Assembly (NCBI GenBank): GCA_965215235.1
Contig: OZ244053.1
Coordinates: 1,953,649-2,017,648, forward strand
DNA: 64,000 nucleotides
Direction of reading: 5' to 3'
From: Terriglobia bacterium
GTDB taxonomy: Bacteria > Acidobacteriota > Terriglobia > Versatilivoradales > Versatilivoraceae
Below, piece after piece: positions 1 to 64,000 of the stretch (position 1 is the first letter of the stretch; every line of letters begins with the position of its first letter). A model generated the notes under the pieces. It made no database searches, had not been told where the DNA came from, and saw only the letters and a program-made list of their open reading frames with translations. Made by a program: the position numbers and the translations under genes.

Positions 1-1141
1 GCTCTCCCAAACAAACGTGCAGAACAAACACATGACCCGGCCTGAGCGCCTCGCGACTTCCAGCCAGCAGGAAGGGGCGTTCCGAATAGTCCAATCCTTG
101 ACCGTGACCGATCCGCCCGCCTTGAATTTCATACCCAAACCTTTCGGCGGCCCGATTGCCGACCTCGATCAGTTCGCCGATGGGGAGTCCCGGTCGGATG
201 ACCTTGAGCACCTCGTCCTGCACCTGCAAATTGGCTTCGACCATTTCTGCGGCGGCCTTGCCCAAAGTGGGTCCGATGGTCCCTGCGCGGTCACTTTGAA
301 TCCAATATCCTTTGTAAACCACATAGGCGTTGACGTTGATGTAATCGCCTCGGTTCAGCCGACAATCATGGCTCTTGACGGAAAGTTTGCCGGCCTTCAG
401 GTCGGTTCCCGGGGCCGTGTGCATGCAATGATAGACGAAGTCGGCGCCATGGCGCTTGGCCGCGGCGTCCATCTCGGCGGTAAGTTCATATCCCCACATC
501 TCCCGACGGAGAACCTCCACCATGCGCTGATAGCTGAGATCGGAAATCGCCGCCGACTTCTTCAGCAGACGGACCTCCTCCGGGGTTTTGAACTGACGAA
601 GCTCGGCCACGATGTCGGGCGCGTCCACAATGCCGCCCTCGAGGTTGGACTCCAGATCCCGGTAGACGGTGACCGGCATGGCCTCAATACCCGAGATGGC
701 GATGGGCCGACCAGCGACGCCGTTGGTCTTCAAGAGATGACTGATTTCAACTCCGAAACTGCGAGCCCCGCGGCTGGCCGCTTCTCCCCCGACACCGGGG
801 TCGAAGGCCCTGGAGATGGCCCGCGGGTCGGGAGAACTCACCAGCCGCACCTCACCGATCCAGGATACCTCCTCGATCTGGTCCAGCATGTATTCCACTC
901 CAGCCACCAGCAAAGCTGCGTCTCCCCGGCTGGGGACCAGAACCATGGCGTCGGTGATGCGATCCAGGTTGGACCAGTTGGTAAGATAACCCACGTGGCC
1001 GGTTTGATTCCACTGGTGAATCTTGGGAGCCGAGTAGACCACCACAGCGGAGAGGTTGCGGTCTCTGGCAAACTTGCGAACGTTTTCAATCCGCTGGTCG
1101 AATTCTGACCGGGGAATTTCATGTTCCTCTTTATTCCACAT
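1..1141 (-). CDS. M24-family metallopeptidase (Xaa-Pro aminopeptidase / creatinase-like), partial; its 3' end runs off the window start
   Basis: Minus-strand translation from the ATG at 1139-1141 (MWNKEEHEIPRSEFDQRIENVRKFARDRNLSAVVVYSAPK...) stays open to position 1. It contains pita-bread fold metal-ligand motifs (...GGRIGHGQGLDYSE...). It is absent from the ORF track because there is no in-window stop. The + ORF 17..1108 is its antisense shadow. Confidence 0.75.
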   Translation of the reverse strand, partial: MWNKEEHEIPRSEFDQRIENVRKFARDRNLSAVVVYSAPKIHQWNQTGHVGYLTNWSNLDRITDAMVLVPSRGDAALLVAGVEYMLDQIEEVSWIGEVRLVSSPDPRAISRAFDPGVGGEAASRGARSFGVEISHLLKTNGVAGRPIAISGIEAMPVTVYRDLESNLEGGIVDAPDIVAELRQFKTPEEVRLLKKSAAISDLSYQRMVEVLRREMWGYELTAEMDAAAKRHGADFVYHCMHTAPGTDLKAGKLSVKSHDCRLNRGDYINVNAYVVYKGYWIQSDRAGTIGPTLGKAAAEMVEANLQVQDEVLKVIRPGLPIGELIEVGNRAAERFGYEIQGGRIGHGQGLDYSERPFLLAGSREALRPGHVFVLHVCLGE

Positions 1142-1475
1142 CGCTCCTCCCTGGCCGACGAGGGTGGGGGTATCCGAAGGCCTGAGCGTTATTACGCCGT
1201 TGAAGCCGTTTGGCCTCCGGGACAGCCATCCCATCGCAGCCCAGTCAAAGGTGGATATTATTACAGACCGTGAGACCTCTCAACCCGGAGAGGTGTTGGA
1301 TTCTGGTCAGAGGGGATTTTAATCGACGCCAAAAGCGGGGACCGAAGCCGGGCGCATTGCATTCGTCTTCGACCTCCGCCTCGAACTCTCTCGGCTCCGA
1401 GTTATGCAGGTCGGCCAACGAATACGATTTCCGAGGCTTCGTCAAACCCTATTGCCAGGAGAACTCCAGATAAAC

Positions 1476-1510
1476 AAGAAGGGGTCTGAAAGATTCAGAC
1501 CCCTTCTTTG
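1476..1510 (-). terminator. Rho-independent terminator-like hairpin downstream of hsp20
   Basis: Perfect 14-bp stem AAGAAGGGGTCTGA, loop aagat, then TCAGACCCCTTCTT, followed on the minus strand by GTTTAT. It lies 30 bp past the hsp20 stop. Confidence 0.55.
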
Positions 1511-1539
1511 CAACGGTTCTCCCTGCGGGACCGGCAGGC

Positions 1540-1986
1540 TCAGGCCAGAGATTTGACCGCTATCCTCTTCGGCAGGGCAGCCTCAGCGACCGGAGCCGTG
1601 ATCTCCAGGACCCCTTGATTGAAAGAGGCTTCGATCTTTTCCAGGTCCGTACCCTCCGGCAGGAGCAGGGTTTGCTCATACCTGCCGTAGGAGAAGCCCT
1701 TCACGTGCCAGTTATCCTGCTTGACGTCGGTCGGGGCCTTCCGCTCCACCTGGACAGTCAGCCTCCCATCAACGATTGAAAGATCCACGTCTTCGGGATC
1801 CACACCCGGCAAGGCCAACCGGTAGACAGTCCGCCCCTTTCTTTCAAAGGCCTCGATCTCAGGGCGGAATGTCCTGCTCTGCGGAAAAAGCCAGACACCC
1901 GGGCTCCAGGCATCGTTAAAGAAACGGTCGAACTGCCGATCAAAAGAGGGAAAGTCGTTAAACAGTCTTCTTGAAAGTGCTAACAT
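1540..1986 (-). CDS. Hsp20/alpha-crystallin family small heat-shock protein
   Basis: The alpha-crystallin domain is recognisable (...YRLALPGVDPEDVDLSIVDGRLTVQVERK...GVLEITAPVAE). Start chosen at the ATG at 1986, which has an AGGAGG RBS. The ORF track extends it to 2043. Confidence 0.85.
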   Translation of the reverse strand: MLALSRRLFNDFPSFDRQFDRFFNDAWSPGVWLFPQSRTFRPEIEAFERKGRTVYRLALPGVDPEDVDLSIVDGRLTVQVERKAPTDVKQDNWHVKGFSYGRYEQTLLLPEGTDLEKIEASFNQGVLEITAPVAEAALPKRIAVKSLA

Positions 1987-2231
1987 TTGGGGACCTCCTG
2001 GTCTTGGGTTTTCAAAAGTGTTGTCCTGGATCCAACGTCTCAACTTCGTTCGACAGAATATTTAATACCCAAGCACCGGCATGTCAAAGAACCTGATGAA
2101 TTCATCGACAGATTCTCATCTTCTTGTCGGGGTCCATGACCCGTAATAGAAACATCTCACTTAGAATTAACTGTTTATGAGCCAATTGTTTTAGGATCCA
2201 AAAAAGTTCCAATGGAACAGGGAGGAGTCCA

Positions 2232-3494
2232 ATGGTGAGGAGAATGCTTCCAGTCTTAGTCATTACCTTGGTTTTCCTGCAGGGGTCAGAGGCCGGCAAC
2301 TGGCCGCAATGGAGGGGCCCCACACTCGACGGCATCAGCCCGGAAAAGGCGTTGCCCGTTTCCTGGGACAGGCAGAAGAACATCACCTGGGAGCTGCCGT
2401 TGCCCAGCTTCAGCGGTTCCACCCCCATAGTCTGGGGCGACTCCATCTTTCTCAATGTTGCTGACGGGACGGATCTCTACTTGTGGTGCGTGGGCCGCGA
2501 GAAGGGTGTCTTGAAGTGGAAGCGGCGCCTGGGCCGGGGAAACGTCAAAATGCGAAAGCAAAACATGTCGTCTCCCTCCCCTGTCACCGATGGCCGATCG
2601 GTCTATGTCATGACCGGAACCGGCATCCTCAAAGGATTTACCCTCAGCGGCCAACTGTTGTGGACGCGCGACATCCAGAACGACTACGGAAAGTTCGGAC
2701 TGAACTGGGGCTATGCTTCCTCTCCGCTTCTCCACCAGGACGACCTCTTTATCCAGGTTCTCCACGGGATGAAAACCGATGATCCCTCCTATATCCTGCG
2801 AGTCAATGGCAAGACCGGCAAGACCCTCTGGAAAGTGGAGCGCCCCACGGCCGCCATCCGGGAATCCCCGGATTCCTACACCACGCCGACCCTGGCGCAC
2901 ACGGAACGGGGTGTGGAGCTTGTGATCACCGGCGGCGACTGCGCCACAGGTCATGACCTGGCCAGCGGTCGCGAGCTATGGCGAGTGAATGGGTTCAATC
3001 CCACCAACAACCCCTACTTTCGGGTGGTTGCTTCTCCGGTGGTAGCGGACGGCCTGATCTACGCGCCCACTCGGGTGAAGCCGTTGATGGCCATTCGACC
3101 GGGCGGTCGCGGGGATGTGAGCCAAACCCATCGCGTCTGGTCGTTTGAAAACGGCCCGGACGTCTCCACTCCGGTGGTCGATGGCGCTTTCTTCTATTCG
3201 GTCAGCGACAAGGGGGTGATGTGGTGCCTGGACGCCAAGAGCGGAAAGGTGATTTGGGGAGGACAACGACTTGAACCCGGGATCTACAGTTCCTCACCGG
3301 TATTGGCCGACGGTAAGATCTACGTGAGCAACGAGGATGGACTGACCACCGTCGTCAAGGCCGGGCCCCGTTTCCAGATCCTGGCCGAGAATCCCTTGAA
3401 CGATTATTGCCTCAGTTCCCCGGCGATTTCCGACGGACAGATCTTCATCAGGACGGCGGAACGTCTGTTTTGCATTGGCCAACGTCGGCAATGA
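2232..3494 (+). CDS. Secreted PQQ-like beta-propeller repeat protein (BamB-like fold)
   Basis: Signal peptide MVRRMLPVLVITLVFLQGSEA. Repeated WxxGxxxDG / SSPVVADG / SSPAISDG propeller blades. GGAGGAG RBS upstream of the ATG at 2232. Confidence 0.75.
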   Translation: MVRRMLPVLVITLVFLQGSEAGNWPQWRGPTLDGISPEKALPVSWDRQKNITWELPLPSFSGSTPIVWGDSIFLNVADGTDLYLWCVGREKGVLKWKRRLGRGNVKMRKQNMSSPSPVTDGRSVYVMTGTGILKGFTLSGQLLWTRDIQNDYGKFGLNWGYASSPLLHQDDLFIQVLHGMKTDDPSYILRVNGKTGKTLWKVERPTAAIRESPDSYTTPTLAHTERGVELVITGGDCATGHDLASGRELWRVNGFNPTNNPYFRVVASPVVADGLIYAPTRVKPLMAIRPGGRGDVSQTHRVWSFENGPDVSTPVVDGAFFYSVSDKGVMWCLDAKSGKVIWGGQRLEPGIYSSSPVLADGKIYVSNEDGLTTVVKAGPRFQILAENPLNDYCLSSPAISDGQIFIRTAERLFCIGQRRQ

Positions 3495-3566
3495 GGGTCA
3501 CGCCGGTGAGAGCGAGAAGGGTCCCCGGCAACGAGCCGGACCAGCGCTTGCCGGCGAGAGTTCCCA

Positions 3567-4472
3567 TTATTGCCAGCGCTTGGCATGAGCCACGAAGTCG
3601 AAGTCCAGATACTCTTTCCAGCGATCCATCAATCGGAGCGTGCACTTCCCCGGCTTTCCCTCTCCGATGGACTGGCGGTTGAAGCGGGTGACCGGCATCA
3701 TGCACAGAGAGGTGGCGGTCATGAATGCTTCATCTGCCGTGGCTGCGTGGTAGGGTTGGAGATCCGCCTCTCTTACCGTCATTCCCAGTCCCCGGGCCAG
3801 CTCAATGGTGGTCAGTCGACTCACTCCCTGCAGGATGTTGCGCTCGGTGGGAGTCAACAACTCTCCCCGATGAACCACGAAAAAATTCCAGCCGGTACCC
3901 TCGGCCAAATTCCCCTGGTGGTCCAGCATCAGGGGCAGAGCTTCAGGATCGACCAGCCGGGCCTCGGCATCGGCCAGTGAAAAGTGCAGGCGGCTCCGAT
4001 ACTTGATCTTGGGATCTACCGTCAGGGGATGCATGTGCCGCGTCGCCGGCGTCACCACATGCAACCCCTTGTCATAGTAGGCCGCCTTCTGTCTCAGTCC
4101 GGGAGCCATGGGGTAGAAATACATCACAAAGGTTGACTCGGTGGGCGGCAACACCAGTCCCATTCGACCTCGACTCACCAGGTGTCCTACCCCACCTTCG
4201 TCACCCTCTTCCAAGGTCGGCAGGTTGTCCTCCAAAAATTCCTGAGTCACCTGGTCCAACTCTTCCGGAGTCAAGCCGAGGTTCAGTCTGGCTCCTTTGA
4301 CGGAGCGAAGCAAACGATCCCGGTGGTCCGGCCAACGAAACAACTTGTGATGGAAGGTCCGGGCTGTTTCAAGAACGGCATCTCCAATCAGAACGGCACT
4401 GTCGAAAATCGAAATCCTGGCTTCCTCTTCCGGAAACTTTTCTCCATTGATATAGACCTGCCTCTGCTTCAT
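3567..4472 (-). CDS. Class IV aminotransferase (branched-chain amino acid or D-amino acid aminotransferase family)
   Basis: MKQRQVYINGEKFPEEEARISIFDSAVLIGDAVLETARTF... is a typical fold-type IV PLP enzyme N-terminus. GGGAGGG RBS before the ATG at 4472. The ORF-track extension up to 4664 is probably not translated. Confidence 0.8.
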   Translation of the reverse strand: MKQRQVYINGEKFPEEEARISIFDSAVLIGDAVLETARTFHHKLFRWPDHRDRLLRSVKGARLNLGLTPEELDQVTQEFLEDNLPTLEEGDEGGVGHLVSRGRMGLVLPPTESTFVMYFYPMAPGLRQKAAYYDKGLHVVTPATRHMHPLTVDPKIKYRSRLHFSLADAEARLVDPEALPLMLDHQGNLAEGTGWNFFVVHRGELLTPTERNILQGVSRLTTIELARGLGMTVREADLQPYHAATADEAFMTATSLCMMPVTRFNRQSIGEGKPGKCTLRLMDRWKEYLDFDFVAHAKRWQ

Positions 4473-4719
4473 CTTACCCTCCCATGGTTGCTCCTGGATT
4501 GAGCCAGCGAACTGGATGAATGGCGCCGCCAAAAGGAGCCGGCCGACGCCGATGAGCGCTTCGTTGACACCCCTGTCCCGGTTGACTCCGTTGACCCGGT
4601 CCAATAACATTCCGCCGTTGGCGGCAACAAGGCCAATAATACGATAGTCCTTGGGATGCTGCACGAAATCCTGGGTTGTCTTTGATCGAAACCATGGCTG
4701 CTTTCAGAGGCTTGGATCG

Positions 4720-5592
4720 TTGCGAATTCTATTGACCGGCTCCAGCGGGCGGGTCGGCCGAAATCTGTTGCTGGACGGACTGGCCAATCGTCACCAGGTC
4801 ACGGCCTTCGACTGGGTTCCACCCAAGACAAGGCTGAACAATGTCAACTACATCGCCGGAAGCATCCTGGATCGAAAAGATCTGTCCGATGCCATGGAGG
4901 GCGCTGAGGCCGTCATTCACCTGGCGGCGATCCCTTACGACATTCCCCCCTTGCACCAAGTGTTCCAAATTAACGTTCAAGGCGCCTACCACGCTCTTGA
5001 ATTGGCCGTTGAGCATGGGGTACGCCATTTTCTTCGCGCCTCCAGTCTGATGGTCTACGGCTTTGGCCGCAACGCCGAGGCTCGATACCTGCCGATAGAC
5101 GAGGAGCACCCTGCTTCCTCGCATGACACCTATGGGGTGGGAAAGCTGCTCACCGAATCCCTCTGCCGGGCGTTCACCGACAAGTTCGGTATTCGCACCC
5201 TCTGCTTTCGCCTCACTCACTTCACAGCCTTCTTTCGGCCCTATGGCGATCGTTTCCCCTATGACGACGACTCGGGAATCCAAGGTTTGCACGAGTACAT
5301 CGAATCCAGGGATCTTGTGGAACTGCTGGAATCGGCCCTGGTTTCAAAACAGATCCAGCACGACGTCTTTTTAGCATCGGGGCCGGATTCCGGTCACGTC
5401 CTGCCCACCGAAGAGGTGATCCGGAAGTATCATCCCAGGGCGGAATTGCGCTATAGCCGGCTGGAAGCAATCTCCCCATTCATTTCCATGGAGAAGAGTC
5501 GGCGGCTCCTGGGCTTCGCGCCCCGGAGTAGTTGGAGAGACTTCGGATTGACTGCCGAGGGACTGGTCAATCGCCCAACCCAGGCCGAGTGA
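4720..5592 (+). CDS. NAD-dependent epimerase/dehydratase (SDR family)
   Basis: Rossmann motif RILLTGSSGRVGRNLL and catalytic YxxxK (YGVGK). The start is uncertain: TTG at 4720 or further upstream in the ORF from 4651. Confidence 0.7.
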   Translation: MRILLTGSSGRVGRNLLLDGLANRHQVTAFDWVPPKTRLNNVNYIAGSILDRKDLSDAMEGAEAVIHLAAIPYDIPPLHQVFQINVQGAYHALELAVEHGVRHFLRASSLMVYGFGRNAEARYLPIDEEHPASSHDTYGVGKLLTESLCRAFTDKFGIRTLCFRLTHFTAFFRPYGDRFPYDDDSGIQGLHEYIESRDLVELLESALVSKQIQHDVFLASGPDSGHVLPTEEVIRKYHPRAELRYSRLEAISPFISMEKSRRLLGFAPRSSWRDFGLTAEGLVNRPTQAE

Positions 5593-5777
5593 GGGAGACA
5601 ACAGTCGTCTTTAGACCCGGAAAGCTCGATTGGGGGCTCATTGCCGACGGCCGCCTTGAAGACGGCGAAGAGTTCCAATACAATGAGGGAGTCAATCATT
5701 CAATCGGCGGTTTCTGTTCGCTCCCGTCCCAAGGCTCGGGGCCACTCCACCGCCGTCCCCGACTCGACCACTCAACC

Positions 5778-8006
5778 ATGAGCAAACTCCTGATTATCTC
5801 GAATCGGCTACCTGTCACGGTCAAGTCGGAGCGGGGCAAGATTAGCGTGACCGAGTCTATCGGGGGCTTGGCAACCGGACTGCACGGCCCCCACCAATCG
5901 GGGGAGTCGCTGTGGGTGGGTTGGCCCGGAGAGGTCTCGCGTTTGGACAGCCAGCGAGCCCACCTGGAGGAGAAACTATCGGACCTTCGGGCCGTTCCGG
6001 TCTACTTGACCCAGAGCGAGATCAACCGTTATTACGAGAGTTTCTCCAATGGCGTGCTCTGGCCGTTGTTCCACTATCAGACCGACCGACTTCAACAAGA
6101 TGCCTGGCGCCATTGGACAACCTACCTGAAAGTCAACCAGCGCTTTGCCGAAGTCGCAGCCGAGCACTACCGAACAGGTGACCTGGTGTGGGTTCACGAT
6201 TATCAGCTCACCCTCGTCCCCGCCATGCTCCGTCGTCTCCTCCCCGAGGCCAGAATCGGATTCTTTTTACATATCCCCTTCCCTTCTTCCGAAGTCTTCA
6301 GGATTCTCCCCTGGCGGGCCAAGATTCTGGAGGGAATTCTGGGGGCCGACTTGATTGGATTTCACACCTACTCCTACATGCGGCATTTCGTCCGGGCGCT
6401 ACTGCTGGTTCTGGGTGTGGAATCCGAAGGAGAGTTGCTGTCCTACGGAGATCGGAAAGTTCTCCTGGGCGTTTTCCCCATCGGGGTCGACGCCGCCGAG
6501 TTCGGGCGCCTGGCCAATGAAGAATCGGTACTGGCCAAGGTGGAGGCCATTCGAAAGGAATGCGGTGGGCGAAAACTGATCGTGGGCGTGGACCGCCTCG
6601 ACTACACCAAAGGACTGCCGCGCCGCATGTTGGCCATGGATCGACTGCTGGAGCGGGAGCCCTCATTGAGGGACAAGGTGCGCATGATTCAGATTGTGGT
6701 TCCTTCTCGAACCAAGGTCGACTCCTACGAGCAGTACCGCCGAAAACTGGATGAACTGGTGGGTCGGATCAACGGGGCTTACGCTACCGTGAATTCCGTG
6801 CCCATTCACTACCTCTATCGCTCGGTTCCTCAAGCCGAGTTGGTGGCGCTCTATCGCTCGGCAGACCTGATGCTGGTCACTCCCCTGCGCGACGGAATGA
6901 ACCTCGTGGCCAAGGAGTTTGTCGCCTCCCGTACCGATGAGGACGGCATTCTGATCCTGAGCGAGTTTGCCGGAGCAAGCGAAGAACTCCGAGAAGCAGT
7001 ATCCGTCAACCCTTACGATATCGACGGCGTAGCCACCATCCTCAAGAAAAATCTGATGCTCCCGGAGGAAGAACGCCGCGCCCGAATGCGGGTCTTGCGA
7101 AGTCGCGTATTGACCTATGACTCCTACTACTGGGCCGACAACTTTATCAAGGCCCTGCGCACGGCTCCCGGCGTCAAACCGGAACCCTTGCAGACGCTGT
7201 CGGCCACCGCAAAGATTCAGGGAATGCTGGAAAAGCTGAGCCGGGCCGATCATTTGCTGCTGCTGCTGGACTATGACGGAACGCTCGTACCTTTTGCCAG
7301 TTCGCCCCAATTGGCCGTCCCGGATCCGGAGTTGAAGAAACTGCTCAAGGCGTTGGCAGCGCGACCCGGCACCGCCGTTCACATCGTCAGTGGCCGTCCC
7401 ACCCAAGTCCTGGGGAGTTGGCTGGGTGGAATGCCCATCGGACTGCATGCAGAACATGGCTTCTGGTCTCGCCTGGGACCGGGACGGTCATGGCAGAGAA
7501 ACGGCCCGGTCGATTCCAAGTGGAAGGAAGTCATTCTGCCCATTCTGGAGCAGTTTGCGTCCTGGACGCCGGGGTCCCTGATCGAGCGGAAGAGCGCAGG
7601 TCTGGCCTGGCACTATCGCATGGCTGACCCCGAGTTTGGCAAAATTCATGCCCAGGATCTGCAATATCGCATCGAACGCAGTCTACAGGGTCTGCCTGCC
7701 GAGATGCTGGTGGGCCACAAAGTGATCGAGGTGCGGACCCGGGGTGTGCACAAGGGCATGATTGTGCCCCCTCTGGTGGAGGCGGGAGACGGTGATTGGA
7801 CCATCCTGGCCATGGGAGACGACCGGTCGGACGAGGAGTTATTCGCCGCACTTCCGCCTGAGAGCTTTGCCATCCACGTGGGTCCCGGTGAGAGCCGGGC
7901 GGACTATAGACTGGCCAATCCAACGGCAGCCCGCGCATTCCTCACCCAGATCCTTCAAACCAGAACCAAGCCCCGCAAAGAATACGTTTTCAGCGCCAAT
8001 GCTTAG
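5778..8006 (+). CDS. otsA: Bifunctional trehalose-6-phosphate synthase (GT20) / trehalose-6-phosphate phosphatase (HAD) fusion
   Basis: The N-terminal 480 aa match OtsA ([13 protein letters not shown]...LWPLFHY...). The C-terminal ~260 aa are an OtsB-type HAD phosphatase ([14 protein letters not shown]...[10 protein letters not shown]). ATG at 5778. Confidence 0.9.
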
Positions 8007-8136
8007 ACTTGATCGCTCTCTGCACCCGAGAGAGCATTTCGGGACCGCGATTGTCTCCCTCGTCCCCTGAAAAGCTGACTTGCTCCATGGCGGGCTGCTG
8101 CGAGACCCCAGCATGTATCCAAGCACTCGGTTGGCT

Positions 8137-8979
8137 CTACTGGGCTGACTGGAAAACATCCAACATGGGAACCGGCCCTCCACTGGTGACCACGGTCGGC
8201 ATCACTCCATTCCACTTTTCCACCGCAGCTCTCTGAACCTCGATTTGCCGCAATCGTATCAACTGGGGCGTCACCTGGGCTTTTTGGAGTTCCAGTCCCT
8301 TGGCTTCGGCTCGGGCCTGTTCGACTTGCTGTTTGGCTTCAAACTCCACCCGCCTGAGGGCGTTCTCAGCCTCCAGGGCTTGTTGGACCGCTGTCACCTT
8401 GGCCTCGATGGCCTGCTGAAAGGCCGTCGAGAACTGAAAGTCGGTGATCGAGAGTTGAACAACACTCATACCGCGAGGCTGTAATCTTTCACCCATCAGA
8501 CTCTGGAGGGCACTTTTTACGGCGGGCCTCTGCGTGATCAGCTCTTCAGCGTTGTAGTTGGCCGTTGTGGATTTCACCGCCTCCTGGATGTAAGGTTGAA
8601 TGACCCGGTTTTCATAATCTCTTCTCAGGGTGCGATAGATCTCTCCCACTGCGCCGGAGTTCAACTGGTAGTTCAATGTGACCTCAGTGGTAACCACCTG
8701 CAAGTCCTTGCTAGAAGAAGTAGCAGGAGCGGTGTATTTGTTAATCTGAGTGGACATCAAAACGACTTCTTCCATGAAAGGCACTTTGAAGTAGAGACCC
8801 TCCTCGTAGATTGTTCCGGTCACCGCCCCAAAACGCAACAAGACGCCTCTTTCCCCGGCGCCTACCGTCCCGAAGGCTCCCGACACTCCAATCAGGACGG
8901 CAATCACGATCACTCCAACTACGATCATCCTGCCCAAACCGGCCGGAAACCGAAACTCATCACTTGCGTATCTTGGCAT
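8137..8979 (-). CDS. SPFH/band-7 (prohibitin-like) membrane protein
   Basis: N-terminal TM segment (MIVVGVIVIAVLIGV), a band-7 core (GERGVLLRFGAVTG...), and a C-terminal coiled coil rich in A/E/Q. Confidence 0.8.
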   Translation of the reverse strand: MPRYASDEFRFPAGLGRMIVVGVIVIAVLIGVSGAFGTVGAGERGVLLRFGAVTGTIYEEGLYFKVPFMEEVVLMSTQINKYTAPATSSSKDLQVVTTEVTLNYQLNSGAVGEIYRTLRRDYENRVIQPYIQEAVKSTTANYNAEELITQRPAVKSALQSLMGERLQPRGMSVVQLSITDFQFSTAFQQAIEAKVTAVQQALEAENALRRVEFEAKQQVEQARAEAKGLELQKAQVTPQLIRLRQIEVQRAAVEKWNGVMPTVVTSGGPVPMLDVFQSAQ

Positions 8980-9345
8980 TGCTATCTCCTTTTCGTTCCA
9001 AGGTTGTTTCCTGCAAACTCACAAAGACATTCTACGCCACCAAGGGAAGAAGGTCATGTTTTTCGGAAGGAGCATCGGTCTGGAGGAACCGTTTTTGGAA
9101 AGGTGGCGCAAGATCGACCGTCCTCTTTTCCGTCGACCCGCCGAAAGAAACGGGGGGGGCTCAAGACCTTCATGTATAATCGGGGCCGGGCAGGATGATC
9201 CAGGCTTGCAGGAACAGCAGAACAAGCAAAGGACCCGGTCCCATCGAGTTGTGGCCTGAAAACCGCCATGCGAAACTGGTGACCCCAGACATCCCGAGCG
9301 AGCACTTACTTTTACTCTCATAACTCAGAAGCGGAGACCCAACCC

Positions 9346-10413
9346 ATGCCGACACTCAGTCCACAAGTTCTCAGAGAAATCGGATATGAGCTTTTTGAAA
9401 AGGCGGGCTGCCAAAAGGAAGATAGCCGAGCCGTCGTGGACCACATCGTGGAGTCGAACCTCTTCGGCCACGATTCCCACGGCGTCATGCGATACGCGGA
9501 GTATCTCCGCGCCCTCAGAGAAGGACGCTTTCAACCTCAAGCCACTCCCGAGGTGGTCACCGATCATCCCTGCACGGCAGTGGTCGACGCCAACGGCGCG
9601 CTGGGGCAGATCGGCGCCAATTTCGCCACGAGGTTGGCCGTCAAAAAGGCCCGAGTCCAGGGAGTAGCGACGGTTGCCCTGCGCAACACGAGCCACATTG
9701 GTCGAGTAGGGGCTTATCCTCTGCAGGCGGCCAGAGAGGGTTTGATCGGATTCATCCTCGTCAATGGGGGACGGCTGGGCTATCAGATCGCCCCTTTCGG
9801 CGGGATTGACGGACGGCTCAGCACCAATCCCCTGGCCTTCGCTGCACCGCGTCGCGAGGCGGATCCTATTCTCATAGACATGACGACTTCAATGGTGGCC
9901 GAGGGTAAGATACGAGTTGCCATGAATCAAGGTAAAAGCCTCCCTGAAGGATGGATTATCGACTCAGAGGGACGTCCCGCAACCGATCCACTCAAGTTCA
10001 AAAGCGATCCGCCGGGAGCCATTCTGCCGCTCGGAGGGCCGGCGGGCCACAAAGGCTACGGCCTCAGCATCATGGTGGAACTCATGGGCGGCGCTCTCAG
10101 CGGACAAGGGTGCGCAGCCGGGGAACGCCAGATGAGCAGCAACGGCGTTCTTTTGACCGTTTACCGCATTGAACATTTCTGCGACCTGAACCACTACTAC
10201 GATGAGGTGGAATCCTTGATCGCACACGTCAAGTCCAGCCGCTTGGCCGAGGGTTTCAAGGAAATCCTGGCTCCCGGCGAACCTGAGTTCCGCAGCGCTC
10301 GGCGAAGACAGGAAGAGGGCATCATTATCGATGACACCACTTGGTCAGCCATTCGACAAGAAGCGCAATGGTTGGGCGTCTCGTCGAAGGACTGGCCAGC
10401 CGCAGCCAGTTAA
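9346..10413 (+). CDS. Ldh_2 family malate/L-lactate-type dehydrogenase
   Basis: FGHDSHGVMRYAEY...HKGYGLSIMVELMGGALSG is a typical Ldh_2 (type 2 MDH / ureidoglycolate / sulfolactate dehydrogenase) signature. Confidence 0.8.
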   Translation: MPTLSPQVLREIGYELFEKAGCQKEDSRAVVDHIVESNLFGHDSHGVMRYAEYLRALREGRFQPQATPEVVTDHPCTAVVDANGALGQIGANFATRLAVKKARVQGVATVALRNTSHIGRVGAYPLQAAREGLIGFILVNGGRLGYQIAPFGGIDGRLSTNPLAFAAPRREADPILIDMTTSMVAEGKIRVAMNQGKSLPEGWIIDSEGRPATDPLKFKSDPPGAILPLGGPAGHKGYGLSIMVELMGGALSGQGCAAGERQMSSNGVLLTVYRIEHFCDLNHYYDEVESLIAHVKSSRLAEGFKEILAPGEPEFRSARRRQEEGIIIDDTTWSAIRQEAQWLGVSSKDWPAAAS

Positions 10414-11020
10414 GCCGAAGCCCCAACTCACCGCTTTGCTCCGGCCTTGTGATTCTGATCGAACCGGAGGGCCGATTCCCACTTTTTGTCGACGGCGCCG
10501 GGCCTTCTTCGGTCCGAAGAGTGACCGCAATCCGCCGTGGGAGCGGATTTCAAGGCGATTCTTGTTAGGTGCTTGGCAGACTAGGGCTGGCCGGGACTTC
10601 CTATTGTATCGTTGCGACGGCCATCGCCCTCCCAGGGTCGTAAAACGCGCTCAAATCCAGAGAATCAACAAGGGCCACTGACGTGATGAGCCAGACCCGG
10701 ACTCATCGTGTGCGTGAATCACATTCGAACGGACCGTGCCATTCGCTCTTACCATATACGCCGCGAAGCTTATATCGGCAGCCGCACCGTCGGTCTGACC
10801 ATAATATGCCTGGAGCGGCGTCCTTCGCACAGGCCAAGCCGTCTCGAATTGCAGGGAGGAAAGGTCAAGCTTGGCGGATCGTGTGGCGAAACCACGCATT
10901 TCCATGCCGGCAACTTCGTTGGACTCGTTGAAATCAAGGCCCCCCAGGCGAAACCTTTTCCGTCTCGTGGCTCGTCGAGTCGAAAGTGTAGCGCATCAGC
11001 TTCCTTATTTACATGTAGGG

Positions 11021-11136
11021 ACCTCTGCATAACCGTTATTCCGGCGAAAGCCGGAATCCAGGAACGGTGAGTTTTCAGTAGGATAGCAGCGATAGCGCAT
11101 TGCCAAATTTCGCCTCGCCCGAGGAGTTATGCAGAG
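11021..11136. repeat. MITE-like element A: a 15-16 bp terminal inverted repeat (GACCTCTGCATAAC) flanking ~90 bp
   Basis: Left end gGGACCTCTGCATAACcg at 11019-11036. Right end AGTTATGCAGAGGTCtc at ~11121-11137, its exact reverse complement. The interior contains the hairpin TTCCGGCGAAAGCCGGAA. The same TIR recurs at 54660/54896. Confidence 0.5.
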
Positions 11137-11384
11137 GTCTCATGCAGTTTCACAGCCTGTCCTCAGGTTACGGTCAAAGTTTCTGAAATGATACTTCCGA
11201 CACGCTTGGCAGCCTCGACTGGGTGGTCGTCGACGAGATGTGCGCAGCACGCCGTGGTTCGATGTTGGCGGTGACCGAACAGCTTTCCGACCAAGGGCAG
11301 GTTCTCGCCGGACATCACGGCATGGCTGGCCACGGTGCAGCCTATTCGTATCTACTAAAATCCATGCGATTCACTATCTAAGTG

Positions 11385-11413
11385 TTGACGCCTGTCGATT
11401 GTCACTGTACACT
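11385..11413 (+). promoter_or_regulatory. Sigma70-like promoter candidate for higBA (TTGACG-N17-TACACT)
   Basis: TTGACG at 11385-11390, a 17-nt spacer, TACACT at 11408-11413, 6 nt before the higB GTG. This implies a leaderless or very short-leader transcript. Confidence 0.35.
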
Positions 11414-11419
11414 TGGAAA

Positions 11420-11698
11420 GTGATTAAATCGTTTCGTCATCCCGGCCTGAAACAGCTATATGAAGGTGAGCGATCTGCAAAGGTCTCGCAGAGCCATGTC
11501 GTGAAACTTAGGCGTATTCTGACCGCATTGGACCGAAGTAACGGTCCTGAAGGAATGGACCTTCCCGGCTTTCGATTGCATCCGCTCAAAGGCCGTATGA
11601 AAGGTCATCACGCGGTCTCCGTGTCGGGCAATTGGAGGGTGACATTTCGGTTCGAGAATGGGCACGCCGTAGATGCCAACTATCTGGACTATCATTAG
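11420..11698 (+). CDS. higB: HigB toxin (RelE/ParE superfamily, plasmid maintenance system killer family)
   Basis: VIKSFRHPGLKQLYEGERSAKVSQSHVVKLRRILTALDRSNGPEGMDLPGFRLHPLKGRMKGHHAVSVSGNWRVTFRFENGHAVDANYLDYH is a textbook HigB. GTG start at 11420. Confidence 0.8.
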   Translation: MIKSFRHPGLKQLYEGERSAKVSQSHVVKLRRILTALDRSNGPEGMDLPGFRLHPLKGRMKGHHAVSVSGNWRVTFRFENGHAVDANYLDYH

Positions 11699-11708
11699 GG
11701 GGGCCGAT

Positions 11709-11996
11709 ATGGTGATGAAAAATCCTGTGCATCCGGGCGCTATTGTGCGCGAAGACTGCCTGAAACCCTTGGGCTTGTCGATCTCCGAATGCGCAAAGAG
11801 ACTTGGCGTCGGGCGCCAAACGCTTTCCAACCTGGTGAATGAAAAGGCATCCGTTTCCATCGAAATGGCCTATCGGCTGTCGAAGGCGTTCGGCTCGACT
11901 CCCGAAACATGGCTTGGCATGCAGTTGGCGTTCGACCTTGCTCAATCGCGTGACCTAGAACGACAGATCAAGGTCAAACGCATCGTGGCTGCATAG
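11709..11996 (+). CDS. higA: HigA antitoxin (XRE-family HTH)
   Basis: MVMKNPVHPGAIVREDCLKPLGLSISECAKRLGVGRQTLSNLVNEKASVSIEMAYRLSKAFGSTPETWLGMQ carries the HigA HTH. GGGGGG RBS. It starts 11 nt after higB. Confidence 0.8.
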   Translation: MVMKNPVHPGAIVREDCLKPLGLSISECAKRLGVGRQTLSNLVNEKASVSIEMAYRLSKAFGSTPETWLGMQLAFDLAQSRDLERQIKVKRIVAA

Positions 11997-12103
11997 CACT
12001 CCCCACTTCAGAAAGACCAGGCTACGGCCGGGGGCCGGAACGTCGGACCATTCCCGCGCAAGGTACGGATGCCCTTTACCAAACTGATTCAACCATAACC
12101 TTC

Positions 12104-12409
12104 TCAAGAGGAATCTGGCCTCAGAGATCGTTCAACGTAATGGCGTTCATTGACGGCCGGACAGTGATTGATGAAGTAGGGAACGTTCTGCGCGCCCTGG
12201 GATTCAAGCACATCCATCTGAACCAGCGCTTCTTTCAAGTCTTCCGGGTCTGGTATGACCAGAATCAGAACGAAATCGACATATGGCGCAATCCATTTAT
12301 CAAGCTCTAGGCGGTTATCGGTGCTATCAATAGTGCACCGGCCGTCAGTGTTGACAGTCACGTTGACAAGCGTCTGTAGTTTTTCCGGTTCCCGTGCGTC
12401 GTAATACAT
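12104..12409 (-). CDS. Hypothetical 101-aa protein (no recognisable family)
   Basis: ATG-initiated ORF in the lower-GC patch next to higBA (MYYDAREPEKLQTLVNVTVNTDGRCTIDSTDNRLELDKW...). Codon usage is poorer than in neighbouring genes. Confidence 0.35.
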   Translation of the reverse strand: MYYDAREPEKLQTLVNVTVNTDGRCTIDSTDNRLELDKWIAPYVDFVLILVIPDPEDLKEALVQMDVLESQGAQNVPYFINHCPAVNERHYVERSLRPDSS

Positions 12410-12446
12410 GTAAGGCCGCCGTTCACTTTAAACGGGGGACGCGGAT

Positions 12447-12475
12447 TTGAGCGCCGGAAACCTTTCCGGTATACT
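12447..12475 (+). promoter_or_regulatory. Near-consensus sigma70 promoter upstream of nifS/iscS, with a palindromic spacer
   Basis: TTGAGC at 12447-12452, a 17-nt spacer, TATACT at 12470-12475. The spacer is a perfect inverted repeat, CCGGAAA cc TTTCCGG, a possible operator. It lies 78 bp upstream of the ATG at 12553. Confidence 0.4.
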
Positions 12476-12552
12476 ACGATTCATTGAGAGAAGACTCTCG
12501 AAGCGGCAACCGTCACCAATAGACGGGGACGGCCGAGGGTCGAGTCGAGGCC

Positions 12553-13731
12553 ATGCGCCGTATTTACCTGGATAACAATGCGACCACCCGGGTAGCCCCG
12601 GAAGTGCTGCAAGCCATGTTGCCTTATTATGGAGAATCCTTTGGCAATCCCTCCAGCGTTCACGGGTACGGACAGGAAGCTAAAGCGGCCCTGGATCTGG
12701 CCCGACAACAGGTGGCTTCCTTGTTGAACTCGGAGCCCAACGAAATCGTGTTCACCGCCGGTGGAACCGAAAGTGACAATCTTGCCATTCGCGGGATCAT
12801 CGAGGCGGCTCCAGGAACAGACAAGCACGTGGTGACCTCGCAAATCGAACACCACGCGGTGCTGCATACCTGTCAGCGTCTGGAGAAGCTCGGAGTTCGG
12901 GTCACCTATCTCCCCGTCAATCGAGAAGGATTGGTGGATCCGGAGGAAGCCGCCAAAGCCATTCAGGACAACACCCGGCTGATTTCCATCATGCATGCCA
13001 ACAACGAGATTGGCACGTTGCAGCCGATGCGCGAAATCGGCGACATCGCCAGGGATCGGGGCGTTTATTTCCATGTGGATGCCGTGCAGTCTGCGGGAAA
13101 AGTCCCCCTGCATCCCGCTGAGTTTGGAGCCGATCTTCTCTCCATCAGCGCCCACAAGTTTCACGGGCCCAAGGGAGTTGGGGCCCTCTATGTGAAAAAG
13201 GGAACGCGCCTGCGGCCCATGATCTATGGAGGAGGCCACGAAAGAAACCGCAGGGCGGGAACAGAAAATGTGCCTCAAATTGTCGGCCTGGGCTGTGCTG
13301 CAGAATTGGCGATGGAGGCCATGGAGAAAGAAGGCCCACGCATTCAGCGATTGAGGGATGGGTTCGAGAAGGAAGTGCGACAGCGTATTCCGGATACCTC
13401 GGTGAACGGCTATGCCGAGTCGAGACTACCCAATACCTCCAATATTCGCTTTGCCGGAGCCGAGTCAGAGGGATTGATCATCAATCTGGATCTGGACGGA
13501 GTCGCTTGTTCAACGGGGTCGGCTTGCTCCTCCGGGGCTATCGAGCCTTCCCATGTATTGACAGCGCTGGGCCTGTCCCCCGAGGAGGCTTTCGAGTGCA
13601 TCCGCTTCAGCTTTTCCAAAGACACGAGTCACGATGACCTGGCTCAGGTGCTGGACCTGCTACCCGACCTGGTCGCACGACAACGGGAGATGTCATCTCC
13701 TGGAAAACATGCCTACTCCATGATCTCCTGA
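12553..13731 (+). CDS. Cysteine desulfurase (NifS/IscS class V aminotransferase)
   Basis: MRRIYLDNNATTRVAPEVLQAMLPYYGESFGNPSSVHGYG...SAHKFHGPKGVGALYV...CSTGSACSSG has the PLP-lysine and active-site Cys loop. Confidence 0.9.
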   Translation: MRRIYLDNNATTRVAPEVLQAMLPYYGESFGNPSSVHGYGQEAKAALDLARQQVASLLNSEPNEIVFTAGGTESDNLAIRGIIEAAPGTDKHVVTSQIEHHAVLHTCQRLEKLGVRVTYLPVNREGLVDPEEAAKAIQDNTRLISIMHANNEIGTLQPMREIGDIARDRGVYFHVDAVQSAGKVPLHPAEFGADLLSISAHKFHGPKGVGALYVKKGTRLRPMIYGGGHERNRRAGTENVPQIVGLGCAAELAMEAMEKEGPRIQRLRDGFEKEVRQRIPDTSVNGYAESRLPNTSNIRFAGAESEGLIINLDLDGVACSTGSACSSGAIEPSHVLTALGLSPEEAFECIRFSFSKDTSHDDLAQVLDLLPDLVARQREMSSPGKHAYSMIS

Positions 13732-13855
13732 ATCATTGAAGTCTGAATCCTGACTCCTGGCGAGAGCCAGACGGGTCCGGACAACCCTTACCCAAACGCT
13801 GCAACGGTCGAGGGGACTTCAATCGCGCTATGCGCAATCGTGAGCGAGACCACCA

Positions 13856-15031
13856 ATGTCAGAGAAAATCGTCATTGCGATGAGTGGCGGCGTAGACAGT
13901 TCAACCGCTGCGGCCTTGCTGAGGGATCAGGGGTACGATGTTGTCGGACTCTCCATGCAGCTATGGGACTACACCCGCAAGGAAACCAGCGACGATGATG
14001 CCTGGGAACTGAAGAAGTCCGGAACGTGCTGCTCTCTCGACGACATCTATGATGCTCGTCGGGTCGCCCGCTTTCTCAACATTCCCTTCTACGTGGTGAA
14101 TTTCGAGCAGGCTTTTGAAAAGGAAGTGGTGCGTCCCTTCGTCGAGAGCTACCTCGGCGGCGAGACTCCCATTCCTTGTACTCGCTGCAACACCCTCATG
14201 AAGTTCGACCGCCTGCTGGCGCGGGCAACTCAGATCGGAGCCAGCCGGATCGCCACGGGCCACTATGCCCGCATTCGTCACAACTCACAGACCGGCCGTT
14301 ACGAGCTCCTGCGCGCTATCGACAAGTCCAAGGACCAGTCCTTCTTCTTGTTTGACTTGACTCAGGCCCAACTGAGTCGAATGCACTTTCCCCTGGGTGA
14401 ATTCACCAAAGCCGAGGTGCGCCGGATGGCCGAAACCTATCGTCTACCCATCTCCGCCAAACCGGACAGCCAGGAGATTTGCTTTATCCCCAGCAAAGAC
14501 ACCGGACGTTTTGTGGAGAGATATTCGGCAAGCCAACAGGAAGAGGCCGAAGGAAAAAACAGTCCGGATAAGGATTCAACAACAGGCCGAGCCAAACCGG
14601 GTCCCGGGGGGGCCGGGCCAATCGTGAACCAGCAGGGAAAGGTGTTGGGAGAACACCAGGGAATCCATCATTTCACGGTGGGTCAGAGGAAAGGGCTGGG
14701 GGTGTCTGCCGGAGAGCGTCTCTATGTCATCGAGACCGACCCTCACGACCGCCGGGTGGTCGTGGGTCGTGACCGTGATCTGCTCCGGTCCAGCTTGATC
14801 GCCAACCGGGTGAATTGGATCTCCATCGAGAAAGGGGCAAAACCGATGCGAGTTCGGGCCCAGATTCGCAACCGGCACGAGGCCGCCGATGCAACGCTGT
14901 TGGCCCAAGACCCGGGCTCGGTTGTGGTTCGCTTCGATGAGCCTCAGCGTGCCGTCACTCCCGGGCAAGCCGTGGTTTTCTACCGGGATGACTTGGTGGT
15001 GGGTGGAGGCTGGATTCAAGAAGGCCGGTAG
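13856..15031 (+). CDS. mnmA: tRNA-specific 2-thiouridylase MnmA
   Basis: MSEKIVIAMSGGVDSSTAAALL (PP-loop), CCSLDDIYDARRVA, and the C-terminal tRNA-binding barrel. It sits directly downstream of the cysteine desulfurase gene, a classic pairing. Confidence 0.9.
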   Translation: MSEKIVIAMSGGVDSSTAAALLRDQGYDVVGLSMQLWDYTRKETSDDDAWELKKSGTCCSLDDIYDARRVARFLNIPFYVVNFEQAFEKEVVRPFVESYLGGETPIPCTRCNTLMKFDRLLARATQIGASRIATGHYARIRHNSQTGRYELLRAIDKSKDQSFFLFDLTQAQLSRMHFPLGEFTKAEVRRMAETYRLPISAKPDSQEICFIPSKDTGRFVERYSASQQEEAEGKNSPDKDSTTGRAKPGPGGAGPIVNQQGKVLGEHQGIHHFTVGQRKGLGVSAGERLYVIETDPHDRRVVVGRDRDLLRSSLIANRVNWISIEKGAKPMRVRAQIRNRHEAADATLLAQDPGSVVVRFDEPQRAVTPGQAVVFYRDDLVVGGGWIQEGR

Positions 15032-15120
15032 TCAAAAGCCTGTATGAGGACCAGAACCGATGGAGACAGCGGCCTCTTGAAACGACCACGGACGTTCTTG
15101 CGTTTGCAGAGCCGCGCCCT

Positions 15121-16149
15121 ATGAAGACGGGAATTCTCTGGGACGATCTCTTCTTGCAACACGACACCGGGCCCGCACACCCGGAATGCAAAGAGCGGTT
15201 GCTTGCCATCCGGCAGGGGTTGGAGTCCTACCCTCATCTCAAAGATCTCAAGAACCTTGGTTTCAGACCGGCCACCGAGCGGGAGCTCGGTCTGGTCCAC
15301 CCTGCCGCCTACATTCGGACCATCCAGCAAACCTCTGCCAAGCCCTTCTCACAACTCGATCCGGACACGGTGGTCTGCGAAACCAGTTATGAAGTGGCCA
15401 TCCACGCGGTCGGTGGAATCCTTCAAATGATCGAGTCCCTCCTGTCGGGCGGAATCGACAATGGCTTCGCCTTCGTCAGGCCCCCAGGGCACCACGCGGA
15501 ACCCAATCGGGCCATGGGATTCTGTCTCTTCAGCAACCTGGCCCTGGGCGCAGCTCATGCTTTAAAGCATTTTGGGTTGAAACGAATCCTCATCGTTGAC
15601 TTCGACGTTCATCACGGCAACGGCACTCAAAAGACGTTCTATGATCGGGAGGACGTCTTATTCATCTCGACCCATCAGTTCCCTCTTTTTCCGGGGACAG
15701 GTGATTTCCCTGAAACCGGCAGCTCCTCCGGAAAGGGCTTCACCCTCAATTTTCCTCTACCCGCCGGGACCGAAGATTCAACCTATCGACACCTCTTCAA
15801 GGAAATTGTCCTTCCCGTGGCTGAGGCCTACCGACCTCAATTGATCCTGGTGTCAGCCGGTTTCGATGCTTATATCGAAGACCCTTTGGCTGGGATGCGG
15901 GTCACTCCGGCCGGATTTGCGTCCATCGCTCATCACCTCAAAACCCTGGCGGACCAGGTATGCCGGGGCAAGATGATCCTTGTCCTGGAAGGCGGCTATC
16001 ACCTTCAGGGCCTGCAAGAAAGTGTGCTGCGAGTGCTGGACGAGCTCTGCGGACATCCGGGTTCGCTTCAACCACCAGATCCTACTGACCTGTTCGAGGC
16101 TGTTCGCGCCAGAGCCAGGACACAGTTCGGCTCCTATTGGAAGTTCTAA
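15121..16149 (+). CDS. Histone deacetylase family protein (AcuC/HDAC-like amidohydrolase)
   Basis: VDFDVHHGNGTQ, FVRPPGHHAE and GGYHLQ motifs of the arginase/deacetylase fold. Confidence 0.85.
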   Translation: MKTGILWDDLFLQHDTGPAHPECKERLLAIRQGLESYPHLKDLKNLGFRPATERELGLVHPAAYIRTIQQTSAKPFSQLDPDTVVCETSYEVAIHAVGGILQMIESLLSGGIDNGFAFVRPPGHHAEPNRAMGFCLFSNLALGAAHALKHFGLKRILIVDFDVHHGNGTQKTFYDREDVLFISTHQFPLFPGTGDFPETGSSSGKGFTLNFPLPAGTEDSTYRHLFKEIVLPVAEAYRPQLILVSAGFDAYIEDPLAGMRVTPAGFASIAHHLKTLADQVCRGKMILVLEGGYHLQGLQESVLRVLDELCGHPGSLQPPDPTDLFEAVRARARTQFGSYWKF

Positions 16150-16324
16150 CCGATCCGCCGAGCATTAGGGTCAAGGCCGCGGGGCAAACGAGGATCTTGT
16201 GGTCGACGATCTCGCCTGGATTGGTGGGCCGTTCTCAAGAAAATCTTACCTGGAATGAGAACTTTGTTGTCAAGAATCAGAAAATTGCCATTATAATCTC
16301 AAGAAGAGACTCCAGACCGGGACG

Positions 16325-17092
16325 GTGGTCAATAGGGTGAGATACTTATTCATCAGTCTAATCTCCGTCGCTCTTCTTCACCAACCAGCGATTGGGAAAA
16401 AAGATCAGTCGCAACTGGATGATCCTGCTCGCAGGGAGCTGGTTCGGACACTCTCCAGCGAATATGCCACCCTTAAAGTTCCCCTCCCCATTAACAGCAA
16501 GGGACTGACGATTGACGACGCTGGTGAGTTCGATTGGGAGAAGCACGAAGTGTCCCTGCTTCGCAGCGGCCAGTTCATCACGGCCGGCATCCGGGTCCAG
16601 ATCACCAAGGTAAGCTTCGACAAAAAGAAATTGCGTTTCGAGCTCAACGGCGGTGGAAAGAAAAAGAAGCGTATCCTGGAGCGAATCTACGCCGGGACCG
16701 GCCGCGCAGTGACGACTCTCGCCAAACCTTCAGATCCCTCCAATCCCAAGGGCTCTTTCCTCACCATCAAGTTCGACAAATTCGTTCCCGACCTGACTCC
16801 GGAGGAAGTCAAATCCATTGTCTCTTCGGTTCTGGACTTTAGTAGACAGAGCTCGACCAAGAGCTTCATCGAAACCCTGCCGGAAGAATTCAAGGAAGCC
16901 ATCAGAAAGAAACGGGCGGCTGTCGGCATGGACAAAGACACGGTTCTGGCCTCCATGGGCCAACCCCTTCGGAGGGTTTGGGAAACCAAAGGAGAAGTCC
17001 GTGTCGAAGAGTGGATTTATGGGGAGAGGCCCTACAAAGTCATCTTCGTGGAGTTTCACGAGGGAATCGTGGTCAGCATCAAGGAGTACTGA
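16325..17092 (+). CDS. Hypothetical secreted protein
   Basis: GTG-initiated ORF with an N-terminal signal-like segment (YLFISLISVALLHQPAIG) and a Lys-rich low-complexity stretch. No family recognised. Confidence 0.5.
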   Translation: MVNRVRYLFISLISVALLHQPAIGKKDQSQLDDPARRELVRTLSSEYATLKVPLPINSKGLTIDDAGEFDWEKHEVSLLRSGQFITAGIRVQITKVSFDKKKLRFELNGGGKKKKRILERIYAGTGRAVTTLAKPSDPSNPKGSFLTIKFDKFVPDLTPEEVKSIVSSVLDFSRQSSTKSFIETLPEEFKEAIRKKRAAVGMDKDTVLASMGQPLRRVWETKGEVRVEEWIYGERPYKVIFVEFHEGIVVSIKEY

Positions 17093-17124
17093 GCCCGCTT
17101 CCCTTTTCCTTTCATCGTCTCCCA

Positions 17125-17586
17125 TCAGAATTTCTTGATCTGCCTGAGCGCTTCGTACACCACGATGGCCACGGAGTTGCCCAGGTTGTGGCTCCGCGGC
17201 TTGTTGCCCCACATCGGTATCCTGAGGGATTGTTGCGGCTGTTTCTCGATTAAATCCCGCGGCAATCCTCTGGTCTCACTTCCAAACACCAAATAGTCTC
17301 CCCAGCGGTAATTCGCCTCCGTGTAGAGCCTTCTGGCTTTAGCGGAGACATAATAAAACCTGGCATCGGGCGCCGCTTCCTGCAACTGCCCCAGAGAGGA
17401 ATGGCGAGTCACCTTCAGTAACGACCAGTAATCCAAACCGGCTCGTCTTAAGTGAGCGTCCGAGATCGAGAAGCCCAAGGGTCCAACCAGATGCAGCTGG
17501 CATTCAGTGAGAACACAGAGCCGCCCTATGTTCCCTGTGTTCTGAGGAATTTCCGGCTCCACCAGGACTACATGCATTTGCCGCAA
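17125..17586 (-). CDS. trmL: tRNA (cytidine/uridine-2'-O-)-methyltransferase TrmL (SpoU/TrmH family)
   Basis: MHVVLVEPEIPQNTGNIGRLC...LVFGSETRGLP...SLRIPM... is the TrmL signature. Confidence 0.85.
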   Translation of the reverse strand: MRQMHVVLVEPEIPQNTGNIGRLCVLTECQLHLVGPLGFSISDAHLRRAGLDYWSLLKVTRHSSLGQLQEAAPDARFYYVSAKARRLYTEANYRWGDYLVFGSETRGLPRDLIEKQPQQSLRIPMWGNKPRSHNLGNSVAIVVYEALRQIKKF

Positions 17587-17619
17587 CCGTCGGCCGGCGG
17601 GGTGGAAGCTCTCTAGAGC

Positions 17620-19852
17620 CTAGGGAACTCGGAGCATGGTCTTTCCAAGGCTCACGTTACCCGCGGCGTCGTAGACACGCAAAGCCACCACGTGCTCGCC
17701 ATTCTTGAGAGGCTCGGTGGTGACTTGAAACTCTTCCGACTTCGAATCGATAATGCCATCGCTCGAGAAGATGGCTTTCCATTCACCCCCATCCGTTGAG
17801 AAGTCGGCCTTGCGAAGACTGGACACCGTGTCCGTCACTCGGAACTGTAGCGCTGCCGTTGCCCCGTGGACCTCGCTGGACAAAACTTCGACCACCGGTG
17901 GTGTGTTGTCAATGATGAAGGGAGCACTGATCAACTCCCCGGACTTGGCGCTGGAGGACGGGTTGGAAGGTGAATCACTGGCCAGAATTTTAATCAGATA
18001 AGACCCATCGGGAAGGCCTCCGGATTGCAAAGTGAAGTTAAGGCGCGGATGATCCCGCACCAGTGGCTTCCAGTTCGACTCGCTCTCTCCCCGATAATCA
18101 ATAGAGAAGGCTAATTCATCGCCGTTGGGATCTTCGGCCTTCCAAGTAAAGGACTGCGATCCCTTTTGGAAGGCGCGACGTGAGCGATTGGAAGCGCCGG
18201 GGCGCTTGGGGATGGCCTTGGCCGCTCCAGAGATTTCTGCAGCTTCCCGGTCGGCAGGAGAGACCTGGGATGGATTGGAGGAAAAATCGGCACCCCGCAG
18301 AAAGGCCACTCCCTGAGGCAGAATCTTGATGGACTTGACCTCTGGAGCCAGGTTCTGCTGGAGATAGGGAATGACCACTCGACTCAGTTGAGGGGAGACT
18401 TGTGTGGTGGTCTCCAACACCACTTTGTACTGGATATACCGGGCTCCGGGACTGTCGATTTTTTCCCCTCCCGATCGAGTGTAAGCCTTTGACCAATCGC
18501 TCCAGGTTCGGTCGGGCCGTTGAGTATTGCCACTGCGAGTATAGAGTTTCAGGCTGGCGCCCTTGGGAACTTTCGCCTGCCAACTCACACGGCCCCCAGC
18601 GAGAGACAACTTTCGAGTCTCTAACCTCAGACTCGAAGCTACCGCGACGATTGAGCTGGTTCTTGAGCCGATAGATCCTGGCAAGATTGCTGGTGCAGGC
18701 TACCAGCCCGTTATCGGCTGGAATCAAGCGGGTGGTCTGTTCTTCAGTGGTCTCGATCAGAAGGGTCAATTCTCCCTTGCTGTTGAGGGAATAAATCTTG
18801 CCTTTGTCTCCGCTGGAGAAAATGACGTCCCCCCCGTTATCAACGTGCAGCCCGTAAGCAATCTCTCTGTTCGAAGACCAAAGCGTTTCCACCGAGCGGT
18901 CCTGACGAATCCGGTGCAAGCGACTTTTCAATTTACCGAGGATCGGCGGAACGGAGCTTGGAACCGGCGGGTGGGAACGGGGTTTGACGGCAGTTTCTCT
19001 CTGTCTTACCCTGGATAATGACAAACCCGCCGAAACGGCGTCCGGCGGGGGCAAGGCGGCGGCCGTCTCCTCAACATCGGGCGCCATGCGTCCGGCCTCC
19101 CCGTTGACCGCAATGAAGTAGATCTCTCCCTCAGCGTTGACCTGGATATCGTGAACCTCATTCATTCCGGTGTCGAACAGCACGAAGGCTTTGCCGTCAG
19201 GGGCAATCCGGTAGACGTAGCCTCTGGGGTCGCTGCCCGCCACCAAGTGATTTTGTGAATCGACAGCCAGGCAAATCACGTTGGTCTGCCCCGTATCGTA
19301 GAGTTCTTCCCCTTCACCCTGCTGGCTGACCTTGTAGATCTTTCCCTTGCCTCCGGTAGCCACGTAAAGGACTCCGTCGGGGCCGAAAACCAGGTCCCAA
19401 ATAAATTTATCTACCGGATCAAAAAAAACCGAGACCTTCCCCGCGGGCGACACTTTATAAACCTTGCCGTTGGGAGAGGTGGCCGCATACAGGTTCTGTT
19501 GGCCGTCGAGCGCCAGCGCTAGCACATCCAACTCTGTCGCGTCGAAAAAGAGTGAGGACTTGCCGGAGTCGTCAACTCTAAAAACCTTGCCGTCGTGCCC
19601 TGTAGCCACGTAAAGGTTGCGGTTACCATCAAAGACCGCAGACCAGATGAGAGCTTGATCCGAATCCAGGACCGAGTCAAATTGGCGGGCCAGAGCCAGA
19701 GTGCCATCCTCCCGAAGGGAGAGTCCCCGAAGATTCCCTTTGGAAAAATCGCTGAAGGAGGAGGTCGTCCAAAACTCCGGGCTGACGGCCAGCATTTTCA
19801 AGCAGAGCAGCGGCATGACCCACAGGTAAGCCATCAAGGTTTTCCGTATCAT
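17620..19852 (-). CDS. Secreted beta-propeller (YVTN/NHL-like) protein with a C-terminal beta-sandwich region; the reading frame is interrupted at a C5 run near 18593-18597
   Basis: The two minus ORFs 18116..19912 and 17620..18684 together form one protein. It has a signal peptide (MIRKTLMAYLWVMPLLCLKMLAVS) and repeated NLYVATGHDGKVFRV / LYVATGGKGKIYKV blades. After the frame change it continues as ...RVSWQAKVPKGASLKLYTRSG.... Both pieces look genuinely coding. Confidence 0.6.
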
Positions 19853-19974
19853 TCCGACTCCGTCTTCGCTCTGCGGGAAACTAAAGAATTTTCTGGAAAC
19901 AGTAAGAGGCAATCCAAGGAAACGCCACCGCTGGATTGCTCACCTGAATGCTGCGCCATGGGAATGCCCTTCAC

Positions 19975-21894
19975 TCAATCGATCACCTTGAGCGTCAGGC
20001 TGCGCCGGCCCCGGATCACAAAGGATGTAGAAGGTAACTCATATTCGAACAGGTTCGAGGAACGCATCAACGTCAGGCTGCTACTTGAGCTTCTGGCCGA
20101 GGTCAGCACCTTACGAAACGACGGGGGAAGACTCGAAAATTCCTCTCCGTGAAGCACCACAGACGGTTCCGGTCGTTGCAAGCGGACGTAGACTCGATCA
20201 TTCTTGCGAAGGTTGTTGATGGCTCGGATCAACTGGTCGAGGTCACGGGGAACAAAAGTCCGCCGCAGCAAGTGATTCTCAAAGGAGGTCAAGGTCGAAC
20301 CGTCGGCGACCGTGACCAGCAACCTCCCACCAGAAATATCCTCGGGTACCCGGAGCGGAATTTTCTCCACGAATTCCTGGCCGTTGGGGGTCCGCAGCAC
20401 GGCCGACAGGATCAGGGTCTCACCGGGTCTGACGGCTTCCCGATCGGGCCAGACTCGATCCAGCCGGCTGGTTCTCTTTTCATCGATAGAGGTAATGTCG
20501 ACCGTGATCTCCTGGATGTCGACGCCGTCGAAACCGCTACCCAAGATGTAGCTGAGAGGCCGTACCACTGCCAGAGATGCAAACATCTGGGAGTTGGCCT
20601 CTCCGGAAAAGAGATTTTCGATTCTGACGTCCGGCCGATCCTTGATACTGATCCTGCCCTGAACCTGAAGGGTAGATTCTCCCAAGGCCCGCTCCTGGGA
20701 AATAATGGTGCTGAAAATAGTGAAATTGGTCAGAAAGGGGGTCAGGAGGCGATCGTTGACCAGCTCGAATCTGAACGTCCGAGAGGTATTCCGACTCGAA
20801 TTGAGGTTGATGACGAGCGGTATCAGCTTGGGCGCCACGCCAATGGTTCCATACAAGCCCCGCGACCGGTCTTGAGTGATCGACCCCACCAAGTCGGTGG
20901 GCACAGCGATCTTGAAGGAACTGTTGAGGTTGGGTAACAGCGATACCACTTCAGCCTTGGAGAGAGGAAGATCGACGGGTCCCAACGAAAACCAGGGATG
21001 TCCAAAGGCATAGATCTTGTCTCCCTCGCGATGGGTCACCGTGCCGGAAGCGCTGGCCCCAAATCCCAGATCGCCTCGCATCAATTGGACGGCTATCGAC
21101 GATCCCGGGACAATATCGGATCCGTCAACCAGTTCGGCGCCCGCCGCTCCTGAACCCACTCCTCCACCTTGCAATACCGTCATCCCGTAAGGCTTCAGCG
21201 CAGTTCCCAGGAAGTCGGCGGCCTCGGCCGTTACCCCCGACAGGATCAGCGGCGTGTCGAGGTAGCGGAATAACCGGCCACTCAGAGGCTTCAGGGATGC
21301 AACTCCCGCAGCCATCGATTCCGAGACGGTAAAGACAGGAGAAGCCCTGGAATTCCAACCGGGAAGGTCCATGGGACCGCCAACTCCAAGCGTTCGGTAA
21401 GGGGCTACCGAGGAAACCTCAACCACGATGGGGTCGCCTCGCACCGGCTCATCCGACTGCTCGAAGATGCTGACCAGTTGCTCGATGGGTGTGACTCCCG
21501 CGATAGCTTCTTTGGAGAAGGGAAAGGAAAAAGACACGGCCCCGATCATCTGGCCGTCCACGTAAATGGGGCTTCCGCTCATACCGCCCATCACGCCGGT
21601 TTTTTCCAGAGGTCCCCCGGAAAGCCGCGCCAGAATGACGTCCTGCCGAGGAGCGATGTTCTTCAAGACTCCCAGGACTTCGGCTTCGAACTCTTCAACC
21701 TCCCCGCCTCGAAAGACGGTTTTGCCAATCCCTTTCATGCCCGGCCTCACCTGATCCAGCGGCAAGAAGTTGCGCGCATCCTCGGCAACCTCTCCCTGCA
21801 ATGAGACGACGAACAGCGCCATCAGAATCACGCCCGAAAGGCCTTTCCAAAACCACGGCTGGGGGACGACCGATTTGAAGTCAATCATCTTCAT
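19975..21894 (-). CDS. SpoIVB-type peptidase S55 family protein (secreted)
   Basis: A signal peptide followed by KGIGKTVFRGGEVEEFEAEVLGVLKNI, which matches the N-terminal motif of S55 (SpoIVB) peptidases known from non-sporulating Acidobacteria and others. A 639-aa clean ORF. Confidence 0.65.
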   Translation of the reverse strand: MKMIDFKSVVPQPWFWKGLSGVILMALFVVSLQGEVAEDARNFLPLDQVRPGMKGIGKTVFRGGEVEEFEAEVLGVLKNIAPRQDVILARLSGGPLEKTGVMGGMSGSPIYVDGQMIGAVSFSFPFSKEAIAGVTPIEQLVSIFEQSDEPVRGDPIVVEVSSVAPYRTLGVGGPMDLPGWNSRASPVFTVSESMAAGVASLKPLSGRLFRYLDTPLILSGVTAEAADFLGTALKPYGMTVLQGGGVGSGAAGAELVDGSDIVPGSSIAVQLMRGDLGFGASASGTVTHREGDKIYAFGHPWFSLGPVDLPLSKAEVVSLLPNLNSSFKIAVPTDLVGSITQDRSRGLYGTIGVAPKLIPLVINLNSSRNTSRTFRFELVNDRLLTPFLTNFTIFSTIISQERALGESTLQVQGRISIKDRPDVRIENLFSGEANSQMFASLAVVRPLSYILGSGFDGVDIQEITVDITSIDEKRTSRLDRVWPDREAVRPGETLILSAVLRTPNGQEFVEKIPLRVPEDISGGRLLVTVADGSTLTSFENHLLRRTFVPRDLDQLIRAINNLRKNDRVYVRLQRPEPSVVLHGEEFSSLPPSFRKVLTSARSSSSSLTLMRSSNLFEYELPSTSFVIRGRRSLTLKVID

Positions 21895-22216
21895 GCTTTT
21901 CCCGGAAACCCTGCATCCCTGCCACCGGAGCCCGATTGGATGGGCCGGCCGGTTGATTCATTGCCAACTTCAACCCAAGTTTGAAATTATAGCAGAATCG
22001 CTCCGCGGCCGAGGTGACAACCGGAGGCTGCGTGTCTGACTCCGTGCAGGGTTTCTTTGGACAAGTCCCGGCCATTGGGTCAGTGATAGAATGTCGCGAG
22101 TTCTGGCCTTGCGCGCCGGTCGGGAGCTTCGGGCAGCCGTTCACCTCCGATCTCGACCAGCTCAGTCCTGGCCATGGCCCGAAGCTGCGATGCCAGAGCA
22201 CTTCCAATCAGGTTCC

Positions 22217-22813
22217 ATGACAACCACTATTCCAATGACGGGCTTTGCCTTGGCGGGAGGCAAAAGCACCCGAATGGGCCAGGATAAAGGACTTATCGAG
22301 ATTGGGGGACAGCCGCTGATTCAATTGGCGGTGAACCTTCTGAAGGGTTTGACCGATCAAGTCTTTATCCTCGGACCCTCCGAGCGATATGGATTCCTGG
22401 GCGTGCCCGTGTTGCCGGACAAAGTCTCCTCTCAAGGTCCCCTCAGCGCCATTTACACGGCGCTGGACAGTTCCAGGACGGCCCTCAATCTTTTTCTGGC
22501 TTGTGACATGCCCTTGATGCAACTTCGCTTTCTGAAGCTTCTGGTGGAGCGAGCCCGCCAGGTCGATGCGGTCCTGATGCGCTTCGAGGACGGCAGCCTG
22601 GAGCCCTTGTGCGCCATCTATGGTCGCTCCTGCCTTGCAGCAGTCCGAGCCAATTTTGAAAAGCAGCGGTTCAAGCTCTCCGACCTGCTGGCCGAACTAA
22701 CGGTGGCCTACATTACGGAGACGGATCTCCGTCATCTGGGACTGGACAGAAGGATCTTCACCAACCTGAACACTCCGACGGACTTGAAACAACTGGAGCT
22801 GGCTTCTCGCTAA
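22217..22813 (+). CDS. mobA: Molybdenum cofactor guanylyltransferase MobA
   Basis: MTTTIPMTGFALAGGKSTRMGQDKGLIEIGGQPLIQ...LACDMPLM... MobA NTP-transferase motifs. ATG at 22217. Confidence 0.8.
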   Translation: MTTTIPMTGFALAGGKSTRMGQDKGLIEIGGQPLIQLAVNLLKGLTDQVFILGPSERYGFLGVPVLPDKVSSQGPLSAIYTALDSSRTALNLFLACDMPLMQLRFLKLLVERARQVDAVLMRFEDGSLEPLCAIYGRSCLAAVRANFEKQRFKLSDLLAELTVAYITETDLRHLGLDRRIFTNLNTPTDLKQLELASR

Positions 22814-22904
22814 CGCCTCGGGAGCGCGGGCATCCTGCCTGAATTTTTCCTGGAAGTCTCCGTGAAATTCCCGGGAACGCAGGGGGCTCTCCCGCCTGTC
22901 GAGA

Positions 22905-23340
22905 GCAGCCTGAAAAAAAAGAAAGAGAAGTTCCCATTGCCGAGTACGAGGTTAAAGCCTCCATCCGGACCTCGAATCTCTGGCTCAAGAAGAACAGAGG
23001 CTCCGCTGGCTCCGCGAGATCGTCGTCCGGCTGCCCGAGGTCTATCGCCAAGTCCTGGAACTGCGCTACGGCCGGGACCTTTCTCCCGACAAGACCGCCG
23101 CACAACTCCACATCTCCCGCACGAACGTCAACACCCGCCTGAACCGCGCCGCCGCCCTGGTGAGGCGACGTCTGGAAGCCCACCTTCAACGAAAACACTT
23201 CGTCCCCAAGGCAAAGGGAAGCCTCTCATAGAGCAGGCTGAGGACGGGTCCCGCAGCGGACCGGGAGCAGCCTGAAAAAAAGTTGTGACCGCGAGCCGTT
23301 TCAAGACTCTATATAGGTAGAGGGTGATGCATTCCTCATC
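22905..23340. repeat. Direct repeat copy 1 (~93% identical to 24575-25010): 3' third of the ECF sigma gene, its downstream spacer and the leader of the next gene
   Basis: Base-by-base alignment: aaagagaagttcccattgccgagtac...ctatataggtagagggtgatgcattcctcatcgcaaccgtag versus the same string at 24575-25010. The left junction gagcagcctgaaaaaaaa|gaaagagaag re-uses a cctgAAAAAAA motif that also follows each copy. Confidence 0.7.
22956..23232 (+). pseudogene. Orphan 3' fragment of an ECF sigma factor gene (region 4 only, no start codon)
   Basis: In-frame translation SLAQEEQRLRWLREIVVRLPEVYRQVLELRYGRDLSPDKTAAQLHISRTNVNTRLNRAAALVRRRLEAHLQ is a sigma-70 region 4. A TAA at 22953-22955 precedes it and there is no region 2. 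Confidence 0.6.
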
Positions 23341-23504
23341 GCAACCGTAGCGTGTCTGGCTGTGTGGACCAGGAATACGTTTTCCAGCAGGGTTCTCTTG
23401 GGAGAAATTTGGGAGTATCATCACAACGATGGCAGGGAAAAATACGGACCACCTCAAAAGCTGAAAGTTCGGTAGTTCCCGCTCAGTGAAAGGGGCAAGG
23501 GATC

Positions 23505-24137
23505 ATGAGAATAAGACCAACTTTTCCATGGATTTGTCTTGGGCTTGGCTTGGCGGCATTCGGCGCCGCCTATGAGGTATTGGGACAAGAACCGAATCGA
23601 GATGCCCAGGCTGAAGAAGCCCTGAAGGGTCTCATTCACCAGTTGCCCCATGCCGGACATCCAGACGATTTCCTTTTCCAGCTTTTGGGTAAAATGCGTT
23701 ATGCAAGTGGAAAGGGCGCTTCTGTTTGCATGTTCGTCCGCAAACAATCCTACCTGGAAATGACAAGCCTGCTCGACCGTCAAGGCGTCGTTACGGAACG
23801 TGGGTGGGGCGACATATCGTTCGAGGCCAAGCCGGGGTGGAAAGTCAGCCAGGCCAGAGTATCGGGAACCATGTCCCGAATAGACTCCCGGACCATGGGG
23901 ACGAATGAGGGTAAAGCCACTACGGCGCTCATCAAGGACAGGTTTTCAGAAGGCCAAAAAGCCTATCCGCACGCATACAACGGACTCGTAGGCGCCGGCA
24001 AGATAGAAGTCGATTGCCAGGCGATGTCTCCGGAGATGGTCAAGAAGCATGGTCCTGCTCCGCGTACGTACCGATGGTACTGGTCGTTGTTCCGGCGCAC
24101 GGATCCCAACAGCCCAAACCCCTCCGCGAAGCAATAG
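23505..24137 (+). CDS. Hypothetical secreted protein (cargo 1 downstream of the sigma fragment)
   Basis: Signal peptide MRIRPTFPWICLGLGLAAFGAAYEVLGQEP, homologous to the N-terminus of the ankyrin protein at 25023. The rest has no recognisable family. Confidence 0.5.
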   Translation: MRIRPTFPWICLGLGLAAFGAAYEVLGQEPNRDAQAEEALKGLIHQLPHAGHPDDFLFQLLGKMRYASGKGASVCMFVRKQSYLEMTSLLDRQGVVTERGWGDISFEAKPGWKVSQARVSGTMSRIDSRTMGTNEGKATTALIKDRFSEGQKAYPHAYNGLVGAGKIEVDCQAMSPEMVKKHGPAPRTYRWYWSLFRRTDPNSPNPSAKQ

Positions 24138-24255
24138 CGCCAGGATTTGAACGGGTTTCAAGCCGTTTGGCTTCAGGGGCGCGAAGGCGGTTGAAGTCGG
24201 CAAAGGTGACAGACTGATAGGGTGATCGCAAATCCATGGAGGTCCCGGGATCAAA

Positions 24256-24887
24256 ATGTGTCCTCGAAAATCACGCAAATCGTCTGAATGTTTTCCCATC
24301 CTCCGTGACTCCGGGCTCGAACGAGCCGCCGTACCCTGTCCCCTCCTGGAAGGGAAAGAGGAAGCCTGGGTCGCCTGTTGCTCCAAGCGCTTCTTCCCTC
24401 TGGCCCGGCGCATCGCCGGGGAGGACGACCTGGCCCAAGAAGTCCTTCAGGAAAGTTGGGCCAAGATCCTGAAGGCCATCCATGCCTATCGCGGCGGTTC
24501 CCCCGCCTGCGCCTGGGTGCACGCCATTGTCTCCCACAGCGCCATAAAAGCCGGCAAAGCGCGCTCCAAAGCCAGAGAAAGAGAAGTTCCCATTGCCGAG
24601 TACAAGGTCAAAGCCCTCCATCCGGCCCCGAATCTCTGGCTCAAGAAGAACAGAGGCTCCGCTGGCTCCGCGAAATCGTCGTCCGGCTGCCCGAGATCTA
24701 CCGCCAAGTCCTGGAACTGCGCTACGGCCGGGACCTTTCTCCCGACGAGACCGCCGAACAACTTCACATCTCCCGCACGAACGTCAACACCCGCCTGCAC
24801 CGCGCCGCCACCCTGGTGAGGCGCCATCTGGAAGCCCGCCTTCAACGAAAACACTTCGTCCCAAAGACAAAGGGAAGCCTCCCATAG
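24256..24887 (+). CDS. ECF (sigma-70 family) RNA polymerase sigma factor; region 2 and region 4 are in different frames, needing a -1 shift near 24612-24630
   Basis: Frame 1 carries region 2 (...DDLAQEVLQESWAKILKAIHAYRGG...). Frame 0 carries region 4 (ESLAQEEQRLRWLREIVVRLPEIYRQVLELRYGRDLSPDETAEQLHISRTNVNTRLHRAATLVRR). The join lies in aaagCCCtccatccgGCCCCgaat. Confidence 0.7.
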
Positions 24888-25010
24888 AGCAGGCTGAGGA
24901 CGGCTCTCGCAGTGAATCGGGAGTCTCCCGAAAAAAAGTTGTGACCGAGAGCCGTTTCGAGAGTCTATATAGGTAGAGGGCGATGAATTCCTCATCGCAA
25001 TCGTGAAGAA
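24575..25010. repeat. Direct repeat copy 2 (partner of 22905-23340)
   Basis: See copy 1. Copy 2 is embedded in the full-length sigma gene and lacks ~150 bp that copy 1 has before its downstream gene. Confidence 0.7.
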
Positions 25011-25022
25011 AGGAGAAAGACG

Positions 25023-25388
25023 ATGAAAAGGAATCTGGGTTTTCCACTTTTCTGCCTGGTGTTCGGGCTGGTGGTGTTTGGTGTGTCCTATACACTGCTG
25101 GGCCAAGGTCCGGGTAGTGGACCCGGAGACTTGACCGGCAATGAGGAAGTGGGGCCGGTGGCTGTTGTGAGTGAATTGTTTGAAGTGATTGAGGGTGGGG
25201 ACGTTGCAGCTTTGGAAGACTTGTTGCGGAGTGGTGCTGATCCGAATGAGGCAAATGATTACGGGCATACTGCCTTGCATTGGGCTATTGCGACGGATTC
25301 TCCTGTCGTCTACGGTCAGGTTAGCGCACTTCTAAATGCTGGGGCGAATCCAAACTTGGCAGACAAAAAGGGACTGACACCCCTGTAA
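25023..25388 (+). CDS. Secreted ankyrin-repeat protein, apparently truncated after ~1.5 repeats (cargo 2)
   Basis: Signal peptide MKRNLGFPLFCLVFGLVVFGVSYTLLGQGP, then DYGHTALHWAIATDSPVVYGQVSALLNAGANPNLADKKGLTPL followed by a stop. A complete ANK protein would continue. GC content falls right after this point. Confidence 0.55.
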   Translation: MKRNLGFPLFCLVFGLVVFGVSYTLLGQGPGSGPGDLTGNEEVGPVAVVSELFEVIEGGDVAALEDLLRSGADPNEANDYGHTALHWAIATDSPVVYGQVSALLNAGANPNLADKKGLTPL

Positions 25389-25399
25389 TTGATGTAACC

Positions 25400-25804
25400 A
25401 TGAAAAAGAAGCGGAAAAACCCGTGGCTTGAACCGTGGATTGAATGGAAACCCAGATGGTGCCCCATATTGTACGTGGCAGGCATCTTGTTCGGTTTATT
25501 CTTCATTGTCGCCAAGAGATCCCCCTTTGAGGTGCTTTTTCCGCGTCTTTGGAAGAATCTGCTGATTGCTATTGCTGATGCTCATGCTGATGATCACTGG
25601 CTGGTTCTCTGGGTGGACTATTGGGGTTCCCAGTGGTACCACATTCCGTTGCTTGCTTCGGTGATTGGGACCTTGGGCAGGTGGCTGTTTAAATGGCGCC
25701 ACGCTGATGATTGGCGGCTGTGTGTGGGTGAGGTGCTGATGTATTCTGTCGGTCTCTTCGCTGTCACATATTTGGTTCAAGTGTTGGTCAAGTGGCTTTA
25801 TTAA
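25400..25804 (+). CDS. Hypothetical small membrane protein (3 predicted TM helices) in a ~50% GC insert
   Basis: MKKKRKNPWLEPWIEWKPRWCPILYVAGILFGLFFIVAK... with hydrophobic helices. Starts 12 nt after the ankyrin stop. Lower GC than the flanks. Confidence 0.4.
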   Translation: MKKKRKNPWLEPWIEWKPRWCPILYVAGILFGLFFIVAKRSPFEVLFPRLWKNLLIAIADAHADDHWLVLWVDYWGSQWYHIPLLASVIGTLGRWLFKWRHADDWRLCVGEVLMYSVGLFAVTYLVQVLVKWLY

Positions 25805-25985
25805 GGCGTACAGTAACGGTATTCCCCTGACAGCGCCCTTCCCATGCCTTCCCCTTCTATCTCTCACTTTGGAGTCGGACCTGAGTTCGGGGGAAGGTCA
25901 GACTTTCCATGATATGAGTCCGTCAAAGAAGGGCCCCCCCAGGAAAAGAGGCGAAGCGGCAACGTCAAAGCCCCGGTTTCCGCCC

Positions 25986-27626
25986 TCATTCGAGCCTTTG
26001 AGTCACCCTTAGAATGCGCCGGGATTGGAACTCGCTCGTCTTTCCAACCTCGGTTCGAGTGAAAAAAGCCGCCGGCTCGAACTCGGGAGAAGTGATGAAG
26101 AAGGCTTCAACGCCTGGCGGATAACTCATGTCACCTTCCGAGTAAACGATTCGGGCTTCGCTGTTCAAGTAGAAACCCAAGCCATAGGCCACGTTGCGTG
26201 AGATTCCATAAACGAACAGCGGCTGACCGACAAACCCTTCCTGCTGAAGAAAGGCTGCCAACCGACGGGACGACTGAGAGGAGTCCACCTGTGGAAAAAC
26301 GTCGCGGGTCACCAGGACAATCGAAAGCCCGACGGCCAACAAGTAGCAAGCCACCGACCACCGCCGCTGGTTGCGCCAGTAGAACAGCAAGGCCGCCACA
26401 CCCGCGCCCACAAAGAGCCCCGTGGCTTGCGGGAGGAAGGATGGCGTTGGCAGGTTCAGTTGATCGGCTGCGACAGGCAGAGCGAGGCCCAGCAGCAACA
26501 CGCTCAGAGCCTGATAGAAGAAGATATCTTCGAACCAGCGTCGCCTGTCCTCCTCTTGCTCTCGCTTGAGCCAGAGTTGAACCTGGCGGGCGATGAGCAA
26601 GGCTATGGCCGGGGCCGCCGGCAACAAGTAACCGGGCAACTTCGACCGGGAGAGAGAAAAAAAGACCAGCGGCGTCAGGAACCACAGCCAGAGATAGAGG
26701 TCTTGAGCGAAGGCTCTGGAGCGCCACCGGTCCCTGGCTCGAAACAGTGCTCGGCCAGCCGGAAGCAGTTGCAAGCTCCAAGGATAGAAGCCAATCAAGG
26801 CCACTGCCGGAAAAAACCACAAAGGTTGGGCATGTTCATAGCGATCGGTGAAGAACCTTTCAAGGTTGTGCCCCAATAGGAATTCCTCAACGAACAACCA
26901 GCCATTGACCCGGTAGCACAGCCCGTACCAGGGCAAAACGACCAGCAGCAGCGCCAGCACGCCGGTAAAGGGCCTGAGCTTGGACAGGAGATGGAGTCGC
27001 CCCGTGAGTCCCAGAAAGATAGCCAGACTGGCGATTGGCAGGATCACACCGACCGGCCCTTTAGCCAGCGTTGCCACTCCCAGGAAAGCATAGAAGGCCA
27101 TCAGCAGCCCCAGGCTGGGCCGACGAGCGGCTGAATCCCCCCAGAGCCCGCCTTTACCAAATAAAACAAAGAATAAACTGGTCCATGCCACTGTCAGAGC
27201 ACCGGAAAGCAGCATATCCGTGGAAGCGGCCCTCGCCAGCGGAAAATAGAGCAGTGAAGCAGACAGGATGAGGCAGGCCAGCAACCCCTCCCGGGGCTCA
27301 CCCCGCTGCTTGCCGAGAAAATAGACACAAAACACTCCCAGGACAGCAGCTACAGCCGAAGGCAGTCGAGCGGCAAACTCGTTGATCCCAAAAAGAAGAT
27401 AGGCCACCGCGGTCAGCCAGTAATAAAGGATTGGCTTCTCCAGCCACGGCTCTCCGAAGTAGCGAGGCGTCACGTAGTCGCCCGAGACCAACATCTCTCT
27501 TGCTATTTGGGCATAGCGAGGCTCATCCGGTCCCACCAATCCCAGATCGCCCAGAGCGAAGAAGAACTGAAGCCAGACAAACGGAAGAATCAGAAGCAGA
27601 TGACTGGGTTGGATTGGCCTGGGCAC
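25986..27626 (-). CDS. ArnT/PMT-family (GT83/GT39-like) membrane glycosyltransferase
   Basis: ...LGLVGPDEPRYAQIAREMLVSGDYVTPRYFGEPWLEKPILYYWLTAV... carries the DE-x-RYA motif and ~12 TM helices. The start is uncertain (GTG about 27626). The ORF-track extension to 27746 overlaps the upstream small ORF. Confidence 0.8.
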   Translation of the reverse strand: MPRPIQPSHLLLILPFVWLQFFFALGDLGLVGPDEPRYAQIAREMLVSGDYVTPRYFGEPWLEKPILYYWLTAVAYLLFGINEFAARLPSAVAAVLGVFCVYFLGKQRGEPREGLLACLILSASLLYFPLARAASTDMLLSGALTVAWTSLFFVLFGKGGLWGDSAARRPSLGLLMAFYAFLGVATLAKGPVGVILPIASLAIFLGLTGRLHLLSKLRPFTGVLALLLVVLPWYGLCYRVNGWLFVEEFLLGHNLERFFTDRYEHAQPLWFFPAVALIGFYPWSLQLLPAGRALFRARDRWRSRAFAQDLYLWLWFLTPLVFFSLSRSKLPGYLLPAAPAIALLIARQVQLWLKREQEEDRRRWFEDIFFYQALSVLLLGLALPVAADQLNLPTPSFLPQATGLFVGAGVAALLFYWRNQRRWSVACYLLAVGLSIVLVTRDVFPQVDSSQSSRRLAAFLQQEGFVGQPLFVYGISRNVAYGLGFYLNSEARIVYSEGDMSYPPGVEAFFITSPEFEPAAFFTRTEVGKTSEFQSRRILRVTQRLE

Positions 27627-27663
27627 GGTGATTCGGGAAGGACGATGCTGGCTGGACGTTCGG

Positions 27664-27852
27664 TTAGTAATAGTCCGAACAAGACATGTAGTACCCGCAC
27701 TTGGGACAGCGGAGCTTGCAGTGGTCGGGCTGCAACTCGAGACCACATTGAGGGCAGAACAGGCAAAGGGCCTTTTTCTCGGTCCGAGAGGCTTGAATAC
27801 GTTCCCCGGACGGTCTGGCCTTGTGAGGGTTTGTGGAAGAGAAGGAATTCAA
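27664..27852 (-). CDS. Possible small zinc-ribbon protein
   Basis: A 62-aa ORF with CPQCG-x13-CPKCG (two CxxC pairs) between trxA and the arnT-like gene. TTG start and no clear SD. Confidence 0.3.
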   Translation of the reverse strand: MNSFSSTNPHKARPSGERIQASRTEKKALCLFCPQCGLELQPDHCKLRCPKCGYYMSCSDYY

Positions 27853-27934
27853 AGAAGTGACTGCCGACGGCAGGGGGGCTATGACTGGTGTCCCGCTCCT
27901 GCCTTTACCGGCTTCTGTCCGTTTACACTTGAAC

Positions 27935-28264
27935 TTACTGAACGTGCGGATCGATCATTTTTTGAAATTCCTGCTTTGGCACGGCGCCCAGCAGATTGCC
28001 GACCACCTCGCCGTCCTTGAGAAGCAAGATCGTAGGGATGCTACGAATGCCGTACCTGGAGGCGACCATCGGGTTGTTGTCGGTATTGAGCTTACCCACC
28101 TTCACCTTCCCGGCGTAGACGCCGGCCAACTCCTCGATGATAGGACCCACCATGCGACAGGGCCCGCACCAGGGAGCCCAGAAATCCACCAGAACCGGCC
28201 TGTCGGCTCTCAATGCCTCCGCGTCGAAATTCGTATCCGTAAATTCCACTATGTTTCCGTTCAT
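27935..28264 (-). CDS. trxA: Thioredoxin
   Basis: VLVDFWAPWCGPCRMVGPIIEELA has the WCGPC active site. 109 aa. Confidence 0.9.
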   Translation of the reverse strand: MNGNIVEFTDTNFDAEALRADRPVLVDFWAPWCGPCRMVGPIIEELAGVYAGKVKVGKLNTDNNPMVASRYGIRSIPTILLLKDGEVVGNLLGAVPKQEFQKMIDPHVQ

Positions 28265-28385
28265 TGTTCTCGTTGCTCCTCCCTGAAATCACTTGATCAA
28301 AGCACCTTAGTCTTGCCCCTTGCCCCCACACTTGTCAAGATTTTAATGGTGCCGGCAGCCCTACCTGCCTCCTCCCACTTTCAGG

Positions 28386-29552
28386 CTAGCCGGGGCGTGG
28401 CGAATGCTCCTCCCTCAGGGCCTGAACGATCCGGGAGGCCGCGGCGGTCAGAGGATAGCGATCGGCATGGCTCAGCAAAATCCAGCGCGCTCCCTGGATC
28501 GAGAGAGTCGACGGAAGTGGAGCCATGAGCCGGGCCTGGTACACTTTCAAAGTAATTCTCCGATTGGTGACGGCATGCTTGATGGTGGTCAGCGGGTCGC
28601 CCAGCCGAATGGTCAAGTCGAGTTCGCTCTCGACATGCTTCACCAGGGAGCCGGCACGGTCGGCCCCGGTGAATTCTCCTCCAGGAAACTCCCACATGTC
28701 CCGGAGCAACCGGGAGTCGGATCGTCGCCGGATCAGAAATCGACCCCGATGCCAAATCACAGCCGCCGCTTGCCGGCTCAGGCGGATTTCGGGCGGCTTG
28801 CCTTTTTCCGGCAGCTGCTCTTCAACGCCGCCTTTTCGAGCTTCGCAATGGGACAACCAAGGGCAGAGCAGACAGCGAGGCTTGCGCGGCAAACAGACCG
28901 TAGCGCCCAACTCCATGAGCGCCTGGTTGAAGTCCCCGGGTCTCTGGCTGGGAAGAAGCTGCTGCCCGGCAGCGGCCAGGGTCCCCTGCAAAGGAGACTT
29001 GCCGGGGTCACCCCTCAAGCAGAAAAGCCGACTCAGAACGCGGACGACATTGCCATCCAAGGCGGCGCGCGGTTCGTCAAAGGCAATGCTGAGGATGGCT
29101 GCCGCCGTGTAGCGGCCGATACCCGGCAGCCTCAGGGCTTCCCGATAGTCTTTCGGGAACCTTCCTCCATGATTCTTGACCAGCAGCCGAGCCGCCTTCT
29201 GGAGATTTTTGGCCCGAGAGTAGTAACCCAGTCCGGCCCAGGTTCTCAGCAAGTGCTGGGTGTCGGCGCGGGCCAGATCAACAAGGGTCGGGTAAGCCTC
29301 CATGAATCGGAGAAAATAGGGGATGACGGTTTGAACCTGGGTTTGCTGCAGCATCACTTCAGATACCCAGACGGGGTAAAAATCGCGCGATTGGCGCCAG
29401 GGAAGGTTCCGATGATGGCGCTGATACCAATCGTTCAGCTTCCTTTGCAAACACCTTTTCCGGGCTGGGGGGAGAGAGACCTTGTCGGTCGTGACCGGCT
29501 TCGCCATGCCGGGAGGATCTTCCATCGTTTCTCGGCTGTCAAGGTCTTCCAT
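28386..29552 (-). CDS. mutY: A/G-specific adenine DNA glycosylase MutY
   Basis: HhH-GPD domain (LPGIGRYTAAAIL), a [4Fe-4S] loop (CLPRKPRCLLCPWLSHCEA) and a C-terminal NUDIX-like domain. The start is chosen at the internal ATG to avoid overlapping the divergent lpxD. It could be 29507-29552. Confidence 0.85.
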   Translation of the reverse strand: MEDLDSRETMEDPPGMAKPVTTDKVSLPPARKRCLQRKLNDWYQRHHRNLPWRQSRDFYPVWVSEVMLQQTQVQTVIPYFLRFMEAYPTLVDLARADTQHLLRTWAGLGYYSRAKNLQKAARLLVKNHGGRFPKDYREALRLPGIGRYTAAAILSIAFDEPRAALDGNVVRVLSRLFCLRGDPGKSPLQGTLAAAGQQLLPSQRPGDFNQALMELGATVCLPRKPRCLLCPWLSHCEARKGGVEEQLPEKGKPPEIRLSRQAAAVIWHRGRFLIRRRSDSRLLRDMWEFPGGEFTGADRAGSLVKHVESELDLTIRLGDPLTTIKHAVTNRRITLKVYQARLMAPLPSTLSIQGARWILLSHADRYPLTAAASRIVQALREEHSPRPG

Positions 29553-29634
29553 GACAAACTTGCGACGTCCCGAAGCGGATCCAGCGTGACATTTCCATGG
29601 ACAGACTTCCGGAAAGTTGCTAGATAGAGTGACC

Positions 29635-30690
29635 ATGAGTGCATCCATAGCCGAAATCGCGCGGTTTCTGGATCTTCCCTACCACGGTGACGGTTCCCGG
29701 CAGCTTCGGCGGATTTCCAACTGGGACGAAGCTGATAAAGGGTCGTTAATTTACTGCGAGGGTTCGACCCAGGGCAGCCAGTTACCCGAGGACCTACCGG
29801 CAGGCTGCATCATCACCTCCGCCGAGATTCAGAGGTGCTCCTGGAATACCATCGTTTCCGATCACCCCAAGCTGGATTTTGCCCGAGCGGCGCAGCTTCT
29901 CCACCCCCGTCCAACCGGCCAGGGAGTGCACGACCCTTCTGCAGTGGTTTCCCCCAAGGCGATCATTGGAAAGAACGTGGACCTGGGTCCTCAAGCGGTG
30001 GTTGGAGCCGGCACCCGGATCGGTGATGGATGTGTTGTGCACGCAGGTGTCGTGGTGGGAGAAGATTGCCGCATTGGTAGTGGCTGTATGCTCCATCCTC
30101 GAGTCGTTCTCTACCCAGGGGTTGAACTGGGCCATCGGGTGGTGCTCCACGCAGGCGTCGTGCTGGGCGCCGATGGTTTTGGTTACGTCTTCGATGGGAC
30201 CTCCCACGTCAAGTTTCCACAAGCAGGTACCCTCGTGGTCGAAGACGATGTGGAAATTGGGGCCAACACCACCGTGGACCGTGGTTCTCTGGGAACCACT
30301 CGAATCGGCAGAGGAAGCAAAATCGACAATCTGGTCCAAATTGCCCACAATACCCAAATCGGCTCGGCGGTCATCATAGCCTCTCAGACGGGCATTTCGG
30401 GCAGCGCCGTCATCGAAGACCAGGTGGTTATCGCCGGTCAAGCCGGATTCGGTGACCACATTCGTGTCAAAAGGGGCGCCGTCATCGGAGGACAAGCCGG
30501 GGTTCTGCCCGGCAAGGTCTTGCGCGGCAACGAGGTCTACTGGGGAACGCCCGCCCGCCCCCTGCGAGAGTTCAAGCGTATCTTGGCCCACCTCTCCCGC
30601 CTTCCCCAGATGCGTTCAGAGCTGGAGCGGTTGAAGAAGCAACTCGATCAAATCCAACAGGAAATCAACGGTCCCAAGTCCCGGAAGTGA
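29635..30690 (+). CDS. lpxD: UDP-3-O-acylglucosamine N-acyltransferase LpxD
   Basis: N-terminal LpxD domain, then left-handed beta-helix hexapeptide repeats ([31 protein letters not shown]...) and a C-terminal helix. Confidence 0.85.
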
Positions 30691-30740
30691 AGCAACTGCG
30701 CGGCGCCGATGACCTCCGGCAAACCGATGAAGAAAAAAGA

Positions 30741-31094
30741 ATGAATTCGCTCCGCTTTTCTCAAATCGTGGATGAAGTTCTGGAAAGCTTACCTGAGTTG
30801 TTTAAGACCCACCTGAAAAATCTTGCCATCATCGTCCAGGATTACCCCGAGCGAGACCTGGAGCGGCAATTCTCGGGGCGACTTCTGGGCCTGTTTCGGG
30901 GTATTCCAAAGACACGTCAGTCCGTCTTCTCCACTGCCGGTTTGCCGCAGCAGGTTTTTCTCTACCAGAAGAACATAGAGGCGGTTTGTGCCGGCGAAAC
31001 CGAACTCCGCCGCCAGATCGAAATCACCTTAAAACACGAAATCGGACATTACTTTGGACTTTCCGAGGAAGATTTGCGATCCCTCGGTTATTAG
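30741..31094 (+). CDS. Zincin-like metallopeptidase family protein (HExxH)
   Basis: ~117 aa with TLKHEIGHYFGLSEEDL, characteristic of the small zincin-like / DUF1025 family. Confidence 0.6.
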   Translation: MNSLRFSQIVDEVLESLPELFKTHLKNLAIIVQDYPERDLERQFSGRLLGLFRGIPKTRQSVFSTAGLPQQVFLYQKNIEAVCAGETELRRQIEITLKHEIGHYFGLSEEDLRSLGY

Positions 31095-31097
31095 GTC

Positions 31098-31814
31098 ATG
31101 GAGTCATGCCAGCAATCTGAAATGCCCTTCCAGTCCTGGTTCAATCCGTTGAGAATCCCCGAGCCGGAAGTCATGGACGGCGAAGATGAAGTCGAGGCTT
31201 ACAGTTCTTCAGCCTCTCAAGCCTATCTGGACCGGATTGACCAGACCTTTGTGGAGCAGGTCTTGAGCCTGGGCGTTCTCCAGGGAAATGCTCTGGATAT
31301 CGGCAGCGGACCCGGTCTCATCCCCATCAAACTGGCCGCCAAAGCCACTGGGCTCTGTATAACCGGTATCGACCTCTCAGTCGCCATGCTGCAGAGAGCC
31401 CGAAGGTCGGCGGAACAAGTGGGAGTGGCTGACCGGGTTTGCTTCCGGCGGGGAGACGCCAAGTCCCTTCCCTTTTCCGAGCAGAGCTTCGATCTGGTCC
31501 TTTGCAATTCCCTACTGCACCATAGTCCCGACCCTCTGGTCCTGCTCAATGAGATCTCTCGGGTAAGCAAGCCCGAAGGAGCTCTGCTGATTCGGGACCT
31601 GAGAAGACCGTCTCGCCTTGAGTTTCCTCTCCATGCCTTCTGGTTCGGGCGTCACTATTCCGGGTTGATGAGGCAGCTCTACCTCGCCTCCTTGCACGCC
31701 TCATACACCCGAGTTGAGCTCGAGGATTTGTTGCTCCACTCGGATTTGGCAGACGCGCAGGTGTTTCAGATGGGTCGGACCCACATCGGCATCCAGCGGG
31801 CTATGAGAGCTTGA
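31098..31814 (+). CDS. Class I SAM-dependent methyltransferase
   Basis: Motif I LDIGSGPGLIP and post-I/II motifs (DLVLCNSLLHH). Confidence 0.75.
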   Translation: MESCQQSEMPFQSWFNPLRIPEPEVMDGEDEVEAYSSSASQAYLDRIDQTFVEQVLSLGVLQGNALDIGSGPGLIPIKLAAKATGLCITGIDLSVAMLQRARRSAEQVGVADRVCFRRGDAKSLPFSEQSFDLVLCNSLLHHSPDPLVLLNEISRVSKPEGALLIRDLRRPSRLEFPLHAFWFGRHYSGLMRQLYLASLHASYTRVELEDLLLHSDLADAQVFQMGRTHIGIQRAMRA

Positions 31815-32204
31815 GAGGCCAACCCGAGTACCCATCCATTCGGACGGGCCCCCTGCACTCACCGAAAGATCACATTGAAATGGCATGACGAACCCTGCCC
31901 GCCATCGAAGGGTTCATAAGGTCACCTTGTGGATTCTTGATCCAGGCACTTTGGGGCGCCCCAGGTCACTCCCAACCCGAGCCCTATGCGCCCCGATCAT
32001 TGAAGTAGTGAAAGATCGCATCGACTTCCTGGAAAACGTCCCCATTTCAGTGAATTCCGCTCTTCGGTGTTGATTCGTGGGCTCCAAAGTCAGGACTACC
32101 TTGAGCATTGGTTATGCCTGTTCCGTTCGCCCATCCTCACGCTGCTTCGTCGAGCGAGGATCGAGAAGTGTGGGATGCAAATGCCGAAGCAGGATGAAAC
32201 CGCG

Positions 32205-33200
32205 CTAGACAACTCCAGCCGCACGGAGTTGCCGATGGATCTGGTGCGCCTTTGAGTTCTGCGATTGCAGATAGAACCAGGCAGGAAATCGCGCCCGAGA
32301 GAGCGCGTAGCCGAAACTTTCACAAAAAACCTTCAGATAGGGCCTGTTTTTAAGAGCTCCTTCCATGACCGCCCTGATGCCCTGATCCAGTTTGTCAATA
32401 CCGGTACTGATACCTTTGTGGGGCTTGGCCAACCTGGGATCAAAAATCAATTCCACCCACCGCGTCATCTCATTCGACAAAACGTCCAGTGTCAGATCCT
32501 GCGGCACCAGATAAGCCTTGCGCTGTTGAATGTTGTTGAAAAAATCACGAAACGTTGTTCCTTGAGCCAGGGTATAAGCCTTGCCCACGTCTCCCATATG
32601 AGTGTCCGTGGTGGCTACCACGCCTTTGCCAAATTTCTCGGCAAGGACCATCGCCAAGGCATTCCTTTGCTGCACGCGGTGCATGTTGTATTCGACCACG
32701 GGGAATTGTTCAATCAGCCATGGAATGGCGGAATAGTTGGGTTCCTCGTGAGGTTCAAACCAGAAGGGATGATTATAGACATGGGGAAGATCGTTGGATC
32801 GCAAATAGGACAGAAAAGACTCCACGCAAGCCTCGTCTTGAGCGATCCGCTCCAGTTCGTGGAAATGTCTCCGATTCAGAAGGTAAACGTTTACGTGGAT
32901 GGTATGCCTGACCTGAGGGTCCTTGATCTTGATCTCGACTCCCGGCACCAGATCTTCCCGGTCCCACCCGATCAGGCCATAGGCATCCATCGTGTCGTAG
33001 TCCGTGAAGGTGACAAAGCGCATTCCAAGTCTCCTGGCTTTTTGGTAGAGGGCCTCGGGATGAAGCCAGGGTGCTTTGACGACGTCGTGGGAGCAGTTTG
33101 TATGGACATGAAGATCAGCAGATCCCCAGCCGCGTTCAGTGAATTGACGTGCTTCAGCAGTTGAGCAGATGTTTCCAACCGGGTGTTTTTTGCGCCTCAT
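32205..33200 (-). CDS. PHP-domain (polymerase/histidinol-phosphatase-like) metal-dependent phosphoesterase
   Basis: ADLHVHTNCSHD...HPF... His-rich PHP motifs. GGGAGG RBS before the ATG at 33200. Its start overlaps the upstream GT4 stop (ATGA). Confidence 0.7.
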   Translation of the reverse strand: MRRKKHPVGNICSTAEARQFTERGWGSADLHVHTNCSHDVVKAPWLHPEALYQKARRLGMRFVTFTDYDTMDAYGLIGWDREDLVPGVEIKIKDPQVRHTIHVNVYLLNRRHFHELERIAQDEACVESFLSYLRSNDLPHVYNHPFWFEPHEEPNYSAIPWLIEQFPVVEYNMHRVQQRNALAMVLAEKFGKGVVATTDTHMGDVGKAYTLAQGTTFRDFFNNIQQRKAYLVPQDLTLDVLSNEMTRWVELIFDPRLAKPHKGISTGIDKLDQGIRAVMEGALKNRPYLKVFCESFGYALSRARFPAWFYLQSQNSKAHQIHRQLRAAGVV

Positions 33201-34412
33201 TGTACCTCCCTCGTTTGCATTTTTGTGAGACCCACCTGTTGCTGAGATTGAGTGGACCGACTGCAACGGACCATTTCCTGATAATCCGCAAACAACCTTT
33301 TGAATACCGCCTGCCAAGTCCGGCTGACCGCCGCTTTTCTTGCCTTGTCAGCCATGATGCGACGATCTTCCGGGTGCGACACCAGCCAGTCCAACCGTTG
33401 TGCAAACTCACCGGGGATCCGCGTGATGAAACCATTCTCTCCTTCGAGCACCAACTCTTTGGGTCCCATCTGATTGGTGACGATGGCGGGCAGGCCCGAT
33501 GCCATCGCTTCCAGAACCACATTGCCGAAAGTGTCCGCTGTCGAAGGAAAAACAAAGACATCGGCCGACGCGTACGCCTCAGCCAAGACCCGCCCGGTGA
33601 GGAACCCTTCAAACCGGGCATTCCTCAAAGCCGCCTGCATCCGCTTGCGGTAAGGTCCATCACCCACCACCTTGAGTTGCACGTCGGTGCGCTCACGGAA
33701 AAGTTCAACCAACCGGTCGAGATTCTTTTGAGACTCGGCCCACATACAGTGCGGTCGGGATCCTGGATGGAACCCGGTACTTCGGATGAAACTTCTCGGC
33801 GTCCACGCCTCTCGAGAACAATTCTACTTCCCGGACCAGTCTCTTTTGCAACTCCACCCGAGTACATTCCGAAGAAGCCAGTAACCATTGGCATTTGCCG
33901 TAGAACCACTTCAGAAACCTCCAAATGACCGTTTGGCAACGAGCTCTCAGCCACCGTTGGGGCAGGCCCAGTTTCCCCAAGAAGCATTCTACACGAGGGC
34001 GCGCAAACTCAGGCAGCGCGGTATGGTGGCAGCCGACCACAGGTACAGGTAGCTTTAGGCGGGCGGCCGCAGCCAGGACATTGAGCCCCATGGAACCCGG
34101 AGTAGCGGCTTGAATCAGATCATAGTCTCCCCGTTGACACTGCCGGAGGATGTCCAGCCGGACGGGAAGCAGGTCGAATTCCATACCGGTGTAGTAACGA
34201 ATTGGAACATGCGGCTCGAATCGGAGTATCCTGACCGATCCTGTTTCTTCAACCTCGAATCGGCCATCTCCGTAAGTGTAGATGTCCAAAGAGAAACTGG
34301 AGTCCCGGCAGTATGCCGCCAGGTAATGGTAGGTGTTGGAGACCCTATTGATCTGGTCGAACGAATCGGTGAACACGGCAATTTTCATGGATTCCTCCCA
34401 AGGACTTGCCAC
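33197..34412 (-). CDS. GT4-family glycosyltransferase; frame interrupted at a T4/A4 run (~33712-33717)
   Basis: ORF 33705..34412 is the GT4 N-domain. ORF 33197..33745 is the Glycos_transf_1 C-domain (...FVFPSTADTFGNVVLEAMASGLPAIV...). Reading ...ALYVGRVSKE / KNLDRLVELF... across the join needs one extra A in tcAAAAgaatc. Confidence 0.75.
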
Positions 34413-34927
34413 TCATGTCATCGAAATCCTTCCGCAGATTCCAATTGGTCGTTGTTTCAGATTCCAGAGATTGAGTGTTCCGCAACATACAACCCTGTAT
34501 ATAGACATAGGCTGTAAACTCCTGGTTAAGTCTTGATTAAGTTGGTGTGTATTCTTCAGAGGGCAATCCGACGAGTGTGGCGGCCGGCGGGCAAACCGGC
34601 CAAGCTGCCTGCGCCCGGCCTTCGGCGGGGGTGAGAACACGTAGTACCGGCTGCAAGACAGCCTACGACTTGACTCGGGCGATGGAGCAGGCCGGCCGGG
34701 TCAAGGTCGACCGGCTGTCGCCGGTGGCGTGGAACACCGCTTGGGGATAAGGCCAAGCTATCTGCCTCATTCAAAACCATTTGCCTGGTTGGTTTGGATG
34801 AGTGTCTCCCTATACCCCTTCCGAACGTCATGACGGCACGAGGTGTTCAATTTTAATTGTCACTGTTCGATTAGATGGCTATAATAACAAAAATGGCATA
34901 AATATACTTTATGTCAAAATAAAGATT

Positions 34928-35209
34928 ATGGAGTCAAAACACAGACAGCGCTTCAGGGTAATCATGACGGAGAACGGCAGAATGGTGGTTCCTGCCCCCC
35001 TGCGCAACCTGCTTGGCGTTGAGGGTAAGCGTGCGGAGATTTTCTTCCATGTTCAGGGCCGCGAGATCACACTCACCACCAAGATGCAGGCGCTCAGACG
35101 GGCTCAGGAACGGCTCGTCGGGATCGCACCAACAGGAACGAAGCTCGTATCGGAAGAACTTATAGAGGATCGCCTGGCAGAGGCTCGCAAGGAATCCGAC
35201 GATGAGTAA
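34928..35209 (+). CDS. vapB: VapB-type antitoxin (AbrB/SpoVT/MazE fold)
   Basis: MESKHRQRFRVIMTENGRMVVPAPLRNLLGVEGKRAEIFFHVQGREITL is a swapped-hairpin DNA-binding domain. Its stop overlaps the vapC start by 8 nt. Confidence 0.75.
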   Translation: MESKHRQRFRVIMTENGRMVVPAPLRNLLGVEGKRAEIFFHVQGREITLTTKMQALRRAQERLVGIAPTGTKLVSEELIEDRLAEARKESDDE

Positions 35210-35591
35210 AACCATCCTTGACGCATCGGCCATCCTGGCTGTGCTGTTCCGAGAGCCCGGCGCCGAGGTGATCGAGGCCCATTATGAAGAAGCAATTATT
35301 TCGTCAGTGAATCTCTCCGAGGTTGCCGCGAAATTGTCTGACTGCGGTATGACGAGTGTCGAGGTTCAGGAGCTACTCTCGGGGCTCGGTCTAGAGGTTC
35401 GCGCGTTTGACGAGTCATTGGCCTTCGCGGCTGGCGCTCTGCGGGAAGCTACCCGATCGAGTGGCCTGTCCCTTGGTGATCGGGCTTGTCTCGCACTCGG
35501 CATTGCTGAAGCGATTCCTGCTGTCACTGTGGACAGGAACTGGGCTGATATCTCCGAAAAAATCGGTGTCGAGGTCGTGGTCGCGAGATAA
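35202..35591 (+). CDS. vapC: VapC PIN-domain toxin
   Basis: MSKTILDASAILAVLFREPGAE...VNLSEVAAKL...DRACLALG... carries the PIN acidic residues (D6, E, D). Confidence 0.8.
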   Translation: MSKTILDASAILAVLFREPGAEVIEAHYEEAIISSVNLSEVAAKLSDCGMTSVEVQELLSGLGLEVRAFDESLAFAAGALREATRSSGLSLGDRACLALGIAEAIPAVTVDRNWADISEKIGVEVVVAR

Positions 35592-35948
35592 GGCAGGCCG
35601 CGGTCAACACTTGGAGCGTCGCCCAGTTCAACGTCGTGTCGGCCCCCGCTCTTTGTGCTCTTCGCAGTCCAGATCACCAACCTGAGGCGGACCACCGAGG
35701 CTGTTTCCAGTGGAGAGCCGTGATGGCAGTGGTTCACCATTCTGACCGCGCCTTGGCGCCATCCCTGCAGCGGAAATAGTTGGCGTCAATCAAACAACGG
35801 GCGTGGCATGCCAAAGCATGGGCTGCTTTCTTGCTTCCACCTCTTGACAAGCACTTGCAAAGTACTTACAGAGGTAGGAAGTAGCCAGCCCACCACCCGG
35901 TTCCCCACCATAATGCCGGATTGTGACGCGACTTTCTTTGTGCACATT

Positions 35949-38306
35949 TCAGGGAAATTGAGAGGCTGACACCCGATAAGTGATGGAATCAGATAATCCG
36001 AGGTCGTCAACAACTACCAAACGATGCCTGCCCGGTTGCAGCGAGATAAACAGCCGTTCGTGTGCATCGGGAGCCCCTATGAGCAAGCCATTCTGATACC
36101 AGTACAGCTTTTCCGAGTGGGGACCGACCTGTGCGATCAATGGAATTTTTTGATATTCGGTGGGGGCGTCGGGGCGGACCAGATAGGGAGTCTCCGGCTG
36201 AGGAGACACGATCTTGGGCCGTTCCCGGGATGGGATGCTTACGCAGTCCTTGTTCAGCGGAGGGCTTTCCGGTACAGCTCGATTCTCGGCTCGCCACCAG
36301 GCCAGCAACTCTGCGGGATAGACTGTCAGCAAGCGCTGGTGGTAAGGTCGTCCCGTCAGACAATCGCCCGTCAACATATGGCCCGTGTCAGAGTCCACAA
36401 AGACCTGCTGGTGGTAGCGACACTGGATCAATTTGGATCGTCCGGGGAGATAGCTCGCAGAGATCCTCTCCGCACAAAACGGGCCCGGCAACTGATGACT
36501 CACGGAGCAAAGATGCAGATCTTTGATTTTCAGACCTCTATGTCGGCCAAAGTGCGCCCCCTCCGGCTCCAGCGCGCGAAACAAATCGAAAAGCAGAGGT
36601 CCGGCATGCTCAGCCCCTGAAATCCCCTTTACCCCCTTGCCATCAAAATTGCCGACCCAGACTCCAATGGTCAGGCGATCGGAAAAACCAACGGCCCAAG
36701 CATCTCGATGCCCATAAGACGTACCCGTTTTCCAAGCAACGGCCGGTACGCCGCGGGCCAGGTCCCACGCCCTCGGCAAGTCCGGCCGGCTCACTTCGGT
36801 CAGGATCCGGCTGACAAGATAGGCCGATTCCTTGGAGAACAGACTTCTTTCAATCCCATCGGCCTCAGCCAGAATTCGCACGGGACGGTGAATCCCACCC
36901 TCGCGCAAACTCGCATAGAGATTGGTCAATTCCAGAAGACTGACCTCGCAGCTTCCCAGGACAAGGGACAACCCATAGTCGGCACTGGGGCGATCCAGAG
37001 TGGAGAGGCCTCCCTGTTTGAGCAACCGAAAAAAATGGTTCAGCCCCATTCTCGCCAGGAGGCGGACGGCTGGAGCATTCAAGGAATCGATCAGGGCTTC
37101 CGCGACGGTGACCCGTCCTCGGTACTCGCCATCGTAGTTTTCCGCCACGTATCCCGAAAAATCGGTTGGAATGTCCAGCAGGTAGGATTCCGGTAGGATT
37201 CGACCCTCGTCCAGGGCCAAGGCATAGAGAAACGGCTTGAGCGTAGAGCCCGGAGACCGTCTCGCGATCGCTCCGTTCACTTGCCCCTGATACTGGTTTT
37301 CAAAAAACCCCGCGGAACCCACCATGACCCTCAGCGCTCTGGTTTCATTCTCAATAACCACCACGGAAGCGTTTTCAATCCCCTGCCTCCTCAAGCCGAG
37401 AATCCGTGAAGCCACTTGCCGTTCCGCGATCTTCTGGAATCTCCAGTCCAGAGTGGTCGAAAAGTTGGACCTGCCCTGTAGCCGATTGACGGCATACTCG
37501 GTGAAGTGCGGTGCGTGAAAAGGAAGTTTCTCAATTTGAGTGGGAACCGGCTGACGCAAAGCATCAGCGATCGCTTTTGGGGTGAATGTTCCCCGCGCTT
37601 CAAGCTGACGAAGAACAACGTTCCGGACCCGAAGGGCGACCGAGGGGTTGCGAGCAGGGTCGTATCTGCTGGGAGAGCGAGGAACAACCGTCAGGAGCGC
37701 GGCTTCTCCCGGGGAAAGTCGGTCAGGACTCTTACCGAAGTAGAAGAAGGCGCCAGCGCCGATTCCCTGTCGATTGCTCCCGAGGGGGACCAGATTCAAG
37801 TAAAGTTCCAATAGGTCCTCTTTGCTGAAGTACCACTCCAGTTGCAGCGCCCGGAACGCCTCTTGCAGCTTCGAACTTAGCGTTCTGGATTTCGGCTCTG
37901 CCAAGCGCGCGATCTGCATGGGGATGGTGGAAGCACCGGACACGATTCGACCACTTCTCCAATTGGTCCAAGCTGCCCTCAGAACGGACAATGGGTTGAT
38001 GCCGATATGCCAATAGAACCAGCGGTCCTCAGAGGTAACGATAGCCTCGGTGAGTTCAGGCGCTACCTCACTTAAAACAACCGGGTAGCGCCACTTTTCA
38101 TCCGAAGCGAGAAAGGTTCTCAAAAGTTTTCCGTCCCGATCCCGTACTATCACCGATGACGGACCTTTCAACTGATGAAACGGAAACGGAAAGACGCAAT
38201 CCAAGAAAAGGAGGACGGCGAAAGCCGCCAGGGGACCGAGGAGCCAGAGAGTTGCTCTTGGCCACCGCAATTTTGCCTTTGTCAGTAATCGCTGGATTGC
38301 TCTCAC
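35949..38306 (-). CDS. pbpC: Penicillin-binding protein 1C (PbpC; transglycosylase + transpeptidase + C-terminal PbpC domain)
   Basis: GT51 motifs (EDRWFYWHIGINP, RLAEPKSRTL), a transpeptidase STLK, and a C-terminal beta-sandwich. Its start overlaps the A2M stop by 4 nt. Confidence 0.9.
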   Translation of the reverse strand: MRAIQRLLTKAKLRWPRATLWLLGPLAAFAVLLFLDCVFPFPFHQLKGPSSVIVRDRDGKLLRTFLASDEKWRYPVVLSEVAPELTEAIVTSEDRWFYWHIGINPLSVLRAAWTNWRSGRIVSGASTIPMQIARLAEPKSRTLSSKLQEAFRALQLEWYFSKEDLLELYLNLVPLGSNRQGIGAGAFFYFGKSPDRLSPGEAALLTVVPRSPSRYDPARNPSVALRVRNVVLRQLEARGTFTPKAIADALRQPVPTQIEKLPFHAPHFTEYAVNRLQGRSNFSTTLDWRFQKIAERQVASRILGLRRQGIENASVVVIENETRALRVMVGSAGFFENQYQGQVNGAIARRSPGSTLKPFLYALALDEGRILPESYLLDIPTDFSGYVAENYDGEYRGRVTVAEALIDSLNAPAVRLLARMGLNHFFRLLKQGGLSTLDRPSADYGLSLVLGSCEVSLLELTNLYASLREGGIHRPVRILAEADGIERSLFSKESAYLVSRILTEVSRPDLPRAWDLARGVPAVAWKTGTSYGHRDAWAVGFSDRLTIGVWVGNFDGKGVKGISGAEHAGPLLFDLFRALEPEGAHFGRHRGLKIKDLHLCSVSHQLPGPFCAERISASYLPGRSKLIQCRYHQQVFVDSDTGHMLTGDCLTGRPYHQRLLTVYPAELLAWWRAENRAVPESPPLNKDCVSIPSRERPKIVSPQPETPYLVRPDAPTEYQKIPLIAQVGPHSEKLYWYQNGLLIGAPDAHERLFISLQPGRHRLVVVDDLGLSDSITYRVSASQFP

Positions 38307-41300
38307 CGTGGAACCTCAACACCAAGGGTCCCTCGTTCCCCCGTTGCACGTATGGTCTGGTTGTACATGGCTTCGGCTTGAACGGGCGGAAATCGAAAAG
38401 TTCCCGGAGTCACGGCACGGAGCACCGAGTAGATCGTCTGCCACCGGTTTGATGGGAGGTCTATGAAAACCAAGACCCGATCATCGCGAAGATCCAAATG
38501 GGCAAGGCTCAGCTTGGCGCCCGTCATCCAAGGAAGCTTTTCCGTAGTCTGGAGTCGGGGATTCTCCACCTCCAATCCGGAGGGGAGCAGACTCTGAACG
38601 ACAACATTTTCCAGTTTGCCTTGAAGGCTTCTCACTTGCGTACGGACTATGATCAAATCACTCTGCTGCACGGTACTCAGTTCCAGAGGGCTGCCGTCGC
38701 GAGAATGAAATGCCCGTTTGATCTCCAATCCCTGGTTTTGAGGGGTGAATGAGGTGTCCGTAGGCGTACCGCGAACCGATAGAAAGTAGAAGGCCGATCC
38801 GGGCTGGTAGCCTTCATCCATTTCGATACGGATCGGTGTGCCGACGGGCAGGCCAGAAAAGATCTTGGACTCTTTCGCGAAAATACCGATTTGACGCTCC
38901 TCTGCGAATACTCGACCCGAATAGGGGCGACTTTCTTCTTGCCGGCGAAAAAACTGTCCCAGCGCCAGGAAGGCAAAACCACTCTCTTGCGTACTCCACC
39001 CGCCGCTCGTCTCAGCATCCCGTGAAAGGCGTTCAACCAGACGAGGGATTCTTGAATCCTGTGGTGACGCATCCAGGAACGCCAACAACAAGAGAGCCCG
39101 GTTACGTATGGTGGAGTTCAGATTCCTGCCTGTCTGACGATCGATCCTCTGGACATCCTCCAGTCCTTGCACCATTTCATCCAAGACCTCCCGGTTTCCA
39201 ACGGCCGCATAGGCCGCCCCCAGCAAGGCTCGGGACTCGGGTTTCAGTCTGGAGCCATGACGTTTACGGACAAAATCCATCGTCCCCAGGTCAGCCTCTC
39301 CCGACCGGGCCAACACGTAAAGAGCGTAGACCGTTCGCTGGAGTTCGCCTGAACCGTAGGAACCTCGGGCCTTCAGGTCTCCGGCCAGAAACTTGAGCGC
39401 CCCATCATAGAGAAAGTTCTCAACAAAATGTCCGGCTCGACGAGCCTCCACCAGAAAGTGGGTGGCGTAGATACTGCCCCATGGGTAAACCGTGTTGGAA
39501 CCCGGCCACAAAACGAATCCCCCCTGGTGAAGCTGCATGCCGGCGATACGCCGAATACCGGCCCGAATCAGTTCACTGTGGTCGCTTTCCTCAAAGAGTT
39601 CCGGGTCTAGCTCTTTGGCCAAGTCGCTGAAATAGATCAGAGGAAAAACGCGAGAGGTCACCTGCTCCAGGCAGCCATAGGGATAGCGGAGTAGCTGGCG
39701 AAGTTGGCCCGAAAACTGGATTAGTGGCAGGGGGCTGATCTGCAGCCTGCGTCTGACGGAACTCTGGCGGAACGTTGCAGTATCCTCGGGTGGCAGGATA
39801 GTGGTCACCTCCGTGACGCCACCCGTTCGCTCCAGGGTTCGGGCTGGAAGATCGGATCGTACCTGCAAGGTATAGGAGGTTGCTGCCGTCTCCCCGTTCC
39901 CGGAGACTTCCAGACTCAGGTGAATATCTCCGGTGTGATCGCCGCTTTTCAGGCTGAAGTAGATGGTTTGTTCCGAGTTATTGGCGATTGTCAGGCTTTG
40001 AGTAGACTCTCCCGTCTGCGAAACGGGACCCTCTGCCCGAAGGGATAGTCGAAAATTCCCTTCCCTCCCGGTGTCGTTTCGAACGGTGACTGGAAGTTTC
40101 AGATCTTCCTCGAATGAAAGGAAGCGCGGAAAAGTTGGCAGGAGCACCAAAGGATTCCGAACCCGAGTGAAATGCTGAGTCGAGCCAAATCGATTCTTGG
40201 AATGAGCAACTGCCATGATCCGAAGCGCGCCTTGAAACTCAGGGACATCGAATTTGGCGACGGCTCTTCCACGAGAATCTGCGCGGATTATGCCTGACCA
40301 GAAAGTCACCGGCTTTGCTCGTCGAATCCCTTCCGTCCGAACAAACTGTGACAATCGATCCAGAACCGCGCCACCTCCTGCAGCAGACTCACCTTCACTG
40401 GGGCGACTCTCGGGCATGAGCAGCGTAAAGATGTCGTAGCTTTGAACCCCCAAGGCCAGCTTGCTGTAGAAAAAGCTGAATGGATCAGCAGTTTTCTGAT
40501 TGATGAGCTGCAAGATTCCTTCATCGACGGCAGCCACAGTGACCGTTGCACCGGGTCGGGTGCGGATTTCCACCTCGAGTGGGGAGTGGGATCTCATCTC
40601 ATCGGTGGCAACCACTTTGACCGGGAGGTGGTTCCGCTCAAGGTCGACGAAAAGGGGCACGGCTCCAAACGCTCGCCCCGGCTGTCCCGCGGGCAACTCC
40701 TGTGCCGAGCGGATCAATGTCGCGGTAATGTAGACGTTCGGCCGATAGTCGGGACGAATCGGGACGCTGATCTTGGCAGTGTTGCCTGGAAGGTTGAAAA
40801 CTCGTGAGTAATAGACTTGATCCCGTTCCACTGTGAGCCACAGCTTTCCAGGAAAAGGAGCTCTGACCTGCACCTGTGCGCTGGCGCCCAAGGGGTACTC
40901 TTTCTTGTCAAGATCCAGTTCGAGCCGGGTCGGATTCTTGATGGCCCAAGGCGAATAGCCCCATCCGCTGGCGTAAAAATCCACTTCAGAGGAAGCTCCC
41001 GTTTCGGAATCGGTCACGACAACGCGGTAGCTTCCGAATTCCGGCGGGATCAGGGTGAAACGTCCTCGGGAGTTGCCTGCAGCCAGATTCCGACTCTCGA
41101 CCAGCACCGGTTCAACCCTGGATTCATAGCGGTAGCTTCCGGAAGAGGTTTGACGCAAGACCGTGTGCCATCGGTCCCTAAAGAACTCCACCCGAAGGTT
41201 TCCGGCTGCCGCCAGACTCCCCTGCGGATTGACGGCCACATACTCCAAGCGAACCTGTCGGCCCGGCTCGGCGTGGGATTCCTCCATCTTCCGCAAACCC

Positions 41301-43825
41301 ACATAATAAGGATAGGGATGAATGCCGACCCGCTTGAGCGCTGTCACCCCTCGCCCGCCCTGTTCCTGGACTCGCGCCGTAATCACGGCTTCCAAGGAGG
41401 AGGGCACCCTGGGACCTGCAGGAAGACTGACAGTAAAAGCCCGTTTGCCGGAGTCATCCAAACGGTCTTTTTCGGTAAACACCTCACGAGCCTCCAACTT
41501 CCGGCTGGGGTTGTGAAAGACAAACTCCGGATGTGTCCGGGAAGCAAAGACGGTCGGACGTAACCATACACGGCTTTCGACCGCCAAGTCGCGGGCCGGC
41601 GCACCGAACAAATAAGACCCGGCAACTTCGCAAGACACTTCTTCGCCAACACTGTACTCCTCCTTCGCCGAGGAGACTTCGACCTTGATTCGATCAGGAA
41701 CAAACTCCTCGACCTGGAACCGATAGCTCCCGACCACATCTGCAGCGACCACCAACTCGAGCTTGTGATGACCGGTGCGGGCGTAGGCGGGAATGTCAAG
41801 ACTGAACTCGGCCAATCCGTCCCCGTCCGTCTCCAGTTTGGAAAGACTCCGCTCTCGTCCTTGCGGATCCCGATGGCGGATCAAGACCGGCATAGATAGC
41901 GGGACCCGCAGCCGTTTGTCGCGAACAATCGCGAGTCCTTTCAGGGTCTCGCCGGGGCGGTAAATGTCACGCTCTCCATACAAAAAGGCTTGATATCCCG
42001 CTTTCGAAACGGTCACGCCAGACACGTCCAATCCGGCGGTGCTGACGGTGTGACGATCAAGGAGCAAGAAGCTGTAGTCGCTTCCCCTATGCACGGTGAA
42101 CATGAAGGGTCGGTGTTTCTCCAGCGTTTCCTCCAGGTTCCCTGTCCTCCAGATGCCGTCGGTCCCGGTGTTTCCCGAGGCGATGACCTGCTGCTGGTCA
42201 CTGACGAGGTTGACCCGAGCCCGGGAAATGGGACTGAGTTTGGAGAATGAAGACACCCACACCAGAAATTCGTTACCGCTTTTCTTGGCCACGATTCCGA
42301 GGTCCGTGATCAAAAGCCATCGGTAGGAAGCGTAATAAGTGTTGGGCCGAACCAAGCCGATTCGATAGAGACCCGGATCTTCCTTCTTGACGTACTGATC
42401 GAGTTGTATCGGCGTGGAGATCAACTCGTTACGGCCGCCACCCAGGCGCAACGTCTCACGGGCAATCCGATCGCCGAGATGACGATCCATACTTCGTCGA
42501 TAACGTCCTCCATGGCGATACAGGTAGCTCTCAAAACTGAACAGGGCGAACAAGTTGTTGCGGTAGACGCGATCGATAGTCATAGCCACACGGTCCACGT
42601 TCGTGCTTTCGATCGCGACCGTTCGGTAACCGCTGGCGGAAAGAAACTCCCCCTGATGCTTGAAATCGACGTAGGGATCCAAGTCGGCAAACCGAAGCGT
42701 CTCTTTGCGGGAGTCCACCAGCACCGACTCATCGATCGCTGGCAAACCTTGACCCATAGTCACTTCGTAAGCCATGCCTGGCTGGAACTTTCCGCTCAGG
42801 GTCAGTTCATTGCGGGCCGCGGAAATGCGGTAGTCGACGTGCGGCTTCACTTGGAGGTATTGACGTGCGATGTCGGGATCGACCGGTGAGGAAAAGCGAA
42901 GACGAATGACAGAATCCTCGCGACCCGGAACAGCGGAAAAACCACGCACGGTGAGGTTCTCGTTCGAGCCAATAGGGACGGTCTTGATGAAATCCGAGGT
43001 CAGCCGAACGTTCCCTCGACTTGGACTCAACTCGGAGGATATGAACAACGTGACTTCGCGCTCCTTCTTCTGCTTGGCAAGAGGACTACTTCGAAACTCA
43101 ATGACCCGGTTCGGATAGGTCGTGTCGTAAGTGAGAGCGATGGGATCCCGTTCCCCTTTTAGTGGATCTGACAGACGCAAGTGCTTGGCCAACTCTTGTG
43201 GGGAGACCGCATAATTGAAGTTGACTCGTCCACGCAAGATGATGTGCTTGGAAGGATCCGTCAAGGGCTCTTCATAGGTCGACAGTCTCTGGACGCTGAA
43301 CTGATCTGTGACGATTGTGAAACGAGTGTCCCCTTTAAATACCTGGTTCGGGCTGATGATTCGAGTGGCTGAGAGCTCGATTTGGTATCGGGTCGCCATG
43401 GCAAAGCGACCGCTGGGCACGAAACGAAGGACATTCACCGCCTGCCATTGCCAGACTCCACGAAGTTCTGGCTCAATCAGAGCTGGATCACGGGCCAGGA
43501 TTTCTCCGACCCGCCCCTCTCCCAGTGAGCGGTCGAAAATAATGTCCAGCGCACGGAGTTGTCGCCGGTCCAAGACAACATCCAGAACCGATACCGGTTC
43601 TCCCTGAAGTTGGCTTTCATCCCAGGGGATCCATCTGGAAACATGCTCAGCAATCCATACACCGCTCAGGACCAACAACAGAAATGCCAGCACGACGATG
43701 GTGAGATTCTTCCGATCCCTCATCCATGAAAACCGGAACTGCGAAATCGGCAGTTCCCGGAGACGGCTGACAATGATGCTCTTCCGAGCCTTCAACCATG
43801 AAAACAGCGAGTGCAACTTCGACAT
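38303..43825 (-). CDS. Bacterial alpha-2-macroglobulin family protein (thioester-containing, ECAM/YfhM-like), 1840 aa
   Basis: N-terminal membrane anchor, many MG domains and an intact thioester motif YPYGCLEQ (codons at ~39662-39685, minus strand). Co-oriented and overlapping with pbpC. The alternative start at 43723 (MRDRKNL...) cannot be excluded. Confidence 0.9.
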   Translation of the reverse strand: MSKLHSLFSWLKARKSIIVSRLRELPISQFRFSWMRDRKNLTIVVLAFLLLVLSGVWIAEHVSRWIPWDESQLQGEPVSVLDVVLDRRQLRALDIIFDRSLGEGRVGEILARDPALIEPELRGVWQWQAVNVLRFVPSGRFAMATRYQIELSATRIISPNQVFKGDTRFTIVTDQFSVQRLSTYEEPLTDPSKHIILRGRVNFNYAVSPQELAKHLRLSDPLKGERDPIALTYDTTYPNRVIEFRSSPLAKQKKEREVTLFISSELSPSRGNVRLTSDFIKTVPIGSNENLTVRGFSAVPGREDSVIRLRFSSPVDPDIARQYLQVKPHVDYRISAARNELTLSGKFQPGMAYEVTMGQGLPAIDESVLVDSRKETLRFADLDPYVDFKHQGEFLSASGYRTVAIESTNVDRVAMTIDRVYRNNLFALFSFESYLYRHGGRYRRSMDRHLGDRIARETLRLGGGRNELISTPIQLDQYVKKEDPGLYRIGLVRPNTYYASYRWLLITDLGIVAKKSGNEFLVWVSSFSKLSPISRARVNLVSDQQQVIASGNTGTDGIWRTGNLEETLEKHRPFMFTVHRGSDYSFLLLDRHTVSTAGLDVSGVTVSKAGYQAFLYGERDIYRPGETLKGLAIVRDKRLRVPLSMPVLIRHRDPQGRERSLSKLETDGDGLAEFSLDIPAYARTGHHKLELVVAADVVGSYRFQVEEFVPDRIKVEVSSAKEEYSVGEEVSCEVAGSYLFGAPARDLAVESRVWLRPTVFASRTHPEFVFHNPSRKLEAREVFTEKDRLDDSGKRAFTVSLPAGPRVPSSLEAVITARVQEQGGRGVTALKRVGIHPYPYYVGLRKMEESHAEPGRQVRLEYVAVNPQGSLAAAGNLRVEFFRDRWHTVLRQTSSGSYRYESRVEPVLVESRNLAAGNSRGRFTLIPPEFGSYRVVVTDSETGASSEVDFYASGWGYSPWAIKNPTRLELDLDKKEYPLGASAQVQVRAPFPGKLWLTVERDQVYYSRVFNLPGNTAKISVPIRPDYRPNVYITATLIRSAQELPAGQPGRAFGAVPLFVDLERNHLPVKVVATDEMRSHSPLEVEIRTRPGATVTVAAVDEGILQLINQKTADPFSFFYSKLALGVQSYDIFTLLMPESRPSEGESAAGGGAVLDRLSQFVRTEGIRRAKPVTFWSGIIRADSRGRAVAKFDVPEFQGALRIMAVAHSKNRFGSTQHFTRVRNPLVLLPTFPRFLSFEEDLKLPVTVRNDTGREGNFRLSLRAEGPVSQTGESTQSLTIANNSEQTIYFSLKSGDHTGDIHLSLEVSGNGETAATSYTLQVRSDLPARTLERTGGVTEVTTILPPEDTATFRQSSVRRRLQISPLPLIQFSGQLRQLLRYPYGCLEQVTSRVFPLIYFSDLAKELDPELFEESDHSELIRAGIRRIAGMQLHQGGFVLWPGSNTVYPWGSIYATHFLVEARRAGHFVENFLYDGALKFLAGDLKARGSYGSGELQRTVYALYVLARSGEADLGTMDFVRKRHGSRLKPESRALLGAAYAAVGNREVLDEMVQGLEDVQRIDRQTGRNLNSTIRNRALLLLAFLDASPQDSRIPRLVERLSRDAETSGGWSTQESGFAFLALGQFFRRQEESRPYSGRVFAEERQIGIFAKESKIFSGLPVGTPIRIEMDEGYQPGSAFYFLSVRGTPTDTSFTPQNQGLEIKRAFHSRDGSPLELSTVQQSDLIIVRTQVRSLQGKLENVVVQSLLPSGLEVENPRLQTTEKLPWMTGAKLSLAHLDLRDDRVLVFIDLPSNRWQTIYSVLRAVTPGTFRFPPVQAEAMYNQTIRATGERGTLGVEVPR

Positions 43826-44254
43826 TTTGGATCCTCCCGGGCTGACTTGCCCCCCACCAACAGCGTCACCACGTCAGATCCTCGAATTCACCCTGGCGCC
43901 GTTTCGGGTTTCAGGTCAGATCTCCTCTCGTCCAGGCCAAGTTTCCAAAGAGTATTCTTGACAAGAAGCATAACTTAATCGCCGGTCGGATGGCTGGAGT
44001 ATTCCCATTTTTGCCTGGCGCCGGTTTGTCCACCACTGGGTCGCCCTCTCCCGTCGCAGCTTAACCGGGCTGACTACGACCGGGCGGAGCTCAGAGCACC
44101 GATCCCGGAGACAGTCGAGGACAAGGGGTGCAGCCGGCTCAAGACCAGGAGTTGGCGGACCTGAATCCCGGCGACTGCGACGCGATGATCCGGGTGCACA
44201 CCGCTTGACTAAGCGTACGCCAAGAGGTACGCCAGCTATTTCGAAGGTGGCCCC

Positions 44255-44497
44255 GTGACCACGCTGAACGCGACAGAAGCTCATTCCAAACTGTACAAAC
44301 TGATTGACGAGGCGGCCCAATCCCATGGTCGGGTTGTGATTACGGGAAGACGCGGCAACGCAGTCCTCATTGCCGAAGAAGACTGGAACGCAATCAATGA
44401 AACGCTATACCTGCTTTCGATTCCAAGAATGCGCAAGTCTATACGCGAAGGAATGGAATCCAGTCTCGAAAATTGCGAAAAGGAACTGGACTGGTGA
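44255..44497 (+). CDS. yefM: YefM/Phd-family antitoxin
   Basis: VTTLNATEAHSKLYKLIDEAAQSHGRVVITGRRGNAVLIAEEDWNAINETLYLLSIPRMRKSIREGMES... is the YefM fold. GTG start with a GAAGGTGG RBS. Confidence 0.8.
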   Translation: MTTLNATEAHSKLYKLIDEAAQSHGRVVITGRRGNAVLIAEEDWNAINETLYLLSIPRMRKSIREGMESSLENCEKELDW

Positions 44498-44758
44498 CGC
44501 GGGAGCGGTATTTCACCCGATAGGTAAGGAAAGACGCGAGAAAACTGGTTGTTTCCGGATTGAAGAAAACAGCTCACGAATGACTCGATATCATTCGAGA
44601 TAATCCATGTCAGAACCTACTACCTCATGAAGAACTGGTGGGCGATTTGGCCTGCGCATACTCCCGGCGAATCAACATACGACACCGCCTGGTTTACCAG
44701 GTTCTTGAAGGAGGAAAGACCGGTAAAGATCCTACGCCTGTGGACCCGTTACGAGTAG
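44494..44758 (+). pseudogene. yoeB: Decayed YoeB/Txe-family toxin gene (fragments in three frames)
   Basis: Directly after yefM, frame a reads ...FHPIGKERREKTGCFRIEEN.... Frame b reads ...YSRRINIRHRLVYQVLEGG (compare YoeB WSRRITEEHRLVY). Frame c ends ...VKILRLWTRYE* (compare IAACRYHY*). There is no intact N-terminus. Confidence 0.55.
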
Positions 44759-44810
44759 TTTCACTCGAGGTCCCGGGCGACATCGGTCAGGTCAGGTTGA
44801 AGCTCGGGAG

Positions 44811-45884
44811 TCATGACTTCGGAAGCCAACGTTGGAAATGCCTCAGCCAGTTGGCGTGGAAGATGTTGTCCAGGTCGCGCTCAGAATATCCCCTCTCTGC
44901 GAGGATGGGTTCCAGCTTCTGCAGATCCGCTATGGTGTGGAAGTCGGAAGGCATGTGGTTGAGTCCCCCGACGTCGCTTCCGATCGCAGCGTGGAAGCTG
45001 TTTCCCGCCAGTTGGCAGACATGATCGATGTGATCAGCGACCGCCGTGAGCTTCAGGTTCTCCGGAGAAGATTTCCCGTGGACCCATCCGGGAACCAACA
45101 TCCATGCATCCAGAACCAGGCCGATCACCGCGTTGCGACCGATCAACAACCGAATCTGCTCATCGGATAGCTGTCGATCTCCGGGCACCAGGTTTCGACA
45201 GTTGTTGTGACTGGCAATCATCGGACCGGCAAAGTGATCAAGGGCTCCGTAGAAGCTGTCCTCCGAGAGATGAGACACGTCCAGGGTCATGCCCACTTGA
45301 GCCAATTCCTGCAGCAACTCGATGCCTCGCGCAGTGAGCGGTCCCTCGACTCCCGTGCCCGCCGCATACCGGCCGTGACCGAAGTGGGTGAGCGAAACGC
45401 TGCGAAGGCCCTGCTCCCACCAGGACATGACCTGCTCGGGTCCCAGGATGGGGTCAGCACACTCCATGGACACGATGATCCCCACCGGTAACCCGAAACC
45501 CTCCTCCGCACCCCATAGCTGGCACAGCCTGTCCAGATCCTTTGCGCTGCGTACAATGCGCACTTCACCCAATTCCTCAAGCGCCCGGTAGTAGGCCAAC
45601 TGCCCTTGGGCACTAGCATAAGCCATGGCCTGCGTGGCGTAATCCAAATCGAGGCGACTGATGGGCCTCACTTTGCGGTTGACCCGAGCCGCCAGCGTTG
45701 ACTGGCACACGACTACCCGACCTTGCCTCATATCCGGCAGGCTGATGGCGCCCAAGCCCCGGTCCAACGCATCCGTCATACCCCGTTCGCGTTCGTTGAT
45801 GACGGTTGCCTGCTCGGTCAAATCCCGATTGTAGGCCAAAGCGAACAAGGCCAAGTCCACGTGCCCGTCAAAAATCAATCTCAT
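44811..45884 (-). CDS. Membrane dipeptidase (peptidase M19 / renal dipeptidase family)
   Basis: MRLIFDGHVDLALFA...DVSHLSEDSF...HFGHGRY... are the M19 zinc-ligand motifs. GGGGAGGAA RBS before the ATG at 45884. Confidence 0.85.
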   Translation of the reverse strand: MRLIFDGHVDLALFALAYNRDLTEQATVINERERGMTDALDRGLGAISLPDMRQGRVVVCQSTLAARVNRKVRPISRLDLDYATQAMAYASAQGQLAYYRALEELGEVRIVRSAKDLDRLCQLWGAEEGFGLPVGIIVSMECADPILGPEQVMSWWEQGLRSVSLTHFGHGRYAAGTGVEGPLTARGIELLQELAQVGMTLDVSHLSEDSFYGALDHFAGPMIASHNNCRNLVPGDRQLSDEQIRLLIGRNAVIGLVLDAWMLVPGWVHGKSSPENLKLTAVADHIDHVCQLAGNSFHAAIGSDVGGLNHMPSDFHTIADLQKLEPILAERGYSERDLDNIFHANWLRHFQRWLPKS

Positions 45885-46218
45885 CACGGAATTCCTCCCC
45901 TGCCAAAAGACGGTTACCCGCAACGGTCCTTTTTCCAGCGACGGAGGCTACCGGTCGGATGCCCTCGGAAAAAAAGGGGGGAGCGGATCAGTAAATGGAT
46001 AGTAGGCGTCTGCTATTCGATCCGCGGCTCTGCGGAACCGTACCGACAAGACAAGGGCAAAGTACTGGTATTCGCCATCCACCTCAAGCGGAGAGCCCAT
46101 CACCCATGGAAAAGTTATAGGGCCTCAAACAAAGGAAGGGGCGGCGCCAATTCTTTCGGCCGGCTGGCGCAAACGCTACTCGGCTTTCCTGGATTCCCGC
46201 CGGAGTTCCTGGGGGAAG

Positions 46219-47658
46219 CTATCGCCGAGGGGCCTGTCCTGTCACCTCACCATCGGCCGCGTTCTCCATGTACTCCTGCACTTCAGTTTGGGTTTCCTCC
46301 TCGGTGACGGCTTTAGCGCTGAGTGAAATCCTGCGATTGCCAAGGTCCATGCCCAACATCTTGACAACGATTGCCTCTCCCGGCTTGTAGTTTGACACAG
46401 AGGCCCTCCCGGGTATGTCCGGAAGTTCAGAAATGTGTACCAGTCCTTCTACCCCCTCAGCCAACTCGACAAACAATCCAAAATCGGCCGTACGGGTCAC
46501 TATGCCTTTAAGAATCGCATCGACTTCGGTGCTTCGGGCGAAGGCCTCCCAGGGATGCTCGGTAACCTGCTTCAGGCTCATCGACATCTTTCGATTGCCG
46601 GGGTCGAGCCTCGTCACCACGATTTCGATGACATCGTTAACCTTCAATACCTGGTCTGCGTGGGACAATCGCCGAGTCCATGAAATTTCCGAGATGGGCA
46701 ACAATCCCTGGATGCCAGACTCGAGTTCCACGAAAGCTCCAAAATGCTCCAGCTTTTTGACGGTTCCGGTGATCACGGCGCCCTCTGGGTAAAGCTCAGC
46801 GGCATTGAGCCACGGGTCGTCCTCGGCTTTGCGATACCCCAAAGAGATCCGGCACCGCTCGCGATCGTATTTAAGAACTGCCACCTCAATTTTGTCACCG
46901 ACCTTAAAAAGCTGTGAGGGATGTTTAATTCGTCTCCACGACATCTCGGAAATATGAAGCAGACCCTCGACGCCACCGATGTCCACAAAGACTCCGTACT
47001 CGAGAATCCTCCGGATCACCCCTGGCAAGCGCTGTCCGACGGCCAAAGTGGCCAATGTTTCCTTGCGTCTCTTTGCCCGGGCCTCATTGAGTAGCGCTCG
47101 TCGCGACAGAATCAACTTCCCATTGGGCAGGTCATGCTGCATGACCTTGAGTGTCAGGGTCTGACCCAAATAGGGCCTGAGATCCTCCACGTAGGATTCA
47201 TCGATTTGGGAGGCCGGGATAAAGCCCCGCATCCCAACGTCCGCCAGCAGACCGCCCTTGACGACCTCGACGACCTTTCCCTCGAGGTTCTTGCCACTGT
47301 CGATCGATTCCTGCAGCGCCGCGAGTTGCTTGGCGCGGAGAGCCTTGCGGAAGGAGACCCTGAGCTGGTTGTCGGAATCGGCCGAACCCTCTAACATGAC
47401 GGATATGGAATCGCCCATTCCAAACATCAGCTTTCCATCGGGACCCTTAATTTCATCTTTTTGCAGGGTGCCTTCTGACCGACCACCGGCATCCACCAAG
47501 ATTTCATTGTCGTAGATGCCCACGATCTTACCTTCTACGACCTGCCCCGGTTTCAGTTGTTGACGAGATTTTTCATACTTCGCGAACAGAGTGGCAAAAT
47601 CTTCCTCACTGCCGTTATGGGTTTCGTTATTTTCGTCCAATTGATCTTTGTTCTCCAT
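46219..47658 (-). CDS. rpsA: 30S ribosomal protein S1
   Basis: Repeated S1 domains (GQVVEGKIVGI..., GKVVEVVKGGLLADV..., GAVITGTVKKLEHFGAFVEL..., LKGIVTRTADFGLFVEL...). GGAG RBS before the ATG at 47658. Confidence 0.9.
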   Translation of the reverse strand: MENKDQLDENNETHNGSEEDFATLFAKYEKSRQQLKPGQVVEGKIVGIYDNEILVDAGGRSEGTLQKDEIKGPDGKLMFGMGDSISVMLEGSADSDNQLRVSFRKALRAKQLAALQESIDSGKNLEGKVVEVVKGGLLADVGMRGFIPASQIDESYVEDLRPYLGQTLTLKVMQHDLPNGKLILSRRALLNEARAKRRKETLATLAVGQRLPGVIRRILEYGVFVDIGGVEGLLHISEMSWRRIKHPSQLFKVGDKIEVAVLKYDRERCRISLGYRKAEDDPWLNAAELYPEGAVITGTVKKLEHFGAFVELESGIQGLLPISEISWTRRLSHADQVLKVNDVIEIVVTRLDPGNRKMSMSLKQVTEHPWEAFARSTEVDAILKGIVTRTADFGLFVELAEGVEGLVHISELPDIPGRASVSNYKPGEAIVVKMLGMDLGNRRISLSAKAVTEEETQTEVQEYMENAADGEVTGQAPRR

Positions 47659-47920
47659 GGAAACTCCGCCGAATTGAAACTTCAGAGGCAAATTATAGCA
47701 GATGCACAGTGCTTTACCAGTGCAATCGAAAAGAGCCTCCGCCGTCTGGAGTTGCAGCGTTGAAGGCAATTTCAGACACATAAGAGCTACGAGGACGGAT
47801 CGCTTGTGGCAGTGAGAGGCCCAGACTCAAGGTAGGATCCAAGTGCGGAGCCTGGACAGATTGGGGGGAGCAAGGCTCGACAGACTTTCCAACCATCGCT
47901 CCCCCGGCAGGGATGAACGA

Positions 47921-48550
47921 CTACCCTGTTACGTACTTCTTGTAACGGCTCTCAATCCTTTCCCAGTGGAGTTTCGAAAGGAAGTTGTCTATATACTTGA
48001 CTCGTCCCGGCCCATCCTTGTGATAGTAGGCGTGCTCGAACACGTCACAGGAAATCAGAGGGATTCCTCCCCAGATCGCTCCGTACTGATGCTCGTCGAC
48101 CAGGACGTTGATCAGACGCTGCGAATAGAGGGCATCATAGACCAGCAATCCCCAGCCGCTGAGCTTCGCCGCGAAGGCAGACGCCTTAAAATCTGCCTTC
48201 CAGTTGTCGATCGAACCGAACTCGGCGGTCAGTGCTTTGGAAAGCTCGGGAGCCTGAGAGGCATCGCCGTCTCCACCCATGACTTCCCAGTACACATCAT
48301 GGAGTAGAGCTCCGGCGTGGTTCCAAGTGAAGCGGCGCTTCAGCTCTCCTACCTGGCTATAGTTCCCGTTCGCCTTGGCTCGGTCTGCGGATTCCAACTC
48401 CTTTTCAATGTTATTCAAAAAGGTAACATACCCTTTATGGTGGGTATTGTAATGCCAGTTTGTGGTTTCGGGTGAGACCACATCCTTCAACAACTCTTTG
48501 GCCTCATCATCAGAATAAGGCCTGGGATTAAACGTCCATTCGTAAGCCAT
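47921..48550 (-). CDS. Fe/Mn superoxide dismutase
   Basis: MAYEWTFNPRPYS...HHKGYVTFLNN...WNHAGALLHDVYWE...DVFEHAYY. AGGAGG RBS before the ATG at 48550. Confidence 0.9.
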   Translation of the reverse strand: MAYEWTFNPRPYSDDEAKELLKDVVSPETTNWHYNTHHKGYVTFLNNIEKELESADRAKANGNYSQVGELKRRFTWNHAGALLHDVYWEVMGGDGDASQAPELSKALTAEFGSIDNWKADFKASAFAAKLSGWGLLVYDALYSQRLINVLVDEHQYGAIWGGIPLISCDVFEHAYYHKDGPGRVKYIDNFLSKLHWERIESRYKKYVTG

Positions 48551-48716
48551 ACGGTTTCCTCCTTGCATAAAAAATCAGGGTTATACGGAGAATGCAGCCC
48601 TGACTGGATCTTTCAAAGCCCAGAGAATTGGCGCCAGCGATTCTCCACGAAAGTGTCGGGTAATCATAATGCGACCAGAATCGTCAGTCAACTATAGCCA
48701 GCTCGGGTCCAAACCT

Positions 48717-49715
48717 TCAGTAAGCCCAGCGAAGCAGAGCTGTGCCGACGGTGAAACCCGCGCCGACCGAGGCCAGGAGCACCACATCTCCCTTGACCAG
48801 CTTGTTGTCCGAAAGAGCATCTCTAATGGCCAAGGGAATGGTGGCCGCAGTGGTGTTACCATACTTCTGCAGGTTCAAGATCACCTGATCCTCATGCAAA
48901 CCGAGGCGTTCAGCTGTACCTCGAATAATACGGGCATTGGCTTGATGAGGAATGAGCAGTCGGAGATCCCGGGGTGACAGGTGGTTCTTCTCCAGGACGG
49001 TCCGGCTGGCCTCCTCCATTTTTCGGGTGGCAAACTTGAAAACAGGTTGACCCTCCTGTTTCACGTAGTGCAAGCGCTGTTTGACGGTCTCACAACTGGG
49101 CGGCATCAAACTACCGCCAGCCGGCATGCAGAGGCTGCTTCCCCCCGAACCATCGATCTCGTGATGGGCGTCAATAAAGGAATTCTCGGGCTGGGCCGCC
49201 GGCTCCAGTAGGATTGCTCCGGCTCCATCACCGAAGAGAACGCAAGTATTGCGATCCTGATAGTCAATGATCCGGGACATGGCATCGGCCCCCACCACGA
49301 CCACGCGGCGATGCATGTTGGAGGCGACAAAGGCTACACCTGCTGACAGCGCATAGACAAAACCACAACAGGCGGCTGACAGATCAAATCCCCAGGTCCG
49401 GGAAATTCCAAGCTTGTCTTGCACCAGGCAAGCGGTCGCCGGGAAGTGCATGTCCGGGGTCACGGTGGCGATAATCAGCACTTCGATCTCTTGGGGATCC
49501 ATCCCGGTCGAGTCGCAGAGGGACTTGACCGCCTCTACGGCCATGTCAGAAGTAGCTTTTCCCTGATCGAGAATATGGCGCTGGGCGATGCCGGTTCTCT
49601 GCAAGATCCATTCATCTGAGGTATGCACCATCTTCTCGAGGTCTTGATTGGTGAGACGCCCCTCGGGCACATGACAACCAACACCACTGATCTGAACAGG
49701 GCAAGCAGATCTCAT
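48717..49715 (-). CDS. fabH: 3-oxoacyl-ACP synthase III (FabH)
   Basis: Active-site Cys context (GFDLSAACCGFVYAL), His/Asn motifs (IPHQANARII) and the characteristic N-terminus. Confidence 0.9.
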   Translation of the reverse strand: MRSACPVQISGVGCHVPEGRLTNQDLEKMVHTSDEWILQRTGIAQRHILDQGKATSDMAVEAVKSLCDSTGMDPQEIEVLIIATVTPDMHFPATACLVQDKLGISRTWGFDLSAACCGFVYALSAGVAFVASNMHRRVVVVGADAMSRIIDYQDRNTCVLFGDGAGAILLEPAAQPENSFIDAHHEIDGSGGSSLCMPAGGSLMPPSCETVKQRLHYVKQEGQPVFKFATRKMEEASRTVLEKNHLSPRDLRLLIPHQANARIIRGTAERLGLHEDQVILNLQKYGNTTAATIPLAIRDALSDNKLVKGDVVLLASVGAGFTVGTALLRWAY

Positions 49716-50099
49716 TGAGCGGATCTCCTAAAGGTTTGGGGAATGGTTGACCCGGAAACGAGCCCACCCCCCATGCGGAGAGGACGGGCATGGGCGCCTA
49801 TCTTAGGCTAACCTACTGCAAATGTAAATGATCTGGAGATCCTGTGGATGACTCACTCTAATTGGCCTACCAAGTAAACAGGACCGCACCCGCTGGTAAT
49901 TCAAGACGAAAAACCGCCTCGGACAGTCTTTCACTCTTTGCCTGAAGTCTGACATCGAGTGTCCCTGACAAGGCATCGGCCCAGTTTGAATCATTGAATT
50001 CCAAGATCGATCTGATATTGCATTGACAGGAGACAAACGGGTGTGTTAACTCTGCTGAATCCGTTGAGGCTCGAGATTTGGAGGCAGCCAAGACCAAGA

Positions 50100-50468
50100 A
50101 TGGAAAGACTCTTCTCCGTCGCAGAGGCTAACGCGCTGCTCCCCCGGCTCAGGCAATTGTTGAGTCGAGTTCAGTCCGAGAAACAACGGTTAGTCGCCAT
50201 GAAACCAACCGTGGAAGGCGCTCAGGAGGGTCATATGCGTGACTGGGGAACACCTCAGGGTCCCGCCTACATCAGTATCCTGGAAAACTTTCAGGAGAGC
50301 CTCCGCAACATCGAGGAGTTAGGAGTCCTGGTCAAGGATTTCGATGCAGGGCCTCTGTGACTTTCCCCACAAACGCGATGGCCGCGTGGTTTATCTCTGC
50401 TGGAAACTCGACGAAGAAGAAATTGCCTGGTGGCATGACCTCAACGCCGGTTTCGCCGGCCGACAGCC
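50100..50468 (+). CDS. DUF2203-like small protein; frame interrupted at gggCCtctg (~50350)
   Basis: Frame 1 reads [18 protein letters not shown]...[13 protein letters not shown] +1 shift gives [40 protein letters not shown]. Removing one C restores a single ORF. Confidence 0.5.
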
Positions 50469-50491
50469 TCTTTGACCCCCATCCACCAAGA

Positions 50492-51409
50492 TCAAAGCGA
50501 TTCCATCGGCCCGAAGCCGACGAGTTCCTGTTCCAACTCCAGCTTTATCTGAAACTGCCTCAGAACCTCGGTCCGGGCCAACCGAATCAGACCCAGGACA
50601 TCGGCGGCCCTGGCGCCCCCTAGATTAATCACGATTCCGGCATGCTTGGGTGAGATCTGCGCCCGACCGAGAATTTTTCCTTTGAGACCTGCGTCCTCGA
50701 TGAGCCTCCCGGCGTAGTGCCCGGGAGGTCTTTTAAACACACTGCCGGCAGTGGGGTACTGCCACGGCTGGCGCTGTCTTCGCCGAGCCAGGATTTCCTC
50801 ACGGGTGATGAAAAGGGGTTCCTTGGAACCCGGGGGGAAACGAAAGGTCGCCCCGGTAATGTAAGTCTCCCGGATGCGAAGTGCCCGGCGGTAAGAGAAG
50901 TTCACTTCATCCTTCTGCAGAACCTTGAAGCGCCCCTGGCAATTCAGGCACTCAACGTTGACCAGGTGGTCGGAGATCTCCGCCCCGAAGGCGCCTGCGT
51001 TCATTCTCAGAGCACCCCCCAAGGATCCCGGAATACCCGAAAGACACTCCAAACCCGCCAATCCCCGCCTTAAGCAAGCTTTAACGAAGTCATCCAACAC
51101 CAAACCGGCGCCGGCGGTCACTATCCCATCCCGGAAGGACAGACCATTGAACCGGCTGAGATGAACGACTACGCCCGAAAAACCCTGATCGCTGACCAAC
51201 AGGTTGGCCCCACCTCCCAGTACAAAGCTGGGCAGCTTTTTTGCGACCAGGTAGGCATTCAGGTTGCGCAAGTCCTCCAGGTCCTCGGGGCAGACCAACA
51301 ACCGCGCTTCCCCGCCGATCCTGTAGGTGGTGCGTTCTTGCAGTGAGACCTTGGCTAAAACCTCTCCCCTCAGGAGTTGCCTCAGTTCCTCGTGGACACT
51401 TGCGCTCAC
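50492..51409 (-). CDS. murB: UDP-N-acetylenolpyruvoylglucosamine reductase MurB
   Basis: FAD-binding domain (RIGGEARLLV...GGGANLL) and the MurB C-terminal domain (GSVFKRP...AGRLIE). Confidence 0.9.
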   Translation of the reverse strand: MSASVHEELRQLLRGEVLAKVSLQERTTYRIGGEARLLVCPEDLEDLRNLNAYLVAKKLPSFVLGGGANLLVSDQGFSGVVVHLSRFNGLSFRDGIVTAGAGLVLDDFVKACLRRGLAGLECLSGIPGSLGGALRMNAGAFGAEISDHLVNVECLNCQGRFKVLQKDEVNFSYRRALRIRETYITGATFRFPPGSKEPLFITREEILARRRQRQPWQYPTAGSVFKRPPGHYAGRLIEDAGLKGKILGRAQISPKHAGIVINLGGARAADVLGLIRLARTEVLRQFQIKLELEQELVGFGPMESL

Positions 51410-51566
51410 TCGACTCTCTCCGATCCTGACCGCAAAAGAATCCCACCATCACAATGCTGCCATCAAAAATCCCACAATCAAAAATCAGCAATCCGCATTT
51501 GTCTTGGTAGCGCTGCAGGTGGCCCGCATCGTCTCTCTTCTGTTCACCGATCCCGCGAGCAAAGCT

Positions 51567-52700
51567 TCAGAACCCACCCCCTCTTCTTAGCCTCTCAAAC
51601 CGTTCAATTTCGCTCCGGGCGCGCTCCGGCTGGCCGTTTTCGCGGTAAAGCTGGCCTACCAGATAATAAGCATCGATAAACTCCGCATCCAGTTCAATGC
51701 ACTTCCGGACCGATGCGATTGCTTTTTCCGTTTCACCCAGACCGCGGTAGACTTTAGCCAAAGCATATTGCAGGTCGGGTGTGTCAGGTCTTTCCTTTTC
51801 GGCCTGCACGAGGTGACCCAAGGCCATCTTCAGCCGGCCGCTTTTTTCCAGAAGCTCACCCAGTTCCAGTCGGGCATACCAGTGATCAGGGTACTGCCTC
51901 ACTTCAGTCTCCAGCGCCTCGATGGCTTGCTGCACGGACCCAACGTCGAAGAGCATCACAGAAAGGTGGTAATGGATCCAGGAGTAACTGGGATCCTTTT
52001 GAGCGATGGCTCTGAACTGCTGGAGGGCCAAATCATGCCGGCTCTGCTCGTAGTAGGTTCTTCCGAGATGGAGTCGCGCCTCCAAGTGGTTGGGGTCGAG
52101 TTCTACGGCCCGCTTCAGAGTTTTCAGAGTCTCTTCCTCAGTTCCCACCACGGGCACGGGAAACATTCGCCAAAGCAAGAGCAGTTGCTCATCAGAGGAT
52201 CCAGGGGCCAGCCGTTCCTTCTTCTCTTGCACCAGCATGGCTCCCAGGCTGTATTGGAATTCGGCGTTGTTTGGATCCAAAGTAACTGCTTCGCGCAATT
52301 GAACTCTTGAATCATTGAACTGCTTAAGCTCCATCAGAACCAATCCGTAGAGGTGGCGGTAACTTGCCTGGTTGGGGCGTTCCTCCACGGCTTTCTGCGC
52401 TGCCAGCATGGCCAGCAGATATTCCTCATTGTCAAACTTCTTTCTTGCCTCCAGGTAGGAAGGAGAGTCGGAAGCATGGAGCGCGCCGGCTAGCCAAAAC
52501 AAGCTGCCAAAGGTCAGTCCAGCCCAAAAGAAGCGAGCCACGTCATTGCATCCGGTAAGCCGTTTGGAGAGCGGCGTGGATGTGAAACACAGCGTCAACA
52601 GACCCATGACGCCCGGTGGCCCCGACTTCCCTTGAGAGCGGAGCCCGGGGGTCTCTTCTGCGCTTTCCCATGGCGCCGAGCGGCGTATTCTGCCAATCAT
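51567..52700 (-). CDS. TPR-repeat protein (probably an N-terminal membrane anchor or lipoprotein)
   Basis: Multiple TPR units (AEFQYSLGAML, LEARLHLGRTYYEQ, YARLELGELLEKSG, IDAYYLVGQLYRENG). The start is probably the internal ATG at ~52607. Confidence 0.7.
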   Translation of the reverse strand: MIGRIRRSAPWESAEETPGLRSQGKSGPPGVMGLLTLCFTSTPLSKRLTGCNDVARFFWAGLTFGSLFWLAGALHASDSPSYLEARKKFDNEEYLLAMLAAQKAVEERPNQASYRHLYGLVLMELKQFNDSRVQLREAVTLDPNNAEFQYSLGAMLVQEKKERLAPGSSDEQLLLLWRMFPVPVVGTEEETLKTLKRAVELDPNHLEARLHLGRTYYEQSRHDLALQQFRAIAQKDPSYSWIHYHLSVMLFDVGSVQQAIEALETEVRQYPDHWYARLELGELLEKSGRLKMALGHLVQAEKERPDTPDLQYALAKVYRGLGETEKAIASVRKCIELDAEFIDAYYLVGQLYRENGQPERARSEIERFERLRRGGGF

Positions 52701-52730
52701 GCCATCCAGATCCTCTCAGCGGTGCTGCAC

Positions 52731-54447
52731 CTAATAGGGTTCGAGAGCACCATCCTCTTTCAGTCGATATCTTCGATTTACCGCCACATCTTCAAATCTC
52801 TGGAGTTTTCCATCGGTCCAACGAACGTTGAGGATATTGATCTTTTTGGCTGCCCCCAGACCAAAATGGAGCCTCAAATCGTGGGTAGACTGATAGCTCG
52901 AACCGCCCCTGACCTCCCGCACCAACCGGTTTCCCTCTATTTGGACCGTAGCCCGAACTCCAATCGCCCTGCGGTTGGTCCGTACTCCTTCCAAACGCAG
53001 ATTCAGCCAGTGGCCGGTCTCACTACCGACCTCGTTGCGCAGCAGCCAGGGTTTGCCATCCAGGTTGTTGACAGCTACGTCCATATCTCCATCATTGTCA
53101 AAGTCGGCATAGGCCACCCCCCGGCTGGACCGGGGTTTCACCCGATCGAGGCCAGCCGAAACCTCACGAAACCGCCCCTCACCCAGGTTCTGAAACATCT
53201 GGGCGTGCTGATAGTAGGTGGTGTTCAGACTGAACTGATCGATCTGGGGGAAAAGGTGGCCATTGGCCACGAAGAGATCTTCCCAGCCATCATTGTCAAA
53301 GTCTACAAACCCCACTCCCCAGCCCAGAAACTTCCAACTGGGGAAGGCAATTTTGGCCGAGTAGGTCACATCTCGGAAACTTCCGTCACCCAGGTTTCGA
53401 TAGAGCGTGTTGTATTCATCGGAAAAATTACTTAGAAAAAGATCCAGAAAGCCATCGTGATCATAGTCGCCGAATTCTACCCCCATGCTCCCCTGGGCAA
53501 CGCCGTCATCGCTATAAGCCGCCCCCGAATGGGCGCCGACCTCCTCGAAAGCTCCGTCTCCTTGATTGCGAAAGAGGAAATTGGGCGTCTGATCGTTGGC
53601 CACGTAAATATCCGAATCCCCATCATTATCATAGTCGCCCCAGACGACTCCCAACCCATAGCAGGGTGTGACCTTGGCAATCCCAGCTTTCTCACTCACA
53701 TCAGTGAACGTCCCATCTCCGTTATTGTGATAGAGGACATCCGAATCCGTCGCCAGCCCCAGGGGACCGCAATGCACGACCATGGTGCGATAGAGGCACT
53801 CCATGGGAGGAGGCTTGCGGTGATCGAACCGAACGGTGCTGGTTACGTAGAGGTCCAGCCAACCGTCATGGTCATAGTCTGCAAATGCCGCGCTCATATT
53901 CCAGCGCCTGTCGCCCACACCGGACCGCACGGTGACATCGGTGAAAGTACCGTCCCCGTTATTGCGGTAAAGCGTGTTGGAGCCATAGTTGCAAAGATAT
54001 AAATCATCCCAGCCGTCGTTGTTATAGTCGCCGACCGCAACACCCATACCCCAGCTCCGGTCGCCCACTCCCGCCTTCGCGGTCACGTCGGTAAAGGTGC
54101 CGTCGCCATTGTTACGATAGAGGGCATTAGATACACTGCTTTTGCCTTGCAGCAACTCCGGCCAGCGCCCGCCGTTGACCAAGTAGAGGTCAGGCCAATC
54201 GTCTCGGTTGTAGTCCAGCCATGCGATGCCGCTACCCATGGCCTCCAGAATGTAGCGCTTCTCTTTGCTGCCGCTAACGTGCCGGAAACGCAGACCGGCC
54301 CTCTCCGGCGACATTCACGAAAGTAACTCCCATCGAAGGCAAAGGCTGTGCCGTGCCAACCATCCGATGGTTTGTTTCTGGCCACGCCGACCCGAAAACG
54401 AACAAGAACCCCACTAAAAAGCCCACCACCGTCTTGTTGATCTGCAT
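52731..54447 (-). CDS. CRTAC1-family (ASPIC/UnbV, FG-GAP/VCBS repeat) secreted protein; frame interrupted at a G-run (~54296-54300)
   Basis: Repeated DYNNDGWDDLYL / NTLYRNNGDGTFTDVT modules and a C-terminal UnbV_ASPIC domain. The true N-terminus is a signal peptide (MQINKTVVGFLVGFLFVFGSAWP...VTFVNVAGE) in a different frame. Dropping one G in gagGGccgg joins them. Confidence 0.8.
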
Positions 54448-54659
54448 CAGGTTCGTTTGTTTGGTTGTGCCGGCGCCGAGACGCCCGCAATCATAATCAA
54501 GTCGACAAAAAGCAGTAGCCGGGCATGAGCACCAGCCAAGAGGTCACCCCTTCTTGCTGGGCGCTTCGCCAAAGAGGACACGTCAGATATCGTTCGTTAG
54601 AAGTGACTCGGAAAGGGCTTCAAGAATACTTAGGTTGTGTTGATATTTGTGATTCAAGA

Positions 54660-54896
54660 CACTTTGAGACCTCTGCATAACGCTACGTTTCGGGTCGATG
54701 GGTCATCAGAAGGATTTCAGACAGGTCTTCTGTCCCTTTTTCCCTGCTGTTTCGGTCATTTTTATCCTGTTCGAGGCCGATTTTCGCCCTTCAGGCACAG
54801 TTACCCCGAGCCATCTGGCTCGGCTACCCCACAACAGCGTTTGCAGGTGTGAAGGGACGTTCCCCAGCTGCCTTGGGTGGCAATTATGCAGAGGTC
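54660..54896. repeat. MITE-like element B with the same 15 bp TIR (GAGACCTCTGCATAA) as element A, ~205 bp interior
   Basis: Left end ttGAGACCTCTGCATAAcgc at 54658-54677. Right end caaTTATGCAGAGGTCTCac at 54877-54896. The interior differs from element A but is again hairpin-rich (CCCCGAGCCATCTGGCTCGG). Confidence 0.5.
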
Positions 54897-55375
54897 TCAC
54901 TTTATGACAAAATGGCCCCCCAACAGGTCATTCTGAGGAGCCCTTCGCCTTGGCTCAGGAACGAAGAATCTAAAGCCTACGCCTCAAACAACCTACCATT
55001 TTAGATGCTTCACTCCGCTTCGCTGCGTTCAGAATGACATAAGATGAAATGTCAACACTGCCTAATCTCCTACCCTTTTTTACTGACCTCAACCCAGCTT
55101 CTTGGGGATTTCCGGCCTTCTTTCCTGGGTTTTTGCGGAAGCCATTGTTAATCGCATGTGGAGCTATTTTTTAGCCGAGGGATTGTTGATCCCGTGGATG
55201 ACTTCGGAGCGTAGCCGAACCCTGTTTAGCCGAACCAACGTACCTTCGCCGTCGAGCCGCTAACCAATGACGTGGACAAGGCGCGCTGGTGGTATTGATG
55301 TACAATGACGGCGAGTACAGTTGCTGAGACGCCTTAGAGCCAAGCCATTCTCGTCCCTCAAGAGAGGAAAAGCAA

Positions 55376-57066
55376 TGCCAGAAACAATCGAAGCCAAAGA
55401 ACTGGAACTGAATGGCATTTTCAGCGATGCGTATCTTTTCAAGATACCTGAGTATCCGCGTCCATATGCTTGGGCAACTGAACAGGTTATGAATTATTGG
55501 ATGACCTAATCCATGCGATGGGCAAGGCCAAGAATATAAAGGAGATGCCACACTACTTCCTTGGAAGCATCGTCATTATCAGAGACTCTACCTCACTGTC
55601 GTACATAGTTGACGGACAACAGCGCATTACAACTCTCACTATATTCTGTTCTCTATATTCTGTATTCTGTTTTGTGCGTTGCGTGAACTTTCCAACGAGA
55701 GAGATCGGATCACGCTTGATAGGTATGTTCGTGAAAATAGCAATCCTTTCGCCGCTATAGAAGGGCGTTTTAGGCTCAGCGTTCGGGAGCGTGATAGAAG
55801 CTTCTTTCAAGGCAAAGTGCAGGAGATGGGTAAGTTGCCTGACTTTCTCAACCATCCTCCCGCGAACTTGCCTGACAGCCGGCAGCGGATGTTTGAAAAT
55901 GCCAAATGGCTATGGAAAAAATCTCTCGAAACTTGACGAAGAACAACGTAACAGACTTACGAGTTTTCTTGTTCAGCGTTGCTATCTTGTTGTCGTTCCA
56001 GCATCTGACCAGAGTTCCGCTTACCGCATTTTCGCTGTTATGAATGACAGGGGACTTGATTTGTCCCCTACAGACATTCTGAAAGCAGAGATAGTCGGAG
56101 CGATGGACGAGAGCATCCGCTCTCAATATACGGAAATAGGACAAGACATCGAGGAGAAGCTTGGACGCGATAATTTCAGGAACCTCTTTGCCCATATACG
56201 CATGATTTACATGAAAAACAAGATGGGCGTGGAACTCTACAAGAAGAGTTCAAAGAGGGGGTATTAAAGAAATAGAAGGGAAGGAGTTCATTGACGATGT
56301 TCTCATCCCTTTTTCCAATGCCTATAAATAGTAACCAGTACAGGTTACAAAAGCGTGGACGGCGGCGATAAAGTCAATCAGTACCTGGAACACTTGAGAA
56401 GGTTTGACAACTCTGATTGGATTCCACCTGCGATGGCGTTCTTCAATTGCAAGAAAATGACACGGATAAACTCTTCCGGTTTGTTCGTGATCTGAAACGA
56501 CTGGGCCTATGGAATGTTTATCAGGCGGGCGAATATTGACGACCGCATAAATCGGCATGCAGACGTCCTTCGCGCGATAGAGAAAGGCTGAGGAACTTTT
56601 TGGGGATACGGCGCCACTTCAGCTTTCGCCCCAGGAGAAAACGGAGATTCTGCAAAAATTGGAGGGCCCCATTTCGACGAGAGTAGCCAAGCCACTCCTG
56701 TTGCGACTCGACAGTCTATTGGCCGATGCTGGAGCGGCTCATGAGCATAAGATAATCACTGTTGAGCATGTGCGCCGGCGGAATCCAAAAGAGGATTTGG
56801 AATGGCTCATGGGGTTCCCTGATGAAGAAGAAAGAGCGCAATGGACACATAAATTTGCCAATCCTGTGTTGCTGTCCCGCTATAAGAATGCGAGTGCACA
56901 AAACTTCGACTTTGACCAAAAGAAGAAAAAATATTTCCAGGGAAAAAGTTCGCCTTTCGCCCTCACTTCGCGAGTATTGAATGAAGCGGAGTGGGATCCG
57001 AAAGTGCTGGAGCGACGACAGCGTGAGCTGATTGATGAATTGAAGAAAGAATGGCGTTTGGGCTGA
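55376..57066 (+). pseudogene. GmrSD-like type IV restriction endonuclease gene (DUF262 + DUF1524) broken into at least five frame segments
   Basis: Segments read, in order: MPETIEAKELELNGIFSDAYLFKIPEYPRPYAWATEQV; DDLIHAMG...YIVDGQQRITTLTIF (DGQQR motif); LRELSNERDRITLDRYV...; ...FAVMNDRGLDLSPTDILKAEI...; and ...TVEHVRRRNPKED...ANPVLLSRYKNASAQNFDF... (DUF1524 HNH-like). One join needs an extra T in aattaTTgg. The region is ~45% GC. Confidence 0.6.
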
Positions 57067-57130
57067 CTGCATCGCGACAGGAGCGGAGTGAAAGGTCTGC
57101 TCGGGCCGATGCCACCCCACTTCTCAGACC

Positions 57131-59972
57131 ATGGAAATTTTAACGTGGCTCGCTAGAAAGTGGCCCCATTGTCTCCTGCTGACGGCTCTTCGCCTCACGG
57201 CGTGGGGGCAGGAAGACCCGCGTCAAGTCGTGGCTCAAAACTTCGAAAAGGCTCTGGCAGCGCGAGAAGAGGGTGAGCTTGAAATCGCGGAGAGTTACTA
57301 TCGGCTCAACTTAGGTACTGCTCTCGATCAACTCGGCGACATTCACTTCCGTTTGGGCGAGTTCGAGGTGGCTGAGCGCGCTTACACGGAAGCGCTGCGA
57401 GAGGTTCCCTTTTTTGAACCGCTGCTGGTCGACCTTGGCTATACCCGACTTTTTCAAGGCCGCTACCGGGAAGGCGTCCATGCGGTGGAATCTTTGCTCG
57501 ATCTGGCCCCTTCTTCAGCCAATATCGCCAGTGAGTCTCAGGACTTGGGCAAACTGAAGGAAACCCTCCCTCTGGCTCCTCTCCAAGCTCCGGCCCGCCA
57601 TTTGTTGGCCAAGCTCTTCTTGATGACTCAACGGGACAAGGAAGCAACGATCGAGTTAGAAAAGGTTCGGACACTCGGTCCCGGCGATTCGGATGTCCTG
57701 CTCACCCTGGCAGCGGCCTATTTGAAGCAACAGCAAGAGGCCCCAGCTCGTGCGATTTTCGAAAAGATGCAGAGCTCCCTGGGAGATTCCTACCTGCTCA
57801 GGCGACGCATGGGACGAGCCTACCAAGAGGCCGGCTACTGGAAGGAGGCCGTGGAAGAACTCCAACGAGCGCGTCAGCTTGCCCCGAAGTTTGTGCCAAT
57901 CCATTATGATCTGGGGTTGACCTATCTGTTGCAAGGCGAGATCGAGGAAGGGGTGACTGCCCTCAGAGCAGCCCTGGAGTTAAATCCTCGGCAGGCCACC
58001 ATCTGCTTTCTCCTTGGTTTTTGCTATGAGATCTTGGGCGCCAGAGCCAAAGCCTTTCTATTCTTGAACAACGCCCTCGTCATTGATCCCGACCAACCAT
58101 TGGCTCATCTTTTCCTGGGTCAACTCCGCTACCAGTTGAGGGACTTCCAGAAGGCGACCCCACGGCTCAGGAGGGCCGTCTCGTTGCTGGGTCAGACTGA
58201 CGAATCAAGGTCCGACCCGGACCGTGCCGCTTTGCAACTGACGGCTGCAGCGCACTATCTCTACGGGCAGAGTCTGCTGATGAGTTCTCCCCGATCATCA
58301 AACGAAGGGGCGCGTCATCTGGACACTGCCAAAAGTTTGATGGGCAACTCCAAAGAAAAAATCTCTCGGGTTGAGGGAGTTTCTGTTCCAACAGCCACGC
58401 AGTTCGACTTGAAGACCCTTCGAAGAGTCATTCAGGAGACTCGTACCCCCTTGGTTCTCCATCGACGCCGTCTCAGCCGGGAAGAGAGTGGGAGAGCCAA
58501 GAGACTGAGCAATGCCTACCGTAGTCTGACGTCTCGGGCCTATCGGTCTCTGGCTCTCGTCAACCTGAGGCGAGGAGATTTTCCAGCTGCGGGCCGGCAA
58601 TTCGAACTGGCCATCGCCTGGGATAATTCCCTGCCCGACCTCGAGCAGCATTTGGCCAGGACCCGTCTGATGGCATCCGAGAAACGGGGCGCTAAAGCCT
58701 TCGTCTTCTTTCTGGTCTCTGCCGCTCAATCCCAGGCCGGCTTGCAACGAGCCCGCTCCGCCTATCTCAACGGCGAGTACCTTTTGGCAGAAGAGATGCT
58801 TAAACGATCGGTTGCCTCCCAACCTGCGGACGTCCAGGCTCGCAGTCTCCTGGGCACCGTTTTGGCTGGGCAGCATCGGTTTGAGGAAGCTGAGAACGCC
58901 CTGACCGAGTGCCTCAAATTGGACCCGCAACACGCAGAGTCTTATTTGAATCTGTCAACCGTTTATCTGAGTCAAGGTCGCTTCGAAGAGGCCCTCGAAA
59001 TACTTCACAAGGGACGAAAAGCTCTGCCGCTGCCGGGAGAGCATCGGCTTTCACTGCGCCTAGCCAGGCTCTTTGGCAAGCTGAGACGCTCCAAGGAGGT
59101 GCTCGAATACCTCGCGCAGGTCCCAACGCAAGGGGCGCCCCGCAGCTACTTCGAGATCTTGGCTGACTTGCACGCCTCTTCCGGCCGTTACGCCAACGCT
59201 GCCGAGAGCTACCTTCAATACCTGCGAGGGCATCCGCAATCCGCCACTACGCTATACCAGCTTTCCAGGCTCGCCCGCCGGCAACGCAAAACCACCGAGG
59301 CCTTGCAATTTGCCACTCGGGCCAGAAAACTGGCTCCATATTCTCTCCAAATACTCTTTGAAACTGCTTTTGCCAGTCTGGGTCGGGGGCTTTCAGACCC
59401 AGCCATTTTGGTGCTGAAGCGTCTACGACTCATGGAGCCTGATAATCCCGAGTACTTATTCTTTCTCGGTCAGGCCCCTCAGCCGGCGTCGTGACAGCGA
59501 TGAGCTCAAGGAGGCGATTAAATGTTACCAGCGTTTCGTCGAGCTGAAACCACGCTCCTCCCAAGGACACGGCTTCTTGGGCTACTGCGCCTTTTTAACC
59601 AAGGATTATGGATTGGCGCAGAAGCACTTGGCCCTGAGTTTGAAACTGGATGCCGATCAGACCGCCCCCTACTTCTATCAGGGAATGATTGCTTACGAGC
59701 TGGGAGAAGACGCCAAAGCCCGCAAGTTGTTCCATCGGGTTTTGGAGAAACAGCCCAATCACGGGATGGCTCGACTGGGAATGGGGAGACTCCTTCTGAG
59801 AAGCCGCGAGTACAGCAGGGCTTTAGCTGAGCTTGAAACGGCAGCCGCTTTGCTCCCGAATCGTTCTGAAATCTACTATCAGCTCAGCTTGACTTACCGG
59901 CAACTGGGAGAGATGGAGAAGTTCCGCCAAGCGCTGCGACGCTATGAGGAATTGAAGCGTCAAGGTAGTTGA
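57131..59972 (+). CDS. Large TPR-repeat protein (~946 aa); frame interrupted at a C4 run (~59475)
   Basis: ORF 57131..59494 is all TPR. The frame-0 continuation ...DSDELKEAIKCYQRFVELKPRSSQGHGFLGYCAFLTKDYGLAQKHLALSL... through 59972 is also TPR. Removing one C in caggCCCCtcag joins them (LGQALSRRRDSDEL). Confidence 0.7.
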
Positions 59973-60017
59973 AGCGTCGGTCTGGGATTTGCCCATTCGA
60001 ATCAAGCTGGAGAGGCT

Positions 60018-61709
60018 TTGCTCAAAAAAGTCATCGCAACCCATCTGATTCTTCTTGTCTGTGTTGCTCTATCCGAAAGTAGCGGCGCCTCGAATCAAAC
60101 CATTCAATTCACCGACATCACCGAAGCTGCCGGCATCGTCTTTGTTCGTCCATCAGCCCCTGAGAAAAAGTATGTGGTGGAATCCATCAGTGCGGGGGCA
60201 GCCCTCTTTGATTTCGACAACGATGGACTGCTGGACATTTACCTCGTCAACGCTTTGACCGTGGAAAATCCTGGGGAATCTTTTCCCAGCGCACTTTATC
60301 GCAATCGGGGAGACGGGACTTTCAAGGAAGTCGCCGCCGAGGCTGGCGTCGCCCATCCCGGATGGGGAATGGGAGCCGCCGTGGCTGATGTTAACAACGA
60401 CGGTTGGCTCGATCTCTATGTGACTTGCTTTGGCCCCAATAGACTCTACCTCAACAGAGGCGACGGCACTTTCCGCGACGAAACCCGTAAGGCCAAAGTC
60501 GGCGACCCCGGCTGTGGTCAGGGAGCAGCCTTTGGCGACTACGACAACGATGGAGACGTCGATCTCTACGTTGCCAACTATGTGGAATTCGACCTCAACA
60601 AGTTACCTGAGTTTGGCAAGGGCCATTTCTGTCATTACCGGGGGGTTCCCGTGCAATGCGGTCCTCGTGGTTTGCCCGGGGGAGAGGACGTGCTGTATCG
60701 CAACCAGGGTGACGGTACATTTGTCGATGTGACCCGGACAGCCAAAGTGCTGGAGAGAGACCGACTCTATGGCATGGGCGTCATCTGGGCAGACCTCGAC
60801 AAAGACGGGCGGCTGGACCTCTACGTCGCTAACGATACCCAAGCCAATTACCTTTACAGGAACTTGGGTGACGGGACCTTTAGGGAGGTGGGTCTTGAGT
60901 CGGGAGTGGCTGTCGCCCAAGACGGCAGTCCGCAGGGATCCATGGGAGTCGCTATCGGCGATTATAACCGCGATGGTTGGTCCGATATTTTTGTCACCAA
61001 TTATGCTGATCAGTATCATTCCCTCTACCGCCAAGATCGAGCCTTCTTTTTCAGCGACGTCTCTTTTGGCTCTCGAGTTGCGGCCAGTAGTTTTCCCTTC
61101 GTCGGCTGGGGGGCAGGCTTCGTCGACTTTGACAACGATGGATGGCCCGACCTGATGGCTGTCAACAGTCACGTCTACCCTCAGATCGAACAGCCACCAG
61201 TCAGCGTCCCCTATCGGCAAAGATGTCTGCTGTATCGAAACAATGGAAACGGCACTTTCGCTGAGGTAACGGCCCAGTTCGGCGACCCCTTAATGAAAAA
61301 GCAAACCAGCCGCGGAGCGGCCTTTGGTGACATCGACAACGACGGGGATGTGGATGTCCTTATCAACAATCTGGACGGAGGACCGATGCTCATTCGCAAT
61401 GACGTCGGCGACAGGTCTCACTGGTTGCTTGTCAGAACCGAAGGGACCCAGAGCAACCGGGCCGGCATCGGAGCTCGGGTCAAGGTGGTCACGACCGAAG
61501 GTTCCCAGGAGCAGGAGGTGCGTTCCGGGAGCAGCTATTTGTCACAGAACGATCTTCGACTCCACTTTGGTCTGGGGAAAGAGACCCAAATCAAAGAAAT
61601 GGAAGTCCGCTGGCCCAGCGGAGTCATTGATCACCTGGAAGACGTTCACGCCGATCAGATTCTCACCATTCGAGAGGGCGATCATCCTGCCAGCCAAAAA
61701 CTCGAATAG
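60018..61709 (+). CDS. CRTAC1-family (ASPIC/UnbV, FG-GAP/VCBS repeat) secreted protein, paralogue of 52731..54447
   Basis: Signal peptide, then FDFDNDGLLDIYLVN / ALYRNRGDGTFKEVAAEAGV / DYDNDGDVDLYVANY modules and a C-terminal UnbV_ASPIC domain (...EMEVRWPSGVIDHLEDV...). Confidence 0.8.
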   Translation: MLKKVIATHLILLVCVALSESSGASNQTIQFTDITEAAGIVFVRPSAPEKKYVVESISAGAALFDFDNDGLLDIYLVNALTVENPGESFPSALYRNRGDGTFKEVAAEAGVAHPGWGMGAAVADVNNDGWLDLYVTCFGPNRLYLNRGDGTFRDETRKAKVGDPGCGQGAAFGDYDNDGDVDLYVANYVEFDLNKLPEFGKGHFCHYRGVPVQCGPRGLPGGEDVLYRNQGDGTFVDVTRTAKVLERDRLYGMGVIWADLDKDGRLDLYVANDTQANYLYRNLGDGTFREVGLESGVAVAQDGSPQGSMGVAIGDYNRDGWSDIFVTNYADQYHSLYRQDRAFFFSDVSFGSRVAASSFPFVGWGAGFVDFDNDGWPDLMAVNSHVYPQIEQPPVSVPYRQRCLLYRNNGNGTFAEVTAQFGDPLMKKQTSRGAAFGDIDNDGDVDVLINNLDGGPMLIRNDVGDRSHWLLVRTEGTQSNRAGIGARVKVVTTEGSQEQEVRSGSSYLSQNDLRLHFGLGKETQIKEMEVRWPSGVIDHLEDVHADQILTIREGDHPASQKLE

Positions 61710-61758
61710 CTCTCGGACTCATTGATCGGATTGAGGTTGCTGCAAGGAGGGACGATTT

Positions 61759-63575
61759 ATGGGTAAGAAAGATTTCTTCTTGATCCTTTCGGTCTTTGTC
61801 GGTTGTGGCTTCTTGCTCTCGCCCCCCCTCTTCAGCGGGGAGATCAACACCTGTCCGCTGCCTCGATTCCAACAAGTCCCAATTCTGCAGACTTGCTTTC
61901 CAGACGTCGCTTCTGAGCCACTTTTCAAAGCCATCCAACGAGTACGGTCCCGTCGATTGATGGCGGTGGGAGGCCGCTCGAGTCAAAAAAGACAAGATCA
62001 CCTGGCAACTGGAGGAATTAAAGGACAAAGGCGTCGCAGGAACCTGGCACTACCCCAGGTGGTTGTATCACGAACCCCTGAGCTCGGATCCCCCTTATTG
62101 ATCCGAGGAGCGGTGGCCCCTCATGCGATTCGCCATGGAGGAGCACAGAAGGCTGGGGCTGGTGCACTGGTTTTCCGATTGGACCTCCCATTAATTTCAC
62201 CAGAATCGAGTGTGGCGGGAGCGAACCAAAAACCCGGAGTTGAGGGGGCGGCGGCTGGCCATCCATCAGCGAGTCTCGCGGGAAGCGGGTTCCATTCGCA
62301 TCGCTATCCCTGCCGAGGAGCAGGTCCTCGACGCTGCCGCCTACAGGGTGGTTGACAATCGCCTGGACTACGACTCTCGCCGACCGCTCGGCGACAAGAT
62401 TCGAGACCAACAACTGGTCTGGGCGGCTCCGGGAGCAGGTTGGATCCTTACCGTGATTACCAGTCAACCTTACGATTTGGATTACCTCAGCCGACGAGTG
62501 GTCGATCGTTGGAACGAGGTCTTCCTGGGCGAGTATGAAGAACGTTTCTCCGAGTTTTTCGGCAAGGCTCCGGACGCCTACAGGCCGGACGAGCTGTGGC
62601 TTCTCCTGGGAAACGCTCTTTATTCCAAATTCCAAGGCTCTGGTCGAAAGGGTCAAGTCGTCCAGGGGATACGATCTCTCCACCTGCCTGATCGGTCTAT
62701 TTCACGACATCGGACCCAAGACCGATCAGATTCGCTGCGATTACTATGGCGCGATGTCGGAGATGTTGGAGCACAATTTTTACCAGCCCACCTCACAATG
62801 GCTGGAGAGCCGAGGCTTGCAATACACCACCATTGCCACCTGGGGACGACTGGATCCTTTGGAACATACCTACCACTATGGGGACTATTTCCGCTAACTC
62901 CGGTGGTTTCACGTGACCGGTAACGAGGACCCCTATCGCACGCCGGTCGGGGAGAGGCGTTTGATTGACAGCAAGATCTCCAGCTCCATTGCCCATCTCT
63001 ATGGGTACCAGAGAGGGGCGATGTGCGCATTCTGGAGGTCGGGTTGGGGGGCACCCAAGAGGAAAATCTTGCCTGGACCAACGAGAACTGCGCCTACGGA
63101 ATCAATCTCTACAACCGTCACGGTGGACTCTATACCCTGATGAGAGGCTGGTATGAATGGGCGCCCCCGGCCGTCAATTATTTCCAGCCCTATTGGAAAT
63201 ATTGGAAATCCTTCACCGATTACGTCAAACGCCTGAGTTACATCCTGAGCCAAGGCAAACACCGGGCCGACGTTGCACTTCTCTATCCGCTGACGACCAT
63301 GCACGCCAATTGGGTAGCCGGTAGACTCTCAGGGGCCCGTTGACCCATGATGACCTCTGGCCGGCCTTTGAGCCGGCAGACAATCAATCTGCCCAATCCT
63401 TGATGAGATTGGCCAAGACCATCTATCACCACGGGATCGATCTGGATTTCATCAATCACCTCGGGAGTGCAGCCCTTCCGAGGAGGGAACTCAGGATAAG
63501 TCTTAATCAGGAGGAGGCGATTCAAGGCCCCCCCCTCCGGGGAATTGGCGGCAAAGGCTACCTCAGTCTGTAGCC
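61759..63575 (+). pseudogene. Fragmented gene for a large lipoprotein-signal-bearing protein (unknown family, possibly a glycoside-hydrolase-like enzyme); coding signal hops between frames at least 5 times
   Basis: Lipoprotein-like leader MGKKDFFLILSVFVGCGFLL. Then plausible coding pieces in different frames: RVKKDKITWQLEELKDKGVAGTWHYPRWLYHEP; ...IRIAIPAEEQVLDAAAYRVVDNRLDYDSRRPLGDKIRDQQLVWAAPGAGW...; ...ERVKSSRGYDLSTCLIGLFHDIGPKTDQIRCDYYGAMSEML...; and ...AWTNENCAYGINLYNRHGGLYTLMRGWYEWAPPAVNYFQPYWKYW.... The family call is not secure. Confidence 0.4.
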
Positions 63576-63753
63576 GTGAATGTTAGCCCACGGTTAAGGG
63601 ATGGGAATCACCCCCAACCGCGAAGCAGCGGCAGCCTTTTTCTTGGAGCGGTTGAGCTTGGTCGGCGCTTCGAGGTGGGGTTGAGCGAGAAAACCAACAC
63701 CCTCGTTCGAAGGCAGGTCTCCTCGCGTTGAAATCGACTCTACACTTCCGGCG

Positions 63754-64000
63754 TCAGTTGGCCTCAATGCTCCCGGATAACATCTCGATCATACTCTTGG
63801 CTGACGGGGCGAAAGGCCCATCTGGATCGATTTTGAGATAGTTTTCAAAGGCGTCAACCGTTCCAGGAGCAGGAATTGTTTTTCCCTCCGGCGTGATCTC
63901 GGCCAAGCCCACCAAAGTGAGACCCAACTGATAGTGAGCGTTGGCATTCTTCGGGTCGGCCTCGATGGCTTTGCTAAAGGCTTTTGAGGCGCCGGCAGCA
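63754..64000 (-). CDS. C-terminal end of a TPR-like protein; the gene continues beyond the window
   Basis: Minus-strand translation AAGASKAFSKAIEADPKNANAHYQLGLTLVGLAEITPEGKTIPAPGTVDAFENYLKIDPDGPFAPSAKSMIEMLSGSIEAN* ends at the stop at 63754-63756. Not in the ORF track because it is open at the window edge. Confidence 0.45.
   Translation of the reverse strand, partial: AAGASKAFSKAIEADPKNANAHYQLGLTLVGLAEITPEGKTIPAPGTVDAFENYLKIDPDGPFAPSAKSMIEMLSGSIEAN

Follow-up and report, generated by a model that had tools for sequence, protein, structure and literature searches.

A decayed, probably foreign GmrSD-family gene in a variable segment of an acidobacterial genome

The segment, its flanks and its pieces

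In the 64 kb of a Terriglobia genome analysed here (the window), a lineage-specific variable segment of 48.5% GC (54462..57121, unstranded) lies between two divergent genes. To its left is ASPIC1 (52731..54447, minus strand), recognized by Pfam as an FG-GAP/UnbV_ASPIC gene and 85% identical to a 576-aa orthologue at the related locus L084. To its right is the TPR gene TPR2 (57131..59972, plus strand), with relatives of 944–961 aa, one of which (P0122, 944 aa) is 85% identical. Both flanking genes carry a frameshift. The signal-peptide exon-like N-terminus of ASPIC1 (54447-54307) is out of frame with its body, nucleotide alignment placing a +1 shift (GG to GGG) at about 54306; TPR2 is split into ORFs of 787 and 131 aa by another +1 (CCC to CCCC) at 59474-59477, seen in frameshift-aware and in nucleotide alignment. 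An earlier, sequence-only reading had described two divergent pairs of TPR and FG-GAP/UnbV_ASPIC genes here, and Pfam bears this out. It had also placed the segment at the inversion point of these paralogous pairs, a view that we abandon. The FG-GAP/ASPIC paralogues are only 48% identical, the TPR proteins 21–27%, and the same divergent arrangement is found in the related loci L084 and L085, so that the pairs must be ancient rather than the outcome of a recent inverted duplication.

Related loci delimit the segment. Merely 450–520 bp or so separate the counterparts of ASPIC1 and TPR2 in L084 and L085 (blastn). Window positions 51649-54461 match L084 1-2809 and 57174-63459 match L084 3331-9607, while 54430-54493 and 57122-63455 match L082 108-171 and 9992-16307, respectively. 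This places the left edge at 54462 or 54494 and the right edge at 57121, nearly the limits first proposed from composition (54450-57130). The segment is the lowest-GC part of the window: it has 48.5% GC, and the GmrSD gene that it contains (55375-57066) 46.4%, against 56.4% for the remainder. Sliding windows of 1.7 kb outside the insert average 56.3% (sd 1.5, minimum 52.1%), which leaves the segment about 6.6 sd under the mean, and throughout the 64 kb GC falls below 51% in 1-kb windows only at 54501-57250. The dip announced by the sequence-only reading is thus there, with a smaller contrast than its figures of 45% and 60%: about 46–48% versus 56%. Scans with Rfam at permissive E-values returned no match over 54200-57300 or around MITE A, no tRNA or tmRNA gene as a possible target of integration lies between kb 48 and kb 64 of the window, and promoter and terminator scans scored no better than on shuffled sequence.

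The 2.7 kb had been taken for a single acquired insert. It is a mosaic of four kinds of piece: a MITE, a palindromic element of 112 bp, 73 bp left over from a native PSCyt2/PSD1 gene, and some 1.9 kb of foreign DNA with the GmrSD gene. The first piece, MITE B (54666..54898, unstranded, 233 bp), already named in the first reading, is confirmed. Its perfect terminal inverted repeats of 15–16 nt (GAGACCTCTGCATAA and TTATGCAGAGGTCTC) are framed by the 5-bp duplication ACTTT (54661-54665 and 54899-54903); its repeat occurs four times in the window (0.04 expected by chance), and its DNA folds with z = -5.2. A second copy of the family sits at about 11018-11141. MITE B has all the hallmarks of its class, being small, non-coding and multicopy, with inverted repeats at its ends and a duplicated target site. 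In metagenomes, a scan for elements of MITE B size (interiors of 190–220 nt) came up empty, and one for shorter interiors gave 67 loci with the same termini; the 5-bp duplication is present in 17 of the 38 distinct members, MITE B included. These termini (RAGACCTCTGCATAA, 14–15 nt, with the 5-bp duplication) are identical in marine, groundwater and freshwater metagenomes, and the interiors they enclose are unrelated, which would therefore imply a very widespread transposase. The 67 metagenome loci yielded no parent transposase and no pair of termini 0.4–5 kb apart as would delimit an autonomous parent element, and matches of the terminal sequence in the literature were due to chance. A reading of the termini as integron attC sites was rejected: their core is unlike RYYYAAC/GTTRRRY and target-site duplications are present.

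The second palindromic element (MITE/REP-like; 54927..55038, unstranded, 112 bp) has termini GTCATTCTGA and TCAGAATGAC and partly palindromic arms. Its two ends bear one 10-mer on opposite strands, which the window contains nowhere else (two occurrences, 0.07 expected), and the fold z is -2.1. It is followed by the remnant of a native gene of the PSCyt2/PSD1 (DUF1553) type (55132..55204, plus strand, 73 bp), some 21 residues of the motif NRMWSYF..G..DPVDDF. These 73 bp are 92% identical to L082 7803-7876, within an 877-aa PSCyt2/PSD1 gene (tblastn E=7e-5); their strand is that of L082, and so, almost, is their distance from the start of TPR2. The remnant spans a conserved motif and might derive from a paralogue. 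Next comes a region that appears to have arrived with the GmrSD gene (55205..55374, plus strand). It has no blastn match in L082–L085 or L001, and a GAGAGGA resembling a Shine-Dalgarno sequence precedes the ATG by about 8 nt. On the other side of the gene, a 55-bp spacer (57067..57121, plus strand) extends from the stop codon to the point where homology with L082 restarts, about 9 bp 5' of the TPR2 start codon.

The GmrSD-family gene: kinship and decay

The gene itself (55375..57066, plus strand) was identified with Pfam, PADLOC and frameshift-aware alignment as a pseudogene of the GmrSD family (DUF262 + DUF1524) of type IV restriction genes. The sequence-only reading had named both domains and proposed a profile search of the repaired translation as a check. 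That search finds GmrSD_N (PF03235) with E=6e-33 and 115 bits (curated cut-off 33.2; profile positions 2-198 of 199) and GmrSD_C (PF07510) with E=3e-20 and 73 bits (cut-off 23). Two PADLOC models match over the full length, Orf5 (PDLC02686) with E=1e-154 and HEC-06 (PDLC04155) with E=1e-57 (residues 1-555 on profile 1-560 of 562). We looked for the meaning of the label 'Orf5' and did not find it, and NCBIfam has no model for the subfamily at 55375-57066. Homologues number 4205, mostly of 555–565 aa; the repaired translation is 66–70% identical in amino acids to three intact ones of 560–562 aa (P0001, P0002 and P0007).

The residues on which the family depends are in large part still encoded. 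DGQQR (55611..55625, plus strand, inside IVDGQQRITT at 55605-55634), the motif by which DUF262 binds and hydrolyses NTP (PMC4619093; bioRxiv 10.1101/2024.01.29.577857), is kept in the conceptual translation. The conserved QR pair (EYQRxYxW) is lost, EYQRPYAW having become EYPRPYAW (55450..55473, plus strand), with Q in 107 of 107 intact homologues. In the nuclease region TVEHVRRRNP (56758..56787, plus strand), the E-H dyad (56764-56769) is retained and the L-P of EHVLPQNP has become R-R; the original residues (L460R, P461R) are present in all 107 homologues. Both Asn of the E/D-H-N-N nuclease motif (described in PMC4619093) are kept further on, in HKFANPVLLSRYKNASAQN (56848..56904, plus strand), one in FANPVLL and the other in SAQN, and a Leu of LANLVLL has become Pro (L490P, again Leu in 107 of 107). 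The motif is thus complete, while the invariant L, P and L nearby are now R, R and P.

Among characterized systems, HEC-06 (Payne et al., bioRxiv 10.1101/2024.01.29.577857; PADLOC PDLC04154-04157) resembles the gene in its size of about 560 aa and its DUF262-linker-DUF1524 layout. In HEC-06, mutation of DGQQR or of E-H abolishes defence (bioRxiv 10.1101/2024.01.29.577857), and the window copy still encodes these residues. By contrast with HEC-06, which was found inside Hma or type I restriction-modification systems, the window copy stands alone between TPR/ASPIC operons and is broken by nine frameshifts; because Orf5 fits it far better, it belongs to a sister subfamily. The E. coli enzymes EcoCT596 GmrSD and Eco94GmrSD (Machnicka et al. 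2015, PMC4619093), which target glc-hmC (PMC4619093), share both domains, DGQQR, FxxxN (here RIFAVMND) and E/D-H-N-N with it. The kinship holds at the level of domains only, the QR pair reading YPR in the window gene, a pseudogene. BrxU (PDB 7P9K), the BREX-associated protein that cleaves modified DNA under NTP regulation, also combines DUF262 and DUF1524. Here, however, the neighbours are TPR, FG-GAP/ASPIC and GH106 genes with no BREX gene nearby, and close similarity is lacking: a phmmer search of the PDB with P0001 did not bring up 7P9K at E<=0.01. SspE, the phosphorothioate-sensing nicking enzyme (PDB 6JIV), has a similar DUF262 N-terminus, matched by PADLOC SspE models at residues 15-102 (E=6e-20), and its nuclease motifs IEHV.PQ.P and GNL.LL align; yet SspE has about 770 aa and acts with sspABCD, whereas the gene in question matches over some 90 N-terminal residues only and has no ssp gene next to it. 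The best relative of solved structure is chain B of PDB 9JFL, a DUF262 domain-containing protein of 596 aa (E=9e-20, residues 8-304), with low similarity in the N-terminal half only. By analogy with the family, an intact copy would bind and hydrolyse NTP through the DGQQR of its DUF262 domain (ParB/Srx fold), and its C-terminal DUF1524 domain, a His-Me/HNH nuclease with E/D-H-N-N, would then cut incoming DNA with modified bases.

No uninterrupted coding sequence is left. All three reference alignments (to P0001, P0002 and P0007) place nine frameshifts at the same positions, with no nonsense substitution, and the gene therefore falls into ten frame segments, where 'five or more' had been reported: 55375-55488, 55491-55643, 55679-55915, 55920-56222, 56225-56266, 56269-56328, 56328-56447, 56450-56503, 56505-56588 and 56590-57066, all on the plus strand. 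The nine frameshifts make it a pseudogene of the family rather than a functional member. Only about five of them lie in short homopolymers of 2–6 nt (A6, A3-4, T2-3, G2-3), and these are not confined to the A/T runs of the sequence-only reading. At least three events fall outside homopolymers. A 23-nt insertion, recognized by direct repeats and an alignment gap, is an untidy tandem duplication (55644..55669, plus strand; CTATATTCTGT repeated, with an extra ATTCTGT) that breaks the helix ...TTLTILFCALREL... right after DGQQR, and is not an error of the homopolymer type. Substitutions have accumulated too. Of 151 alignment columns with conservation of 97% or more, the window copy deviates in 12; the 107 intact homologues deviate in 1.8 on average and in no more than 6. 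Among these substitutions are Q28P (YQR), W248G, L460R and P461R (EHVLPQ), S468L and L490P (LANLVLL).

Could these frameshifts be mistaken indels of the assembly or consensus that cluster in an AT-richer segment and hide an intact, functional gene? The five homopolymer cases lend themselves to such an account, as do the lack of nonsense substitutions, the survival of DGQQR and of E-H-N-N, and the single +1 shifts of ASPIC1 and TPR2, both in G/C runs, which suggest that some assembly indels are possible. Nevertheless, eight long ORFs of the window (19.1 kb with 1019 homopolymer runs of at least 3 nt) show no frameshift, as against nine in the 1.69 kb of the GmrSD gene; by Fisher's test the difference has p=1.5e-10 when counted per nucleotide and p=2.9e-6 when counted per run, for control ORFs picked for being intact. 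The adjacent GH106 gene, compared with L082 and L083, carries four nonsense substitutions together with indels of +2, +7 and +2. Uniform sequencing error is ruled out because 19 kb of long ORFs are free of frameshifts and GH106 has nonsense substitutions; the tandem duplication and the other indels outside homopolymers point the same way, and indel error cannot cause the 12 substitutions at near-invariant residues. An intact gene is therefore very unlikely. Overlapping ORF pairs on the same strand, considered as split genes that would hint at assembly error, proved to be ordinary toxin-antitoxin genes of the HigB/HigA and PIN kinds. We likewise rejected programmed frameshifting and phase variation: the nine shifts are independent, go in both directions and mostly do not lie in long repeats.

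A second possibility is that only the N-terminal part is dead and that the final segment (56590-57066; 135 aa when started at the TTG at 56659) lives on as an independent DUF1524 HNH nuclease of the GmrD type. This segment has 161 open codons, the entire GmrSD_C match and an intact E-H-N-N, and GmrD proteins do occur alone in the family (PMC4619093). We find this hardly credible: L460R, P461R, S468L and L490P alter positions invariant in 107 homologues, neither a good start codon nor a ribosome-binding site is evident, the promoter scan resembles that of shuffled sequence, and defence by HEC-06 and BrxU depends on the DUF262 motif. The frameshifts, the substitutions, the clean control ORFs and the nonsense changes next door uphold the earlier view that the gene is inactivated; from its sequence, the copy is presumably non-functional, and selection for keeping it would have been lost. 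The neighbouring GH106 gene seems to be decaying likewise.

Foreign origin and history of the site

The four related loci (L082–L085) hold no trace of GmrSD. The closest intact homologue, at locus L001, is only about 70% identical and has 46.3% GC. At the DNA level the pseudogene resembles L001 within the coding sequence alone (70.5%), and hence the ends of the transferred unit are not definable from L001. The homologous genes of L153 and L154 are 11–12 GC points under their flanks and solitary among metabolic genes; plasmids carry copies as well, 41–45% identical, in 104 records that span Proteobacteria, Actinobacteria, cyanobacteria and an archaeon. Absence from the four loci and a GC deficit like that in other hosts agree with the horizontal acquisition proposed at the outset, and on these comparisons the gene is foreign to this genome.

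Its arrival was more than the simple insertion first envisaged. By comparison with the relatives, the two TPR + FG-GAP/ASPIC operons were at first separated by a divergent intergenic region of some 450 bp, the condition found in L084 and L085. In the common ancestor with L082, a block ending in PSCyt2/PSD1-DUF1501 stood directly upstream of TPR2. In the present lineage, foreign DNA of about 1.9 kb and 46–48% GC, carrying GmrSD, took the place of the 3' end of PSD1 and of DUF1501 (2.1 kb, still there in L082); some 7 kb lying further upstream disappeared, and a MITE transposed in. The direction of these changes is based on the four related loci. Nothing else of the L082 block (rhaM, AP_endonuc_2, a 661-aa protein, DUF1501) is left anywhere in the window, and for the exchange of a 2.1-kb native cassette for a 1.9-kb foreign one no integrase, tRNA or att site is in sight. 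Among the species-representative genomes listed, the best match, L002 (an Acidobacteriota MAG, ASPIC1 identity 61%), is not syntenic. That GmrSD was instead ancestral at the site and lost in the relatives, its low GC reflecting AT-biased decay of an old native pseudogene, is extremely improbable: pseudogenes do drift AT-ward and the comparison covers four related loci, but the outgroup loci L084 and L085 are short and empty, the sister L082 holds other genes, the PSD1 remnant of the L082 state lies immediately 5' of GmrSD, and intact members are equally low in GC (46.3% in L001, and a deficit of 10–12 points in other hosts).

What lies here is thus very probably, to judge from the comparisons above, a dead single-protein gene of the GmrSD family (HEC-06-like), foreign in origin, which replaced native genes and then decayed. 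The recombination hotspot of the sequence-only reading stands insofar as the site is structurally unstable in the lineage (four configurations of occupants across five loci), and not as an inversion point. Whether the setting rather than the dead gene is what is unusual, the gap between ASPIC1 and TPR2 being a lineage-wide hotspot of cassette exchange and the MITE B termini the mark of a very widespread transposase, is a doubtful proposition that we put forward tentatively.

Consequences

For annotation, the gene should be entered as a pseudogene of the GmrSD family rather than as a functional type IV restriction system, and be left out of the defence repertoire of this organism. The widespread MITE termini may be of use in cataloguing mobile elements. 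The neighbourhood as a whole is eroding in this lineage, with GH106 dead, the block from rhaM to DUF1501 deleted and a single frameshift in each of the two flanking genes. The GmrSD locus is an ordinary pseudogene of a known family, and its decay the ordinary fate of a defence gene. It is also a clean and datable case of gain followed by decay for solitary defence genes; related genomes show the empty site, the state before insertion and the insert after its decay.

A low-GC restriction-like gene and its family

Between ~54450 and ~57150, GC content drops to 44-50% from about 55-59% (300-nt windows), and across all 64 kb this segment alone contains 1-kb windows below 51% GC. The segment 54462-57121 has 48.5% GC, and the type IV restriction-like gene that it carries, combining DUF262 (GmrSD_N) and DUF1524 (GmrSD_C) and hereafter called the GmrSD gene (55375-57066, + strand), has 46.4%, against 56.4% for the remaining window; 1.7-kb sliding windows beyond the insert have a mean of 56.3% (sd 1.5) and go no lower than 52.1%. 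The low-GC stretch singled out in the sequence-only reading is therefore present and distinct, while its figures were imprecise or wrong, both for the segment (~45%) and for the backbone (~60%, measured at 56%).

Pieces of DUF262/DUF1524 protein are spread through all three + strand frames in a three-frame translation. Once stitched together they match Pfam GmrSD_N (6e-33) and GmrSD_C (3e-20), in agreement with the GmrSD-like identity first proposed; a search of NCBIfam gave no match for the gene. The stitched translation has 4205 homologues, nearly all of 555-565 aa and with both domains, the top ones being 66-67% identical. In PADLOC, the top full-length match is the model 'Orf5' (PDLC02686, 1e-154), followed by the HEC-06 models (PDLC04155, 1e-57, full length), whereas the SspE models match just the first ~100 residues of the window copy. 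Among solved structures, the closest by sequence is 9JFL_B (9e-20), named 'DUF262 domain-containing protein'; SspE (6JIV) can be aligned at the DGQQR and IEHV.PQ.P / GNL.LL motifs, and BrxU was not recovered in this search of solved structures. Motifs of GmrSD proteins are DGQQR, the QR pair and FxxxN in DUF262, and E/D-H-N-N in DUF1524 (Machnicka et al., 2015; PMC4619093); in HEC-06, mutants of Q79/R80 or E471/H472 lose defence (bioRxiv 10.1101/2024.01.29.577857). Of the family motifs, DGQQR (55611-55625), E-H (56764-56769), FxxxN and both Asn of the E/D-H-N-N motif remain encoded in the window copy; its QR pair has lost the Q, and several invariant residues next to the nuclease motif are lost as well. 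By inference, the intact protein would have acted as a solitary DNA endonuclease that depends on NTP and on DNA modification.

Probable decay of the gene and of its neighbours

Frameshift-aware protein-to-DNA alignments against three intact homologues (P0001, P0002 and P0007) all agree on a start at 55375, a stop at 57064-57066, 66-70% amino acid identity and nine frameshifts, with no nonsense substitution in the GmrSD reading frames. The gene is hence broken into ten frame segments, consistent with the 'five or more' first counted. The frameshifts are located at 55489 (-1, GTT-AT-GAA, outside a homopolymer), within 55644-55669 (an untidy 23-nt tandem duplication, also found as repeats D5 and D15), at 55916 (+1, in an A6 run), 56223 (-1, outside a homopolymer), 56267 and 56326 (-1 each, in short A runs), 56448 (-1, TTT to TT), 56504 (+1, GG to GGG) and 56583-56589 (+1, an additional T between GGC and GAG). 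Alignment with 107 intact homologues defines 151 columns conserved at 97% or more; the window copy departs from 12 of these, against a mean of 1.8 and a maximum of 6 in the intact homologues. Its substitutions include Q to P in the 'QR pair' of EYQRPYAW, W248G, L-P to R-R in the nuclease motif EHVLPQNP and L to P in LANLVLL. Such changes are not attributable to indel errors, because indels cannot create them. Furthermore, eight long ORFs of the window (19.1 kb, with 1019 homopolymer runs of at least 3 nt) have no frameshift, versus nine in the 1.69 kb of the GmrSD gene (Fisher's test, 1.5e-10 per nucleotide and 2.9e-6 per run), a comparison to be read with the caveat that the control ORFs were selected for being open. 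Where other ORFs of the window overlap in pairs on one strand, they are normal HigB/HigA and PIN genes, and none is a split gene.

Neighbouring genes have broken frames as well. Downstream of ASPIC2, the second FG-GAP/UnbV_ASPIC gene, lies a GH106 (alpha-L-rhamnosidase-like) pseudogene (61759-63455, + strand) which, compared with the related loci L082 and L083, displays four nonsense substitutions (TGC>TGA at 61958, TGG>TGA at 62099, CAA>TAA at 62192 and TAC>TAA at 62895) and indels of +2, -1, +7 (tandem ATTCCAA), -1 and +2. It retains 84% amino acid identity to the 1354-aa L082 orthologue, with similarity to L082 ending at 63455. Together, the nonsense substitutions and indels show that real gene decay is under way in the neighbourhood. 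TPR2, the TPR gene of the right flank (+), is split into ORFs of 787 and 131 aa by a single +1 at 59474-59477 (CCC to CCCC), which may reflect either a true mutation or an error of the consensus; its relatives have 944-961 aa. In ASPIC1, the FG-GAP/UnbV_ASPIC gene of the left flank (52731-54447, - strand), a +1 at ~54306 (GG to GGG) leaves the N-terminus with the signal peptide (54447-54307) and the 527-aa body in different frames, and the annotated start at 54314 probably differs from the ancestral one. Some individual single-base events, especially the lone +1 in G/C runs of ASPIC1 and TPR2, could be consensus errors. As for the GmrSD gene, it is very probably a genuine pseudogene: four indirect tests (the violated conserved columns, the control ORFs free of frameshifts, the GH106 damage and the lack of split genes among the other overlapping ORF pairs) favour inactivation, which the sequence-only reading had weighed alongside indel errors.

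Turnover of the site between ASPIC1 and TPR2

A protein search with TPR2 retrieved an identical protein on a 5.24-Mb contig, the genome of the window itself, and the orthologues P0122, P0123 and P0124 (85%, 75% and 74% identity), and four related loci, L082-L085, taken from the contigs of TPR2 orthologues, were compared by blastn and tblastn. In L084 and L085 (about 80% nucleotide identity to the window), ASPIC1 (-) and TPR2 (+) stand back to back with about 450-520 bp between them, an empty site. At the same level of identity, L083 has an IS3-type element (with rve and HTH_Tnp_1) and a DDE_Tnp_1 element at the site, and its ASPIC1 is shortened to 31 codons. The TPR2 proteins of L083 and L084 are 100% identical, with the same intergenic site filled in the former (6364-9559) and empty in the latter (2796-3237), a difference that is a structural polymorphism at the population level. 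L082 (87% nucleotide identity over 6.3 kb) harbours a 2.4-kb repeat-rich stretch, rhaM, AP_endonuc_2, a 661-aa gene, PSCyt2/PSD1 and DUF1501, the block from rhaM to DUF1501 standing directly upstream of TPR2. In this sister genome, the 2.4-kb stretch between ASPIC1 and rhaM (126-2528) is without called genes and contains a ~677-bp tandem duplication (the same peptide strings occur at 810-1145 and 1388-1822), the + strand of which resembles a degraded GxxExxY-type protein. At this very site, the window has two MITE-like elements, a PSD1 remnant and the GmrSD pseudogene. With four different occupants across five loci of the clade, the 'hotspot' idea of the sequence-only reading gains support. 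Among the species-representative matches listed, the closest to ASPIC1 are Acidobacteriota MAGs, at 61%, then 51-53%, which makes an uncultured acidobacterium the probable host.

The segment is flanked by TPR and FG-GAP/UnbV_ASPIC pairs on opposite strands, initially seen as paralogous pairs at an 'inversion point'. The pairs are real, with 48% identity between ASPIC1 and ASPIC2 and 21-27% between the TPR proteins. Given this low identity and a divergent layout common to L084 and L085, the flanks form an old, conserved divergent operon pair; neither a breakpoint of an inversion nor a duplication inverted in recent times is marked by them.

No trace of GmrSD was found in the four related loci. 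The nearest homologue gene has 46.3% GC; in two other hosts, the homologous gene is 11-12 GC points below its flanks (67% and 63%), alone among metabolic genes. Plasmids of several phyla and of one archaeon (104 records) carry copies 41-45% identical, and phage records yielded distant partial matches only. Composition and distribution therefore fit a foreign nature of the gene, as had been proposed. The idea of a single acquired 2.7-kb insert fares less well, the segment being a mosaic made by replacement. The 73-bp PSD1 remnant (55132-55204) is 92% identical to the L082 PSD1 gene and shares its orientation, at 1.93 kb from the TPR2 start versus 2.12 kb in L082, and similarity to L082 restarts ~9 bp ahead of the TPR2 ATG. 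In the most economical history, a foreign segment of ~1.9 kb (55205-57121) would have taken the place of the PSD1 3' end and of DUF1501, ~7 kb farther upstream would have been lost, and the MITEs would have moved in.

Repeats of the locus and place of the gene in its family

MITE B (233 bp, 54666-54898), already recognized in the sequence, is borne out by GAGACCTCTGCATAA termini that match perfectly and by duplication of its 5-bp target site, ACTTT; a shorter, older copy is found at about 11018-11141. Metagenomes scanned for pairs of the 13-nt termini at a spacing of 80-110 nt gave 67 loci, in assemblies of marine, freshwater and groundwater (Hainich) origin, with identical termini (RAGACCTCTGCATAA...TTATGCAGAGGTCTY) and unrelated interiors. 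Target-site duplications of 5 bp accompany 17 of the 38 distinct copies, and several metagenome elements enclose nested GTCATTGCGAG...CTCGCAATGAC palindromes. No autonomous parent element or transposase was found among these loci, the Rfam search returned no family, and the literature search found no mention of the terminal sequence. Next to MITE B, a 112-bp palindromic element (54927-55038) with GTCATTCTGA/TCAGAATGAC ends resembles GTCATT(C/G)(T/C)GAG... palindromes nested in some metagenome MITEs. Elsewhere in the window, MITE A is immediately upstream of a HigB-like gene, intact toxin-antitoxin genes of the HigB/HigA and PIN-domain types are present at 11192-11996 and 35166-35591, and a 300-nt direct repeat (22920-23219 / 24576-24875, 92% identical, 1656 nt spacing) lies among short overlapping ORFs.

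Only two aspects of the locus are mildly unusual: the very widely shared MITE termini and the recurrent turnover of the ASPIC1/TPR2 intergenic site. The gene itself adds a new, dead member to a family already well known. The 90% protein cluster of P0003, a close GmrSD homologue, comprises fragments of 344 and 213 aa on one 310-kb contig, plus further truncated members, which suggests that this family has been pseudogenised repeatedly in other genomes too.
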